64,000 bases of DNA from Chromera velia. Lineage: Eukaryota. Within the stretch, counting starts at the first letter, position 1. The number at the start of each line of letters is the position of its first letter. The DNA lies in assembly GCA_018398765.1 (NCBI GenBank), contig JAHBMJ010000101.1, forward strand, positions 62,001-126,000. Direction: 5' to 3'. Positions 1 to 64,000 of this stretch are shown piece by piece. The notes under the pieces are model-generated. The model worked only from the letters and a program-made list of their open reading frames with translations. It had not been told where the DNA came from and did no database searches. The translations under genes and the position numbers were made by a program.

Positions 1-80
1 CGAAAATCTCTGACCCCCTCCTCCCCCCTGAGTGTACCTTCAGCCCCCAAATCAACGACAAGTCTCGAAAGCTTGCAAGT

Positions 81-1889
81 GTGTGGAATGCAAAGATGCT
101 TCTGCTTCAGTCACGCCACATGGCGCTAGCAGAGGCAAAAGCCCACGGGTACCTCCCCGACAACTTTTCCATTCTGGGCCCTGCCATTCAGGCCCATACC
201 GCTGCACCCACCCACAGAGGGGGGCTCCCCTCCCACTCTCATCTTCCAACCCCAGCCGCTGTTATCGGAACACCCCCTTCATCGTCTGTACTATCACCCC
301 GGAGGCCCCAAACGAAACAGGGTCGATACCTCAAAGCGGAGGGGGCGCCCCCCTCAGGGACTCCCATCCAGTCCGCAGGTGCCACCCCCCTTCAGACGTC
401 CCCCGTTCTCCAAGGCGCCCTCCTTACAAGGGGGCAGCCAAGGGGGGGTGCAGGCAGAGACGGCACACAAGAAATGTCTTTGGCAGAGACGGCCCGACGC
501 AGCTGCCAGCCGAGGGGGATGCACGCAGTGGCGGCTTCGAACTCTGTCCGGGGGGGGGGTGGCGGTGCCCTGCAGGCTGGTCTCTCCCGTCCCCCGTGTT
601 TCCACTCTCTGTACCATGCAGACTTGATGGGCAGCGTGAGTTTGGTGGAGGCTCAGCTGGAGGCATCGAGCGAGTTGTTTGCAGTCGCAAGTGAGGAAAG
701 GGAGAGGGAGAGACTCGGCAGTCAGAGAGCTGTCATGCAAGCGATGGTAGAGGCAGGGGCAGAGAAGGGATTTCAAAATTTTCCGGTCGAAGACGAGGAC
801 GAGGGAGACGGGGGAGTAGAGGAGGAGGGCGCTCTCGGTGATCAGCCATTCAGCACGTTTCCCCCCTCGTATGCAAACACAGGGGGGGGACAGGAGGGGG
901 TAGTTGCGTCTCTCCATGCAGCAAGTTTGGCTTTGGAGGCTTCTGCTAGAAGGGGGGTAACAAGGGAGAAGGAGGGTCGTGGGGGACGGGCAAAAGGTCG
1001 TGGCACGCCAGGCGGAGCAGCCGGTGTGGCCCCTGCTCCTGCGCCACTGTTTGCATCCGCACGTCCATGGGACCCGCACGAGCCCTCTCAGGGCGTACCC
1101 CTGGCACCTGAGCTTTCCCCTCCGCCCCACCCGGGGCGAGTTGTTCGAATTCCGGGGGGACTGTCCACAGGGGGGTCCTCTGGGGGGGGAGGGGGAGAGA
1201 CGGGGAATCGAAACCACACTATGCAAGTGCCGTTGTCTCGACCTCCTCGCGGGGTGCATGGAGGGGCTCGCATTGAATCCTCTCTGAATACTTCTTTCAC
1301 CACCGCCCACTCCTCCGCCTCTCCTGATGCAGCCCCAGTCCCCCCACAGCCAGCGGCGCATTCTTCCCTTTACCCTCTTACCTCTCACCATCCGGTTTCT
1401 CTCGCCCTTCCTGCTGAAGAGGAGATTCCAGTGGGGGGACACAGTGGCAGAGAGAGGGAGAGGGAGACGGAAGGGTTGTCTGGGCTCACTGCTCGCACTG
1501 CGGTGACGCCTCCCGTGTACCCAACAGCAGCAGCACCAAGGCACTCCCCGGCTTCGGGGGGCACTGCCAGGGGGTTAGGGGGTTCAGAGAAAACGCGCCT
1601 GCGAAGGGAGGAGGGGGGGTCGCCCATATTTGGCTCAGGCTCTCCGCAGACCCGCGACTCCGACCAGAAGCCTTTATCACATCCACTGGGGGACCGTGAG
1701 AATCGCACACACAGTCACAGTGCGAAAGTTGAAGAAGCGAGCAGACTCTTGTCCTTAGGCTCGGGCTCGGGCACGCATGTGCGTACGGAGTCTGGACGCA
1801 AGCGGCAGCTGAGTCGGATGGATTTGGATGGTCTCGCTGACGCGAACCGTGATCCTGCGAGTGCTAGCAGGGGGGCGAAAGGAAGCTGA
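81..1889 (+). CDS. Long low-complexity (G/P/S/A/E-rich) ORF, probably the terminal exon of a gene starting left of the window; function unknown
   Basis: 602-codon uninterrupted frame in GC-rich sequence, ending at TGA 1887-1889 exactly where composition switches to AT-rich intergenic DNA. No recognisable domain. Confidence 0.5.
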   Translation: MWNAKMLLLQSRHMALAEAKAHGYLPDNFSILGPAIQAHTAAPTHRGGLPSHSHLPTPAAVIGTPPSSSVLSPRRPQTKQGRYLKAEGAPPSGTPIQSAGATPLQTSPVLQGALLTRGQPRGGAGRDGTQEMSLAETARRSCQPRGMHAVAASNSVRGGGGGALQAGLSRPPCFHSLYHADLMGSVSLVEAQLEASSELFAVASEERERERLGSQRAVMQAMVEAGAEKGFQNFPVEDEDEGDGGVEEEGALGDQPFSTFPPSYANTGGGQEGVVASLHAASLALEASARRGVTREKEGRGGRAKGRGTPGGAAGVAPAPAPLFASARPWDPHEPSQGVPLAPELSPPPHPGRVVRIPGGLSTGGSSGGGGGETGNRNHTMQVPLSRPPRGVHGGARIESSLNTSFTTAHSSASPDAAPVPPQPAAHSSLYPLTSHHPVSLALPAEEEIPVGGHSGRERERETEGLSGLTARTAVTPPVYPTAAAPRHSPASGGTARGLGGSEKTRLRREEGGSPIFGSGSPQTRDSDQKPLSHPLGDRENRTHSHSAKVEEASRLLSLGSGSGTHVRTESGRKRQLSRMDLDGLADANRDPASASRGAKGS

Positions 1890-1899
1890 TGATGAGCAA

Positions 1900-3420
1900 A
1901 CTTTCTTGTAAAATGACTTAGAAAGTCGCCAACCTAGCATTCGCTTAAATTGCTTTCTAAATTTTTACTAATTTTTCTAGTTAAATTTGCTTCTCAATTC
2001 AATGTACTGCTGATGCATACATACAAATACTCCCCCCAGATATCATGTATACATAGCATAGACACATAGTGATAAGTTTTCACAGTTGATTTGATTTGAT
2101 GTCTAGGAGTGATTTGTATACATATTTATTTTTTTTTGTCCTATCTAGTTTATTTTTTGTCTTTATTAACCTCTCTTTATTAACTCAGTGTCTACTGCTA
2201 GCTAGGCGTATCACAGAAAAAAAAGAGTAAAAAACTGTAGGTATAAAAAAGAATAATTTAATAATTATAAGATTAAGTATTTATTTCTTTTTTTTCATTT
2301 TTTTTGTGCAACACCTAAGCAATAGTTGTTTATCACCTAAGATTGTTAGCCAAAAAAAGGGTGAGAATTAGCTTTATTAATTTATATTTATTTATTCTTT
2401 TGTTGCGTGCCGCTGTATTGCGTCTCGCATGGACCTTGCGTTGGTCTCGGCATATCCGTCCTGGCTGTCCCGTTCGTGCTTATACGGGCGGGGGCCACGG
2501 CATCTATTTCCATTTGTGGAGGTGAAATGTATCCATTTATTCCTCTCTGGCCTCATAAAGCGGTCTGTTTCCTCTAGCCTGAACTGACAGTCTATGGACT
2601 CGGGTGCACCTATATTAATATTCTCTGTACGTTTATAGCAACCGCTTACTCCCTGTATACAACATCTTTTGTTATGATATAGGTTTAGATCTCTAGACTG
2701 CCAGGTCCACGGTATAGCCACAGTAACTTCAACTTAGTTTTTCAGTAGGTTTTTGACTTAAACGTATAAATTAAATACATTCTCCGGTAAACCTCCGCAA
2801 TGTCCTCATCGTACGCCATCGCTAACCATCGCGAGCATGGCCATATATTTCATAACAGATAAACGTAGGGGGAAAACCTAGTGCAAGACGAATCAATCAA
2901 TCAATCGACCCGTAAATGGGGGTCTAACGTTTGGTGTGCGACAGTGTTCTAGGGCACCAATAAATCACTTATCACTACTTATCACTGATTGGTAAGTCAT
3001 ACAACTAGACTTTCTACTAAGTTTCTAGCTAGCTTTCTAGATGTATACATATTATATTATATAACCTAGCTATAATCAAACGTACTATGTCCTAGATTAT
3101 GTCACGTATATACGATATTATCTAGGATGTAATATAAAACAATTTTCAGCTTTTCGCCTCCACAGAAGTTTTGAGTCCCCCCCTAGGTCCCCCCCCCTCT
3201 GTTCCAGACTCATGCATTCCAATACATTCCCGGAGAATTTCCCGTCCCTAGTCCCGTCCCTTAAATCCCGTCCCATAGATGCAACCTCTACCTTCAAGGC
3301 CTAGTTCAAGGCATTAATTTTAGCTTATTCTCAATTCGTGTGTGTTACTTTTCACTTGTGTCTTCTCACTGGCACATAGAATTACTTGCCGAAGAGCCAC
3401 TCAGTGGGTGAGTGAGACAG
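1900..3420. other. AT/TpA-rich intergenic block, probably decayed repeats
   Basis: Abundant CTAG/TATA/TAG words (e.g. 3001-3130), no credible ORF, small CCCGTCCC x3 repeat at 3241-3275. Confidence 0.6.
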
Positions 3421-3708
3421 TGAGTCAGTGACTAAAGTGGAAGAATGCAGCAAATTACTGTGCAGTATCCAGAGCTCCCATAGAACAAAGAAGGACAGTG
3501 TGGGTAGACATTCCACATTGCGGTTCCTTCAACGTCTTCCCTTCCTTCTTCTCTACAATCTTTCCTTCTGGCCTTTCTTTGGTTATTCCCGCTCCCGGCC
3601 CCTTCATCGATGAACGAAGGAAGAGACAGACGATCCGTTTGAGAGACAAGGATCAGGCCTTTGCTCCCGCACAGACTAAAACAAAAGAGCTGACGAAAAA
3701 AAATAAAG

Positions 3709-6471
3709 TCAGAGAAGACCGAACCATTTTGGCCTCTCCTTCATCTCAGGTACGTGTTTGTTCTTCACCAGGTCTGCCGCCGTGTCCTCCACGGTCTTTC
3801 CGAACTCTGTGTACTCGAGCCCCAGCACCTCCTTCGATCGAGAGTTGTCCAGACGGACTTGCCTGCAGTGGTGCATGGGACCGATCGACGAAAAGAGTAC
3901 GTCGCACAGGCGTTGAAGTAACAGGACACATACCCGGTAATTGCTCACCTGGAGCAAGACAAAACGCTGTCTGCCATATACTCTCTCCTCTCTTTCGACG
4001 AACTCGACAGAAACTTTCGTGATTCACACAAACACGACGGAGACTCCACTAGCTAGGCATACGCAAAAAGGCAGGAGTAGAAAATGTAGACGCGATAGTA
4101 ATGTGCTACTGAACGTACAGGCATAGACAAGTGCCACGTCGAGACGGACCGACCGACCTGTTGAGTGAGAGGAAGACGAATGTTCTCTCTGCTGCCGGCT
4201 GCGTGAAGTAGGTGACGATTTTGACAAGAGGTGAGGGGGCGACCTGAGTGGCGATCGGGTGGAATGGGTATTTCTCCTTCAGTTTCATTGCCACCTCCTT
4301 CCAAGAGTAGACACCCTCACAGATCAGAAACCTGAAGGGGAGATAGGCGTACGAGATGAATGTGCTGTTTTCAAGCAGAGGAAACAAAAGGAAAAACATA
4401 AACGAACCAATTGAAGTAATAGAGACAGTGACATCAGCAGATACTCTCGTGGTGTGAAAACTTCAAATGCAGTCCGGCACGATATGCAACACACGGCCGG
4501 GCACGCAGTCAGGCTGAGAGCGAGGAGGGCTGGCCTCAAGCAAGGAGACAAGCGGGTAGACAGACAACCGCCTCAAGCAAGGAGACAAGCGGGTAGACAG
4601 ACAGCCGCCTCAAGCAAGGAGACAAGCGGGTAGACAGACAGCCTCAAGCAAGGAGACAAGCGGGTAGACAGACAACCGCCTCAAGCAAGGAGACAAGCGG
4701 GTAGACAGACAGCCGCCTCAAGCAAGGAGACAAGCGGGTAGACAGACAGCCGCCTCAAGCAAGGAGACAAGCGGGTAGACAGACCGCCGCCCCAAGCAAG
4801 GAGACAAGCGGGTAGACAGACAGCCGCCTCAAGCAAGGAGACAAGCGGGTAGACAGACAGCCAGATAAGGAAGGAGACAAGCGGGTAGACAGACAGCCGC
4901 CTCAAACAAGGAGACAAGCGGGTAGACAGACAGCCAGATAAGCAAGGAGACAAGTGGGTAGACAGACAGCCAGATAAGGAAGGCATGTAGACAAGCACTC
5001 AGATAGGTAGGCCGGCAGGCAGACACACCGACAGAAAGACAGGAAGTGAGTCAGAAAGACACTCAGGCACGCAGCAAGGCTTGACTAAAGGCGAGCACGC
5101 AGACACAGAAAACGAGTTGCAGTGAGGCAGACGGTTTTGCTGCACGGACTCTTTTTTCTTTTTCCCTTGCGCCTCTTGCCGACATGCATCATCGTCCTCC
5201 GTTCTATTCTCTCTCGTGTCAGTCCGCGCATTCAGTCTGCTCTGTTTCTGTCTACCTCTCTCAATTCCCATCTCCTTCATTCATCCCCCCACCTCCAAAG
5301 TGATGACGCGCTGATGACGTTTCGCATATTCTTTCTATCTTTAGGCGTGTGTGTGTATGTAGATGTGCATGCATTAATGAGCGCACGGACGTGTATGTGG
5401 GAGGGGGTGGTGGTGTCAATTGGCATACGTGTAAACATGTGTTGGTACCACTTTTTGCGTTCCTCTTCTTCTCACCTGCCGGTAACGTCCTTTTCCATCG
5501 CCATCACGTGTGCAGCCGCGACATCTCGAACGTCACAGGTGCCGAGACGAATTGGGGGCAGAGCGGGGTCCTGCCCCTTCATGATGCGCCTGCATGGAGT
5601 CATGCAACGGTGCAATCAATGATGCATCAGCCGCTGCTTCCGTCTCCTGTCTTGCCGCAGACTGAACAGAAGAGCAAACGAACAAGAAAAAAAAGACACG
5701 CCGGCTGGGTGCTTTCTGCTTTCTTTTCTCCCTCTTCACCCTCCCATCCCTTTTGTTTGGTTTGTTCGAAAGAGTCCTTCCCTCCTTCCTTCACTGACTG
5801 ACGGACGTACTCGATAAAGGCAACAGATTGGTTGATGTCCCCCCTCAGAGAAGGTCCCAACACAGCGAATGGGTTGATGACTGCGAGTTCGAACGGCTTC
5901 CCTTCCCTCTCCACAAACGCGTGTGCCTCCTTTTCTGCGAGCGTCTTTGAGTAGTAGTAAGGGGACCTGGTCAGGGAGGAGCGGTCGTTCCAGTGGGACT
6001 CGTCGTAGACCGTGTCTGCATGCGCATTGCAATTTAATCAATGCCTTTACTTTCATACAGAATTCTTTTTCAGGCACGGACTCCTCGTAGACCGTGTCTG
6101 CATGCGCAGGCATTGATTGCAATTCTTTTAATCAATGCAGCAGCACCGTAATCAGTCAAAGGGCCACATTGTGACCAATCAGTAGTCAGGCAACAAAGAA
6201 ACCAAAATAGCCACACGCAGAAGAAAAGAGTCAGTTGCACTTATGATCTCTGAACGACGAACGCATACAGATGCTCCCTCCTCTCTCCCCCTCTCCCTCT
6301 CTCTCTTTCTGTCTTCCTCACAAACACAGACAACAGAAAATTCCACACAGAAGTCACCAAGGGCACAAAACTCGAGCAGGGGGGATACGAGAAAAGAAAG
6401 AAGAATCAACGTGGCTGCAGAGACATTCATACACACACACGCACGCACGCACATACACGCACACGCACGCA

Positions 6472-6541
<70 letters not shown>

Positions 6542-6619
6542 CAGAGAGAGAGAGAGAGAATGAATGGATGGATGAATGAATGAATGAGTGAATGAATGAA
6601 TGAATGAATGAATGAATGA

Positions 6620-6651
<32 letters not shown>

Positions 6652-6732
6652 AAAAAAAAAAAAAGAAAAAGAAAGAAAGAAAGAAAAGAAAGACAGAAAG
6701 AAAGAAAGAAAGAAAGAAAGAGAAGGAAGGAA

Positions 6733-6774
<42 letters not shown>

Positions 6775-8028
6775 AAAGAAAGAAAAGAAAAAAAGAAAGA
6801 AAGAAAGAAAGAAAGACAGAAAGAACGAGTGAATGAATGAATGAATGAATGAATGAATGAATGAAACAGAAAGAACGAGAGGGAGAGATGGAGAGAAAGA
6901 AAACTCAATACCTAACTGACCGTCATCGAACTCGTCGGCGATGGCAGCCACCGACGAGGTCTGAATGACTTTCTTCACGCAACCGGCCTCTTTGGCGGCC
7001 TTGAAGACGAACTTCACGCCATTCACTGCGGGGTCCACTAGGTCCTTCTGGGGATCGTTCACCTGCATGCATGCACAGGTTGGTTCTTTTTCCTTCGGTC
7101 TGCGTGCTGCTCTAGTAACTAGCTTGTCTTCGCGCGGTGTTCTGTTCGGGAAAGGCGGACACAGAGAAGTTGAAAAGGGTTCAGCACGTCGAAAAGCCTG
7201 CCGCCATCTCTCCTCACTTTCTCTTCCATTCACGGATTGTGTGAATGTGGACGTTTGCGTATGTGTGTGTTTGTATGTGGAGGGTGAACGAGCACGAGCT
7301 GTGTTCGCATGAAGCCCTTTCCGATAGACAGATAGGCAGATAGAGAGAGACTGAGTGCACGTATGCACTTTCTCAGGCTCACCTGAAGGATGTACGGAGA
7401 CGCTGTGTGCATGACGACTTCACACCCCGTGCAGGCCTCTAGCCAGCCCTCTTCACTGTTCAGATTTCCCTTCACCAACTCCAAATTCTTGTCTGCCCCC
7501 GGGAGGGACGTCAGGTGGTCCACAGACTTCGCATTCTGCACGAGAAACGAAGGAGACATAGACGGAGATGCGAACAGCCAGAGAGAGACAAAGAAGCAAA
7601 CTGAGAGAAAACTAGCTGAGAAGGCATACTTTCAAGGAGGTAGACGGGGGACCAAGATTTCCAGAGAGACACACAGGAAGCAAGACCACCACAGACACAC
7701 ATGAATGGACAGGAAGGCGGTCTGAAGGGAAGCAGTAAGGTAGTGAGCGCCTGCTTCAGAGATAAGTACAGGATTTCCAATGGGACTCGGTGGAAGGAAA
7801 GCGCTGGCTTTGACTGGAGAGAGAGCTAGTCAACTGCCTTCTCCAACCTAGAAAAAGAGAAAACTCCGTGGTAGGTAGTCAGGGTTTGGGGATAAGCGAA
7901 AATCCGTGCAAACAGACCTGAGGATCTCTAACTGTCCCTCTGACTTTGTAGCCCTTCTCCAACAGCTGCTGTACAATGTGGGCGGCAATGAAGCCCGTCG
8001 CCCCTGTCACCAACACTGTTTTCGTCAT
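3709..8028 (-). CDS. NAD(P)-dependent epimerase/dehydratase family protein (extended SDR; DFR/cinnamoyl-CoA reductase/aldehyde reductase-like), 7 exons
   Basis: Exons 8028-7918, 7535-7383, 7062-6921, 6015-5811, 5589-5476, 4331-4158 and 3862-3709 join in frame across GT-AG introns. Motifs: [15 protein letters not shown] (Rossmann fold), HTASP, TSSVAAI, catalytic YYYSK (YxxxK), [29 protein letters not shown]. Confidence 0.93.
4533..4984. repeat. Intronic minisatellite, ~37-bp unit (CCTCAAGCAAGGAGACAAGCGGGTAGACAGACAGCCG), ~12 copies
   Basis: Direct head-to-tail repeats, e.g. units starting at 4571 and 4608, degenerating toward 4980. Confidence 0.95.
6430..6900. repeat. Compound microsatellite (CA)n-(GA)n-(GAAT)n-(GAAA)n in an intron
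   Basis: Seen directly. Similar compound SSRs occur in most introns of the window. Confidence 0.95.
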
Positions 8029-8816
8029 TCTGGACTTTCGAGTTGGGGTCGGAACTGCAGCGAGCGCAGTTCAGTGGAGCCAGACAGGAAGGATACAGCA
8101 AGAGCTAGAAGGTCCGTCTCGCACCTCCAGAATATCAGACTTGAATCAATCTTATGGGTGATGTGAGGGGGCTTGAGGACAGGTGAGACCGTCTACAATT
8201 CGCAGCACCATGCAATCGATGGTGCAGATGTCAAGCACGCTGTCTTCAATGTCTGCCGTCGGTGATACGATTCGATCATTACGATTCTGAGTCAGCGCAT
8301 GCATGTGAGACTCTACTCGAATCATACTCGAATCTCGGGCACCCTGATCTGACGCACGCAAGCGTGCGAACGGCCCCGGAAAGCCCTATAGCCTATAGAA
8401 TGTACAAAGGTTTGTGTGAGACTGCATGTGAGTCCCGCGAGGACTCGCGGTGTATATTATTCATATTGTAATGTCCCTACGGGACATGCCGTGGCCCCCA
8501 GGGGTGAGATGGGGTGAGAGCACTGAGAGGTGCGTCCATGATCGTGGTACATGCATACAACAGGTTCCCCTTCCCATATTAATACATATTAATATATGGT
8601 GCATGACAAAACCCTCAATCACGGTTGTTGGCTGCGCAAAGGCGTAGCCGAGGTATCTGTAAATGCCGTAGAGGGCCGGAGACGGCTGGACGGGTTTTAA
8701 GATGGTTGAGAAGAAGAAATAAGAAGAGCTTTGCTATTAGATACGTTTGCTAATAAAAAAATTAATGACGTACAAGGACTTCGCTAACACACGGTGTTAA
8801 CGTGAATAAACGTGAA

Positions 8817-9048
8817 ACCTCCCTGAACCTAAGTGCTACTTGAAAAAATATAATCAAGATCATCTCTATTTGCGGCATCTTTTTTCAAGAGACCATCCAC
8901 GCTTGCGGCGTAGACGGTCAAGACACCATCCAGATATGCGGCTTTGGCTTTCAAGACACCATAAATAATCCGCACTTGCGGCACGGACTTTCAAGCTTAT
9001 TCAAAAATGCGGCCTGAACTATCAAGTGGTAGTTACGTTCAGGGAGGT
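8817..9048. mobile_element. MITE (non-autonomous DNA transposon) with 27-bp TIRs and an 8-10 bp TSD
   Basis: Left TIR ACCTCCCTGAACCTAAGTGCTACTTGA (8817-8843) versus reverse complement of the right end ACCTCCCTGAACGTAACTACCACTTGA (9022-9048), 23/27 identical. AAACGTGAA flanks both sides (8808-8816 and 9050-9058). Confidence 0.85.
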
Positions 9049-9589
9049 CAAACGTGAAAGAGAAAATGAAATTGTAACCGCAGCAATACATTACTGATAA
9101 ATCTTTAACAACTTATTTTTGCTTATTAAAAAAAAAAATCACAGTGCTCCCTGCTTACATCTACTTACATTTTTATTTTTTATTTATGGAGTTAATATAT
9201 AGGTCTTTTATATACAGACACACATGCTGTAATGTTTCTTTCATTTACTTTTATTTATATTTTGGTCATTCTAGTAGTAGCATAGTAGTATATGTAGTAG
9301 CCAAACATTATATACGCCTTCTATTATCAACTTGCTCTTTTAAATTATCTAGCTATAACTGAGACTGTGAGCTAGTCTATAAAATGTTTGAACACAATGT
9401 TATACAAGTCCCAAACTATGCGCTTGCTATGCTTGCTGTATTAGTTGTTGTAGTTAATTGTGCTCACTTACTCACTCACCAACACACTTAGTCACTGACT
9501 AGGTCACTGACTCACTAAGTCATTCTTGCTTTTTTCACTAATTCACTCACTCATTGTCTTACTTATTCACTCACTTACTCCCTCATTTT

Positions 9590-11060
9590 CCTTGTCTCTC
9601 TTCGATCACTCACCCACATGCCCAAAGTTAACGGCTTCCATTAACACTCTCACATCCATATGCCTAAACGGCTTTTATTCATACACTCGCTCTCTCCGTC
9701 TCTCTTTGTTTATTTCTATTTACTCACAGGCCCTAGCGGCTTAAAGTTCTATTTATACACTGAGTTTCATTCTCTCTTAGTGACAGGCTGTCTCTATTCA
9801 TTCAGGTACCCACACGCCCATGCAAATATCTTCTGCTGACATGCTTGTGCGAGTCCTTGTCCCTCTTCATTCACCCACACGCCCAACCAGCTCCTGTTCA
9901 CCTAGCCTGTTCACACCAGTTCACACACTCGCTTTCCCTATCTATGTTCATGCACCTATACCGTCGTGATGCCCCAAACGGCTTCTGTTTACACACTCGC
10001 TCTCTATGTCTCTCTTCATTATTCTTCATTGATTCATTGCATGAGGCCTAAGCGGCTTCTGTTCACATACTCGCTCTCCTTGTATCTCTTTGTCTCTCTC
10101 CATTCACCCATACGCCCAAACGGCTTCTGTCCACACACTCACTCTCCCTGTCTGAGACTCTCCTAATTTATCAGCAGGCCCAAGCGGCTTCTGTTCATAC
10201 ACTTGATATCTCTTCATTCATCCACAGGCCTAGCCATAAGCCCGAGCGGCTTTTGTTTAATGACATACAATTGATCCCTCTTCATTCATCTATGGGCCCA
10301 AACGGCTCCTGTTCCTAGCTTTTGTTCACATACTCATTCTCCTTGTCTCTCTTTCTTTGCCTGTACACCTAACCAGCTTTTGTTCACATACTCACTCTCC
10401 TTGTATCTCCTTGTCTCCTTTTATTCACCCACACGCCCAAGTGGCTTCTGTTTATACACTCACTCTCCTTGTATCTCCTTGTCTTCCTTCATTCACCCAC
10501 ATACCCAAGCGGCTTCCGTTCACACACTCGTTCTCTTTGTATCTCTTTGTCTTCCTTTATTCACCCACATGCCCAAACGGCTTCTGTTCACACGCTCGTT
10601 CTCCCTGTCTCTCTTCACTCATCCATAGGCCCAAGCGGCTTCTGTATATTTCTGTTCACACACTTGATCTCTCTTCATTCATCCACAGGCCTAACCAGTA
10701 GCCCAAGCGGCTTTTCTTCAATAACACACAATTGATCTCTCTTCATTCATCTACGAGCCTAAGCGGCTTTTGTTCACACACTCATTCTCCTTGTCTCGCC
10801 CACATGCCTAAACGGCTTCTGTTCACAAACTCATACATACTCATAAACATGCTCGTTCTCTCCGTCTCCCTTCATTCATCCACCTGCAGGCCTAAGCGGA
10901 TTCTGTTATTGCACATACTTCCTTTCTATACTCCTCTTTCTCCATGCACCCGCACGCCCAAACATTCACCCACATGCCCAAACGGCTTCTGTTCACACAC
11001 TTGCTTACCTAGCTTTATCCACAGGCCCAAACGGCTTCTGTTCACATCTCTCCCTCTTGA
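9590..11060. repeat. Degenerate tandem/satellite array built from CCCAAACGGCTTCTGTTCACAC(AC)TC...TTCATTCACCCAC units of variable length (roughly 40-65 bp)
   Basis: The core CC(C/T)AA(A/G)CGGCTT(C/T)TGTT(C/T)A recurs about twenty times. Confidence 0.85.
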
Positions 11061-11280
11061 ACTCACCAAGCGCTGGACCTATATGTGGTGAGCCTCTCCA
11101 CAACATTTCAAAGCGAATAGTACAGCATCCACAGCGATACACACTATATATAGACAGTATTTTGTGTCTCAAATCCTCAAGTGGAGGTAAAAGGAAGTCG
11201 AAAAACTAGGTGCTGAAGAACGACAAGAGGGGCCAAGTAGAGAGAAAGAAGACGAGTAAAAAGAGATTCCTGCAGATCAA

Positions 11281-12390
11281 ATTAACCGTTTTTCCTCTTT
11301 GTCCAGTATACTCAGTCGTAGTGCGGCTTACTCCTGACTCTGTAAGGCGGCATGTCTTAACTTGCCACTGAGCTTGGTAGCATAGTCAAACAACAGAACA
11401 ATTTAGAACAGCTTCACTTAGATGGTATACTTTATCGCCTTCCTTGAAAACTATATAGATGATCAAATCTATGTACAATTTCCCTCCATATGTGTTTTTG
11501 CATATGTACTGATACATCAAGGTTAGACAAAAGGTGCATGTTCGCCATATACGCGCTGTACATGCAATTGCCGGAAAATGCGGGTCCCGAAAGGCAAATA
11601 TAACCCGATTTATTGGTAATTCGACTTTTTTTTTTCCATAGGTGCGGCTAATTAATCGTTTTTCCTCTTTGTTAAGCGCACTCAGTCGTGGTGCGGCTTA
11701 CTCCTAACTCTGTAAGGCGGCATGTCTTAACTTGCCACTGAGCTTGGTAGCATAGTCAAACAACGGAGAAATTCAGAACAGCTTCACTTAGACGGTGTGC
11801 TTTATCGCCTTCCTTGAAAACTACACAGATGATCGAATCTATGTACAATTTCCCTCCATATGTGTTTTTGCATATGTACCGATACATCAAGGTTAGACAA
11901 AAGGTGTATGTTCGCCATGCACGTGCTGTACATGCAATTACCGGAAAGTGCGGGTCCCGAAAGGCAAATATAACCCGATTTATTGGTAATTCGACTTTTT
12001 TTTTTCCATAGGTGCGGCTAATTAATCGTTTTTCCTCTTTGTTAAGCGCACTCAGTCGTGGTGCGGCTTACTCCTGACTCTGTAAGGCGGCATGTCTTAA
12101 CTTGCCACTAAGCTTGGTAGCATAGTCAAACAACGGAGAAATTCAGAACAGCTTCACTTAGACGGTATGCTTTATCGCCTTCCTTGAAAACTACACAGAT
12201 GATCGAATCTACGTACAATTCCCCTCCATGTGTGTTTTTGCATATGTACCGATACATCAAGGTTAGACAAAAGGTGTATGTTCGCCATGCACGCGCTGTA
12301 CATGCAGTTGCCGGAAAGCGCGGGTCCCGAAAGGCAAATGTAACCCGATTTATTGGTAATTCGACTTTTTTTTTTCCATAGGTGCGGCTA
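11281..12390. repeat. Three tandem copies of a 370-bp unit (11281-11650, 11651-12020, 12021-12390)
   Basis: Colinear with no indels; 32 variable positions by manual alignment. Confidence 0.97.
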
Positions 12391-12400
12391 AGGGCCTTAA

Positions 12401-12427
12401 CAGATACCATGGCCGGGGGCCACGGCA
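12401..12427 (+). promoter_or_regulatory. Copy of dispersed element CAGATACCATGGCC-GGGGGCCACGGCA, ~255 bp upstream of the SF3A3 ATG
   Basis: The same 13-14-mer occurs at 2490-2503 (+), 8486-8499 (-) and 60958-60971 (-). A regulatory role is inference only. Confidence 0.4.
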
Positions 12428-12680
12428 AAGTTTTGCATGCACCACTGAAATTCGAGCTTGATCGATCATTTTCTGAGATCTTGTGAGGCCAGTCGTCCTC
12501 TCTCTCTCTCCACACACACACACACACATACTGATGCCAGCGTAATTGATTCCCTCACGTACCAGCTTCAATCACAAAACTGCGCCCATCTTTCGGCCCA
12601 ATTACACACACCACATGCTCGAGAACCTTCTTTGAGTTGAATACTTGACTTGACGGAGAAGGAAACGACAGAGAGGGAGG

Positions 12681-15132
12681 ATGTCTGGGACTGTGCTGGA
12701 GTCCTTGAGGGGCTCCCACGAGGACATCGAGTCTATCGAGAAGGCCATCGCACGAATCCTGACAGAGAGGGCAGAGAACACAAGGAAAGTCGGAAGGGTT
12801 GCGTATGACCATGCGATTGCCTACCTGCTGAAGATGGCCGTCTCCAAAGCCCAAACAGTAAGTCAGCACACGCAGAAAGGGAAAGGGGAACCGCACAAGC
12901 TTTTACACCACCCTCATGCATGCCACAAAAAGGATGGATGCGCACCTGTGTGAGCGTTCGGAAAGCATTCAATCTGTGAAGTGCCTTTTCTTTCATGACA
13001 TCGAAAAAGACTCGGAAGCAGATAGAAAAATTTTGGAATTTCCGGTTAATTTCTCAACTCTTCCTGCGTCTTCTTCCCCCCAATTTCCTCTTGAGCTATA
13101 CCCGTCTTTTATTGTCTTGCCTCCCATTCTGGTTGTCTACAGTGTCTCGACATCTACGCAGACGGGGATGGTGCGAGACGGGAGGAATTGGCGTTTTTGA
13201 TGGGGAGACGGCCGAAGGGTCCCGACAGTGTGTGGGCGAATTTCTACGACCAGCTGAAGACCGTGAGAGACTACCACAGAAAGTTCGCAGAGCAGAATGC
13301 ATTTCCAGAGACCAGAGACGCGCAGTACTTCCTCACCATGGCCTACACAGGGGGCGCATCTGCCACAGAGGACGGCCTTCTGACTGCACCCAAACTTTTG
13401 CAGGGGCCTGTGTCGAAGGCGTTCTCCCCTCAGGAGGACATGGGCAAGAGGGTGGACATGCAGGGGCTGTATAGTGTGTTTTCGAATATGAAGAAGTACA
13501 GGCAGTATCGAGAGACCCAATGGAAGCAGGCGGAGGTTGCCCGTATTCGAAAGAAGTGGAGAGAGAAGAAGCAGCAGAGGGAAGAGAAGGAGAGAGAGGA
13601 GAAGGAGAAAAAGATGTTGGAGGATGATGCTCCAATGCTAGAGGAAGAGGAGAACGATCGAAGAAACGGGGTAAACGGAACGTCCCACTCGCATGCAGAT
13701 GAAGAGGAAGAGATGGTAAGAAAGAAAAGAAGGGAAGCCCTCTGGCAGGCAGAAGAGGATGAGGAGATCGCGAAGGTGGCTTTCAGAGAGATTGACCACG
13801 TCACTTGGCTGAAGGAATTCGATCGGTCAGTCTGTTCCTCAGCTGCCTCAGAGAAATCTCTGAGCTTTTGACTTACTCTCATCTGTATGCGCTTTTTCAT
13901 TTGTTGTCTTTTACTTCGAAAGAGTGCTTTCCTCTTGAAAGTGGACGGGAGAGACCATACGACGGGGGAGCAATGAAAAGTCCGAAACAAAGGAAGAAAA
14001 AAACACTTCTTTTTGCTTGCCCCTTTTGCCATTGTTTGGGTGTTCTGCTGTCCGATTGGTTCACCCACCCGCAGAGTCGTGCTTGAAGGAAGTTCTCTGC
14101 AGAGATCCCTCCCCCTGTTTCTCTTCTCTCCCCCTTTTGTGCCAGCCAACCAACCAACCAACCAACCCTTTTTGGTGGCAGGCAGTCTTCCTGTCTTCCT
14201 GTACTCACACGCGAACTGCCCCCCCCGCTAGCTGCAGGTTCCACGAGGTGCCGCGGCACTGCAAGTACAGAGACGGGGACTACGAAGCATACGTGAGGGC
14301 CCTGGGGGAGTACTTGCAAGGATTCTTCCAGCGGCTCTTTCCTTTAGCAGACGGCAGGAAGGCAGAAGAGCAGTTGAAGGCGGATTTCGAGAAGAGGTGG
14401 GGGGAGAGAACCATCGCGGGGTGGGAACAGCTGACGAGGGAGATGCCTCTCTACTGCTTTCCCTCAGACCATCTGTTTGCGTCTGCACAGGTCCTCAAGG
14501 GACATACGGAGGTCAGGCACCCCCTCTGCCTCCCCCCCTCTGTGTGTGTGTGTGCGTGTGTGTGATGATTCGTATGCCTGTCTTCCTGTCTGTGCATGTG
14601 AAACGAGGTCTTCTCTCGTGACGCTCCCACAGCGAATTCACTTTCTTTGTCAGCTCTTGTCTTTTTTTTCTTTCTTTCTTTTTCTTTCTTCTGCATGCAA
14701 TGACGGCAGGAGAAGGACAACTGTCTGGATCCTCTGCTTACGGAGAAACAGGAGCGGGAAAGAAAGCTGGGAAGGCCAACAAATCTTTGAGCAGAAATTC
14801 CGTCTGTTGCATGTCTGACTGTCTCTTTGTATGGAGCGTAGACCGGGTCTTTTCGTGCGTTACAATCCCGTCTGAAATAGCGTGCGTCAGTGTGCGTAAC
14901 ACTTTCCGAGCTAAATCGGAGAAGCGAAGGGCCCGGAAAGCGAAAAATGAAGGCTAGTGAAGACGCGATATGACGCAGTCTGTTTTGTTTAGGTGTCCAC
15001 CAGCTTCGCTTTCCCGGGCCCGGGAAACTGCACGAACGCAATGAACTCCGCTCGCAAAATGCGCGAACCAACCAAGTGACTTGTCTGAAAGAATGAAAGA
15101 AAGAATGAATGAAAGAATGAAAGAATGAATGA

Positions 15133-15172
<40 letters not shown>

Positions 15173-16006
15173 AATTGTTTGTTGCAAGCAAGTTGCCTGC
15201 CTGCAGGGAAAGAAATTCAAGAAAAACCAGGAGTTGATGGCCGCCCGGTCGATGGGGGAGCAGGACAAGCGGAGGGAGGAGAGCCTCCAGGCAGACAAGA
15301 AGACTGCATTCTTGGAGGCAGTCGTCCAGAAGTACAAGGACTTCCTCGGAGAGACCATACAGGTTGGTAGTTTCCTTCCTTCCTTCCTTCCTTCCTTCCT
15401 TGTTTCCGTACATGCATCTGATTCCCTGCGTGTCCGAGGAGGAGTGTGTAGAGTGGGGGGGGGTTGCTGTGTCTGGAGTCTCGGGCGGGGGAGTGAAAGG
15501 GAGAGAGTCTGAGGAGGAAAGAGCGTACACGACAAAGACATATCATCGTCGGAAAGAGCGGACAGGAAAAGGACATGTCGGTTGTGCCAACAGATTGCTT
15601 AGACGTCTCCCTTAGCGTGAGAGCAGACATAGCGCACAACGAGAGGCAGTCGCAGCGGCTGTCGAAGCATGAGTGAATAACCGTGTGTGTGTGTGTGTGT
15701 GTGCGTGTGTGTGTGTGTGTGCAGGACACGGTGAACTTCATCCAGAAGAGACAGTCGATGACGCTGCAGGAGTTGGAGGCGGCGATCGAAGAAGAAGGTG
15801 AGAGGGAGTGTGTGGATGGGACAGGAAAGAGGGGAGAACGAAGGAAATGAGTTCGTTAGGGGAAACCTGGTGGAGGGAGACACCCGAGCTGAAAGGGAAG
15901 GCGATTGCGTGTCTCCATACAAATGGGTGGATGAATGAAGGACTGAAAGCATCAGTTGATACACACACACACACACACACACACTCACACACAGAGAGGG
16001 AGAGAG

Positions 16007-16041
<35 letters not shown>

Positions 16042-16868
16042 AACATATACCCGAGGTCAGTCAGGAGAGCTGTATGAGGGTAAGGTGAAAAAAGACCAAA
16101 GAGGGTGGGTGACTCCACGTCTTTCTTTTCATTTGCTTTCCTCAGTGCTGCTATGCTGCCTACCGTGCATGCATATGTTCTTGTCTTGTACTCTGCTGCT
16201 GTTTGATTTGATGGAAGAGAGACCTCATTTGTTCGCCTGCTCCTGCTCTCTTTTCTGTGTGTCTGTGTCTTTTGTTGCCTGCCTCTCAGAGGAGGGGGGA
16301 GAGGACGCGCCCGTTGAGGGGGTCGAGGGAGAAGAGGAGGAGGAGGTGGGGGACGACGATGACGACAAACCCGTTTTCAATCCTCTGAACTTACCTATCG
16401 GTCAGTTGGGTGAATGAATCGAGAGGCGAGCATTCCTTTGTTCACGCATTTCACATATCACTGCGTCTGTCCGTCTGCTCCTTTTTCCTCCTTCCCTTTC
16501 TCTCTGTCTCATTTTCCTTCTTCATTTCTTGTATCATTTTTCTGCCTGTCAGTCTGCCTGTAGGTGCAGTTCTGTCTCGCATTTGTGGAATTGCTTCCTC
16601 GCTCTCTCTCTCTCTCTTTTCTCTCTCTCCGTCGTCTCCTCAGTTGACCCCACCTCCCGCACGCTCATTCATTCATTCATTGTGCGTATGCGAAATTTCT
16701 GATTCCCTGGGACCTTTCCGCTCTGGTTTGTGCTGATCATTGATATCTGTGCATGCACAAGCTTTCGACCTAAGAGACGTACATCGATCGCTTCAGGATA
16801 GGAAAGCATTCTCTCTTCATGCACAGCCACTCTCACGATTCGAATGAGAATTTGTGTGTGTATGTTCC

Positions 16869-16901
<33 letters not shown>

Positions 16902-17793
16902 GTGACTGTCTGTCTGTCTGTCTGTCCGTCTGTCTGTCTGTGTGTCTGTCTGTCTGTCTGTGTGTCTGTTGCAGGATGGGACGGGAGGCCGATGCCGTTC
17001 TGGCTGTACAAGCTGAATGGTCTCGGTCAGGAGTTCAAATGCGAGATCTGCGGGAACTATTCTTATTGGGGGAGGAAAAATTTCGAGCGGCACTTTCAAG
17101 AGTGGAGACACGCGTACGGAATGAAGTGCATCCGCATCCCCAACACTGCACACTTCAAGGTCAGACCCAGACCAGACAGCTGAGATGAGATTCAAACAGG
17201 TGTCTGCCGCTTTTGTGCAAAAATCAAGGCTTGACTGGCTCTCTGACTGTTCCGTTGCTTTCTCCTTGCCTTTCCCCGTGATCCTCGGCGTTGCCTCCTC
17301 CGTCGTCTCCTCTGCGGAGTTTGTCCATCCATCTTTTCCTCAATCTCTTTCTCGTCACTGTGCGTTGAGTCTTGTGTTTGTTCTTTCTGGTTCGTTCTTC
17401 GTCTGTCTGTCTGTCTGTCTGTCTGCCACATTTGAGATCCCGATTGATGCCCGCATGATCTGTTCAAAGCGCAATGCCACCTTTCCTTTCCCCCTCTCCC
17501 ACCGTTTTTTAAGTCACCGCCACTCGGGGTCCGTGCGTGCGTGCGTCAGACTGAAAGAAACTAATTCCCTTAATTTCTTTCTGCATCCATTTATCGATTG
17601 ATTGATCGATGTATCGATCAACACATCTATCTGCAGGAAATAACAAAAATCGAGGACGCGATCAACCTCTACGAAAAACTCCAGAAGGAGGCAGAAAACA
17701 CGGTCAGTAGGACTGTCAGAAAGCTGGTCAGTTTGTCGACTTCTTTTTGTGCTTTTCTCTCTGTCTCTTCCTTTCTCTATCCATCTCTATCAA

Positions 17794-17890
<97 letters not shown>

Positions 17891-17932
17891 GCATGACTTC
17901 TCTTTTTTCTTTTACCATTCAAAGAGATACAC

Positions 17933-17989
<57 letters not shown>

Positions 17990-18349
17990 ATAGAAGGGTC
18001 CGTCCGTCTGCATTTTTGCTTTTTTACCTTTCATTCCAAAAGGAAAAAGGAGGGAGGGAGAAAGAACGCAATGAATGAATGAAATTCCAGCTAGAGCCTG
18101 TGTCTCTGTTGTCCGTTCTTCGCCTCTCTACTGAACTTTCCCGTCCTGGTCCTTCCCTCCCGTCCTCTCTGCTTCCTTCGTTGATGGATCCGCTGATCGA
18201 GGCACTCTCTGTGTCTCTGTCTCCTTCTCCGCTTTCTTGTCTGCCTGCAGGCGTTCCGCCCAGAGCAGGAGATCGAGTGCGAGGACTCAGACGGCAACGT
18301 CATGTCTCTCAGGGCCTTCGAAGACCTCAAGAGACAGGGCCTCATCTAG
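12681..18349 (+). CDS. SF3A3: Splicing factor 3A subunit 3 (SF3a60/Prp9), 9 exons
   Basis: Exons 12681-12857, 13143-13825, 14238-14511, 15207-15362, 15725-15797, 16290-16400, 16975-17159, 17637-17702 and 18251-18349 join in frame. Hallmarks: [70 protein letters not shown], zinc finger CEICGN...[12 protein letters not shown]-terminus ECEDSDGNV...EDLKRQGLI. Confidence 0.97.
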
Positions 18350-19255
18350 GAGGGGTGCAGCATGGGTGTTCTCGAGAATATTCTTCGATCTGATGCAATA
18401 TTCTCAATGGGATGGGATGAGCCTGGCAAGGACTCATGGGGAATTCGGGCTGGTTAGGAGGTCTCGTGCCGTCACCTAGGTTGTCACAGAAATGCGGTGG
18501 GTGGATCTGGGGGCAGCAGGCTAGGCAGCAGGGCGGCCCGTTCGTCGTCATCATTAAAGAAACTTACACGCTGCCGCGAAGCAAGTGTAATGTGCGGCAG
18601 GTGGCTAGGACTAGGCCAGGAAGTTCGAGATGACACTTTAGAACATTCCGAAGTTCCCGAGTTCCGACGTGACTAGCGACGCAGACCATAGAACAGGTAT
18701 GAGAACAGGCACACACTGAGGATGTCACTCGTTGGCTGACTATAATAAACATGATTCACAGACGTTTAATACTCTACTAAAAATACGTATTGTAAATAGA
18801 TCTTAATATCTTGTTATGATCTATATGAAGTGCAGTTTAGGATAGGATAGGATTTATGTTTCGGGTCACCCCGTGGTCCACTGCCGGGCCTCGACTGCTA
18901 AAGTATTGTATGCAGACTCATGATGATATAAATTCATATAATATCACTCAGTGCATGTCGGGCATTCGGCCAAGTATTCGGCACTGCCAGTGGGGCGGCA
19001 TAAATCCACTCCATACAGACATTAATCCTATTAAATTCTAAGTCACTCATGAAACTCCTATATTAGGCCCTAATCTACTTAAAATAATTTATGAAAAAAA
19101 TTCAAAAAAACTGTATAGATGAAAGATTTGTCAGCAGACTCGCCTGCGAGGAATTAAATAGAGGTTGTCGGTTTTCTGAAGCTGTTTCCACATGCTATAT
19201 AGGATATCAACGTTCGGAGGCCAACGTTAGGCCGATTGCCCGTGCACTACGGGGG

Positions 19256-19345
19256 NNNNNNNNNNNNNNNNNNNNNNNNNNNNNNNNNNNNNNNNNNNNN
19301 NNNNNNNNNNNNNNNNNNNNNNNNNNNNNNNNNNNNNNNNNNNNN
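19256..19345. other. Assembly gap (N run) flanked by G-runs
   Basis: N characters in the sequence. Confidence 0.99.
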
Positions 19346-19360
19346 GGGGGGGGGGGGGGG

Positions 19361-19688
19361 AGTTTCGAACGCGGAGGTAGAGTCTGTCTACGAGCACTGC
19401 CCCCTTGACATGCATAGACAGGGTAAATTGAATGATGTTGTTCACAAGTTGACAGAATATAAAGGGACGAAAATAGAAAGAGGACGCATGGATAGGCTTT
19501 TGGAGGAAGTAAGAGACGCACGCTCTGAGTCGGACTTGATCGTGTGGGCACAACAGATGGTAAAGCAACAGTTAAGACGGGCGGTGTGCAAGAACGAAAA
19601 GAAAGTAAGAGAGATTTTCATACTCCTTCTCGAGAAACACCCTGTTGCCGGCGCACGGGCAATTTCAGCTTGCCTTCGTAAACGGTAA
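19361..19688 (+). pseudogene. Possible coding fragment after the gap, ending in an HTH-like LLEKHPVAGARAISACLRKR; perhaps a transposase remnant
   Basis: ~109 open codons with protein-like, charged helical composition, truncated by the gap. The family assignment rests on motif resemblance only. Confidence 0.3.
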
Positions 19689-22105
19689 AGTCTTGATCCG
19701 ATTGCCTCTAGATAGTTGTTTCCTGTTTTTCTCCGTTTGAGTGTATGGGGTGGGTTCAGAGCTAGAATGTAACAGAGAGAGAAACGTGAAACGTGCGGGG
19801 GGGGACATGCTCGAGCTTGCGTGACGTGGGGGGGCGGGGCGCTCGTATCCGCGTGGCGTGGATACAGCTTTTTTGGGTGGTCTCTCTGTTTTTCTTTTTC
19901 TCATCTTCTTTTCATCCCTTCTTTTTTTTTTCTCTTTCTTTTTCCTGTCCGGTTTTTTGCTTATAATTTCACTGCCTCGAAAATAGACTAGGAAAATAGA
20001 TCGTGCCCTACAGAGTTGACCTTTAAATTGGTCTTACCGAAGGACAGGAGAGACTGATAGGACTACTGTAGGTACCGTACTCCAGTCAGTCTAGTCAGCC
20101 CCAGGGAAGTGAAGTCACTGTGCCTGCGTCTTGTCTGATTCTCGTTTGATCTTGTATGTATTCTTTCTTCGCTGCTGACTGTCTACTATGCTCAGCAGCC
20201 GAGCCCTTCCTCAGGAGTCGGTATCCAGGGAAGTGTTCCGTAGGGTTCCTACCCTGTTGACTGCACTCCTTATCATTTCTCAGGCTAACATGGACACGTT
20301 CTTTTACTTCTCTTTTTCGGTCTCCCTTTCTGGCTCTGTCTTCCCTCTCGGTCGTTCCCCCTGCCACTGCAAGTTTGTTCCGATGCCGGTAGTTTTTAAT
20401 CCTGGTTGCTTGAGGGTAGAACTACCCTCTGTTTCTATTTCCATTTCCGCCCTAGCTAGGCTTTGGTCCATACAAATGCCCCAGTGGGGCCTAGGTCGAG
20501 GGATCGAACTTATGCAGGAAATACTAGGTTGGCCTGAGCCTATATGGCTCACCGGCTTTAACCTCATACATCATCATCATCATCAAACAGGTCTTTGTTA
20601 CAAAATCTTGCGAGTGGCCGCTGAGTGAGTCAGAGTGACTCGGCGAGTGAGTTACGTGCATGTGCCTGGCTTCTGCAGAACGTGATGAAAGCCAGCGCAT
20701 TGAAATTTCAAAGCCAGCTTCAAGGTATACTTCAAGGCGGCGTTCTCCTTTTTTCCACAAGTTTTCACAGGATTAACAGCACAAACCCGAGGAGCACGCT
20801 GACGAGAAGTATGCGAAGAACTGAAGCAACATGAAAACGGTGTGCATGTGTGTGCATCTGTCCTAGTTTCTGTCGAGGCTCGCCTGCTTGCTCTCTCTCT
20901 GTCTGTCTCTCTCTCTCTCACACACACAGTATTTTTCTTTCGCTTGCAGTCTCTCAGAGCATCACACTTCATGAGATGCATTCGCCCTCGATTTTTAAAA
21001 CTACACCAACCTCTTTCCCGACTCCTAAGAATCCTCACGGAGTGGGTCACCCCCCTCCGTCAGCCAATCCGTCAGGCATGCAGTCACTCAGACAGTCAGC
21101 AAACCCGTTGTTCTCTGTCAGCAAGTCTGTAACGCAGGCAGTCAGTCGGTCGATAAACTGATCCACGAAAAAAAAAAGAATGACAAAGGAGTTTCGTTTC
21201 TGTACTCATCTCTGTTTTACGTACAGTATGTACCGAGACGGAACAAGTGAGGTGATCGAGGGTGCAAGGCCGCACCACCATGCAGTTGTTGCCTACGGGT
21301 CAACGGCGGCACTGCGGAATAAAGCAAGGGAAAAAAGTTTCTCCGTCACACGTACGCACAGATAGACAGACACACACGTACACACACACACAAACACACA
21401 CATACACACACACTCACACACACAAACTGACGGACGGACTCGGATTGCGAGATGATTCAACACCCCAAAAAAAGAGTTTAGTGGAATCTGACACATGACA
21501 AATCGAGAAAAACAACGACAGAAGTTGGCAATGTATCGATCGACAAATAAATAAATAAGTACAGACAACAAAACAAACAAACAAAACAAAAATGGGTGAG
21601 TTTGAAAGAACACGTCCAAATGAACGCACAGAGTGACCAACTGATCGGATTATTACAGGCCACGTCGCGAAGGAGCTTGCCGGTTTCTTTACACAAAAAA
21701 ACCGGCCGACAATTAAGCCTGCCTGCCAGTCGCAACGACGTCCTGTCACCTGATTCAATCCCCCTTCTTCGTTTCCCTCCCTCCTTCTCTCTGCTTTTCT
21801 TTTGCACCGCTGTCCCCCCCAAGGTCCTCAAAAAATTGTTTCGCTCTTTCGGACAGAATTTCTTTCAAGATGTACAGCCGATCTTCGCCGTAACAAAATC
21901 GCCTGTCCGTTTCTTTGCTCGGTCTTCTTTTTCCTCCTCCCTGAATGCCCGTTGTTTCCTTTCTTTTCCGTTTCACCCACGGTCAATTCCCTCCACACAA
22001 ACAGACAGGCAGACTCTGCCCTCCCCGACAAATGCATTCAATCCATCCATCCATCCATCCCGCAGAGAACAGACCTCCCTTGCTTCTTCCCCTCGGGGCA
22101 CTCAG

Positions 22106-22216
22106 CCCCCCCCTCAAGGAACAGCTACAGGAAGAGACCCCCCCCTCAAGGAACAGCTACAGGAAGAGACCCCCCCCTCAAGGAACAGCTACAGGAAGAG
22201 ACCCCCCCCCAGGAAC
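22106..22216. repeat. 32-bp tandem repeat (C-run + TCAAGGAACAGCTACAGGAAGAGA), ~3.3 copies
   Basis: TCAAG at 22114, 22146 and 22178. Confidence 0.93.
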
Positions 22217-22385
22217 AAACAAATACTGTCTGTCTGTCTGTCTGTCTGTCATGCGCTCTTTCTACACTTTCACAAGATTCCACTAGCTTCCTTCTGAGGC
22301 TCTTTGAGAGGGCGGCAGCTGACATTTCTTCTCTGCCTGGAAGTATGTCATCTACTCCACCTATAAACATGTTAAATACTGTTCA

Positions 22386-25300
22386 TCAAATACACACAGC
22401 TGTCTCGCTCGACCCTGCTTTCTCACTTCCAAAAGCCTTCTCCCCCTCTTCCTTGGTTGCTTGCCTGAGACTAGAGACAACGACAGAAGAAGGGGGGATC
22501 GGAATCCGCCTTGGGGGGGGGCACGTGGGTAGAAGTGGATCCGGATTCAGCTCTCCGCTCATGGACCCACCACTACGCACATCCTTGTCAGAAGGAACAA
22601 CTGAGTCTTCCCTTGTTGGTTCTTCAACTTTCTCTGAGGACTCTAGAGGTCCTCCACCAACAGATGGGGGCGACTCGGGGGAGACAGGCACCGGCCTGGT
22701 GGCCCAGGGACAGCGGGAGGGCGGGGCAGAAGTCGGCAGACAGCTGGTTCCTGTGCCGCCAACTGGCACATGCAGGGACCCATTCGGGTTCCTCTTCACT
22801 GGTGCTGCTGAAGTGTTCGTCCTCTTTCTGTTGGGAACTTGCGGAGGCGGTCTCTGAGGGGGAAGGGCAGATGGGGGCAGGGGATTGACAGGCGCAAGCC
22901 CGTAGAAATTCAGGGTGACGCACGCAGGATCATCCTCATCGATGACCGCCACGACGCTGGCCAGAACACCCGGAGAGTGGGCAAGACTATCGGCAAGAGG
23001 GCCCACCTGCGATTGGTGTGACAAGGAGCCACCGCGTGTTCTTATGGTACTGTCTGTACGGACGCTCTGAGCACGGGGAGAGGGACACGAGGGCTGCTGA
23101 GGTGTTTCACCGACTTCCAGCTGTGCCGGTGGGATGGGAGAGGCAGAGGGGGCAGAAGGGGCGCGTTGTCCGGAAGGCTTGGAGATGCCAAGCAGTTTGT
23201 GATGAGAGTGTCCCCCCCATTCAATGCGCAGAAGGACGCGTGAGGGAAACCACACGACCGACCGGTTGGCCGAAAAGACTGCAGACCTGAGGTCTTCTGT
23301 GTCCTTTGTGCGTAGGACACAATTGAGATAGGTGCCGTCGAGGATCCTGCCTGTCCAGAGTCGGAACAGAAGGGAGGCCTCGAGGATGACCATCTCTTGG
23401 AGGTTTGCACGGATGGACCCCTGCACGCAACATTCATTGTTTGTACGCACACATGCAGCGCTTTGATTGATGGATGCGGGATCTAGAGCAAGGCTGGAGA
23501 GAACAAGAAACTCTAGAATCACAGAGATAGATAGATAGAGAGAGAGAGAGCACAGAAAACAGGAAAGGAAAGGAAAGTGCAGAAGTAAGAGATGAAACAC
23601 ATAAAAGAAACTCCCCCCCGCTCAACATCATACTGCTCCGCCGGATGGACGGAGAGAGGAGAGACGTGCCTGAAAGACTGCGTCCAGAGTTTGCTGAGAC
23701 CTCGTAAGTAGCCACTCAGTACGTCTGCGCACGTTTTCTTCCTCTGTCACGTCCCTTAGAAAGCCTAAGACCGATGCGACGGCAGGAGCATGTACAGAGG
23801 GGCAGACACTGCCTGTACCTGTGCCTGTGTCTGGGCTTGTAGGGCTGTCCTTCACGCCCGTACACTTTGAGGGCGGATTTTCCCTCGCCGGTTCTCTCTC
23901 TCTCTCTATTTCTTCACAGCCACCCGGACGCTCCGAGGCACCGCAGGGAAGTTGGGGAGGTAGCGCTTCTGTTTGTCCTTCACCCTTCTTAGGCTGTCCC
24001 TGCTGATCTGTGTGCACTGAACGAACCACTCGCTTCCCTCCGCACTCAAACCTGAAGGCAGGGGGACAGGCGGGCATCATGCAGAAAGGGTGCAAGTGCT
24101 TTGAGTGTAAAGAGAAGAGAAGAGAAAAAACACATGAGAAGAAATGCTGGAGACAGCACAGAGGCAAATACTTCAAATTAAAGCAACTCACAAGCCTTCT
24201 TCAGGTTGCCAGGCGAAAGAAAATCATACCAACAAAGAAACCGACCATCTCAGCTGTCCATCCGGTCTCTCAATCATCAGCTGGAGGTCGAAAGGCTTGC
24301 CTGTCCTCAGACAGTTCTGAATAGCCAGCTCCACCTGCTCTTTGTAGGGAGGGGCAACGAATTCTGTCCAAAGGGCGTTGACAGCCGGGCTGTTGGAAGG
24401 GGGGCAGAAATGCTCCATGGTGGTGGGGGGGGGCATATGGGGCGGAGGGGCGGGTACTCCCAGAGAGGGACACTGGTCATCTGCCTGCGGCGACTCCAGT
24501 GTGGGGGGGAGAGTTTTGTTGTGTTGGGGTCTCCAGGGTCCTGAAGGGGGGGGATGGAATGCGAGTGGAGGGGGACGAATCATGTCGCCTCCTCCTGGTG
24601 CAGCGGCGAGGGACCTGTTTTCTTGCTCCTTCTCCTCTTTTCTTCCTGACTTCTCAATCTTGTTGTCTTCACCAACCGCAAGATCAGAACCGCACCTCTC
24701 CCCCTTCCCTCGCCCCCCCTCTTGTTCACCTCCTTTCCTGTTCACAGCTTCTCCCTCCCTCTCCCGCTCATTCTCGCCCTCGCTCTCGCTCTCCATAACA
24801 GACCAGAGGCGTGGAGCGACGCGCCATCTGCTTGTTTGAGGGGAAGGCGAAGTTTTCCATTTTGACAGACTCAGAGCACCGGCCGCAGCCGCACCACCAG
24901 GAGTCCCCTTCACACTTACTAACCCCGACTCATCTCCCCTGCTTGCCCCCACACTGTGATCTGTTTGCGACTGTCCATTCCTCATGTCCACCCCCCTTTT
25001 TTGGCTTTGGCTTTGTGCCTGCGAGACAAAATTGGGGTCCAAAGGAAGAAGCCCTTGCCCCCCGACACCCCCCACACCCCTAGATGCAGCTTCACTGAAA
25101 TCCAACGGATGATCCCCCCCCAGCAGTCTGTCTCTGTCTAGGGTTCCTGCTGCGTGGTTTTGGTTTGAGGAGTCAAAAATCTGTGCAGAGATAGGACCAG
25201 GCACAGCTAACGACTCTTCACGGAGGGGGGAGGGAGAACCGAAAGTTACCAGCTTGCGGCCTGTGAGTGCTTCGATGACCTTCGACTGATACACAGCGCG

Positions 25301-26156
25301 GAAACTGGCGGCAGGTGCGCTAGTCTGTTCTTGCTCCCCTTCTACAGCCGGTCTAGGACCGTCCCCCAAACTCCAACGGGGAGCTTCGGGGGTATTCTGC
25401 ATGGGCGGAGGGATGCTGCGTCCCGCCTCAGGAATCGGCGGATGTGACAGGAGCTGACGCTCTGCAGTAGCATTCGATTGGAGGCCTAACTCAAGGTCTC
25501 CCTCTTCTGGTTCTGCCTGCCTTCCCTCTTCTTCCACTCTGCTGAGGGTACCACCCGCAGACTGCTCCAACCGATCTGAAGAGCTTGAAAGGGACACAGA
25601 GGAATTCCACAGGCTTTCCTCCTCCTCCTCACTCTCACAACAGCCACAGAGGGACTCGGAGGACGAAAAAAACCTTTTCTCTTTAATTGCGCCTTCCGGC
25701 AATTCCACAGCCCCCCTCTTTTCACCCACCACTGGCTCCACCTCACAGACCGCGGCAACCGCAGAGGAAGAAGAAGAAGAAGCAAGAGGACCGTCCAACT
25801 GTTTCGACTCCAAGGAGGGCCAGATGGGGTAGTCGGCCTGCCAGGCGGCAGTGCCGAGCATGCTGGCAAAGTTTTCGAGGAGACCCCACGCCCGCTCGGC
25901 CTCCATCACTCTGCAGTCGTCAGTAAGTATCCAGAGGAGGAAGAAATGAACAGGACAGAAAAGAGGCAGAGAAAGGGGCAACAAAAGCAGTTAGCATGGG
26001 GTCAACGCAAAACGGGGAAAGGAATGAGAAAGTCAGAATGATGGGACTCCAGGAGTCTAGTGAGAGAGAAACAGAGAGAGAGAGAGAGCAGGAGTCTAGT
26101 GAGAGAGAAACAGAGAGAGAGAGAGAGAGAGAGAGAGCAGGAGTCTAGTGAGAGAG

Positions 26157-26188
<32 letters not shown>

Positions 26189-28383
26189 CGGCCTCCTCCG
26201 AGGATACGGTCAACAGACTGTCAGGAAGGATACACGTGGCATGCAGACAGGAAGAGGGGAGCAGAGTGAAAGAAATGAGAAAATATTAAATTCGAAGGGG
26301 AAAAGAAGATAAACACGGAAGACGCTAAGAGGTGAAGGAACAAGCAGACAGATAAGACAAGATGCAGACAACTAGAAGGACAATAGAGAGGTTAAAAAAG
26401 AAAAGGAAAACACGATCCACCGCAAAACAAACCAACCAGAAGAGAACGAGCAGACAAGGCCAAATGAAGTGTTGAGTCGATCGTTCTCCCTCCCTTCCTC
26501 CTTCCTTCCTTCCTTCCTTCCTGAACTTACCTTCTTGTCACATCCCGAAAGGTTAGAATCACGGACACCCCGCCCCTCTCCAAAAGATCACGGAGGTGTC
26601 CGTCCCTCTGCCCCCCTCCTACCGTATGAGGATGACCTCTGACACCCCCCAATTCACACAACTGCTGTTGCAGACGACAGACGGCTGTGACTTCAAAAAA
26701 CCTGCCGGGGGCGGAGACCATCTTGATCGGTTCAGACATTACAGATGACCCGAAAAGCGAATACGGGTCCTCTGTTTGTTTTGCACTCTCTCCACCCGAA
26801 CCCCCGCTCTCAATGTCTGTCTTCTTGGTCGTACTTCCTTCAAGAAAGCTTGAGTCTCTCGTGAAATCCCTCCCAACCCCCTCTTTGGCTTTTCGTAATG
26901 CTTCATTCATCCTATCTCTCATCGTATTCTCCCATACCGACCACATTGTGCCTTTTTCCCGTGACGCAAACAACCGGAACAACAAACGCCCAAAACCCCA
27001 TGCACCCTCCCGCACCCCCTTTCCTTCCCCCCCGTTCGTATCTCTTTCCCTCGCTATACTCCCCCCCCCATCAAAACCATCGCATCGCACCTCCAGCTCT
27101 GACACCAGCGCCTCCAGGGAATCGGAGCACACTCTTCCTAGCGCCACCTTATCTGCATGCCCCGCCCCCTGCTCCACCAGTGCAGGCAGACCCCCCGCTT
27201 CCAAGACCTGCACCGCCACACCCGCACACTCTGAAGTCTTCCGGCTCGCCCACGTGCAACGGGCGGTAGGGGGTCGTGCTGGGGGAGACTGCTTTTGTCT
27301 CCAGAGGGCGTTATTTCTGCATGAAGTTCTGCAGTGGGGATCAGGGATGCTGAGGTCTTTGCGATCTGTCAGGAGTGCCGTCTCCTGAAAGGCCGCTACG
27401 GGGCCCTCAAACATTAGCGTGGCACAACCAAAACACTGGACTGCTTCTATGACCTGTCGGGATTCGCTCTGGGCCTCTCTCTTATTCTGAAAGAACTGCA
27501 CCATGTGACAAACGTTGACTCGGGAGTTCTCGGACATCACATACGCAGCTGCAATCGCGAGGCACGTGAATGCCAGGGAGATCACGAGTACGGCAATCAC
27601 AAGTTTGTCCCCCAGAAACAGACTGTGACCGAGGGTCTCCACGACCAGGAAAGCGATGGCGGTGTAGACCTGGATCACAACGGTCACGGTGACGTGATGC
27701 CTGAAGGCGTACAGGTTTCCCAGGTCGTTCAGGATGAAGAAGAATCGGGATGTGTGCCCCTTGTAAAAGAAACTCTCCTGCCACACTTTGTTGGGGGTGT
27801 GGGAATGGTGTTGTGGGGAAATATTCACCGTGTACTCGTCATGAGCCTGAGAATGTTCGTGATCATGACCGCGAGGGGTATTGTGGTGCAGGTGAGGCGG
27901 TTCCCACATTTCGTAGATGGGGGGGATGGTGAGGGCGAAGATGGTGACCACCCACAAAGAGAACAGAACCATGAGCCATACCGGAAACACGTACGTGCGC
28001 GGAGGCACGAGCGCGGCAGACAGGTCTTCTTCTGGGTCCGCATCCGTACCCAGCTGCGACTTCTTCTCCCTGTTGGTTCTCTCTGGTCGCTTGTTGAACA
28101 AGTAGAAGACCATCAACAATGCGTTGACGATGGCGACAAGGGAGAGTAAGAAAAAGCGAAGGCAGAACATCCCTGCGAACTCGAAATCATCCTCCCCGCA
28201 GACAATGGCTAGAAGCGCGGAGATGATTGAGGCTACTGCGGTAATCCTGGTGAAGTCATCTGTGAGCAAGAGAGCCATACGACGGCGGTACAGATCTTCT
28301 AGAAAGGAGTCACGAAAGCTCCAGAGAAAACCGCATTTTCTCACACGCCCAAAATCCGGGTCTGTGAAAAGAGACGGGGACAT
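22386..28383 (-). CDS. Membrane protein with ~6 N-terminal TM helices followed by about three degenerate PAS/PAC-like units with long low-complexity inserts; at least 4 exons, 3' end uncertain
   Basis: Exons 28383-26531, 25910-24246, 24051-~23670 and 23420-22386 join in frame. PAC-type motifs: [53 protein letters not shown]-start-like segments: [17 protein letters not shown] and [23 protein letters not shown]. Confidence 0.72.
26050..26188. repeat. Three copies of CAGGAGTCTAGTGAGAGAGAAACA(GA)n in intron 1 of the PAS gene
   Basis: Seen directly; the (GA)n length varies between copies. Confidence 0.9.
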
Positions 28384-29189
28384 GTCTCTTCAAGGCTGTT
28401 CCGTCAAGGAGGGATAGAGAAACTCAGATGTGCGTTGCCTTTCGGCAGAGACGCCGTGACAGAGGAAGAGACATTTGAACACAGAAAGAGTTTCAATGCA
28501 GAGACAAAGCGAACATTTTGTCTCTTATCAGCAGGAGACATTGACTCGCTACCCTCTCATCATCGCACACAGTCCTGCATGAAGCTGTAAAGGCCGGGAG
28601 AAAGACATACAGAGAGACCATGCAATGTGACCCCGGAAACCGTATAGAAGATCTGACATCCATGGAAGATTTGCACATGCATGCAGCTATAGGGGCGCGC
28701 GGCGGCGCGCGCGCGTGCGCGGGGGCTGCATGCCGCGGGGCGCGGGGGGGGCGCGCGGATGCGCGCGGTCCATGCATGCAGGCGAGGCATGGCGAGGCCA
28801 AAAAAATTCTTGCAGTGATCATGACAGGGCCGTGCCACGCGGCAGCGGGATTTTCTCTAGTATGCGTTACGCTTTCCTAGCTCGGCCTTCGCGACATCAA
28901 GAGGACAAGTGCAGCTGAACATCAAGCTAAATGCAACCAGACCTGTCTACACAGGTACACGACTTGGAAGTTGAATAAAGGTGAGGCTGGAGAGAGGGGT
29001 CATTACCATTCCATAGGGGGCGATTGTTTGTCTAGAGTCCTTCTAGCTAGCTTTAATGGTCTACCGCGTAGCATGCCCCCCCCGCCGTACTATGAAGTTT
29101 CAACCTGGGCTGCGCTCCGCACGGCCTGGGGGGGGGGTCCCGTGCGGCTGGCAAGCCAGCCGCGCAGACCGGAACCCCCCCCCCCCGAT

Positions 29190-30483
29190 ATCACCCCCCT
29201 ATGCCATCATCTACATGCTCTCCAAGGACTTCCCCATGTGAAGGCCGATGTGTCTGGGGCTTTCTTCCAAACAGAGGATGTCTGTGACAAGAAGATTGGG
29301 ATCCGAGTTCCCGGAATCAGGATTCTCCCTGATTTCCCAGACAAGAAGCCGAAGGAATTGAGTAAGTTCACCGTTGAAGGAGGGTGACATCTACATCACT
29401 GACAAGGCTCTGTATGGAGGGCCTGGTTCGGCAAGGATGTTTTCAACCAAGGCAAAGACTGAGTTGGAAGAGCTGAGTTTTGAGGAGATTGATGAGTCTA
29501 TTCATGTGTGAAGAGAGACGAACACCAACGAGGTCAACGCTGTCATCTATCACTATGTTGATAACTTTGAGGGAGGTGTGATGGACATCGAGGAGATCTT
29601 CAGCAAGTACAGGCACAGGCTGTCTCTGGGTAGCGTTATACGAGTCGTCGACGGCGAGGTGGCAAAGTTCGTGGGCATCGAGCAGATGAGACAGGGAAAG
29701 AAGATGTTCCTGTCTTAGGCCTCTTTCCTCAACTTGCTGTGCGTTGATAATCTTCTTCCTAAGAAGAAGCATATAATGAAAGAGAAGGACATGAAGGTGC
29801 CGGAGGACGACATGATCGATCTGTCCCTCAAGCCGCGCTACTAGTCCCTCATTGGCACTCTAGGATGGGCCGTCCGTACCCAACCAAAAGTACAGCCGTT
29901 CTTCTCGATTCTCTCTTCGAGAGCGAATTATAGCAGCAAGAAGCTGATAGAGTGTCTGGCACTCGTGTTGCAGGCACTCAAGGAGAGACCGTTTTTTCTC
30001 GAGCTTAGAGGGATCGACATCTCCACTTTCCTCTTCTATATCTTCAACGACTCTTCCTTTTTCATTCTGTCGAAGGAAGGATGTCAGGCTTGGATATATT
30101 TCTTGGTCGATGCGATATAGAGGCTTGAGAGCGATGACGAGTAGAACCTTGTCGCGTGTGATTTTAAGAGAATGAAGCAGAAGTTCATCTCCTCCACCTC
30201 CTGTGAAATGGTGTCGATGGTGGCCGGCGTGAAGGCCGCCTACAAGACGCGTGACATTGCTTTCCGCCTCTTTGGGAAGCTACCGAGGGTGATCATGGTC
30301 ACGGACAGCAAGCCTCTGTACGACCAAATCGAGTCCGGATTGGCGTGTTCAGAGCCCCGTATTTAGGGCACTCTCAACTATCTCATGCAGGAGATCGGGG
30401 GTGAGGGTCTCAATGCACAGGTCGTCTGGGTGAAGAAGGAGTTTCAGAGGGCTGATGTGCTTACTCGAGCTGTCTGGTGGTGA
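29190..30483 (+). mobile_element. Decayed Ty1/copia-type LTR retrotransposon pol fragment (reverse transcriptase + RNase H), 5'-truncated
   Basis: Translated pieces: VKADVSGAFF, DKALYGG, HYVDNF (YVDD box, 29554-29565), KFVGIE, FLS*, RY*SLIGTLGWAVRTQP, NDSSF, ISSTSCE, VTDSKPL, WVKKEFQRADVLTRA. Multiple stops and frameshifts. Confidence 0.88.
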
Positions 30484-30620
30484 GCGAAGGGGGAAGAAAA
30501 GGAAGAGAGTGAAAAGAGGTGTTGGTTTTCTTCTTTGTACAGTACTTTGCTCTCTTTGATTTTCAGAGTGTCTTCTCCTTCCCTCTCATCTCTTTTCCTT
30601 GTCTCTAGATTTCCTTCTGC
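30484..30620 (+). mobile_element. Polypurine tract followed by the probable start of the 3' LTR (TGTTGG at 30520); LTR end not determined
   Basis: GAAGGGGGAAGAAAAGGAAGAGAGTGAAAAGAGG lies directly after the pol stop and directly before TGTTGG, the canonical PPT-LTR junction. Confidence 0.6.
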
Positions 30621-31639
30621 AAGAAGCCGAGTTGTTTTGATTTGATTAAACGGTGTGCTGCACTCGTATCCTTAAAAATCTTTAAATGAAAGAGTTTTGG
30701 AGAAACGTCGAATGGGAGGTGTATGAAAAGTATGTGTGCGATGCGAGCGAGAATGCGTGCATCATGAGCGAGCGGCGCCCTACGAATACGGACGCGCGAT
30801 GAAGCGTGGTGGACCAGGACGCGCATGCAAGCAGACTAAATTGAGAGAGCATGCTTGAAAGGCTGACTTGATTGAGAGAGCTTACTTCAATGTGGAGTGT
30901 GACACATTGAGCGTAGCTAGCTAACCGCTGATCACTTCGTAAATGACTGAGTGACAGTGATGGTTGGCTGTGGCAGGTCGGAATTTTTGTGTATCTTTGA
31001 GTCGGTCGTGTTGATGTTGACTTGCTTTAGGCCTCTCGAGTTTAAGTATGACAGGAGGGCAGTATAGATTCAAAGGCCATGTGCACGCATAGGAAATATT
31101 CTTTCATTGACAGTCACTAGATTGATTTGAACAGGTGGAAGCTGATCATTCTTCCCTGTTTGGACAGACTCCTTCTGTAAGTCGATGAATGGATATGAGG
31201 TGATTCAGTTATATTCCCGTCTCCTTTAGTTATATGGTAGGACAGCTAGCATTACACTTTTCTGTTTTTAATATCATTTTAATATAAAATGTCATAGTGG
31301 TCGAACAGTATCTTGAATAATAATCCTTCTTTCATCATGATTTTTTTTTTTTTTGACGATAGTTTATTTAACTTTGAGTTTTTGACCCATCATTCACTTA
31401 ATTTTTTTATAAATTTCCTGTAGCCTCAATTGAAGATTATTGAACGTTCTTCATATGACTTTAGGGCTAATTAATCAAGGCGCGATAAGCTGTTACCGGC
31501 TGCGACAGTAGGTGCCGCTTCAAGCCCCACTTTGCAACATCTTTGCGAAAAAGTGGGAGCAAAATAAGGAGAGACAGAGGGACGGAATTTGAGACCTAGT
31601 TTGAGACCCATCATCATGGGCTAGATCATGACTCATGAG

Positions 31640-32640
31640 AGAGGAATGCTAGGAAGCAGAGAAGGAAGCATAAAACAAGTAAAGGAGTGAGGAAGGAGGG
31701 GGCGCGACGGAGGCAGGTCCTGGCAGGGAGGCAGGGAGAGTGATTGAGAGGAAGGGAGGGATGAACTTCCGAGGAAGGAAGGAAAGAAGGAAGGAAGGAA
31801 GGAAGGATGGAAGAAAGGAGGGAATGGGGGAAGGGACGAAGATGGAAGAGACGAACGGAGGGAGACTCTGAGAAGGAGGGAGGGATGAAGGTTAGGAACC
31901 GGAAGGAATAAAGCAAGGAGGAAAGAAGGAATCAAGGGAAAAAAGTTTCAGTAGGAAAGAAGCAGGTAGATAAACAAGTACCAAGCAAACAAGCCAGTAA
32001 ACAAAAACTGGAGAATTTTAAAGGACAGAAAAAAGAAATAACGGAAAAACATATAGAAAGAGAGGAGGCAGGCGGAAAGTGGAAGAATGAAAAAATAAAG
32101 TAGGGATCGAAGACAGGAAGAATTAAGGGAAGAAAGAAAGTGCAGAAACAAAGAAGAGAGGAAAGAAGGACGGAAGGACGAAAGCACAAAGAATAAAAAT
32201 AAGGAGGAAAGAAAAAAAAAAAGAAAGAAAGAGAGAACGAAAGACATTAAGCAAGAAAGAAAGAGCGAAGAAGTCTATCAGCAAGCGAGTCAGCTAGTAA
32301 AAGAGGCATTGAGTAAGTGGATGTCGCTTAGTGTCTGTGTAAGTGAGCGAGCGGGTTGGTGTGTAAGTGACTGAGTGAGTGAGTGAATGAGTGAGTGAGC
32401 GACTGAACGAGTGAGCGAAGGAGCAGAGGGAGGGAGGGAAGGAAGCTGGGATGAAAGTAGGTAGGAAAAGAGGTAGGTAGGGAGGGTCGGTGGAAAAGAG
32501 TGAGGGGGTGAGTGGATGAGCAAAGAAGTGAGTGGGTCATTAAGTCAGGGGAGGAAGGCAAGGATGAAGCGATGGAGGAAGGGATTAAGGAAAAGAGCGC
32601 GTGAGCGAGTGAGTAAGTGAGCGAGGAGAGTCTTTTCAGC
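31640..32640. repeat. Purine-rich low-complexity tract (GGAA/GAAA/GAGT degenerate SSR)
   Basis: About 1 kb with strong G+A strand asymmetry. Confidence 0.85.
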
Positions 32641-33789
32641 AAAAATTATGAGCGTGATTGATTGTGACCGGTCCAATCCAGGCCGGGAGAAGACGCAGTC
32701 CGTATTTTTTTACGAAGAGACGTTAATTCCTGACGGAGACGGGCATGCATCAACAAACTAAATAGACGGAGACAGAAAAGAAAACAGACAGAAATACCTT
32801 GCCGACGCATACGTAGGATATTTAAGGACAGCTACATGTACGCCTTCAGTCCTAGTCGACACTGAATGCTGCAAACACAGAGCGGGAACAGCTCAAGCAC
32901 TTAACGACTTTCCAAGAATCTATGAAGACACACAAACACTCGCAGACAGCTGTGCATTGCTTCGACGTCTCATCCGATGTTGGTGTGCAGCTGACAGTGT
33001 TGAAAGTCTTGGAGCGAATCGAGAGGAGAGGGATAGAGATCGATCATCGATGGTCAGTGGAGATGGCACTCTTCTTGTGGTCCCGAAAGAGGGCAACTCA
33101 ACGACGTCTCTAAGTTTTTCAAAAGAACAATGACCAGACGATCCCTCTTCCTTCTTCCTTGACACGTATGCTGGAAGAGTGACACGTATTGTTTGGCAGT
33201 ACTGGCTATAAAACCATGTTAAAACCGTCTGCTTACTTTCGACGCACTGGTAGAAAGTGATAGCGGGTAGCGTGGTTAATTTTTGACGCTTTTCTGAGCC
33301 AATGAGGAGCGGAGCTTTCCGGGGCCTTTTTTTTGACCAAAGCTCCTTGCATCGAGGGCTCTGGGGAAAGTTTGGTAAGTGCCCCCCGCTTCGCTTTCCG
33401 GGGCCATGTGCACGCGTGCATGCAGACGAGATGCAGACGAGAGCAAGAATGGCAGCCGAGGGGAGGATCATGCATGGAGGATCGACTTGCAATGAGAAGA
33501 TCATGTATAGATCATGTGTATTTGTGTATACATTGATACAGGAAAGTCGCTCATGTACACTTTGTCTTGGAACAGCCCACCCAGGTGCATGGTTGATTGC
33601 TTGCAGGAGCCTGATTTGAAGTTCTTTACTGATAATTCCGCCTGCAGTGTTGAGTGCCTCTCACGAGCGCAAAGACTTTTAGGCAGGTATATAGTGGCAA
33701 AGAGCTGCGAGATCCGTTGATCGGAATCGCTCTGTCCGGCTACCCAGTGCACCAGCCTTCTCTTGTGTGTTTTTTCTTCGACCATTCGC

Positions 33790-36448
33790 ATGTCTTCCCA
33801 ACCGGTGAGTGTTGTGTGTTCCCGTTCTTTTTTGTCCCAAGAGTGACCGAGAACTTCCCCCGTCTCCTGTGCCACCTTATTTTTCTTTTGCCCACCGATC
33901 ACCCAGGCTTGCATGTTTTTCCTTTCTCCTTCCAGAAAAAAAAGTGAGGCAGCTCGGATGGCATGTACCTGCAAGCAGATTGAGACTGTGAAAGAAGAAA
34001 GAGACGGGAGGGATAGAATGCGAAGATATGAGGCGCCGCGAAAGGAGACGCCGAAAATCAAAGACTGCCCCCCCCCATTCTTCCCGATAAATGCTCCCGA
34101 GAATATTCGTGCATTGCTGAAAAGTCTGCATGTGCACCCTCACCCTTCCCCTCCCCCCCCCGACCTGTACCCGGCAGAGAGCGCCTTCCTGAATCCGATC
34201 TGCTCTTTGTGTTGCTGTTTGTGCCTTCAGGGTCGAGGATCTCGGCGTAGAGGGAGAGGTGCTGTCTCTCTTTCCTCCCCTGCCGTTTTCTTCTGGCTGC
34301 CGCTGGTCTTCTTCCTGATTCGGATCGATCTATCGCAAGCTCAAAAGAAAGGTGATTGCACTTTTCTTTTCTCTTCTTTCCCATTCTGGTCTGCTTTTCT
34401 CTCTCCCCTTCTTGGAAGCTGTGAGGTTGGAGGAGGAAGCTCGGCGTTTGTGGTCCAGCACGTCCGTAAAGGCAAAACGTGCCTGCCCCTCATCAATTTA
34501 TCGTTTCTACTTTTCCCCCCCGTCTTATCTTATCTCATCCTCTCTTTTCCTGTTTTTCCCCACCTTATCTTCTGTTCTGTTCGGTTCTCGCAGTGTCGGT
34601 ATCAGAGGTGTCGTTCGACTCGGCTGTGGAAGACATTCAGTGGCTGGGGGGGGATCATCGGTCGGTCAGCCAGGCAGTCAGGCAGGAAGTCGACTTTTTG
34701 TCTGTGTGTCCTGTCTGCATGGCTGAACCTCCCCCCCCTCGGTCTTCTGTCTGTCATCTATCTATTTGTCTGCGCGAGAGACAAAGGAAGGCAGAATGGA
34801 AGACGAACTTGAAAGGAAAGAGCGAGCGCGCGCGCTTGCGCGAGAAAGAAAGAAGAGAAAGAGAGAGAGAGAGAGTCCAAAATCGAGAGAATTCCCCGTT
34901 CCTAGATCGTTGGGGTGCAAGCACGCAGGTTTCTTCCTACCTCAATTCCTTCTGCGTCTTTTCCCTTGCCTCTCTCTTTCTGTCTGTCTGCATGGCCGTG
35001 CTTTTGCTCATCTGTGATTTCCTTTTTCCTGTGAAGCATTTTGCTTGACGGATGACTCCAGTCCCTTCTTCTCTCATCTTCTCTCCTCTGTACACTGTCT
35101 GCTGAGCAATTTCAGGACTGTACTTTTGAAGACCCAAAAAGGTCGGATGGCCCGTCGGAAGCCGCAGGGTGTCGAACGGTCGAGGCGTCCCTCCCGTGAA
35201 AGGGAAAGAAGTGTTTGTTTGCCTACCGAGTTTCCTTCCTGTCGCGCTCAGAAAAAGGAGAGTCGAGATGATCAGATAGAGAAGGAAGACCTACCTCATG
35301 CGAATCTCTCTCACACTGGTTCAATCACTCCTGTGTTTATCTGTTGTGTGTGTGTCCCCAGTTCATGCATACCCTTTCTCTCAGTTCCGTTGAATTCGTG
35401 CTTGGCCGGAAAATTCAGAACCGTCCAGCTGCCTTCTTTCTCATCGTTTTTTCCGGACTACACGAATTTTTCCCTCTTTAGTTCTGCTGTGTAGTGGAGG
35501 AATGAAGGAAGGAAGCAGGCAGATGCAACCGCACAGACAACGAAGCGCTGCAACTCTCTCCTCTCTCTCCTTCATCTTTTCATGATGAAAAACGAAAAAA
35601 TCTCTCTCGTTCTTTCTTGTTCTTCCTTTCACTTCACACCACCCAGGCCGGATCTATCGCAGCACAGACGCGGGAAAGTCGTGGAATGACATCACGAGTC
35701 AGTCAGGCAGGGGGCGTGGGAGTCGATCTGAAAGCTCATTTATTTATTTCACTTTTGTTTGTCCCGCAGATGGTTGATAATGATGAGGCTGCATGCATGC
35801 GATGACGGGCTGCATGACTTGATGGAATTCTTTTCTCTGCGCTGCGCTGCGTATCCCCTCTCGGATTCATTCTCTCTCTCTCTCTCTCAGCGGGGACAAT
35901 CAATTTTCTTTCTCTCCGGTTTCCTTCTTCTTATTCCCGCGAATGTCGTCTAATCCATTCGTTCACTCGTTCTTTCCTTCTTCCTTCCTTCCTTCCTTCC
36001 TTTCTTTCTTTCTTTCTTTCTTTCTTTTCTTTCTTTTCTTTCTTTTCGTTCTTTTCTTTCTTTTCTTTCTTTTCGTTCTTTTCGTTCTTTTCTTTCTTTC
36101 TTTCTTTCCTTCCTTCCTTCTTTCTTTCTTTTTTTCTTTCTTTCTTTCTTTTCCTTCTGCAGGCTCCCTGAGTGAGGGTACTGTCCCGGGCTCCAATTTT
36201 GCTCCTGCGACCGTCACTGTGGAGAATGTTGTCGTCAACGGTGCAGGTGCGTCGGTGTTCTGTTCTTTCTGTTGTGTGTGCTTGCTGGGCGTTTGTGTCT
36301 GCCTGCCCGCGTGTTCATTCAGAAGGAACGTGGGCTTCTTTGTTCCTCCATCGCCAGACGGGGAACATTGCGAGAGAGAGCAAAAGAGCGAAACTTGTGT
36401 AGAGGAAAGTTCGGATAGGCAGACACAGGGTCCAGCAACATGAGTGTT

Positions 36449-36495
<47 letters not shown>

Positions 36496-38121
36496 TTCCT
36501 TCTTCTTTTTCTTCTTCTTCCTCTTCCTCTTCCTCTTCCTCTTCTTCTTCTTCTTCTTCTTGCCGTCTTTTGTTAAGTGATCGATCGATCTTTGTGTGAG
36601 AGCCTCCAGCATCGCTTCTTCCTTTCGCGCCATCGTTCCTCCTGTCTTTTTGCATTCTTTGACTCTTCAATGAGAACGTTTCCTGTGGCGTGCAGACAAA
36701 AATGTCGTTCTGATTCAGGGATCCAAACACACGCACTTCATCTCAGAGGATGGGTGGGTCTGTCTTCTCTTCTAAGGGTCTTTGGATTCTTCCTTCTGTC
36801 TCTTTCTCACTTCATCTCTCTTTCGTTTTTGTTTCTTCTTTCTTGATTTTCTCCATCTGCATAATTTGTTCTAAGTCTTCTGATGATTATGCTTAGATTT
36901 TGCAAAATGTGTTCATGCAAAATGTGGTCTTACTCTCTTGCCTCAATTGGATTCCTTCGTTTCCCTCTACCCTTTCCCGTCCCCCTTTTCTTCTTTTCTC
37001 TTCCGCATGTTGTGTCGCCCCACCTGCAGGGCCCGGACTTTCCGCCGCCTGAAGCAGAGAGCCCCCATCCATCAGTGGCAGTTCCATCCTTCCAGGAGCA
37101 AGTGGGCTCTGCTCTCCACTTGGACCGAGGTCGGCAGGGGGGGGGGGGNNNNNNNNNNNNNNNNNNNNNNNNNNNNNNNNNNNNNNNNNNNNNNNNNNNN
37201 NNNNNNNNNNNNNNNNNNNNNNNNNNNNNNNNNNNNGGGGGGGGGGGGGCGGGTACAGACACGCAAAGACACACGCACACACACGTAAGGAGACAGAAGG
37301 CTCACGCCAAGTGCGAAGAGAGAAAAGAAAGACAGATTATAAGAAACATAAAGAGAGGGAGAAGAATGATGCCTGCAGGGCCTTGACAGAAGAAGATTAT
37401 TTCACTTCTGCTGTGTATGCGTGAAATTGACCATGGGAAGAAAAGAGAAGGGAATTGCGGTTCACAAGACGAAGGAAGGATGAGTGCCGATCTCTCTCTG
37501 TGTGTGCCTGCAGACATGCGACGCTCCTGGAGCAGGTCACAAAAAGGACACCTCCTCCTCAGATTCAGCAGGAGAAGAGAAAGAACAGCCGTGCAACCAT
37601 CTCCTGTACGTGACACGCGATGCCGGAAGGACCTTTTCCTTTGTGGAGTCCTACGTTGTCCAATTTTCGTCAGTCATGTTCTCCTCTCCTCTGTTCTCTT
37701 CTCTCTCCTCTGTTCTCTTCTCCTCTCTTCTTTGTTTTTTCTCTTTCGCTACTTCTCTCTATTCTTGCTTTTCCTGTCCTCAAGCGCAGTCTCTCTCTCC
37801 ATGTCTCGGTCATTTCTTCGCGGAAGACACTGCCGTTACCTGTCTTTTCTTTCTGAAATTATTTTTCGTCTGACCGTTTGTCTCCGTGCATGAGAGAGAG
37901 AGAGAGCAGGTGGGGAGATCCGAAGTTGTCCCAAGAGGAGAGGATCTTCTACACACACCACAGACACAAAAAGGGGGATCAGCCGAGGTTTGGCGGATGG
38001 GCCAAGACCGTGGACCTCTCCTACACAGACAACCTCGGTGGGTCGGTGGGTGGGTGCTCGAGCGAGAGGCCTGCGTGCATACATACATGCATGGTGGGGC
38101 CAAAGGAAAAAAGAAAGGGTT

Positions 38122-38159
<38 letters not shown>

Positions 38160-40068
38160 GGCATTTGTGCATGAGGAGAGTGCAGTTTCTGTTGGATCTC
38201 TAATAGGAAGAAGGGCATGTTCATCAGAATCGGGGCATGCTTGTCTTTGCTGGTCATCTGGAATTTACAGATGATCATTTTTTTTTTTTCTTTCTTTTCT
38301 TTCTTTCTTTCTTTCTTTCTTTTCTTTTCTTTTTTCCTTTCTTTCTTTCCTTCTTCTGCTGCCCGTCTCTCGCTTCTCTCGGATCTGCTGGAGGTCCCAT
38401 GGGACGGACCCTTTTCTTTCTTTTTCTTCTTTTGTTGCATGCATCTGGAGTGCCGACGGACCTTCTGACTGCCGAAGGCACCTGGATCTCCTTCGCTCTT
38501 CCTCCCTCCCTCCCACCCACTGATCCTCCAGCCCCCCCGTGCTTTCTGTTCGGCTTTCGTGCTCTTTGCCTGGCTTTAGCGGCTCGTATTTTGCATTGCA
38601 TCTCTCTCTCTCTCTCTGCCTGTTGTCTATCTGCATGCAGGGAAGAGCTCCACAACTGCGGTTCACAGAGGGAACAAATTTTTGGTGTCGAACGGGTTGG
38701 TCCGGATGGGTAGGGAAGGGTCGGGAGATGGAGAGGTGGAAGGGGCATAGAAGTACGGGTGGGGGGAAAATTTTCTTTCCTCATTTCTTCCAGGTTTCGT
38801 TCCCGAGCGCCGTGCCCATTCACGGCCGGTCTTCGGGAGAGGGGAGGCCCTGAGTGTTGTTGTTGTTGTTAGGGCAGGAACCAGTCGACATCAACTTCCG
38901 CAGAAGGGGGTTCTCTTTCTTCCTCATTTTTTGTGACGATTGGGCGAAGAATCAAGGACGGAGTGGGAGAGAGCCAACAGAACAGACAGAGTCGCCCAAT
39001 CAATCAACGCACACAGGAAGGAACCCATCTACACATTTTGATCCTATGCATGCAGGTACGTCTTTGTCGCCAAACTTGCAGACGCCACAAAACAGACTGT
39101 CGAGTTACAGGTCGGTTTGACAGGAAAAGAGGAGGCAGAGAGAAAAGAGGAGGGGGCAGCAACGAAGTGAGATGGCCGTCACTCTTTCTGTGTGTGGGGG
39201 GTTGGGTGGGTCTTACGGAGGGTGTTCGTGCGTACACGGATGAGTTTGTGTGCGTGCGTGTGTGTGTGCGAATTCTGCAAATGTGATCATTCCTGCTCTT
39301 ATCCACACTCTCTCCCCGTAACTGTCTGCCCTGTTGTTTTTTTCTGTGTCGGTGTCTGTCTGTGCCTCTGCAGGTGTCCACTGACGGAGCGAGATCATTT
39401 CGGACTGCGCGGCTTCCCTTTGCGCACGAGCTGCAGGTTCGTTCTCTTCTCGATGGTTTCTTCTGTTTGGAGGAGCATTACGTTCCTTTTTTTTTACCTC
39501 CTCTTCGGCGTGCTTTGCTTTTCGTCTGTGCTTCAACGTGTTTCTTTCTCGCTTCTGTCGGGTGTTCTTGCTTTCCTGAAGCGCTTGCGTGTTTCTTTTC
39601 CTGGTTGACCTGTCTCCCACCTCTCCCTTCGCTTCTTTCACATTCTGTTGCTTGCTTTGTTGTGACGCACGCACGCAGGAGAAGAGTTACACCATTCTGG
39701 ACACCTCGGAGGGCGCAGTGATGCTTCATGTGAATCACGGAGATCATGGGGTGGGTGGGTGGGTCAGTTTGACTGATAGAAGATGAATTGTTCTCTCTTT
39801 TGTTTTGTTTTGTCTCTGAGTGCACTGCGGCGGCGGGAGGGGGGGAAGGGGGAATGGAAGCGAGGTGCGAGGGGTTGACTGTTTGTTGCACTGTGGATTT
39901 ACTGCATTGTGGTGGCATCGACGGATTTTGTCTTCCAGCCGGAAAACGCGTTCCGAATAGGTGTCTTGGTGTGTCTTCCATCCTCCTCTTGCCGCCACAT
40001 GTTTTTCTTGCCTTCCGGATCCATCGATCGATCTGTGCATATATGTGTATATATATGTGTGTATATAT

Positions 40069-40136
<68 letters not shown>

Positions 40137-40697
40137 TCTTTTCGGGAGGCGGAAGTGCCAAGTGTGTACTTCTCCCTTTTTCCTCCCTCCCTCCCTCCCT
40201 CCCTCCCTGTGCATGGATGCATGCAGAGAAGCGGTACGGGGAACGTGTACATCTCTGACGCTGCTGGGTTCAGATACTCTCTTTCCCTTCCCTCGAATGT
40301 GGGTGGGTGGGTGAGTTGGTGAATGAAGGGAATCAATCATTGGCTGGATTGCCGAAGAGTGAAGAGGTGCATTCGTCGGTCTGCTTTTTTCACCCCCGTC
40401 ATTTTCACCTTCCCGCTGCATTTTGTTAAGGAACTTCTCCTCCATTTTTCGGTGACTGCGCAAGGCTTCGAAGCTTTGGGCTGTCTGTGTGGTGATGAGA
40501 ATCTCGTCTGTGCTGCACCTTCTTTTGTATTCCAGGCGAGCGATGGGGCGGGTACGTGATCTGGTTTGAGTCCCAAAGAAGACTGCTCACTTATGATTCA
40601 AGTCCACGCAAATATCAAGACAAGATCACTAGGTTTCTCGAAAACACGCTTGTGTCTCTCTCACACACAAATCCGTTCGTGCGCGCGCGAACAGACA

Positions 40698-40732
<35 letters not shown>

Positions 40733-42250
40733 TTTCCTGTCTTTCACTCTATTTTTTTCCCTTTGTGTATGCAGATTCGGTCTTTGAGTGGCGAGTGTGA
40801 GTTTGATAAGGTCGGTCAGTAGGGCGGGCGGCCAGTCTGTTCGCCAGCGTGTACTGGCCTTATGTGTCGGCAGTTTTGAATGTCCAGCAAAAGCGATGAG
40901 CGGCACAAACGTGAGGAATGCACGCGGAATTGACTGAAACTCAATCAAACAAAGAAAGAAAGAAACACATGCTCGTGCATGCGTGCGCATATGCGTCCTT
41001 GACGGATGGATGGATCGGTGGCCGGCGGCTTTTGCCTGCCTGCAGGTTCTCTCGATGGACGGCGTGTACATCGCGAACTTCAAGGACGATGCAACGCAGA
41101 GCGTCAGGTCTGTCTGTCTGTCTGTCGTCAGGCTGGTTTTGTTCTGCGTGGTAGGAGTAAGTTGGAATGTGCGTAATTTTTCAGATAGATGAACTCTAAC
41201 TAAGTTTAGTGTGCCTGTCAGATTGTTTCATTCTAGGTTGGGTTACGGGAGACCGGCGAACAGACAGGAAGATGGAGCGCGAGGGAGGAGGGATCGATAC
41301 TAACAGAAAGTGTCTCTTCGTCTGTTTCAGTACTCACTTGTTTTTTTTCCTGACCTGCGCTTATTGTGAAACCAAATTAAAATCCCTGTCTCCTCCCCTT
41401 ATTCTGTGTTCCTTTGTGTGTGTGGCCTTTGATGACGGCCTTCATATTGCATTGTCTTTTTGTGTTGTCTTTCCTCACTTCATGGTCAGCATCAAACGAA
41501 GTGAGTGGAGGCGAGAACCTCGCCTCTGTTCCCCTTCTTTTCACCAAGCGTCTGTGTGTCATCCATCCCTTAATTCTGCAGCAACGACAACAGAGATGGC
41601 GGAGAGATGGAGGCAGTCGAAAAAGAGGCAGAGCTGGAGGTAGGTAGGTCGTCAGTGTGGGGATCTTCTCTCTCCCCGTGTGGGTGCGAGAGAGAGTTTC
41701 GATGTCAAGCTGCATGTGTCCTTGAAGTCGCAGATCTCCAAGAAAAGGCCACAGGGGTTTTCTTTTTTGTGTGCGGCATCGCCTGAGAGAGGATGAGAAG
41801 AGGAGACACGAGAAAGCAGGGAGATGGAAGGAACTTGAGCGCAGAGAGAGTTGATGCTCGAGAGAACAATTCAAGTGAAAGGACCCCTCTAGAGAGAGTC
41901 TCCCTGTTTGTCTCTGTCGGTATCTCTGCAATTATTTCTTCATCTTTTTTCTTTGGAATTCCGCCAGACACAACAAACATACTTTGCTTCTTTTTGTTCT
42001 CTCTGCCTGCAGGAAGAAGAAACAACAGCAACAAATACAGACCTGAAGAGGATGAAGAGAAAAAAGGTCAGCGGTCAATCATTTGGGAAAACCAAACCTG
42101 CGCTGAAAAAGAGGGCTTCGGCACGGATCAAGAGAGAGAGAGAGAGAGCAGAGAGACACAGGCAGGACGAATCTACAGGGGGCATGCGGTGTCAGTTGAC
42201 GGATGAGGAGAAGTGGAAGGAAACAGGGGCCAGAAATGTGGATCGAAAAA

Positions 42251-42289
<39 letters not shown>

Positions 42290-43581
42290 TGCTCGTGCAT
42301 GTCACCAAATTTGCGCCTCCCCTTTGACTCATTATGCGTTCCTCAGTTTCCTCTGCATGCTAAATCATTGAAGCTGAATTTGTGCTTGTTTCTCTCTGTT
42401 GCTGCCGCAAGTCATGAATCCGCCCTGAAATCCCAACTGACACAAGACTGTATATCACTAGCTGTTTACCTCTCTCCCGTCCCTCTGTGTGCAGAAGGCG
42501 GAGGAGGTTGTGAAGACTGTGATTTCCTTCGACAAGGGCGCAGTTTGGTCCTACCTCAAAGCTCCAAAAATCGACAGCAAGGGTAAGAGGGAGAGTCGGT
42601 CATTCGAAGGAAGGGGGGGAGGGAGCATGAAGGAAGCGGAAAGGGATCAATCACTGAGCGAAAACGGTATTGAATGTGCAAACAGGCACCTGAAGGCCTC
42701 GAATGCCAAGACGAAGCAAAAAGAATGAAAGGCCAGTGTGCATTCAAGGGAACTAGTTGGAAGGGAGAGAACGACAGAGAGGAGGGCCATTCTAAGAGGA
42801 ATGAGAAGGAATGTGCAAATGCTTCCTCGTCCTTCCTTTGTGTGTTTGACATCTCTCTCTGCAGGACAGAAGACCCCGTGCTACGCAGGGGGACAGGACG
42901 CTGACAGCTGCTGGTTGCACCTTCACGGGATCACAAACTTTCACAACTATGCGCCTTTCTACTCAGGTGGGGTCTGAGAGGGGGGAAGTGGGTGGGTGGG
43001 TGTTTGGGAAAGAGGAAAGAAGAAAGGCTGTGACCAGCAGTGCATTGCTAGACACTCTACAAAAGCGGGGAGTCTTGGAGTTTTCTACTTTTTGAATGCC
43101 TCCTCTTCTCTCTTTACTCCTGCTCCAGTGTGATCTTTGCATTGATGCATGCTGTTGATGGATGGATAGATGGATGGCTGGATGGATGGAATGGATGGAT
43201 GGAATGGATGGATGGATGGAATGGATGGATGGATGGATGGATGGAATGGATGGATGGAATGGATGGATGGAATGGATGGATGGAATGGATGGGTGGAATG
43301 GATGGATGGAATGGATCGATGGATGGATGGAATGGATGGATGGCTGGATGGATGGAATGGATGGAATGGATGGATGGAATGGATGGATGGATGGATGGAT
43401 GGCTGGATGGATGGATGGATGGAATGGATGGATGGATTGGATGGATGGATGGAATGGATGGATGGATGGATGGAATGGATGGATGGATAGATGGATGGAT
43501 GGATGGATGGATGCAGTCGAGAACGCCGTTGGAATAATTCTGGGAACAGGAAATGTAGGAGGCCACTTGAGGTGAGGCAAA

Positions 43582-43613
<32 letters not shown>

Positions 43614-44892
43614 CAAGGGGTGAGGCAAAGTGGGGGAATGTGGCCGTTCTGTTTTCTTCCGGATCTCCCGTCACCAATTCGCCCCTTGTTTGTGTACATG
43701 CTTGGACCACTCAACTCCCAGCCCTCGGTCTTGCCCCTTGAGGCTCCCTCCGCATGAGTGAGAACAAGAGGAAGAGCGAGATCATACCCCAAAGACTGGA
43801 AAAAGGAATGAAGAGAAGACAGAGCTTCTGGTTGCTGGGCTCAAAACATCTGTCTTTGTCGTCTCCTTTTCGTGCTACGGCAATTGCATTCTGTGTCAAA
43901 ACGAATGATGTCACTTCCTTCCTTCCTTCCACACCCCTCGATCCATGCACCATGCACCTGTTCGTTCCTCTACGTGAACGGCCTCGAATAGCTCCCTCAT
44001 TCCGACACTGTCCCCCCCCGCTCTTGTTTCTGCTTACAGGTATGAGCCTGATGAGATCAACACCTATTTGAGCAGAGACGGTCAGTGACATGATGACATA
44101 TTTTCCTGTTTGCGGAACTGAGAGGAAGAAAAGTGAGAGAGGCAGTCGGAGGGAAGCAGTCAAATGAGAAAAGAAAGTCAACACACAAAAAAAGGGGACT
44201 ATGTTTAGGCTCTCTCTCGCTCTGTCGGCTTGTCGGTCCGCGATCACTCTTTTTCTCTTTTGCACTCGGTAAGGGAGGAATTCAGTGAGAGACCCTTCTC
44301 TTTCGAGCTTCTCCTCGCACTGCTGGGAGCTTTACTTCCTCCAGACCACACAGACACACACTGTTTTTGGACCCCCCCTCTGCTCTCTCTTTCCTTCCTT
44401 CTCTTTCCCTCAGGTGGAGTATCCTGGGTAGAGGCGCACAAGGGGGCTTTCATTTACGAGTTCGGGGACCACGGGGGGTTGATTGTGATGGCAGACGACC
44501 TCCGAAAGACGAACCAAGTAAGTGAGGAAGCTGAAAGGGAAAAGAAAAATGGAGCAGATGGGGGAGTCGGAAGTCACAATGGGGGGTGGGAGGGAAATGA
44601 ATGACCCTTACCAGCGGGAACGTTGCGGTCTGTCGGATTTGTCGTTTGTTGCGAATTGGTTGATAAGAAAGACACAGCTAGGCTCCTTCCTCCCTATTGG
44701 GGAAGTCCCTCTCCCTCCCTCTCTCCATCTGTTTGTCGGAGTAGGAAAAGAAAGAGGCGAATATTCATGCAGTGAGGAGAACTCTCCTGATTGTGCGTAG
44801 AAACTTCTTTTGATGGTCCCCTGTCCGCATGTTTCCCTTCTATCTCTTCCAGGTCGTCTTCTCCTGGAATGAGGGGCAGTCGTGGTCAGTCT

Positions 44893-44927
<35 letters not shown>

Positions 44928-45540
44928 GTGTCTCCCTGTCTCTCTCGCTCGCCCCGTGTGTGGGGGTCCAAGGCTGTCTTCGCTGCAGTGTCTTTTGGCT
45001 GCTGTCTTCCTTGGATCTTTCTTTCTTCCTTGCTTGTGCGTGGAGTGGGGGCTTTCCTTCCAAGGACATGAATGTAGGCCGAGAGAAGGGAAAGGGCGGT
45101 GCGGCACCCTGGTTCTTGTGCGCTTCTCTCTCTGTCTGAAGATGAAAGAGTGTGGCTTTGTGCTTTGCCCTGCACAATTTGTTTCTGCCTCTCTGATGGC
45201 ATGAAGAAGAGCCTTTCTCTCCCTCTCTCTCTCTTGTGCTGTTGCCTCCTTTTTTCATCAAGTGAATACACACAACTAACTGTGCATGCACCCTCCCTCA
45301 TGCCAAGCGAAGATTGCCCCCCCTCTTCAGGTATCCATGCACTCATATCTATCTTCAGTCTGTCCCTCATGCCAAGATTGCCCCCCCTCTTCAGGTATCC
45401 ATGCACTCATATCTATCTTCAGTCTGTCCATCCATCCATCTTCTATCTGTCTATATGTATGTCTGCATCGACTGTGTGCATGAGCCTGCAGGTACGACTT
45501 TGACTTGGGTGCATATCCTGTGGAGGTGTGTCTGTCTGTC

Positions 45541-45573
<33 letters not shown>

Positions 45574-48500
45574 GTTTTCGCTCGCTTGGATTGCTTTTGC
45601 TTGTCTGTGCTCAGTTGTTTTTGTTTTGTTGTTCTCTGCAGAGAACGAGAGAGCTTGACAGGGGAAAACGAATTGAACGCACTCTTTTGATATGCAGCTT
45701 CATCACCCGACTCTCCTGCGTGCGTGCGAGAGAGAGAGAGTCGGTCTTCCAATCTCATGCCTTTCCTGCCCTTCCCCCTCCCTTCTCTTTTTCTCCTCTC
45801 TTTTTTCTCTTCTCTTCTGCCTTTTGCCTATGCTCGGTGTGTCTGTCCATGCATGCAGGTCGACAACATCGTGATCGAACCGAATGCCTCTGCAGTGGAG
45901 TTTCTTCTCTACGGTCAGACTGCATTCGTTGCACGTTCTCTCTCTCTCTCTCTCCCTCTCCCTGTCTGTGGCTTTGGACTCAAAGCAGACAGACGCGACA
46001 CCGCTTTCCCTTCCCCCCTGCAGGTGAAGGACAGCCAAGGTTCCTCCTTCTCCCCTGCAATTCCTCTTTGTTTCTATTCCCTGTTTGCGTATCTTTTGAT
46101 GCCTCCCTCTTCGCCTGCGATTGACGAAGAAAAACTGGCTGGCTGGCTGGATGGCTGGATGGATGTCTTGTGGGTTTGATGCCTCATACCTGCATAGAAT
46201 AAGATTAAATCGCTGGGTGCACGGGTGGGTGCAGGAACGAGAGGAGATGCAGGAGTCCTCTTCCATCTGGATTTTGGGGCGTTGGGGCAACCTGCATGTG
46301 AGCAGCTCTTGTTTGTTGGATTGAGTCGCTCGCTCTTTTCCGTCCAAGTTTGTATGTTGTGCTTTTCTGCTTCTTTGCTTGTTCTATCTTTTGGATTTGT
46401 CGCATGGCAGGGGCAAAAACTCTTTAGGTTCTTCGCTTCATCTGTTGGCCTCTGTCGCTTCTGTCCAGATAAAGGAGGACGGACGCAAAGACAGATCACT
46501 CTTTGGTTTCTTTACCTTTCGCTCCCTCCCTCCCCCCCGCATTCACTAATCTTCTGCTTTTGTTCTGCTTGTCCCTGCGGTTGTTCGTTTCTGTGCCTTC
46601 GTGCGTGCGTTTTTTCTCCTGTCTGTGCGTGGGTCGAGAATCTTTTTAAAACGCGCTCGGGTGGAGCAAAAAGGGGAGTAGACGGTGGGAAAGTGAGAAA
46701 GAAAAAAAGAGAAGGGGCCAATAAGCTGAAGATAAGGAAAAGTCAGGAACGACAAGGAGTTAACAGACTCTGCCACTCAGAGATAAAGGGACTGATCAAT
46801 CTTGTTAGCACTCATAGTTCCTCTCCTCTCAATCCTCTATCATTCCTTTCTTCCTTGCAGGCAAAGGAATCTGGGCAGCCGACAGCGTCTCTTCGGGTGA
46901 GTAAGTCGATGAGAGAGACCCTGCAGCCAGATGATCGAGACAAGAAGATCAAGTGAGGCAGGCAGGCGGCATGTGACGGGCTTCTCGATCGAGGCGTGTG
47001 CTGTTTTCTTAACGCACTTCAGGATCCTGAAGTTTTCTCTCTGTCTCTACGCGCGAGCGCGTGCGTGTTTGAGTGCTCCATGCTCTTGCAGCCTCGGCCA
47101 GGCCTCTGTACCTCCAGACTGTCTATCTATCAGAGAAGCGAAGAAGACTGCAGAGCCCTGGCCTCCTGATCCACTGAACACACCAACAGAGAGATGTGCA
47201 AACAAAGCACCAGACGATCTCTTGAATCAATCAATGCTTGGATGGCTCCCTCCCTGCAGACTACGAGAGTTGGACCCCGTCCACTGGTGGGACCTCTGGG
47301 TGTTCCCTTGGGAGGCAGGTCAGAAGGGAGAGAACGAAACACGTAGGGAGGAAGAGAAAGGCAAGGAAGTAGAGAGAGTGGAGGACATCCAACTGATGTT
47401 GCTGAAAGCTTCTTTGTTGGTTTCCTGCTCCCTCTCAATGATGCCCTGTGGGTCTTGGCTTCACGTGCCACCACCTCAACGTATTCCCGCCCCCTCCCCC
47501 CCCTCCCTCAGGCTTCGAGCGCTCTGTTCTCTTCGCTTCTCTTCTCTTTTCCACGCTTCTCTTTTCTTCCTTCTCTCCTGTCCTCTCTCTATCGTCTGCG
47601 AGATTCATTGATTGATTGATTGATTGATTGCAGGTGACGTACACGAGGAGAAAACAAACGTCGGAGTGCTTCAACGGCCAGGACTTCCAGCGGCCTGTCT
47701 TCAAAAAGGTGCGGGAGGAGGGGAGGGGAGGGTAGTCTTGTCTGTCCTCGCTTTTTGTCCGTGTTCTGTCTGCTTTTGCTCAAAAAGTGCTTGTATCGTG
47801 AATATCTGTGTGTGCGTGTGCGTGCGTGTGTGTGTGTCTGTGTCTGTGTAATCAGGGATATGGATGAAGTGACACTCATGAGGATTTCGCAGATCTCTCT
47901 CGTTCTCTTTCTCTTTATTTGTAAGTGCGCGCACGCGCGCGCGCGCGCGTGTGTGTGTGTGTATGGGTGTGTGTGTGCAGAATTGCGAGTGCTCAGAGGA
48001 AGACTTCGAGTGCGAATTTGGATTCACTCGGAAAGTAGGGAGCACAACCTGCTCGCCTGAGGACCCTGACCTCACTGCAGAGAGCTGTGCGACAGGGGGA
48101 TATGTTTACACGGTCCGCTTCCTTTCTTTTTTTGATGTTTTTCGTGACCGATGTCTATCTTTTACGAGGCTTCTCGGCCTATGTGCCTACGTGTATTTCT
48201 CAAAAGCTGTCCGTCCATCAATTCCTCATCTACCTTTCTTCGGCGCCATCCTTGCCTTCTTCTTCGCCTCTCCACTTTTCTGACTCGCATATCATCGAAT
48301 GAATGAATCAATAAAGGAATTAAAGGAAAAGCAAGGACGAATGAATCAATAAAGGAGTTAAAGGAAAAGGAAGGACGAAGGAAGGAAGGAAGGAAGGACT
48401 TCAACACGGTGTTCCTCTCCATCCCACGAAGTGGGGAACTGAGTCTAGATCGAGAAACAGACATGCAGAGGCTTTGTGTTGTGACACACACGCTTTAAAT

Positions 48501-51355
48501 TTCTATTCGTCCTCTTCTCCTCCGCGTCTCTCATCATCATCTCATGCAGGACGCCTACCGAAAGGTTCCTGGGGACACCTGCGAGGGCGGGTGGGTGCCC
48601 CCCAAGGTTTCCGTTCCGTGTCCTGCGCGTTCGCTTTTTTCGAAAGCCCTTTTGTGGTTCTTTGGTGTCGTGCTTGTCGGTGTGGCTGTGCTCCTCTGCC
48701 TGGGCCTGGCTGCGGGGGGAGGGGGGGGGGCGGGGGAGTCGGGGGAAAGTTTAAAGGGAGTACTCGGCTTTGCAGGGGGAAAAGGGGCAGCAACAAAAGA
48801 GAACTTCAGCAAAGCTTCAAGGTTGGCATGAGGGCATGCATCGAGGGGGGGGAGGGGGGTTCCTGTCTTTGGCGCTTTCGCTTCTGTTTAGCTCGGCGTT
48901 CTCAAAATCTCACAGAGTGAACGGAAGGAACGCAAGGCCATCCACCCCTACATGCCTGCTTAGCGATGCCCTTCTCATACTCCCCGATGCCTTCTCTCAC
49001 TGATATACTCCTGTCTGTCTGTCCGTGGAACGAGAAAGGGGACCCCCGTTGAAGTCGCTTGTCTTCTTGTCTGCCAGAGAGAATTGCTCGTTTTCTTTAT
49101 GTGTTTCTGAATATGTCTCTTTCTCTCTGCACGGAGAGTCGACGAATGGATTAATGAACGGACAAATGGTTTGACGGACTCGTTTCTTTCTCTTCAGGTG
49201 GAGGGCAGTCGGGGGTATCAAGGGTGTCGCTTCAACTGTCGGGCAGACTCTCGGTCGGTCGGTCGGTCACGTCATGTGCTGTAGTTCCAAGTATGTCGCT
49301 CTCTCTGTTTGTGCACCTGCCGCGGGGGCGGTTTGCCGAGGTTGTTTCTCGCTCTGTTTGGCGGAGTCTTTTTTCTTTCTCTTTTGGTTTGCGAGAGAAG
49401 ATCGCAAAGCCTCTTTCTTTTTTCCTCGTCCGCCTCTTTCTTTTTTCCTGTGTGGTGGTGGTGTTGCCCTTCTCTGCGTCAGTCGGGATGCGGAAAAGAT
49501 ACTTCACTGATTCTGTATTGTTACTGTTGTCGTGTTTCTTCTTCCTCTTTTTCTCTCAGGAAAGGGACTCGCGTCCCTGAAGGCAATCATTGCGGCGAAT
49601 TCTGGAGGGGGTGGAGGGTGTGAGTCTCTGCCTGTCTGGTTGTCTTGCTTTGGGCCTTCACTGAATTCATCCTCCCCTTTTTTTTGCCTCTCTGCCCTAT
49701 TCCTTTTGGTCTGGTCTGGTCGGCAGTCGATCCTCCGTCCGCTTTGATGACGAGGCCTGATGAGAGATGGATGAGTTTCTTCGGTGTGTTTGTGTTCGTG
49801 CTAGGAGGAGAGAGAGGGAGCGGGGCGGAACTGCCAAAGCCTGTTTGGGGGGGCAACGGTGGCCCTGTGAAGAAAATCCAGTGGGACGTTGGCATCGATG
49901 CGGCACAGAGGAGTCTGTTGGGTCTTTCCTCTTTCTGCCAGTCATCGGGTTTTGGGGTATTCTGTTGTGCTTCTGTCTGTTCGCTTGCAGCATCTCGATT
50001 TGGTGACATCAAATACTCTCAAGTGGGAGGGAGAGAGGTCAGCCATGATGGAGGCTGTCCTCCTTTATGGGTCGATGGAAAGAATGGTCTTTGGTCAAGA
50101 CGCAAAAGAGGCAATCTTTCGTCATGTGTCATTGTGTGACGTATTGTGTGTGCATCTGTAGGTAAGAAGGAAGTTCGTTAGGCAGAGTATCTCTGACTGC
50201 GTGTATTTTTCTTTTCGGATTTTGCACACACGTTACCTTCGTTCTCCCGATATTTTTCTCTCACTTTCTCTGCGGGAAGGCGAATCGGGGCTCTCGTGCC
50301 TCTGCGTGATCTCTTGAATGTGCCCGCGGACATGACGCCAATGTGCCCGCGAAATAGCGAATAGCTTAGAAAGTTGTGGAGTGTTTTGGCGTTTCATTTC
50401 TCTCTCTCGCTCTCTTTGTTTGTTTGCAGATGGGGTTCGGCGAGGGCGTTGAAGATTTTTCTGTCGGGGGGGATGCTGGATTAGACGACGTCAGTTGAGT
50501 GGGTGGGTAGCATGAAGGTGTGTGTCTGGGTGCAAGACGTTCTCTTCCGCCTCTTTGGAAGGGAAGGAAAGGAGAGAACAGAGAATGAGAGAGAAGACGT
50601 CAGAGTGTTTGTCGGCTTTTTGAAGAGAGGGGCGTTGGTGTGTGTGCGTGGGTGTGGGAGTGCGCATGTTGGGTATCAATCTAGAGATCCTTCTGGTCTT
50701 GATCTGCCCTTCTGCTGTGCACATCCGCTTCTTCTTTAAAAGGCCGCGTTTTCGTGTTTGTAGAAGCTTCCTCGATGGATTTTTTTTCGTTTTCTCTCAT
50801 GATTTGGGGTTCTATCCACGTTCTTTCTTTCTGTCTGTTCCGTTCCTTTTTGTTTTTTCAGGATGACTTGGCTGCCGAAGAACACGACGATGCCCCTCCC
50901 CTCCTTTCCTACTCAACGGGGGGGCAGGGGGACAAGGGGGGCAGAGGAGGCAAGGGTGGGTAGGCATGTGGGAAGGTAGAAGAATCCAGGTGGTCGAGAG
51001 GGATACGGGACCCTCTTTGTTTCCGTTTCTTTGTACCGGTTTTCTTCTTGTTGTATGGCTCTCCGGTCTCTTCTTCCTTCTCTTTGTTGGTCTTCTCTAA
51101 GCTGCTTGGAGCTCTTTCTTCTCTCTTCAGGGCCCTTCCCTTCCCTTCTCTTTACTTTTTTTTCCCGTTCCATGAATGTTTGTATGCATGCAGAAAGTTC
51201 TTCAGGGGGAGAAGGGGGTGACAGTCCTGATGTGGAGAGTGGGCAGGGTGGGTCAGCTTTTCGTTGCTTGATTCACTTTTTTCTTGTGTTGCAGCTTCTT
51301 TTTGGTCTTCGTATTCGTTGACGAGATCCTTGCTTCTCCCTCCCTGTCTCGCATG

Positions 51356-51398
<43 letters not shown>

Positions 51399-51669
51399 GC
51401 TTCGGTCCTGCTCTTTTCTTTCTCGCTGTTCTCTCTGCATGCTGCTCTCTCTCCTTTTCTTTGTGCAGGCAGCAGGCAGGCAGCAGTACACCACCGACAT
51501 CAAGCAGGTCTGTCAGCAAGAAGGATCCTTCCTGTCTTTCCAAGGACATCTGTCTGTATTGAAGATAGAGTGACTGGCTGCACCTTTCTCACCGAAGTTC
51601 CAGTTTCTCTGCAATCCTTTTCTCTCCCTCACACTCTTTCCCTCTCGCTGTACCCCTATTTCGAAACAT

Positions 51670-51711
<42 letters not shown>

Positions 51712-52424
51712 CATCTCTATCTCTCTGAGCGCGGGCGGGCGCGCATGTGTGTTTGTCTGTGTACAAAAAAGACAAAAAAATCCGATTCTTCACGCCTTTC
51801 AAAATATTGAACGCAACGATTTTCCTTCCCGGCCCCCTCGCATGTGCAGCCCCTGCAGCAGTAGGCGGATCAACGAATGGAGGGCTGATGCGAGACGGGG
51901 CAGTGGTGAGTGACTTGCGTGTTCGGGGGGGGGGCTGTCTGCCTTCTTTGGCCCTTTTCTTTTCGCCTCTCTGTCCACTGCTCTCGGCAGTTGTCTGACG
52001 TGTAGCGCTAGAGGCCTCTTGTCCGCGCCCTGCTTTCTTGTTGCTTCTTGTGTGCGTGCGGGATTCTGCGCCCATGGGCATAAACTTGCGACGACACATT
52101 ACGAGTCGCCATGTGTCTTGGCCGTGCGCTTCTTTCGCGTCTCTGTATTCATCTTTGTGTCCTTTTTTCCCGCTTCACTTTTCCCTCTCTTTCTTCCTGC
52201 TGCAGGCGGCAGTGCCACGACTCACGCCACCCCCTTCAGCCTCTGTCAGTCCTGGCCCAGATTGCATGGCCTCTCTCTTTCCCTCATTCATTTATGTGGT
52301 CTAGTAGGAAAAGATCCGTTTCAGTCTTGGAGGGAGTTGCATACAGGGAGGAAGCGTTTCTGCTTTCCTCGAAGACGTCTTTCGGTTGCTTTCTGCCCTC
52401 TTTCTCTCTTGTTCTTTCTCTTTG

Positions 52425-52475
<51 letters not shown>

Positions 52476-52936
52476 ATGTGTGTGTAGCTCAATATTGTCG
52501 ATGCCTTTTTGCTTCCATCTGTGAATCCGCCATTCATTCCTCTGCCTTCTTTCCGTATGCAGAGCGGGCCGTCGGGAGGTGAACAGGGTTCGCAGCCTTT
52601 AGGTGGGTTTTCTGTATCTCGTTGGGGTGTCAGTTTCCTTCCATCGCTTCAGTGATTCCCTTTTTGTGCATCTTTCTCGTTGCTTTGACATTTGAAAAAG
52701 AGCTGAGAGAGGAAGCCCGGCCCCTCCTTTGCCGGGGGGGCTGTGTTCCTTGTGTGCTTTCCGTTCTCATGTGGGGCGGGTGCTCCAAAGTGCAGTCGGA
52801 TCCATGCCATGCTACAAGGGAAAATGTTGAGAGAGTGTTTCCACATGCGCATGCATGCATGCATGCAGGGTTCCGAGGGGGTGCAGATGGATCCGGTGGG
52901 GGGAAAGAAAAGGACGGGGGGTACGACCTTCTCTAA
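33790..52936 (+). CDS. SORTLR: Sortilin / VPS10-domain sorting receptor (apicomplexan SORTLR-like), ~44 short exons
   Basis: In-frame exon chain: MSSQP (33790-33804, tentative); signal peptide [38 protein letters not shown]/Asp-box repeats ([55 protein letters not shown]); [18 protein letters not shown]; 10CC module ([26 protein letters not shown]); [25 protein letters not shown] (~48650-48715); acidic tail ending DGGYDLL* (TAA 52934-52936). Confidence 0.93.
37149..37236. other. Assembly gap (N run) inside a sortilin intron, flanked by G-runs
   Basis: N characters in the sequence. Confidence 0.99.
43156..43512. repeat. (GGAT)/(GGAAT) mixed microsatellite, ~355 bp, running directly into a 3' splice site
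   Basis: Seen directly; ends ...GGATGGATGCAG followed by an exon at 43517. Confidence 0.95.
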
Positions 52937-53959
52937 TTCGATCGTTGCATCATCATGGGGGGGGGGCATGGGAGAGGTCAGTCATGGAATTAAGTTGTCT
53001 GGTGAGTCAGTCAAGTCATCCGATCCATCAGTCAGAAATTCACCTCCCTCGTTCGTTCGTTCGGAGGGGTGCAAAGGAACGCCACGGTTCGTTTTCCACT
53101 CGATCACCCTGCTCTTGAGTCAGCAACTCCCACTCTTGACAGCCTCCGTAGGAATAGGACAACACCCGAATCCCTCAAGCTCTTTCACATTCCTTCCTGC
53201 CCTCCAGATTTTTCATTCTATTGCTTCTCCCCGGAATACCTTTTCGCCCCATTTATTGTCCTCCTCACTTCTTGTCTGCCACTCATATACCCTCTCTCTT
53301 TCCTTCATGGCTCCTCCCCCCCCCCCTTCCCCCGGTCCAATTCCGTTTCCTTTTTTCTGCTCACGTTGTCTTGTGTATCTCTGCATTGTTACTACGTGAA
53401 TTTGTTTTCTGCCTCCTCCCCTCTCTACCAATGTGCACGCAGCTCCCTTTAATTTGTTGCAGGTCTTTGCACTTTGTCTGTGCATCGCCATGACGAAAGA
53501 AGTCGCCGAGTGTTGGGAAAGAAATCTGATCGTTGAGAAGGGAACGAAGCAAATGGGGAGAGAGAAAGTGGACGTTGATCTATTCATCAGTTGGAGGCTG
53601 GATGGGTGGAAGAAGCAGGGGTGGATTGAGTGGCTGCAGGGTGCATGATCCCTCGAATTAAAAGCAGCGCTCTCTGTAGCGCTTTTGGGAACAGTCGCGA
53701 GAGGATCGATCGAGCGAACTTTGATGCAAGAGGGGAGGACATTTGTCAGTCTGCCTGATCGAATTTTCTTCTCCTGATCGACTGCATCGCTCCCTAACTG
53801 CATTGCACTGGACCGCTTCATTGTGAGAGCTGATTGCATTCCAGCTGTTGCGTTCCGTCTGTTCGATTTCACCGAATTCGACCAGCTAGCTTGCATTAAG
53901 AAAAGGCTGGCATGAAGAAATTGCCAGAGAAAATCGATGACACGACGATGAGTCAGAGT

Positions 53960-55440
53960 CACAGTAGCTTAAAGTGGACTCAAGCGCAAAAACGGAATCT
54001 AAAAGAGACTCCCGAAAAGTCCGGAGCCCTTAAGATCATAAGGGAGAAATCTTAGTTAGAGAAATGCTGGAAAGCCTGGAATATAAGCGGCGCGATTCAC
54101 TACCAAGCAATTTACCTTAGTAGCAGTTTACCATAAACGGTCTACTACGTATACCAGATGTTCGCTTAATTGCACTTATTAAAATCTTAGCTAAAATCAG
54201 GGATAAATCAGAGTTCGTTAAGATTGATATGACGCGTGCAAACAATTTAGGAGACAATATAAAAACTTAGACTTCGCCGTAACGCCGTTGATCACACCAC
54301 CATATATAGTACCATTGAATCTGATATTGAGAGATTGATTGATTGGTTGATTAATTACTACTAATTTACTAGATTAACTCAATGACTAATTAATCTAGTA
54401 CTTAATTAATTGATTGTTTCAATTTGATTGATTTATTGATTTATTCCGTCCTAGGGGCCACAGCCTGCATGCCCGGTATATTATTACTCATATTGCAATG
54501 ATGATCCCTTGTAAAGGTTGTTGCTAGGTTTGCTGCCTAGGTTGCCGCTCGTATAATTGAGTCGTATTTGTTCCGACTCGTATAGAATATTTGCATAGGC
54601 CCTTGCACACTAGCTTTACACCTATCATCATCGTGCGCTATATGATATCGCTATCGCGGATCGGCCCTTCGATTGGGCCACAAATAAAGCGTGTATCGTT
54701 AGATGGCAAGACGCGAGCTCCTGCGACAGTTAGGACTAGTTAGATATTAAATTTTAAGACTCAAATTAAGAGCAATCTAGATCAAAAACAGTCCACATTT
54801 TTTATGCTTTGCGTCTTTTAAAAAGTTGACTATCTTTGATACAGGATATACATCTAAATATACATTTTCTACTAGATTTTCCATGGCCGTTTAGGCTAGC
54901 CGCTGGCCCAAACCGTAGTAGTCTAGGTAGTAGTTAGGGTAGTAGTAGCTCTCTGGGCCTCTGGCGCTAGTTTTAGCGCCACAGTATGCTGTCACTAGAT
55001 GTACAGGCTGTAACAGTACAGCTTAAGACAGCGTAAATCGCTTCTAGGCAATGTAATAGGCACTAGTCTACCGCTAGAGTAGGCGTCAGTTTAAAAAAAA
55101 TAAGTATAGAAACCGTAAAACCTTTTACCTAGCTAGCCTTTTACTTTCTTTTTTTTTTGTCACTTATAAAGTCAAACACTAGCTTTGTCAAACAAGTGTT
55201 GTTGTTTAAGTGTTGCATAAGTTTTTTTTATATGTTGTGTAGCATTGTAGCTGTTAATTAAGTGTTGTGCCGATTAAAAGGGTAAATTAAAAATTAGAAA
55301 TTAAAAAAAAATAAAAAGTCTCATCAGATTGGTTTTTTTTTTTTTTCTTTAGACAACGCCTATAGAATCACTTCTAAGTTCAAGTTTAAATTTATTAGAT
55401 TTAACTTGATCATTTAAGTTTAAGAATAGATTTACGTATT
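53960..55440. other. AT/TpA-rich intergenic block, probably decayed repeats
   Basis: Dense TAG/CTAG/TAA words (e.g. 54910-54950 GTAGTAGTCTAGGTAGTAGTTAGGGTAGTAGTAG). No ORF of 60 aa or more in any frame over ~1.5 kb. Confidence 0.65.
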
Positions 55441-55493
55441 CTGTTTTACACAGCTTCCATGAGCGCCCACTCCTACTCCTGATGCCAAAACGG

Positions 55494-57998
55494 CTAAAAA
55501 AGCGACTCACTAATCAACTTGCATAGTTTTCTCTCCGCGAGTCCAAGGTTACATGCCTCATGCACCGAAAATTGGAAGGCTTCTTTTTTTTCCTTCCCTT
55601 CATACGTCTTCTGCTCCCCGATGTTTAGCCGTCTGAGATTGGGAAGCGACGAAGGGTGGAGAGCATCAAAGAATGCAGATGCTCCTTCAATGCCAATCCG
55701 ATTGTCAGAAAGAGACACAGACCAAAGCTCTGAAAAATTGGAGGCCCCAAACACTCCTCCAAGCGCCCTCATGCCTTCATCGTCGATATTGGAGTCAATG
55801 AATGACAATTCTCTGAGGTGAGGGAGCTTCCCTGCTGCGAGCGTTCGAAGCGCCCCCGCGTCCAGTCTGCCTTTGTTGAGAAAGAGAGACTTCAAACCGG
55901 GTAGCCCGCTCTCACTCTGAGTGATTCCACTCAATAACGGACCCCCGTAGACACGGCGCCCCCCTTCTTCAAGGCACAAGCACAGATGAAAAAGACGAGA
56001 AGGGAACCTCCCTGCCCTTATACCCTCTCCAAGGGCCAACAGGCCCTCGTCTCCAGCACGATACAGGACAGGGGAGTCAGAAGGAATTTCAGAGCGAACT
56101 TGGTAAAAGTCTATGATGCTGCGTGTCGTCTCTACGGCAACCGCTCGCTTTTGACAAGAATCGACACTCTGCAGTGAAATGAGCTTGCCAGAAACGAGAA
56201 CAGGAATGACAGACTTTCCAGCCCCAGCAGCTGCCTCTGACGGGAAATGGAGCCACCGAAGCTTTGGAAGACCGTCAGCACGCTCGGCAACGGCAGACAT
56301 GAAATCTTCCCCCGCCCCTTTTCCAACGTTCTCGTTGCGAGACAATCGCAAAAAGGCTGAACCAACCAACGCCCCCGTCCTAACTGCCGCTGCAAGACCG
56401 CTCACCCCTTCATCGGTGAGACCAGATTCCGTCAGGTTGATCTCTGACAATTTAGGCAGCTTCCCTGCCTCAAGAGCCCCCCCCAGCACCCCGGCTCCCT
56501 CTCCCGCTCTCGTCCTGGCCAGATTCAGCACCTCCAGAGAGGGCAGACCCTCTTGGCCCTCCATGAGAGCCCCCATCAGGGTCCCCATCCCTTCCCCTGT
56601 CATCCCCCGGTTGTCCTGCAGGGTCAGATTCTGCAGACCAGTGAGGCGACCAGCCCTGACTGAATCTGCCAGGAGAGCAATCTCTGCATCGGTCAAATGC
56701 ATTCGCAAGTCTAAATGGCACAGAAGAGGGAGATTTGTGTGTACAACGGCAGGGAGGAATACAGCCTTCTCATGGTCAGATAGCTGTGTCTCGATGACCT
56801 GGCCCTTTGCCTTGATTACTAACTTGTTGACTGCCCGACACCGTCCCTTAAGGACACTTTCTGTCAGCAGCCTCAGAGCCTCATTACCCACTTCCTCCAA
56901 CACCCATTCAAGAAACTGCAAACCTAGTCTCTCAAATTGGAGGGATTCAGAGGTTTTCATGAGTGCACCAAAAAATGTACCTGCACGGCTACCTTCTCTA
57001 GAAAAGAAAAGATTCAGCTGCCGGATGGCCGGATATTTGCCGTTCACAAGGGCTCGGAGCCTCTCTTCGTCGACGGTGCCTGCGTACAGCGAGAGGTCGA
57101 CACGCATGGAGGGGGGCCGTTCTGCTGTTGTGAGTGAGTCTAAAAAGACTGCCATATTTTGCGGAGACTCATGCAAAGACGAGAAACAAAGCAGCCGGAA
57201 GGCGGGGACCGATTGAATGCGGAGAGCCCCCCCCAATGAAGTCAACCCTTTCCCCCAACGAGCACCAGGCCAGTTCACCAGATCGTCATCTAGTGCCAGA
57301 GTTTCTAGACAACCGAGGTCCCCTTTTTCCATTCTCGCTGCAATTCGTTCCATCCCCTTCCCCGCAATACGGCAATTTCTCAGAAAAATCTCGCGCGCAC
57401 AGGGCAGAGATGCGGTGCAGAGGACCGGGCAGAGAACAGCTATGCCCGAATCCCCGAAATGGTTCTCTGACAGGTTCAGGGTCTCCACTCTCAGAGGGGT
57501 CTCTGCGATGGCTGTGCACAGGGGTTTTAGGCACTCCTCATCTAACTCGGTGTTCTCGAGGTCCAGACTCTTCAGACCCGACGCCTTCCCCAACATGATC
57601 ACCTCTGCCAGAGCCTCAATCCCCCCAGCCCTCAGGGAGTTGCCTGCATGAAGACCCCAAAAAAGCAAATTAATTTTCTTCTTCATCAGCCTGCAGGGGC
57701 TTCTCTCTCACCCGTCACTCCCTGGCTTGCTGGCCCTGGCTGTCTGGCTGCTTTTCTGCCCTACTGGGTAGGCGAAACTATGCTATTGCGAAATTGATAC
57801 TGCGTTATCTTGTGTTTTGTGCACCAAAGCCCATTTTTGTCTCACTGATTCTTGGGGGCCCTGAATGCTGGCGCGAAGAGAAAGTGGGACTGACTGGGCT
57901 GACCTCGCAGACAGAGAACCTTCACCAGGGGAAGCAGAAGAGGAAAGACTGGAGGAGCTTCAAGAGGGCTGATGGACTCCTCTGCAGATGTACACACA

Positions 57999-58051
<53 letters not shown>

Positions 58052-60370
58052 GGGGAAGGAGTCAACGTGCATAAAACAGCTTGAGACACCAGAAATCAGC
58101 CCCACATTCCTTCCATAGTCGGGGAATGAATGCCCTTTTTCTGTTGCATGCTTTGATGCATCAACAGTCTCTCTCGTGCCACAGCTGCACAAATGAATGC
58201 TTGTTTCTCCCTTTTCCCTCTAAAAAGAGCCGTGGCTCTCAGATTACTTTTTTTTTTCTAGCCTGACTTCTCAATGCGGATGTCATTCGTTCGCTTTTTC
58301 ATCACTGCTGCCCGCGTTTTCTTCCTTAGACTCTGTCGCTTCATGGCAGTCTTTTCTCCTTCTCCGATCTCATGCCAGGTCGACCTCTGGAGCCGGTGGA
58401 ACGGTCAAGCCACTCAATCGTTTTCACCCTCACCCAACGTAAGCAACTCAACGGATTCACCTGCAAAAATAAAAGTCCGGGTCTGCAGTTTCGGTACCAG
58501 TTGTTGCCCTTGTCCTGCATCCTGGAGGCGCTTCAGGAAACTCAGGAAGTGGGGCAGGGCTGCTCCTCTGACGGCAATCGAGTCTGCAAACAAAGAATGT
58601 GATGGGGAGGAGCTCAGGGCAGAGAAAGCGTTGTTAGCTCGATTGGTTCTGCGCTCGCTCTTCTGAGGAGTTCAGAGTTTCGGAAAAGAGAAAAAAAAGA
58701 AACAAAAGAAGCAACGCTTTGGAAACGTTTGGTAACACACTTTCCCTCTCCCGCCTCTTTTTCACTACGTCCGACAGTCCCTCACTCCTTTCCCCCTTCC
58801 CTCACTCTCTCCCGCCCCCTCCCCCCCCCCAAACTTTTTCGATAAAGAGATCGAAAGCAGACTGAATTTCCATTTGCAAAACTTCTTCTGCCTGAGAGGC
58901 AGGACAGAAAAGGATAATCCTCTTAAATAAGACACTAACCGATTTTTACGTTCACGACAGTCTCAGGCAGAAAGTTGAGGAACAAGAAGACCTTCTTTGG
59001 AGACAGCCCGCGCGATCCTGCGCAGAGAGAGATCGATCATTCAATTAAGAAAGAAACTGTCAGGACGGGCGGGGAGCGAGGTACCAGCTAGAGCTGAAAC
59101 TACACCAAGGATCTCTCTGACTCTTCCTTTCTCTGCAGATTTGTTCTGATGCTTGCTGCATGCTTTGTTTATGAACTTTTTCATTCGTTGGTCTCTGTCT
59201 ATTTCGCTTCCAGTTCTCCCTTTTGTCTGCTCCCTCCAGGCCGTGTTTCATCTTTCTTTTCCCTTGCAAACTGGGGGCCCGCACCCACCCACACGCTCTC
59301 TCTCACGCACCCGATAGGTCGATGGACACCGGTGGAGATGCTTGGACTTTCCCAAGGTCCCTTATCTGCAAACAGAGGACAGGGGACGAACAGCCACACA
59401 ACAAACAGAGAGGATGCATAAAGCTACAAAAAAGGCAACTGGAGCACATGCCCACCAAATGATAAGAGATCCGCAGAATTGTGATCGCTCATTGTTTCAA
59501 CACGAATCACTGGCGTATATAAGATTGCTTGGGACAGGCAAAACAAAATAAATAACATTGGGAGGAGGCCGGAGAGCACAGCTAGGGAGGACATGCAGAT
59601 CGATCGAGAGGCCATTCCATGAGAGAGAAGAGGAAAGTCGTTGGTGGTCCTGTTGAAGATTGTGACGGTAAGAAAGTTGGGGGCTGGGTTGAAGAAAAGA
59701 AACAGAAAAGTGAGAGAGAAAAGACCATGCTGATCGAGAGAAGTGTCCCCGGAGAATCTGAAAGTTTTGCATCTAGCGGGCGACGATTGGTGATTTTCTT
59801 TCGTAGAATGATCAAAAGTACCGTATGTGCGTATGAGAGGGCGGCTGCCTGTCTATGACTACTCTGAAACAGTTCGTTGAGAAGTTGACTGACCACCATT
59901 GTGCGCTTCAGTGATACTGTGTACCGACTAGACTTACATGCACCGACATGCTAAAATTGTGACCCGAAGTGACTGACCTTTGCGAAGAGACGGACCAAAA
60001 TCCAGGCAATACCGAAAGACTCCCTTTGTTGTGCGAGCTCCGAGATAGTCTGCGAAGGTAAGAGGCGCGGGAGTGAAGGGGACAGGGCATAGAAAGTGAA
60101 GAACGAAGGACAGTCAAGACAATGCGAGAGATTTCAAAAAAGGAGAAAGAATAATTTTCGAACTGAGCGCATAACTGTAAAAGAGAACTGACTTAAGCAC
60201 ACAAAGAGAAACATCCACCGCCCCAAGCTCTCCTTGTCATTCCTCCCCGAAAGAGCAAAAGCTAGGAAAGGAAAGGAGAAATACCAACCTGAGAGGTCAG
60301 TGCCAAATGCTGAAGCAAGACACAGAGGCTTCCCTCTGCTTGAGCCTCCGTCTCCTGAACTGCACAGCAC
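55494..60370 (-). CDS. Leucine-rich repeat protein (ribonuclease-inhibitor-like LRRs); large terminal exon plus several small upstream exons, 5' end uncertain
   Basis: Terminal exon 57643-55494 has repeated LxxLxLxxNxxxxxGxxxL units (LETLNLSENHFGDSG-like, LQNLTLQDNRGMTGEG, LSEINLTESGLTDEG, LWSVSLSDNRIGIEG). Upstream exons 57981-57904 and 58583-58461 splice in frame (phase 1-1). Further candidate exons near 59.3, 60.0 and 60.3 kb are tentative. Confidence 0.82.
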
Positions 60371-63300
60371 GGGACAATCTGTTCCCCACTTTTCCCCCCC
60401 TGTGGCTCCTCCAGGGGGGCGTTTGTGCCTCCGTTCATTTGCTTCGCCTCTCTCCTTCTGACGGTCGGAGCGTGGAGGTACAACTCTCAAACGGCGTGAG
60501 GGGACAGTTATCGATACACCGAAAAACACATGCATGCGCTTTTCTTTCTTTCTTTCTGGTGAGACCTTCTTCTCAGTCCCGCACGCCTGCTACCCTTACA
60601 GCAAGAAAATCCAGGACTTTGGCTAGGCAGTTGAACCAAAGGGCTGCTGCTCACAATACATATCATGACATCTCACGATACATGAAGGAAGGACTCGACA
60701 GCTGCAGGCGAGAAATGCATGGTTATATATATAGAGGCATGGCGACATGCACTGCATGCGTGGGGCGACACGCGGACCCGCGCCGCGCGGCCGCTAGCGC
60801 GCGGGCCGGTCCTGCATGCTGCATGCATGCATGTGTCGACCCGCGCGGTCATCGCGCGGTCGAATAAAGAGCGCGCTGCACGGTGGTAAAACCCCACTAT
60901 CTTCTGCAAGGTTCCCAGCCGTTCACATGTACATATACTGAAATGCTCCCAGGGAGTATGCCGTGGCCCCCAAAAGTTCATAAGCTATTGAAAGTTCAAT
61001 TTCGTTGGCCGGCTCCGCCGGCGGCCATGGTATCTGACGGGTTGATGCCCCAGACCATTGGCCAGCTCCGCTGACGGCCACAGCAGGTAACGGCAGGGGC
61101 TAGCTGAGGATGTAAACTCTCCATTTTTTCGTGAGTACTTGAGTATTGGGGGGTACTACCTAGTACTACTACTTTAACATACTGTCGGCCAGGGGCCAGA
61201 TACACACAGGAGTCGGGCATCGTGACTGCGAGATACATGAAAAGACACATACTACATGCCACCCGTCTGCCATCAACGACACCAACCCCCCTCTTTTCCC
61301 TTACAGCGTCTGAATACGATTTATCATATTTCGAATGACCAGGTGTTTTCAGCCACCTTACAGTCTTCTTTTCCTTCTTTTGTCTATCACAGCAGTCACC
61401 AGCTTTCTCAAATGTCACCTCAAACATGAAGCAGCACAAGAAAGCAACCCAACCTCACTACTGAATTGATGCAGCCACCCACGCAATACCATTTAATCCA
61501 GAATATGAAGACTCAAGAGCCTCCCTTAAGTGAGATGATCCTACGAGAGTACAAGTCGACACGACCAAGAGAATTACATACATACTGTTTCGTTAATGCG
61601 CGTCTCTACCTATACAGCAAGTGCAGTAATGATAATTTGATCTCGAATAGGCTTCCTCCCACCTGCTATGATAAACACTCCTTCTTGACTGCAGTTTCTC
61701 ATTCAAAATACGATCGTTTTTCTTTTTTTTTTTACTTCCTGCATCCATGACATCTCAACCGAGCAAGCATAGGTAACCTCCCGGAATTTATCAGCTGAAT
61801 TTCTGAGGAGAAGCAGCTTTTCTTCAGGTATGCCCTAAGGCTTTCTCTTTCTCAATCAGTCTGCCACCAAATATCACTTTCTTCACTTTTTCCTTTTCTT
61901 TTCCCACTTTTTTTTTTATTTACTTTTCCCCCTCAACTCAGACAGACAGCGGGAAAGTAAAGACAACAGACAATACAAGACAGAGACAGTCAGAGAAGCG
62001 ACACACTCACATTCACCCTATACACATCGGATTCCCGGCTGAAGTCATCAGTCCCCAGGCAGTACTGAAGACATACGGCCTCTCCTTTCCCTGCCCGACT
62101 ATCATTCCCTCATACAGTCACTTCTCTTCTTCTCATTATTGCCTCTTCTCTTTTGTGCTTATATCTCTTCTCTTCGGCAATCTCCTCTTACCACAATAAA
62201 CTAACAGTCTTCTCACCTCCAACTTCCTTTCCCTCCTCTTTTTTCCTTTTTTCTCTTTGCTTCCCAATTGCCTTGGCCCCCATGACTCATTCCTATTATG
62301 AAGACACAATACAGTCAGGATATACAGTGAAATACAGTCAGACATACCAGCCACCAGACTTAACCACCTCAACACATACACTTCATCCATATTTCATCCT
62401 TCTTCCCCCCGAAAACAAATTTCCCAAATTTAACCCTCAACCAAAAGAACAACAATCCAGGAGTTCACTGACTTGGAGATGTACAGCAGCCGTAGTGCCC
62501 CCATGGCACTACTGAGCATTTAGAAACGCGGCACACATAGTTGTGAGCAAAGATAAACTTTAAATTAAAAGACCACACACCTCCAGTCACCACAACCAAA
62601 CCCCCACTCCACAAGATGCTCTTCCTTCTTCTATCCTCAACAACTCACAGAACAAAAGTAACCAAGTGCATCTCCTACATCACCTGGGCGCGTTCCTTGT
62701 AGGCCTGGACACCTTATGCTTCTTTGCGGCACATCAACAGAGACGGCAGTCAGTCAGTCACTTCAGTCAATTAGACTAAATGGTCTCCCTCCTCAAGCTT
62801 GTCCTTCTGGACCCTCGATCATCTCCAGTGGGCCAGCAACCTAGCTTGAGTTCCGAAGACTCCCTCAGCGTAACTGGAACAAAAAGAAACAACAAGGTCA
62901 CTCGTATTTGGAAGAGAGTATCAACTGAACAACAATTTTTCACTCCACAACGAACAACACGAAGGAGACGAAATCTCTTTTCCTTCAATAAATTTTCCAC
63001 TGACGAACTGGCACTGCACTTTTTTTAGCGCAGGCCTTGCGTACAGTGGTAAGAATTCTCTGTCTAATCTGATTGTTCATCAATACAACAAAGTTTGTAA
63101 TCTATCAATACAATAAAGTTTGTAATCCACACCACATCTGCCTCCTTGTGTTGCCAGAAGCTCTGCTAACCAATCTGTTAACTATGTACGTACGGGGCTA
63201 CAGGGCTAGGGAACTACGAGGTTAGCAGTGTGGTGGGCTAGACAGAGAGATACAGAGAGGTGCTCAATCAGACATTCTTACAGGGAGTTCCATCTTAGAG

Positions 63301-64000
63301 TTCTGACAGCAACGACTCATGCCAATTATATAGCTTCTACTGCTTTCCAGGCTTTCCCTTACTTGGCTACAGAACGTGTGCATCGCTTCGTATCTCGACC
63401 AATGCACTGACGCACGCGCTCATCAATCCCGCGCCCATACTCCAAGCGAGCAGCCCGCCATTGGCAAGCGACTAAGTCCCACGCCAGCCTGGCGGCGGCG
63501 CCTCGTACAGGCCCTACAGGTAGTGTGGGGCAGTGAGACGGGAAAAGATGAAGCAATGCAAATAAATGCAAACGATGTGAGATGATGTGAGACCGTGAAA
63601 CAGGGAGAAAGGAAACAATGAAAACGATGTGGGGCAGTACGTAGGACACCTGAATCAGAGGGAGAAAAGAACGAAAGAGAAGCAATGCAAACGATGTGGA
63701 CCGCTCTTAAAGCGAAGTAGATGAAAGAAAGTGGCAGACGGAGAATAGGGAAAGAAAATACCATTGGAAGGCGGATTGCATGCTATGCCGGCACAAAAGA
63801 AGATCACAGTCCGACTTATTTACTAGCTTATTTATGCAAATCTGTCCCTCGTTTCTCTCTCTCTTCACTCTCCCCTAATTCTCCCATGTGTGTTTGTTCT
63901 GTTTGCTGCTTGGCAATGCATCGTCATTCCTTCCTGCGGGCGATTGAGAGCTTCGCCCTTCCAATCTTCCCAGCCACTTCTGCCCGACCCCTCCACTTCT

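Follow-up and report, generated by a model that had tools for sequence, protein, structure and literature searches.

In Neurospora, repeat-induced point mutation (RIP) acts at CpA on linked duplicates over ~400 bp (PMC3318451), and in the Dim2-dependent mitotic mutator of Zymoseptoria tritici more than 95% of mutations are C>T and more than 98% of those fall at CA, with CG spared (PMC8016269). The DNMT4/RID methyltransferases are described as restricted to fungi (PMC12344493). Among alveolates, CH methylation in Symbiodinium is aimed at transposons (PMC5890265), and a Tetrahymena paper, in the portion available, uses RIP only for comparison (PMC1557398).

Chromera velia is a coral-associated alga and a free-living relative of the apicomplexans. 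It is rich in transposons, with about 30 Mb compared with 1.5 Mb in Vitrella (PMC4501334), yet no DNA-type methyltransferase is listed for it in the available part of a published survey, where the four enzymes in Table S1 are all DNMT2-class, with none in DNMT1/3/4/5/6 or the orphan group (PMC12344493). Chromera Helitrons have been annotated at just 127,131 bp (PMC4501334).

Here, we describe a C>T-rich tandem array in a 64-kb window (the whole stretch of 64,000 nucleotides that was analyzed). The C>T observation is confirmed and extends to the whole repeat family to which the array belongs; the RIP label that had been attached to it is unsupported. It is plausible that an alveolate in which no DNA methyltransferase has been recognized has a C>T process biased toward repeats. 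Among the matches listed in the open-access literature on RIP-like processes, on Chromera DNA methyltransferases and on Chromera Helitrons, there was no report of this C>T pattern, of this element family or of a RIP analogue in alveolates.

The tandem array and its host element

The array makes up an internal tandem stretch of a ~4-kb element (8465–12427) and sits between an epimerase-like gene, whose transcription points away from the element, and the divergent SF3A3 gene. Features of the locus, in window coordinates, are as follows.

5627–8028 (approximate), minus strand: NAD-dependent epimerase/dehydratase-like gene, seen as ORF pieces with a weak Pfam match (PF01370, E=6e-4) in one exon.
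8465–12427, minus strand: many-copy non-coding element of ~3.96 kb, likely a non-autonomous Helentron (HINE/DINE-1-like).
8471–8487, minus strand: predicted 3′ stem-loop with a 7-bp stem (−5.6 kcal/mol); the family ends 6–7 bases beyond it.
8487–8499, plus strand: 13-bp subterminal inverted repeat near the predicted 3′ end, pairing with 12415–12427.
8816–9049, no strand assigned: nested MITE-like insertion of 234 bp that carries terminal inverted repeats and is flanked by an 8-bp target-site duplication (8808–8815 and 9050–9057).
9860–11046, plus strand: degenerate ~68-bp central tandem repeats with 65–89% identity between blocks; the repeat number varies across copies.
11280–11649, plus strand: 370-bp copy 1, the most decayed, which departs from the family-majority unit at 26 positions, 23 by C:G>T:A change.
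11650–12019, plus strand: 370-bp copy 2, likely recombinant, with 11 differences from the family-majority unit, 10 of them C:G>T:A.
12020–12389, plus strand: 370-bp copy 3, near the family majority, with 4 differences, 3 of them C:G>T:A.
12406–12426, minus strand: predicted 5′ hairpin made by the inverted repeat and a partial repeat beside it, with a 9-bp stem (−7.2 kcal/mol, DNA parameters).
12415–12427, minus strand: 13-bp inverted repeat at the predicted 5′ end, the exact reverse complement of 8487–8499 (13/13).
12681–18346, plus strand: SF3A3/Prp9 splicing factor gene, the flanking host gene and single-copy control (Pfam PF11931 and PF12108; exons by tblastn).

An exon of the SF3A3 gene just downstream matches a Chromera velia protein with 100% identity across 88% of the query. 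The host contig is therefore that of a chromerid alveolate and not of a fungus, and the preliminary description of this DNA, made from the sequence alone, was right to call the host apparently non-fungal and alveolate-like. That description dealt with the tandem array alone, and the array proves to be embedded in a many-copy, mobile-type element. Copy abundance was assessed with public sequencing-run contig sets from separate studies, which are independent of the assembly (X1 and X2; the others are X4, X6 and X11). Summed contig depth on the 370-bp unit was ~5,900–16,500 in X1 versus 30 on a single-copy gene and 2,600–7,200 in X2 versus 15.6, and it reached about 5,000–50,000 over the element in X1 versus 30 on the single-copy flank; these depths are not copy numbers. 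Contigs placed on copy 3 and its flank numbered 441 (X1) and 299 (X2), and the region from ~8350 to 11720 is likewise many-copy, with 5,518 X1 and 4,786 X2 contigs. The repeat edge at 12427 is marked by 15 X1 contigs that continue into unrelated flanks, and other family copies begin at 8464/8465. Contigs from X4 and X6 also fall on the element, but the RNA nature of these two sets is a guess, and they were hence not taken as expression. A degenerate 24-mer from the 370-bp unit had 0 matches in metagenome contigs.

DINE-1/HINE elements are recognized by inverted repeats, a 5′ partial-repeat hairpin, a 3′ stem-loop, central tandem repeats and a lack of coding capacity (PMC4067079). The 13-bp pair falls within the 12–15 bp used as the HINE criterion for (sub)terminal inverted repeats, and the longest ATG ORF within the element is 95 aa. 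No target-site duplication was found for the element, its two flanks having no direct repeat in common, and no empty site for it was seen among the run contigs. A T run adjoins the 5′ end of the element here, but 15 ends of other family members at 12427 run into unrelated flanks, with an agreement of 0.39. Judged from its ends, tandem repeats and lack of ORFs above 95 aa, the element is likely to be a non-autonomous Helentron (HINE/DINE-1-like), which would move by rolling circle. A cut-and-paste reading of the 13-bp repeats was rejected because there is no target-site duplication and family copies reach 22 bases past one of the repeats. The nested MITE-like insertion has loose contig ends at 8816/8817 and 9049/9050 with raised depth, and its empty site is present in four X1 contigs in which the joint 8807>9050 skips 242 bases.

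The 13-bp end motif recurs exactly at 60959–60971 (plus strand) and 2490–2502 (reverse). At 60959, the upstream flank is similarly hairpin-like, and a 14-base match to the 5′ end of the element lies further in. The extra motifs are likely to be ends of related elements.

Several other observations were made in the window. Just upstream of the epimerase-like gene, a short segment (8347–8384) is present in many copies and has loose ends on both sides in many contigs; a stretch at 33393–33423 resembles it, and this may be either a common promoter motif or a small repeat. Two long ORFs of 588 and 620 aa at 24224–28389 (minus strand), one with a weak PAS_3 match and the other membrane-like without a Pfam family, are probably a single large signalling gene. 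A long single-exon leucine-rich-repeat (LRR) ORF occupies 55494–57707 (minus strand), and N gaps at 19256–19345 and 37149–37236 are each bordered by G runs. An intergenic 37-bp minisatellite (4533–4971; 12 copies, 92% matches) has too few substitutions to score. An Rfam scan of the 64-kb window returned 0 matches.

Tandem Repeats Finder reported the array as period 370 at 11280–12391, with 3.0 copies, 95% matches and 0 indels, and a column-wise comparison of the copies gave 32 variable sites comprising 30 transitions and 2 transversions; the period, the copy number, the lack of indels and the site counts are as first described. The earlier split of contexts (15/9/6 for CpA/CpG/other) was reproduced to within one site, at 16/9/5, when we recounted with an all-C/G ancestor. 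Copies 1 and 2 differ at 25 sites, 1 and 3 at 28, and 2 and 3 at 11, and the C>T load of adjacent copies 1, 2 and 3 is 23, 10 and 3 (23 versus 3, p=9e-5). Left of unit position 190, copy 2 matches copy 1 at 1/17 informative sites, and right of it at 6/11 (p=0.007, with the breakpoint picked after looking at the data); derived alleles of copy 1 are also found in copy 2 at 0/16 sites up to unit position 186 and at 6/10 from 193. Copy 2 is therefore likely to be a recombinant that is like copy 3 on the left and copy 1 on the right, and the simplest reading would be an old resident unit (copy 1), a younger unit (copy 3) and a crossover product (copy 2). Given such a history, most of the differences within the array would not have arisen after a local duplication. 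The incompatible allele sharing among copies had been ascribed to recurrent hits or gene conversion; recurrent hits were rejected as the main cause, since one breakpoint in copy 2 accounts for most of it, with a few shared sites left over beside it (unit positions 148 and 258). An assembly that mixed copies could produce the same pattern. The tandem junctions were unbridged by run contigs, with no joint on copy 3 and its flank and none among the 15 of 77 joints listed, so the exact three-copy layout depends on the assembly.

Direction, strand and context of the changes

Polarity was set by the family majority, which was taken from summed contig depth and not from allele counts; at unit positions 7 and 24 it is indirect. 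With this polarity, 28 of the 32 array sites are C:G>T:A changes, two are T>C and two are transversions. Variant places in X1 relative to copy 3 were C>T at 26, G>A at 23, A>G at 4, T>C at 3 and transversions at 10, and three of the seven A>G and T>C places are C>T changes of copy 3 itself. Across 8300–11720, the two main contig sets gave similar spectra: 283 C>T, 181 G>A, 128 T>C, 67 A>G and 84 transversions in X1, and 270, 177, 130, 63 and 89, respectively, in X2. Among the best 40 of 913 rows, the window departs from the family majority in 38 (31 C:G>T:A, 3 T>C and 4 transversions), the other two having been dropped as minor family variants. The two strands were hit at equal rates, with 0.315 changes for each C and 0.323 for each G (p=0.77). 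In a marine sediment metagenome (X11), 14 low-depth contigs lie on 12020–12415, and 19 of their 24 variant places are C>T or G>A. The nested MITE has three C>T changes in the five rows listed, 0 of them at CpA.

The directional, CpA-enriched C:G>T:A change of the preliminary description thus holds in both the array and the best 40 of 913 rows. Its confinement to duplicated DNA has to be amended, as the same change occurs throughout the non-tandem body of the element and its family. Read or assembly error, which had been named as a possible refutation, does not account for the differences at the family level, where the C>T spectrum is present in independent run contigs.

In the array, with majority polarity, changes were found at 15/53 CpA, 9/42 CpG, 3/41 CpT and 1/33 CpC sites. 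Both CpA (p=0.0007) and CpG (p=0.013) exceeded CpC and CpT combined (4/74), and CpA did not differ from CpG (p=0.48); the preference therefore covers CpA and CpG, and the CpA preference originally proposed stands relative to CpC and CpT but not as a preference for CpA alone. By methylation class, the array counts were CG 9/42, CHG 5/29 and CHH 14/98. Family variants on the unit (best 40 of 80 rows), which overlap the array sites and so are not independent of the array counts, were distributed as CpA 17/58, CpG 12/44, CpT 5/42 and CpC 3/44, again with no difference between CpA and CpG (p=1.0). Element-wide, the best 40 of 913 rows gave CpA 16/464, CpT 8/448, CpG 4/200 and CpC 3/282, with CpA above CpC and CpT combined (p=0.044), no significant excess of CpG over them (p=0.54) and 11/31 of the C:G>T:A changes outside CpA and CpG. 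CpA is thus favored two- to sevenfold over CpC and CpT, yet makes up only about half of all C>T changes. It is the 3′ base that defines the mutation context, the 5′ base having weak effects, and the order of contexts is CpA ~ CpG > CpT > CpC. De novo non-CG methylation usually gives the order CA > CT > CC.

Repeats, genic DNA and candidate mechanisms

On the single-copy SF3A3 flank, X1 and X2 had 0 differences from the window in a comparison of about 1,960 bases. Microsatellites throughout the window provided a small set of single-base interruptions (n=32), for which the perfect repeat is assumed to be ancestral; of these, 10 were C>T, 10 T>C and 12 transversions, which differs from the 31/38 seen in the best 40 of 913 rows (p=3e-5, or p=1e-4 after subtraction of five probable slippage duplicates). 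SF3A3 introns and the block 33500–53800 both have a TpA:CpA ratio of 0.29; it is 0.20–0.32 at codon third positions of four ORFs, 0.96 in the element and 2.0–2.1 in two intergenic patches, and its borders are sharp. In the other three contexts (before C, G or T), the T:C ratio is 1.0–2.05 across introns, element and patches. By the microsatellite and TpA:CpA controls, which are indirect, the C>T process is apparently stronger in repeats than in genes, in keeping with the repeat association originally noted, and it may be specific to the repeat compartment. Most of the TpA contrast, however, comes from the scarcity of TpA in genes, for which there could be a separate cause.

Genic DNA across the window has very strong TpA avoidance in introns and at codon third positions (o/e about 0.3). 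AT-richer intergenic patches at 1900–3400, 18500–21000 and 53900–55450 have TpA:CpA of 0.9–2.1, compared with about 0.3 in genes; from their composition, these patches are likely to be decayed transposons.

What needs to be explained is a many-copy family with directional, strand-symmetric change and a different pattern in genic DNA. We give an even chance to slow C>T decay of transposon DNA methylated at CG and CA, the writer enzyme being unrecognized in Chromera. Of the two options in the preliminary description, it is thus the second, non-CpG methylation and subsequent deamination, that we would prefer. Cytosines of transposon DNA would be methylated in these two contexts by that enzyme, methylated C would be deaminated to T on both strands, either spontaneously or by an enzyme, and C>T changes would accumulate with copy age. 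Copy 1 and the element body would have been resident for longer, with copy 3 as a younger unit and copy 2 as the outcome of a crossover. Strand-symmetric C>T in both CG and CH contexts, which is the pattern expected of methylation-linked decay, was found. Counting against this reading, no DNA-type DNMT is listed for Chromera in the available survey table (PMC12344493), CpG is not significantly raised element-wide among the best 40 of 913 rows, where 11/31 changes fall in other contexts than CpA and CpG, the C>T changes listed for the nested MITE include none at CpA, and the microsatellite control is small. The same table lists no DNMT for Vitrella (PMC12344493), whereas Vitrella CEM15752 is annotated as DNMT4 and groups with diatom enzymes (PMC10538959); given this conflict, the survey table may miss enzymes, and an overlooked Chromera enzyme is possible. 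Chromera is not named in the available text and supplements of PMC9998398 or in the available text of PMC12695648, and no Chromera methylome was found among the matches listed in the open-access literature.

A modest chance attaches to a genome-wide C>T bias that is elevated at CpA and CpG but involves no targeting, while GC-biased gene conversion or selection keeps genes rich in GC and poor in TpA. In many genomes without methylation, C>T is the most frequent mutation. Changes occur here in all four contexts, the TpA:CpA of the element is near the values for its other contexts (1.2–2.05), which leaves genes as the outlier, and no DNA-type DNMT is listed for Chromera (PMC12344493, available table). 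However, the microsatellite interruptions have no C>T excess, and introns (49% GC) have a CpA o/e of 1.12 and a TpA o/e of 0.31, opposite to the outcome of a CpA>TpA bias, so that any opposing force would need to act specifically on the base that precedes A.

It is doubtful that Chromera velia has a dedicated C>T mutator aimed at transposons, that is, a weak RIP-like defense in which an enzyme related to DNMT4/RID, or a diverged one of the DNMT2 class, acts on CA and CG and has divided the genome into genes poor in TpA and transposon graveyards rich in it. A weak RIP-like mutator in which a RID/DNMT4-related enzyme recognizes duplicated or transposon DNA and hits it in bursts is unlikely. The directional C:G>T:A change in repeated DNA that RIP would leave is present and strand-symmetric, CpA is the largest class (15/28 in the array and 16/31 in the element, best 40 of 913 rows), TpA:CpA borders between genes and intergenic patches are sharp, and the uneven copy load could reflect bursts. 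The Vitrella enzyme grouping with diatom DNMT4 (PMC10538959) would also fit, as would the LRR gene, the one gene put through a paralog test, which has no close paralog (7,996 candidates scored; self 100%, one paralog 35%).

Against such a mutator, CpA is not the dominant target and is equaled by CpG per array site, compared with more than 98% CA for the Zymoseptoria mutator (PMC8016269), and the linked tandem copies were not mutated together. RIPper thresholds are a product index of at least 1.1 and a substrate index of at most 0.75 (PMC6714961); the three copies have product indices of 0.96–1.00 and substrate indices of 1.04–1.14, which are not RIP-like. In a sliding-window check of the kind that had been proposed for the RIP hypothesis, 0/127 standard windows passed both thresholds, with a composite index above 0 in 10/127, and the element retains a CpA o/e of 1.18. 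Since 2,148 of the 5,518 X1 contigs are at least 95% alike, close copies persist, which RIP would not predict, and DNMT4/RID is described as fungal only in the available survey text (PMC12344493). RIP in its classical sense therefore lacks support as a reading of the array, failing on CpA dominance, on the indices, on the loads of adjacent copies and on the lack of DNMT4/RID for Chromera in that survey.

A cytidine deaminase acting on single-stranded rolling-circle intermediates of the element is highly unlikely. The element ends fit the rolling-circle type and no methyltransferase would be necessary, but there is no strand bias, the context comes from the 3′ base rather than the 5′ base, and the nested MITE-like element, which is of another type, also carries C>T changes (three of the five rows listed). 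It is very improbable that the copies differ only because short reads of a many-copy repeat were assembled into mosaic or collapsed copies: unbridged tandem junctions among the joints listed, the near-majority copy 3, the mosaic copy 2 and some window alleles missing from X1/X2 contigs are compatible with it, but the C>T spectrum recurs in independent run contigs, including the sediment metagenome X11 (19/24), so an artifact could change the copy layout and not the family spectrum.

If the repeat-biased C>T signature at CA and CG is true, a cytosine-modifying system would have been overlooked in the chromerid lineage, and if a dedicated mutator is responsible, it would be a RIP analogue outside fungi. 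Under a plain mutation bias, the finding shrinks to a previously unclassified Helentron-like family.

Comparison with known systems

The element is like DINE-1/HINE elements in its 13-bp inverted repeats, 5′ partial-repeat hairpin and 3′ stem-loop and in its central tandem repeats, absence of coding capacity and absence of a target-site duplication (PMC4067079, available text). Insertion into a TT or T-rich target, another trait of that group, is not evident across the family ends (PMC4067079).

C>T decay in Chromera is much weaker than the fungal RIP defense. As in Neurospora, the change is directional C:G>T:A in repeats, with CpA above CpC and CpT, and TpA is higher in repeat compartments (PMC3318451, PMC6714961). 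Unlike in Neurospora, there is no CpA dominance, CpA depletion or positive RIP index (PMC3318451, PMC6714961), near-identical copies are abundant and tandem copies are unequally hit (PMC3318451), and the host is non-fungal with no RID listed for Chromera in the available survey (PMC3318451, PMC12344493).

The Zymoseptoria tritici mutator also produces C>T in transposon DNA on both strands with CA as a main target, and it is methylation-linked rather than classical RIP, as we propose for Chromera (PMC8016269). In Chromera, however, ~82% of changes are C>T, about half of them at CA, and CG is hit alike per array site (PMC8016269 for comparison), and no Dim2/DNMT1 is listed for Chromera in the parts of the sources available (PMC8016269, PMC12344493).

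Symbiodinium has genome-wide CG methylation and many DNMTs, whereas only DNMT2-class enzymes are listed for Chromera in the available table (PMC5890265, PMC12344493). It is likewise an alveolate, and non-CG methylation of transposons such as that found there would give C>T in all contexts (PMC5890265).

What the first reader, a model, noticed from the sequence alone, without database searches (positions are those of the whole stretch)
11281..12430. Mutation load falls stepwise toward the SF3A3 promoter (23, 12 and 5 T/A alleles in copies 1, 2 and 3)
Seen: of the 30 transition sites, the T/A allele is present at 23 in the distal copy, 12 in the middle copy and 5 in the copy next to the GGGGGCCACGGCA element and the SF3A3 5' region. 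Inference: the mutagenic process depends on position, for example a chromatin domain whose edge lies near 12.4 kb with promoter-proximal DNA protected.
Basis: partly seen in the sequence, partly recalled or inferred. Interest (0 to 1): 0.7.

Follow-up and report, generated by a model that had tools for sequence, protein, structure and literature searches.

The report
Hybrid middle repeat mimics mutation gradient
The three repeats lie inside the end of a high-copy, transposon-like element of the alga Chromera velia whose copies lose C to T mostly at CpA and CpG sites (likely through DNA methylation), and the apparent three-step fall toward the gene largely comes from a middle copy that is likely a recombinant of its two neighbours, leaving one real gap between the outer copies that copy age, or possibly closeness to the promoter, would explain.

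Summary
The counts hold: 30 transition sites, T/A in 23, 12 and 5. The DNA is Chromera velia. GGGGGCCACGGCA is the end of a high-copy dispersed repeat, not a gene-specific promoter element. Against the family majority, 30 of 30 transitions are C>T/G>A losses, enriched at CpA/CpG (p=0.001). The middle step is not independent: 9 of copy 2's 12 derived alleles are shared with a neighbour (6 with copy 1, all in the right half; 3 with copy 3; P=4e-5 under independent mutation). By half-unit the load runs 13, 10, 3, 9, 4, 1, which is not monotonic. Copy 2 is likely an unequal-exchange hybrid. The copy 1 versus copy 3 gap (23 vs 5, p=0.0009) is real. A younger donor copy (favoured, about 0.55) and promoter-side protection (about 0.33) fit equally by likelihood. 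The by-product, two-strand CpA+CpG decay of a Chromera repeat family, did not turn up in my paper searches. It is not filed as RIP: no single-strand clusters, no CpA-over-CpG preference.

The parts
11280..11649 (+). Copy 1 of the 370-bp unit; 23 derived C>T/G>A changes (13 in unit positions 1-190, 10 in 191-370) plus one private transversion (position 25)
11650..12019 (+). Copy 2, a mosaic: shares derived alleles with copy 3 at unit positions 7, 24, 258 (and transversion 120) and with copy 1 at 193, 202, 211, 288, 300, 321; only 3 private changes (57, 275, 291)
12020..12389 (+). Copy 3, close to the family majority; 5 derived transitions (7, 24, 91, 148, 258) plus transversion 120
11650..11651 (+). 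Head-to-tail junction with a 2-bp AA microhomology (same junction at 12020-12021)
   Evidence: sequence; depth 87.9 just past the junction in run X1, about 2.0 times the median single-contig depth of 43
12390..12427 (+). Terminal 38 bp of the dispersed repeat, ending in GGGGGCCACGGCA (12415-12427); no family-majority difference among the rows shown
   Evidence: depth falls from thousands to 0 past here; 15 contigs (X1) and 13 (X2) run into unlike flanks behind 12427, agreement 0.39
11043..11279 (+). Inner sequence of the same repeat family upstream of copy 1; 11-12 derived C>T/G>A changes in 237 bp, the same load as copy 1
   Evidence: Fisher p=0.47-0.60 vs copy 1
9626..11047 (+). Degenerate approximately 68-bp satellite inside the element; its right edge is also multi-copy
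   Evidence: depth 11,973 in bin 11043-11063
8487..8499 (-). Exact inverted copy of the 13-bp terminal motif; possible left end of a 3,941-bp element (inferred; no target-site duplication found)
12681..18346 (+). SF3A3 (SF3a60) coding span, 607-aa Chromera velia protein, 9 tblastn pieces

Best explanation
The three units are the inner end of one copy of a high-copy Chromera velia repeat that stops at GGGGGCCACGGCA, all 30 transition differences are C>T or G>A losses from the family majority, mostly at CpA and CpG and likely from deamination of methylated cytosine, and the 23/12/5 series likely records copy history rather than distance to the promoter. Likely sequence of events: (1) an older copy sat here and took about 5-6% C>T/G>A (upstream part and copy 1). 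(2) A second unit plus terminus, near-identical to the family master, was likely joined behind it through a 2-bp microhomology, copied from a younger family member during break repair or template switching. (3) Unequal exchange or patchy conversion between these two units likely made copy 2, with copy-3 ancestry on the left and copy-1 ancestry in two right-hand patches. (4) All three then kept decaying slowly. Shown: counts, polarity, context, element end, allele sharing. Inferred: methylation, the younger donor, the exchange event.
For: Polarity: with copy 1 as reference, the family majority differs at A>G 16 and T>C 19 of 39 places in X1, with the same 16 and 19 in X2 and X3. With copy 3 as reference, 54 of 71 variable places in X1 are C>T or G>A. 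Context: 25 of 96 CpA/CpG sites hit vs 5 of 75 CpC/CpT (p=0.001). The family variants shown give 26 of 85 vs 8 of 69 (p=0.006; only the 34 C>T/G>A rows displayed, 43 rows hidden). Sharing: 3 of copy 2's 12 derived alleles are private against 9.5 expected (P=4e-5). Of copy 1's derived alleles, 0 of 13 in the left half and 6 of 10 in the right half are shared with copy 2 (permutation p=0.008). Four of those six are rare in the family (1-6% in X1; the others 10% and 26%), so parallel mutation is unlikely. Half-unit loads are 13, 10, 3, 9, 4, 1. Upstream load equals copy 1's, a plateau. At most one derived allele is shared by all three copies (one T>C row of X1 is hidden). The family holds both master-like and over-10%-diverged contigs (X1 against copy 3: 129/148/117/37 at 99+, 95-99, 90-95, under 90%), and a 117-bp X3 contig identical to the end of copy 3 plus terminus has depth 109. 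On the patch reading, changes after copy 2 formed are 0.83, 0.81 and 0.80 per 100 bp for copies 1, 2 and 3. C. velia is listed with 5 DNA_methylase genes and Vitrella with 0 (PMC5890265 supplementary file 3).
Against: Likelihood cannot separate a younger donor from a position-dependent rate: lnL -11.55 vs -11.9 (patch reading) and -13.4 vs -12.0 to -12.2 (single-switch reading, which leans to position, though it omits the cost of a parallel change at 258). On the single-switch reading copy 1 kept mutating about twice as fast after copy 2 formed (2.2 vs 1.1 and 1.05 per 100 bp, P=0.21). Load keeps falling inside copy 3 toward the gene (4 of 190 bp, 1 of 180, 0 of 38; small counts, not tested). 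No donor copy was identified, because no whole genome is held. Site 148 is ambiguous (family only about 54-66% G). Family states come from contigs that drop rare variants, and summed depth is no copy number. No methylation data were seen.
Confidence: 0.55

Rival explanations
1. Promoter-side protection. A local tandem duplication soon after insertion gave two identical units. The unit 290-660 bp from the SF3A3 start codon sat outside or at the edge of a methylated or silent domain and mutated 3-6 times more slowly than the distal unit. Unequal exchange later made the hybrid copy 2.
For: 23 vs 5, p=0.0009. Best fit on the single-switch reading (lnL -12.0 to -12.2 vs -13.4). Load declines within copy 3 and the terminus (4, 1, 0). 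CpG observed/expected is near 1 at both ends of the element (8501-9000, 11501-12500) and 0.35-0.64 in the middle (confounded by the master sequence). In Zymoseptoria, TE copies near genes show weaker RIP (PMC9970103, passages).
Against: It needs the duplication before any mutation (at most one allele shared by all three). Rates after copy 2 formed are equal on the patch reading. Upstream load is a plateau, not a rise. C>T counts in 20 satellite cores show no significant trend with position (rho -0.28, p=0.23). The 37-bp array at 4533-4971 has too few such changes to test.
Confidence: 0.33
2. Assembly mosaic: copy 2, or the array, was built by the assembler from reads of copies 1 and 3 and of other family members.
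For: The reference is a fragmented shotgun assembly (5,953 scaffolds; PMC4501334 passage) and the family is high-copy. No contig spans the array. The copy 2/3 allele at unit position 120 is not seen in X1-X3 contigs. At least two of copy 2's three private alleles also occur in the family (12076, 12294 equivalents).
Against: X1 holds the junction at depth 87.9, 2.0 times single-contig depth, as two junctions predict (overlapping contigs from one junction could also give this). Copy-1-specific alleles appear at about one-copy depth in X1 at 11307 and 11481. Contigs drop rare variants, so a missing allele shows nothing.
Confidence: 0.1
3. Three independent copies mutated at three position-set rates (the finding as written).
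For: The monotonic totals 23/12/5.
Against: 9 of 12 copy-2 alleles are shared (P=4e-5), there is a shared transversion, sharing is clustered (p=0.008), and half-unit loads are not monotonic.
Confidence: 0.02

Closest known systems
Hybrid repeat units made by unequal crossing-over or gene conversion in tandem arrays (textbook mechanism; recalled, no paper read)
   Same: A middle unit whose left part comes from the downstream unit and right part from the upstream unit, as unequal exchange in a two-unit array predicts.
   Different: One tract (231-271, including shared site 258) reverts to copy-3 ancestry, so an extra conversion patch or one parallel change is needed.
Fungal repeat-induced point mutation (RIP; PMC7296669 and PMC9970103, passages read)
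   Same: C>T/G>A only, in repeated DNA, CpA heavily hit; TpA/ApT is raised in repeat-like islands (0.90-1.28 vs 0.42-0.49 in genes).
   Different: CpG is hit as often as CpA (9 of 42 vs 16 of 54, p=0.48). Both strands are interleaved with no single-strand runs (20 runs vs 17.9 expected). Low load, non-fungal host, no link to sex or RID shown.
Deamination of 5-methylcytosine in methylated transposons (plants, animals, diatoms; general knowledge, plus PMC9998398 passages)
   Same: Slow two-strand C>T decay of transposon copies, CpG included; the host is listed with 5 DNA_methylase genes (PMC5890265 supplement).
   Different: CpA is hit at least as often as CpG; no methylome for Chromera found in my searches.
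Non-autonomous class II (cut-and-paste) elements, 6.3 Mb in C. velia (PMC4501334 supplementary file 11)
   Same: High copy number, sharp terminus with varied flanks, a 13-bp motif in inverted orientation 3.9 kb away, subterminal repeats, no long reading frame.
   Different: No target-site duplication for the 8487/12427 pair; superfamily not determined; left end not tested.
TpA hypermutation of integrated viral DNA in Bigelowiella natans (bioRxiv 10.64898/2026.01.13.699255, abstract read)
   Same: A context-specific, region-biased transition process in a SAR alga.
   Different: Opposite direction (T/A to C/G at TpA); here the polarity is C/G to T/A.

Membership tests
Fungal RIP | Changes are C>T / G>A transitions | tested here: met
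   30 of 30 transitions polarised C>T/G>A against the family majority; site 148 only weakly
Fungal RIP | Confined to or near duplicated DNA | tested here: inconclusive
   All scored changes are in a repeat; the only control is composition (TpA/ApT 0.97 in the element vs 0.42-0.49 in genes), which coding constraint also shapes
Fungal RIP | CpA preferred over other contexts, including CpG | tested here: not met
   CpA 16 of 54, CpG 9 of 42, p=0.48; CpA+CpG together exceed CpC+CpT, p=0.001
Fungal RIP | Clusters of one type on one strand per round | tested here: not met
   34 derived sites of the old lineage: 18 C>T, 16 G>A, 20 runs vs 17.9 expected, P(<=)=0.81; several rounds could hide clusters
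Fungal RIP | Premeiotic, RID/DIM-2 dependent | not testable with these tools
   No genome held; no cross data
5mC-deamination decay of methylated transposons | C>T excess at CpG on both strands | tested here: met
   9 of 42 CpG hit vs 5 of 75 CpC/CpT; 11 C>T and 12 G>A in copy 1
5mC-deamination decay of methylated transposons | 5mC present on the element; DNMTs encoded | not testable with these tools
   No methylome seen; 5 DNA_methylase genes listed for C. velia in PMC5890265 supplementary file 3, class and activity not given
Non-autonomous terminal-inverted-repeat DNA transposon | Dispersed, high copy, sharp end with varied flanks | tested here: met
   431 contigs laid in X1 and 290 in X2; 15 and 13 run into unlike flanks behind 12427
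Non-autonomous terminal-inverted-repeat DNA transposon | Inverted repeat at both ends of one element | tested here: inconclusive
Non-autonomous terminal-inverted-repeat DNA transposon | Target-site duplication | tested here: not met
   No exact 2-10 bp duplication around 8487 and 12427; so described as transposon-like, not filed in a superfamily
Non-autonomous terminal-inverted-repeat DNA transposon | No transposase | tested here: inconclusive
   Longest stop-free frame in the element is 145 aa; 3 of 21 such frames scanned, no Pfam hit; an intron-split or decayed gene is not excluded
Hybrid unit from unequal exchange or conversion | Middle unit shares derived alleles with both neighbours, in blocks | tested here: met
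   6 shared with copy 1 (right half), 3 transitions + 1 transversion with copy 3; P=4e-5 and permutation p=0.008; site 258 breaks a single switch

The most novel reading that the evidence does not exclude
Chromera velia, a photosynthetic relative of apicomplexan parasites, runs a methyltransferase-based, RIP-like defence that erodes repeats at both CpA and CpG, and this defence stops at a sharp chromatin edge about 0.7-1 kb from an essential gene's start, so one transposon copy records a 3-6-fold mutation-rate boundary.
Probability: 0.2. Interest if true: 0.75.

Novelty: new variant of a known kind. Interest (0 to 1): 0.4.

Why it matters
As a gradient the finding shrinks: it shows that counts in tandem copies are not independent readings of local mutation rate. 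What remains is a well-polarised record of CpA+CpG C>T decay across a high-copy repeat family in Chromera velia. That species is rich in transposons (about 30 Mb) and listed with 5 DNA_methylase genes; Vitrella has about 1.5 Mb and is listed with none. If methylation drives this decay, it points to an undescribed non-CG-inclusive transposon defence in the free-living sister group of apicomplexans. This family also offers many natural reporters for testing promoter-side protection.

Tried and rejected
No whole genome is held, so other family copies could not be aligned full length or placed relative to genes. Pattern scans found no outside copies: metagenome contigs 0 and 0, viral contigs 0. 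Runs X2, X3 and X6 gave no cover just past the array junction, and none of the four runs covered the unique flank beyond 12436; a hole in contigs proves nothing. No RNA holder listed. Rfam over 8300-12700 gave one sub-threshold chance-level hit. Polarity test in other arrays: the 37-bp array has too few C>T changes, and 20 satellite cores show no significant trend; the other short arrays were not examined. Target-site duplication search was negative. Reverse polarity (T>C mutator as in Bigelowiella) was rejected because the family majority is C/G. Hotspot parallelism for the six shared sites was rejected. The motif as a gene-specific promoter element was rejected. Paper searches with no paper on Chromera repeat mutation or methylation, judged by title and start of abstract: Chromera + repeat-induced point mutation 0; Chromera + methyltransferase + 5mC 0 (24); Chromera velia + DNA methylation + transposable elements 4 (21); Chromera + DNMT 7 listed (27); Chromera velia + methylation + nanopore 7 listed (54); Chromera + cytosine methylation 3 listed (58); two loose searches, 20 listed each. 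The library lacks most subscription papers. PMC9998398: Chromera absent from the main text and from 12 of 23 supplements searched; the 11 unsearched files may hold a DNMT classification. One RIP review was not held.

Full report
Observation. Tandem Repeats Finder gives a 370-bp period, 3.0 copies, at 11280-12391. The three units align without gaps and differ at 32 columns, 30 transitions and 2 transversions. Pairwise differences are 25 (1-2), 28 (1-3) and 11 (2-3). The downstream gene is SF3A3: Pfam SF3a60_bindingd, 100% identical to a 607-aa protein named for Chromera velia, with its start at 12681. Copy 3 lies 292-661 bp and copy 1 1,032-1,401 bp before that codon. The transcription start is unknown.

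The motif is an element end. GGGGGCCACGGCA occurs 4 times exactly and once with one mismatch in the window, once in inverted orientation at 8487-8499. Laying public contigs on 12021-12480 placed 431 contigs from run X1 and 290 from X2, with summed depth in the thousands against about 43 for single X1 contigs. Depth ends after 12427, and 15 and 13 contigs continue there into unlike flanks. The 237 bp before copy 1 are equally multi-copy, and family contigs run from the unit end straight into the terminus (loose ends at 11651). So family members commonly run upstream sequence, one unit, then a 38-bp terminus, and the array looks like a local triplication inside one copy. I found no target-site duplication for the 8487/12427 pair and no frame longer than 145 aa, so I call it transposon-like without naming a superfamily. 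C. velia has 6.3 Mb annotated as non-autonomous class II DNA (PMC4501334, supplementary file 11 read whole).

Polarity and spectrum. With copy 1 as reference, X1 differs in at least 30% of depth at 39 places: A>G 16, T>C 19, C>T 2, C>A 1, G>C 1. X2 and X3 give the same 16 and 19. All 23 T/A alleles of copy 1 are among the displayed rows. Positions 7, 24 and 258 are not among X1's two C>T rows, so the family is C there and copies 2 and 3 share a derived T. With copy 3 as reference, the displayed rows show the majority differing only at 12110, 12139, 12167 and 12277, and 54 of 71 variable places in X1 are C>T or G>A (43 rows hidden). Thus 30 of 30 transitions are losses of C/G (site 148 weakly, family about 54-66% G). 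Hits fall on 16 of 54 CpA, 9 of 42 CpG, 3 of 41 CpT and 2 of 34 CpC sites (CpA+CpG vs the rest p=0.001; CpA vs CpG p=0.48). The 34 displayed family C>T/G>A rows agree (26 of 85 vs 8 of 69, p=0.006). Both strands are interleaved without runs. Repeat-like islands of the window have TpA/ApT 0.90-1.28, genes 0.42-0.49. Slow deamination of methylated cytosine is the likeliest cause (inference). C. velia is listed with 5 DNA_methylase genes and Vitrella with none (PMC5890265, two rows of supplementary file 3; the main text does not name Chromera).

The middle step is inherited. Of copy 2's 12 derived transitions, 6 are shared with copy 1 (193, 202, 211, 288, 300, 321), 3 with copy 3 (7, 24, 258; plus transversion 120) and 3 are private. 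Independent mutation with the same totals and context weights gives 9.5 private on average, and 3 or fewer in 4e-5 of 200,000 simulations. Sharing with copy 1 is 0 of 13 in the left half and 6 of 10 in the right (exact permutation over breakpoints p=0.008). Four of the six shared alleles occur at 1-6% in the family. Loads by half-unit toward the gene are 13, 10, 3, 9, 4, 1: the half nearer the gene in copy 2 carries three times the load of the half before it (p=0.08 alone). A unit with a copy-3 left part and a copy-1 right part is what unequal exchange in a two-unit array yields (established mechanism, recalled). Either one switch near position 190 plus a parallel change at 258, or an extra copy-3 patch over 231-271, fits.

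The outer gap is real but unresolved. Copy 1 (23) and copy 3 (5) differ (p=0.0009). They share one derived allele (148, common in the family), and the three copies share at most one. The upstream 237 bp carry 11-12 changes, the same rate as copy 1. Two models remain: copy 3 plus terminus came from a younger family member, or a very early local duplication was followed by slower decay on the gene side. After copy 2 formed, rates were 0.83, 0.81 and 0.80 per 100 bp on the patch reading, but 2.2, 1.1 and 1.05 on the single-switch reading (P=0.21). Maximum likelihoods differ by at most 1.4 units, in opposite directions for the two readings. I favour history (0.55) because the lineages share essentially nothing derived, master-like copies are common, and the patch reading needs no parallel change. 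Protection keeps 0.33: load also falls inside copy 3 (4, 1, then 0 in the terminus), and weaker RIP near genes is described in a fungus (PMC9970103, passages). The satellite cores give no significant trend. A weakly scored NAD-dependent epimerase-like gene on the minus strand at about 5600-7630 likely starts near the element's other end, so that end would be the natural second test.

Artefact check. No contig spans the array. X1 has depth 87.9 just past the junction, 2.0 times its median single-contig depth, which fits two junctions but does not prove them. X1 may not be independent of the assembly. I leave 0.10 for an assembly mosaic.

Comparison. It works like RIP in direction and in hitting CpA (RIP features from PMC7296669 passages), but fails two RIP tests here (CpA over CpG; one-strand clusters), so it is not filed as RIP. 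It is the opposite of the TpA mutator of Bigelowiella (bioRxiv 10.64898/2026.01.13.699255, abstract and outline only; lead from scan note e1-7691421; its supplements are closed). Eight searches on Chromera or alveolate repeat mutation and methylation showed no report of this by title or start of abstract; subscription papers and 11 unsearched supplements of PMC9998398 may bear on this. The scan had no note on this genome or sequence.

Verdict. Counts confirmed; three-step gradient and promoter motif not supported; two-copy gap real with cause open; CpA+CpG decay of a Chromera repeat family is the more interesting by-product. Interest 0.40.

Noticed in passing
window 2490-2502 (+), 60959-60971 (-), 62269-62281 (-, one mismatch): Further copies of the 13-bp terminal motif with unrelated inner sequence; the 60959 copy also shares a 14-bp subterminal word with the 12427 end. 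Likely several families moved by one transposase.
   Followed up: partly
window 1940-3400, 18480-19250, 54000-55450, 60959-63300: AT-richer islands with TpA/ApT 0.90-1.28 against 0.42-0.49 in genes, as expected of other decayed repeats.
   Followed up: partly
window 8810-8843 and 9022-9055: 34-bp inverted arms (79% complementary) around diverged 33-bp repeats; possibly a small nested element.
   Followed up: no
window 12389-12427 (family contigs): One contig each in X1 and X2, at about single-copy depth, carries the terminal segment twice in tandem, so the end itself gets duplicated in this family (table 5c).
   Followed up: no
window 5600-7630 (-): Weak Pfam hits (Epimerase, NAD_binding) suggest an NAD-dependent epimerase-like gene pointing away from SF3A3, so the element likely lies between two gene 5' ends.
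   Followed up: partly
window 4533-4971: 37-bp minisatellite, about 12 copies, with variant units grouped at the right end and few C>T changes.
   Followed up: partly
window 55494-57707 (-): A 737-aa stop-free frame that looks leucine-rich-repeat-like by eye; not scanned.
   Followed up: no
window 11043-12427 (run X6): A marine sediment metagenome run holds the same repeat family (13 and 14 contigs laid) with the same C>T/G>A-dominated variation.
   Followed up: partly

What the first reader, a model, noticed from the sequence alone, without database searches (positions are those of the whole stretch)
29190..30483. Copia element inactivated by the same CpA->TpA changes
Seen: five in-frame stops in the pol fragment are TAG (29716-18, 29842-44, 30118-20, 30142-44, 30364-66). 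Two fall at positions where copia RTs typically have Gln (FLS* for LSQ, RY*SLIG for YQSLIG), i.e. CAG->TAG. The catalytic YVDD box reads YVDN (GAT GAC->GAT AAC, a TpG->TpA change). This is independent support, from a different repeat class, for targeted CpA/TpG hypermutation disabling transposons.
Basis: partly seen in the sequence, partly recalled or inferred. Interest (0 to 1): 0.7.

Follow-up and report, generated by a model that had tools for sequence, protein, structure and literature searches.

The report
C-to-T decay of Chromera repeats
This is a dead, truncated jumping-gene fragment in the alga Chromera velia that has lost about one in nine cytosines to C-to-T changes, at CG as often as at CA; nearby introns show no such wear, so a repeat-directed mutation process is likely, but not the CA-only fungal one that was proposed.

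Summary
The five TAG stops and the YVDN box are real. The element is a 3' RT/RNase H fragment of a multi-copy Ty1/copia family of Chromera velia. Sister copies have Q, Q, W, W, Q at the TAGs. That proves little, because CAG and TGG are the only sense codons one transition from TAG. The family box is HVDD, and D-to-N is a CpG-to-TpA double hit. The copy is also 5'-truncated, twice frameshifted and has a CGA-to-TGA stop, so CpA changes are not shown to have killed it. The spectrum is still striking: 24 of 209 C/G sites changed against 5 of 157 A/T sites. Both strands are hit equally, without clusters. CpA and CpG are hit alike (16/97, 12/79), ahead of CpT and CpC. Ten sister copies and two tandem repeats show a similar ranking. 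Introns of a neighbouring host gene keep 48% GC and strong TpA depletion, which argues for repeat-directed C-to-T decay, most likely through methylation. RIP is not shown, though one survey lists a DNMT4-like enzyme in the sister genus Vitrella. No paper was found on this in chromerids; this scan noted similar CpG+CpA decay only in fungi.

The parts
29203..30483 (+). 5'-truncated Ty1/copia pol fragment (reverse transcriptase and RNase H), ending at its natural TGA 30481-83
   Evidence: tblastn of 10 Chromera family proteins starts at 29203; RVT_2 E=0.0014, below Pfam cut-off; sister proteins end AVWW at the same place
29238..29239 (+). 1-nt deletion (frameshift) relative to the family
   Evidence: table 4, runs X1, X2, X3
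29373..29377 (+). 38-nt deletion (second frameshift); about 13 residues missing
   Evidence: table 5c (33 letters plus 5 overlap); proteins
29509..29511 (+). premature TGA; family Arg, CpG context
29554..29565 (+). RT catalytic box, family HVDD, here YVDN (C>T at a CpA; CpG>TpA double hit)
29716..29718 (+). premature TAG, family Gln
29842..29844 (+). premature TAG, family Gln (protein evidence only)
30118..30120 (+). premature TAG, family Trp
30142..30144 (+). premature TAG, family Trp
30364..30366 (+). premature TAG, family Gln
30485..30519 (+). polypurine tract (inferred)
   Evidence: purine run directly before TGTTGG; role from general knowledge of LTR elements
30520..31200 (+). probable 3' LTR starting TGTTGG; multi-copy; right end not found (31200 is only where the laid stretch ended)
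28825..29202 (.). unrelated multi-copy repeat abutting the truncation; TpA o/e 1.2; possibly a DNA-transposon end
   Evidence: depth and loose ends at 28827 and 29202
11280..12391 (.). comparison repeat: 3 x 370-bp tandem array, 30 of 32 variable columns are transitions
9560..11060 (.). comparison repeat: imperfect minisatellite, 14 core units scored
12681..18349 (+). control: SF3A3 (Prp9) host gene; introns 48% GC, TpA o/e 0.28; ends in TAG used as stop

Best explanation
This is a dead 3' fragment of a Chromera velia Ty1/copia retrotransposon that has lost about 11% of its cytosines to C>T changes on both strands, at CpG as often as at CpA, likely because a host methyltransferase marks cytosines in repeats and the marked bases then deaminate to T. 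SHOWN: identity, lesions, rate, ranking CpA~CpG > CpT > CpC, strand symmetry, no clustering, a similar ranking in sister copies and two tandem repeats, and the compositional contrast with introns. INFERRED: that the process is confined to repeats (from composition only); that it works through 5-methylcytosine; that it acts after insertion over many cell divisions. UNTESTED: the enzyme. Candidates are a chromerid DNMT4-like protein or one of four proteins filed as DNMT2.
For: Complete list over 30045-30410: 24/209 C/G sites changed C>T or G>A, 5/157 A/T sites changed; 28 transitions to 2 transversions in 30030-30420 (C/G versus A/T transitions P=0.001). Amino-acid-changing sites in this copy: CpA 16/97, CpG 12/79, CpT 8/88, CpC 5/123. 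Ten sister copies: CpG 30/374, CpA 19/413, CpT 13/454, CpC 11/630. 370-bp array: 16/53, 9/42, 3/41, 2/34 in the order CpA, CpG, CpT, CpC. Minisatellite: 17/84, 11/56, 5/42, 0/42. Strands 17/153 and 24/243, P=0.74; strand runs P=0.27; spacing P=0.56. This dose took TpA from 3 to 12 in 366 bp, while SF3A3 introns have TpA o/e 0.28 and 48% GC; simulated to near equilibrium the process gives 12-21% GC and TpA o/e about 1. PMC4352252 (passages) links CpG signatures in TEs to methylation followed by deamination.
Against: PMC12344493 Suppl. Table 1 lists no DNMT1, 3, 4, 5 or 6 for C. velia, only four DNMT2, and its text says DNMT2-only species lack detectable 5mC. That row may be incomplete: the same table gives Vitrella zero of everything, whereas PMC10538959 lists a DNMT4 and a DNMT2 for it. 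No methylome was found. In the one complete, unbiased list the four contexts do not differ significantly (chi-square P=0.32). No polymorphism data for unique DNA were available, so targeting rests on composition and on about 2.6 kb of hand-placed introns of one gene. CpG is only mildly depleted in the element (o/e 0.74) and no more than in genic DNA (0.64-0.72).
Confidence: 0.5

Rival explanations
1. An active RIP-like defence: duplicated DNA is recognised by homology and mutated C>T in bursts by a DNMT4/RID-like enzyme that prefers CpA and CpG.
For: 80-90% of changes are C>T; CpA is about 3 times CpT+CpC. Tandem arrays as well as a retroelement are hit. This copy carries 2.7 times the C>T load of its sisters (41/387 against 73/1871, P=6e-7) with the same transversion load (3/419 against 14/2219, P=0.74), and the three 370-bp units carry 23, 12 and 5 T/A alleles, so the dose is uneven. 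Vitrella CEM15752 is filed as DNMT4 (PMC10538959); diatom DNMT4 and RID may be monophyletic (PMC9998398).
Against: No CpA preference over CpG; no strand-coordinated runs or clusters. The RIP indices of the element are not RIP-like: TpA/ApT 0.55, (CpA+TpG)/(ApC+GpT) 1.27. Several sisters differ from the majority at only 2-3% of residues. PMC12344493 calls DNMT4/RID fungus-confined and lists none in Chromera. Sisters were found as annotated proteins, which favours little-mutated copies and inflates the dose contrast.
Confidence: 0.25
2. No targeting: Chromera has a genome-wide, strongly C>T-biased mutation spectrum that any unselected DNA shows, while genes and introns stay GC-rich through GC-biased gene conversion, transcription-coupled repair or selection.
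For: All four contexts are hit; no clusters; one survey finds no DNA-type DNMT; CpG can be hypermutable without methylation (PMC4704713 abstract, though there mostly C>A). The AT-rich patches were not shown to be repeats (one search found no copies within the window).
Against: Introns at 48% GC with TpA o/e 0.28 lie far from the simulated 12-21% GC. A spectrum of 41 C>T to 1 T>C to 3 transversions is far more skewed than spontaneous spectra I recall. C>T load varies among copies independently of transversions (heterogeneity P=0.004).
Confidence: 0.2
3. Deaminase editing of the element's cDNA during reverse transcription (APOBEC-like).
For: Heavy, copy-specific transition load.
Against: Such editing gives G>A on one strand (general knowledge); here both strands are equal, and non-retro tandem arrays share the pattern.
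Confidence: 0.03
4. The TAGs are not stops: the host reads TAG as Gln.
For: Five in-frame TAGs, three at Gln positions.
Against: Two sit at Trp positions; sister copies have CAG/TGG in their DNA; the host SF3A3 gene ends at a TAG.
Confidence: 0.01

Closest known systems
Ty1/copia LTR retrotransposons (RVT_2); Copia totals 3.7 Mb in C. velia (PMC4501334 Suppl. file 2 row)
   Same: RVT_2-type RT then RNase H; family order zinc knuckle, protease-like motif, integrase, RT; purine tract and TG-start LTR
   Different: HVDD box of a divergent clade (nearest non-family relatives at most 38% identical); this copy is a broken fragment
CpG(+CpA) C>T decay of methylated transposons in fungi such as Tuber melanosporum and Microbotryum (PMC4352252, passages)
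   Same: Transition-dominated TE decay with CpG and CpA signatures
   Different: Alveolate host; no DNMT1/Masc2/Dim2 listed; CpT and CpC also hit; CpG not erased
Repeat-induced point mutation (RIP) of Neurospora and other Pezizomycotina
   Same: C>T on both strands of repeats, CpA elevated, premature TAG stops
   Different: RIP can be about 90% CpA (Leptosphaeria, PMC4352252); here 26-53%. No clusters, RIP indices negative, RID not shown, link to a sexual cycle untested
DNMT2-family DNA methylation reported in Toxoplasma, Plasmodium and Entamoeba (PMC5436566, passages)
   Same: Alveolate relatives with only DNMT2-type enzymes; non-CpG methylation claimed
   Different: Contested (PMC12344493); no mutational footprint on repeats described there in what I read

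Membership tests
Ty1/copia | RVT_2-type reverse transcriptase | tested here: met
   RVT_2 is the only Pfam hit of this copy (E=0.0014) and best hit of 5 of 7 sisters (best 5.6e-7, all below the curated cut-off); intact relatives pass it
Ty1/copia | Integrase upstream of RT | tested here: met
   Intact relatives P0012 and P0026 have pre-integrase, rve, RVT_2 in that order; Chromera P0013 and P0009 align to that region. Missing from this copy
Ty1/copia | Paired LTRs, PBS, target-site duplication | tested here: inconclusive
   Only a purine tract and a TGTTGG start at 30520; 5' part absent from the window; LTR end not found
RIP | C:G>T:A transitions dominate in repeats | tested here: met
RIP | Dominant CpA/TpG context | tested here: not met
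   CpA equals CpG (P=0.84; pooled 0.91); CpA share 16/41, 9/24, 19/73, 16/30
RIP | Many strand-coordinated changes per round | tested here: inconclusive
   No runs (P=0.27) or clusters (P=0.56) among 41 changes; several rounds would blur this
RIP | Confined to duplicated DNA | tested here: inconclusive
   Composition contrast with introns; no variant data for unique DNA; no close host paralogue to test (nearest 36%)
RIP | RID/DNMT4 gene required | not testable with these tools
   No genome held; surveys disagree for chromerids
RIP | Occurs premeiotically in the sexual cycle | not testable with these tools
   Needs crosses or pedigrees
Methylation-driven TE decay | Elevated C>T at CpG in TE copies | tested here: met
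   CpG against CpT+CpC P=0.019 in this copy, 0.0008 in sisters
Methylation-driven TE decay | 5mC on the repeats and a DNA-type DNMT in the host | not testable with these tools
   No methylome found; one survey lists DNMT2 only

The most novel reading that the evidence does not exclude
Chromerids run a RIP-like, homology-triggered C>T mutator on repeats, aimed at CpA and CpG and driven by a DNMT4/RID-related enzyme: a repeat-mutating genome defence outside fungi, in the closest photosynthetic relatives of apicomplexans.
Probability: 0.2. Interest if true: 0.85.

Novelty: new member of a known kind. Interest (0 to 1): 0.45.

Why it matters
The element itself is ordinary. The mutation pattern matters more: it points to cytosine marking or mutation of repeats in an alga listed as having no DNA-type methyltransferase, at the base of a lineage whose parasites have few transposons (recalled). 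If it is methylation, the enzyme survey is wrong or a DNMT2-like enzyme acts on DNA. If it is RIP-like, repeat-induced mutation is not fungus-only. Both can be tested with the public assembly and one methylome.

Tried and rejected
No whole genome is held, so the all-copy alignment could not be made. Family data come from contigs of 4 of the 10 listed runs and from 10 annotated proteins. One search showed only 40 of 472 difference rows, the best supported (33 C>T/G>A: CpG 11, CpA 10, CpT 8, CpC 4); they are biased and were not used for rates. No RNA holder listed: no statement on expression. The metagenome scan gave one distant locus, 26% identity, not used. The search for longer proteins found no intact Chromera polyprotein, which is weak evidence. 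The LRR gene failed as a duplicated-gene control: nearest paralogue 36%. One search miscounted 30363 as a transition; reads show G>T, corrected (41, not 42). The protein-based method prefers a transition when ambiguous, uses window bases at unseen synonymous places, sees no stop-forming changes in sisters and masks stretches under 70% local identity. P0012, P0013, P0016, P0018 and P0052 were left out of the spectrum. Counting 29289 and 30295 as ancestral CpG gives CpA 14/95 and CpG 14/81. The tandem arrays were polarised by assuming C/G ancestral (370-bp) or by majority (minisatellite), and their units share history. Chromera's own DNMT sequences could not be retrieved. Paper searches gave nothing; others listed nothing on chromerid repeat mutation. 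Supplement files 13-23 of PMC9998398 and 13-16 of PMC4501334 were not searched and may bear on the DNMT repertoire.

Full report
Observation. The five TAG codons stand at the stated places in one frame, with FLS*, RY*SLIG and YVDN as described. That frame also holds TGA at 29239, 29359, 29509 and the terminal 30481.

Host and element. All 10 near homologues of the read-through protein are Chromera velia proteins at 72-87% identity, and the LRR gene at 55497-57641 matches a C. velia protein at 100%. The fragment hits RVT_2 weakly. Intact relatives carry pre-integrase, integrase and RVT_2 in copia order, and Chromera family members align to them. The family is multi-copy: contig depth is some 10-20 times that of the unique flank, which is no exact copy number. 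Copia sequence starts abruptly at 29203 against another repeat, and no 5' part lies elsewhere in the window. A purine tract and TGTTGG at 30520 mark the probable 3' LTR (inferred). PMC4501334 (passages and one supplement row) reports about 30 Mb of TEs and 3.7 Mb of Copia in this genome.

Lesions. Sister proteins have Q, Q, W, W, Q at the TAGs and mostly R at TGA 29509; reads confirm the bases at four of the five TAGs and at the TGA. The copy has also lost 1 nt after 29238 and 38 nt at 29373-77. The family box is HVDD (22 of 38 distant relatives). The window's Y is a C>T at a CpA, and its N comes from a CpG that took two hits. Truncation, either frameshift or any stop would inactivate the copy, and their order cannot be read.

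Why the stops prove little. Among sense codons only CAG and TGG give TAG by one transition, so every such stop is 'CpA/TpG' by construction. Nineteen codons could give TAG; five did, against 2.0 expected at the mean rate (P=0.044), but TAG is not enriched among the six stops (P=0.20).

Spectrum. The complete list of majority differences over 30030-30420 has 30 rows, 28 of them transitions. In 30045-30410, 24 of 209 C/G sites and 5 of 157 A/T sites changed; by context CpA 9/52, CpG 7/54, CpT 5/54, CpC 3/49 (P=0.32). Over the whole fragment, amino-acid-changing sites give CpA 16/97, CpG 12/79, CpT 8/88, CpC 5/123 (P=0.011; CpA against CpG P=0.84), with 41 C>T, 1 T>C and 3 transversions, plus one multi-hit codon. 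The ten sisters give 73 C>T, 5 T>C, 14 transversions and 5 multi-hit codons, ranked CpG 30/374, CpA 19/413, CpT 13/454, CpC 11/630. The 370-bp array gives CpA 16/53, CpG 9/42, CpT 3/41, CpC 2/34, and the minisatellite 17/84, 11/56, 5/42, 0/42. Pooling this copy, distinct sister events and the 370-bp array: CpA 48/225, CpG 43/196, CpT 24/217, CpC 17/272. The strands are equal and there are no runs or clusters. The method's limits are listed under Tried and rejected.

Is it targeted? In 366 bp this dose lowered GC from 57% to 52% and raised TpA from 3 to 12. Simulated to near equilibrium it gives 12-21% GC and TpA o/e near 1. Genic blocks totalling about 31 kb have 50-54% GC and TpA o/e 0.32-0.40; six hand-placed SF3A3 introns (2,576 steps after masking simple repeats; three have inexact borders) have 48% GC and 0.28. 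The left repeat has 1.19, the 370-bp units 0.91-1.04, and three intergenic patches 37.5% GC and 1.07 (TA:AT against introns P=4e-10). The genome is thus split into worn and unworn compartments. This supports targeting, but only indirectly: the patches were not shown to be repeats, repeats may start AT-rich, and GC-biased conversion or repair could protect genes. This copy carries 2.7 times the C>T load of its sisters at equal transversion load, which suggests an uneven dose, though annotated sisters are biased towards intact ones.

Mechanism. I favour marking of repeat cytosines at CG and CA, less at CT and CC, followed by deamination (0.5). The ranking resembles the preference recalled for de novo methyltransferases, and PMC4352252 (passages) ties CpG signatures to methylation and CpA/CpT signatures to RID. 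The weak point is the enzyme. PMC12344493 (passages and table rows) lists only four DNMT2 for Chromera, nothing for Vitrella, and calls DNMT4/RID fungal. PMC10538959 (passages and table rows) lists a DNMT4 and a DNMT2 in Vitrella and does not cover Chromera, so the zeros are doubtful. PMC9998398 (passages) finds diatom DNMT4 and RID possibly monophyletic. PMC5436566 (passages) claims DNA activity for Toxoplasma DNMT2-type enzymes. A RIP-like burst process (0.25) and an untargeted bias (0.2; PMC4704713 abstract) remain open. cDNA editing and TAG recoding are rejected. PMC12543289 (passages) restricts RIP-like signatures to some ascomycete clades and covers fungi only.

Novelty and verdict. The element is a new member of a known class. 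I found no paper on repeat mutation or methylation in Chromera (searches; open-access library only). Interest 0.45.

Noticed in passing
window 28825-29202: Multi-copy repeat (contig depth some 20-35 times the flank) starting CAGGGCCGTGCC, with a near-perfect hairpin between G and C runs at 29128-29183; other copies hold the start motif inverted; possibly a DNA-transposon or MITE end.
   Followed up: partly
window 1900-3430, 8550-9600, 18700-19250, 54000-55460: Intergenic AT-rich, TpA-rich patches unlike genic DNA; an 11-nt GGGGCCACGGC-like motif recurs at 2491, 8488, 12416, 54454 and 60960. Probably old worn repeats, not shown.
   Followed up: partly
genic DNA of the whole window: Very strong TpA depletion (o/e 0.28-0.40) even in introns at about 50% GC; unexplained.
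   Followed up: partly
window 29288, 29808, 30294, 30336, 30345: Five of seven places where the window keeps C/G and the family majority has T/A are or were CpG sites, so CpG decay also ran in the lineage that kept amplifying.
   Followed up: partly
window 30482 onward; 30866-31200: One contig joins at 30482 from a different upstream sequence (a related or non-autonomous family sharing the LTR?); depth rises several-fold from 30866.
   Followed up: no
window 4496-4972: 37-bp tandem array of about 12 units, 91-95% alike.
   Followed up: no
window 12681-18349 (+), 55497-57707 (-), 24224-25990 (-), about 5600-7630 (-): Host genes: SF3A3/Prp9 with microsatellite-rich introns, an LRR protein, an ORF with a PAS_3 hit below cut-off, and a likely NAD-dependent epimerase/reductase (recognised by eye).
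   Followed up: partly
window 19257-19345 and 37148-37236: Assembly gaps (N runs) flanked by G runs.
   Followed up: no
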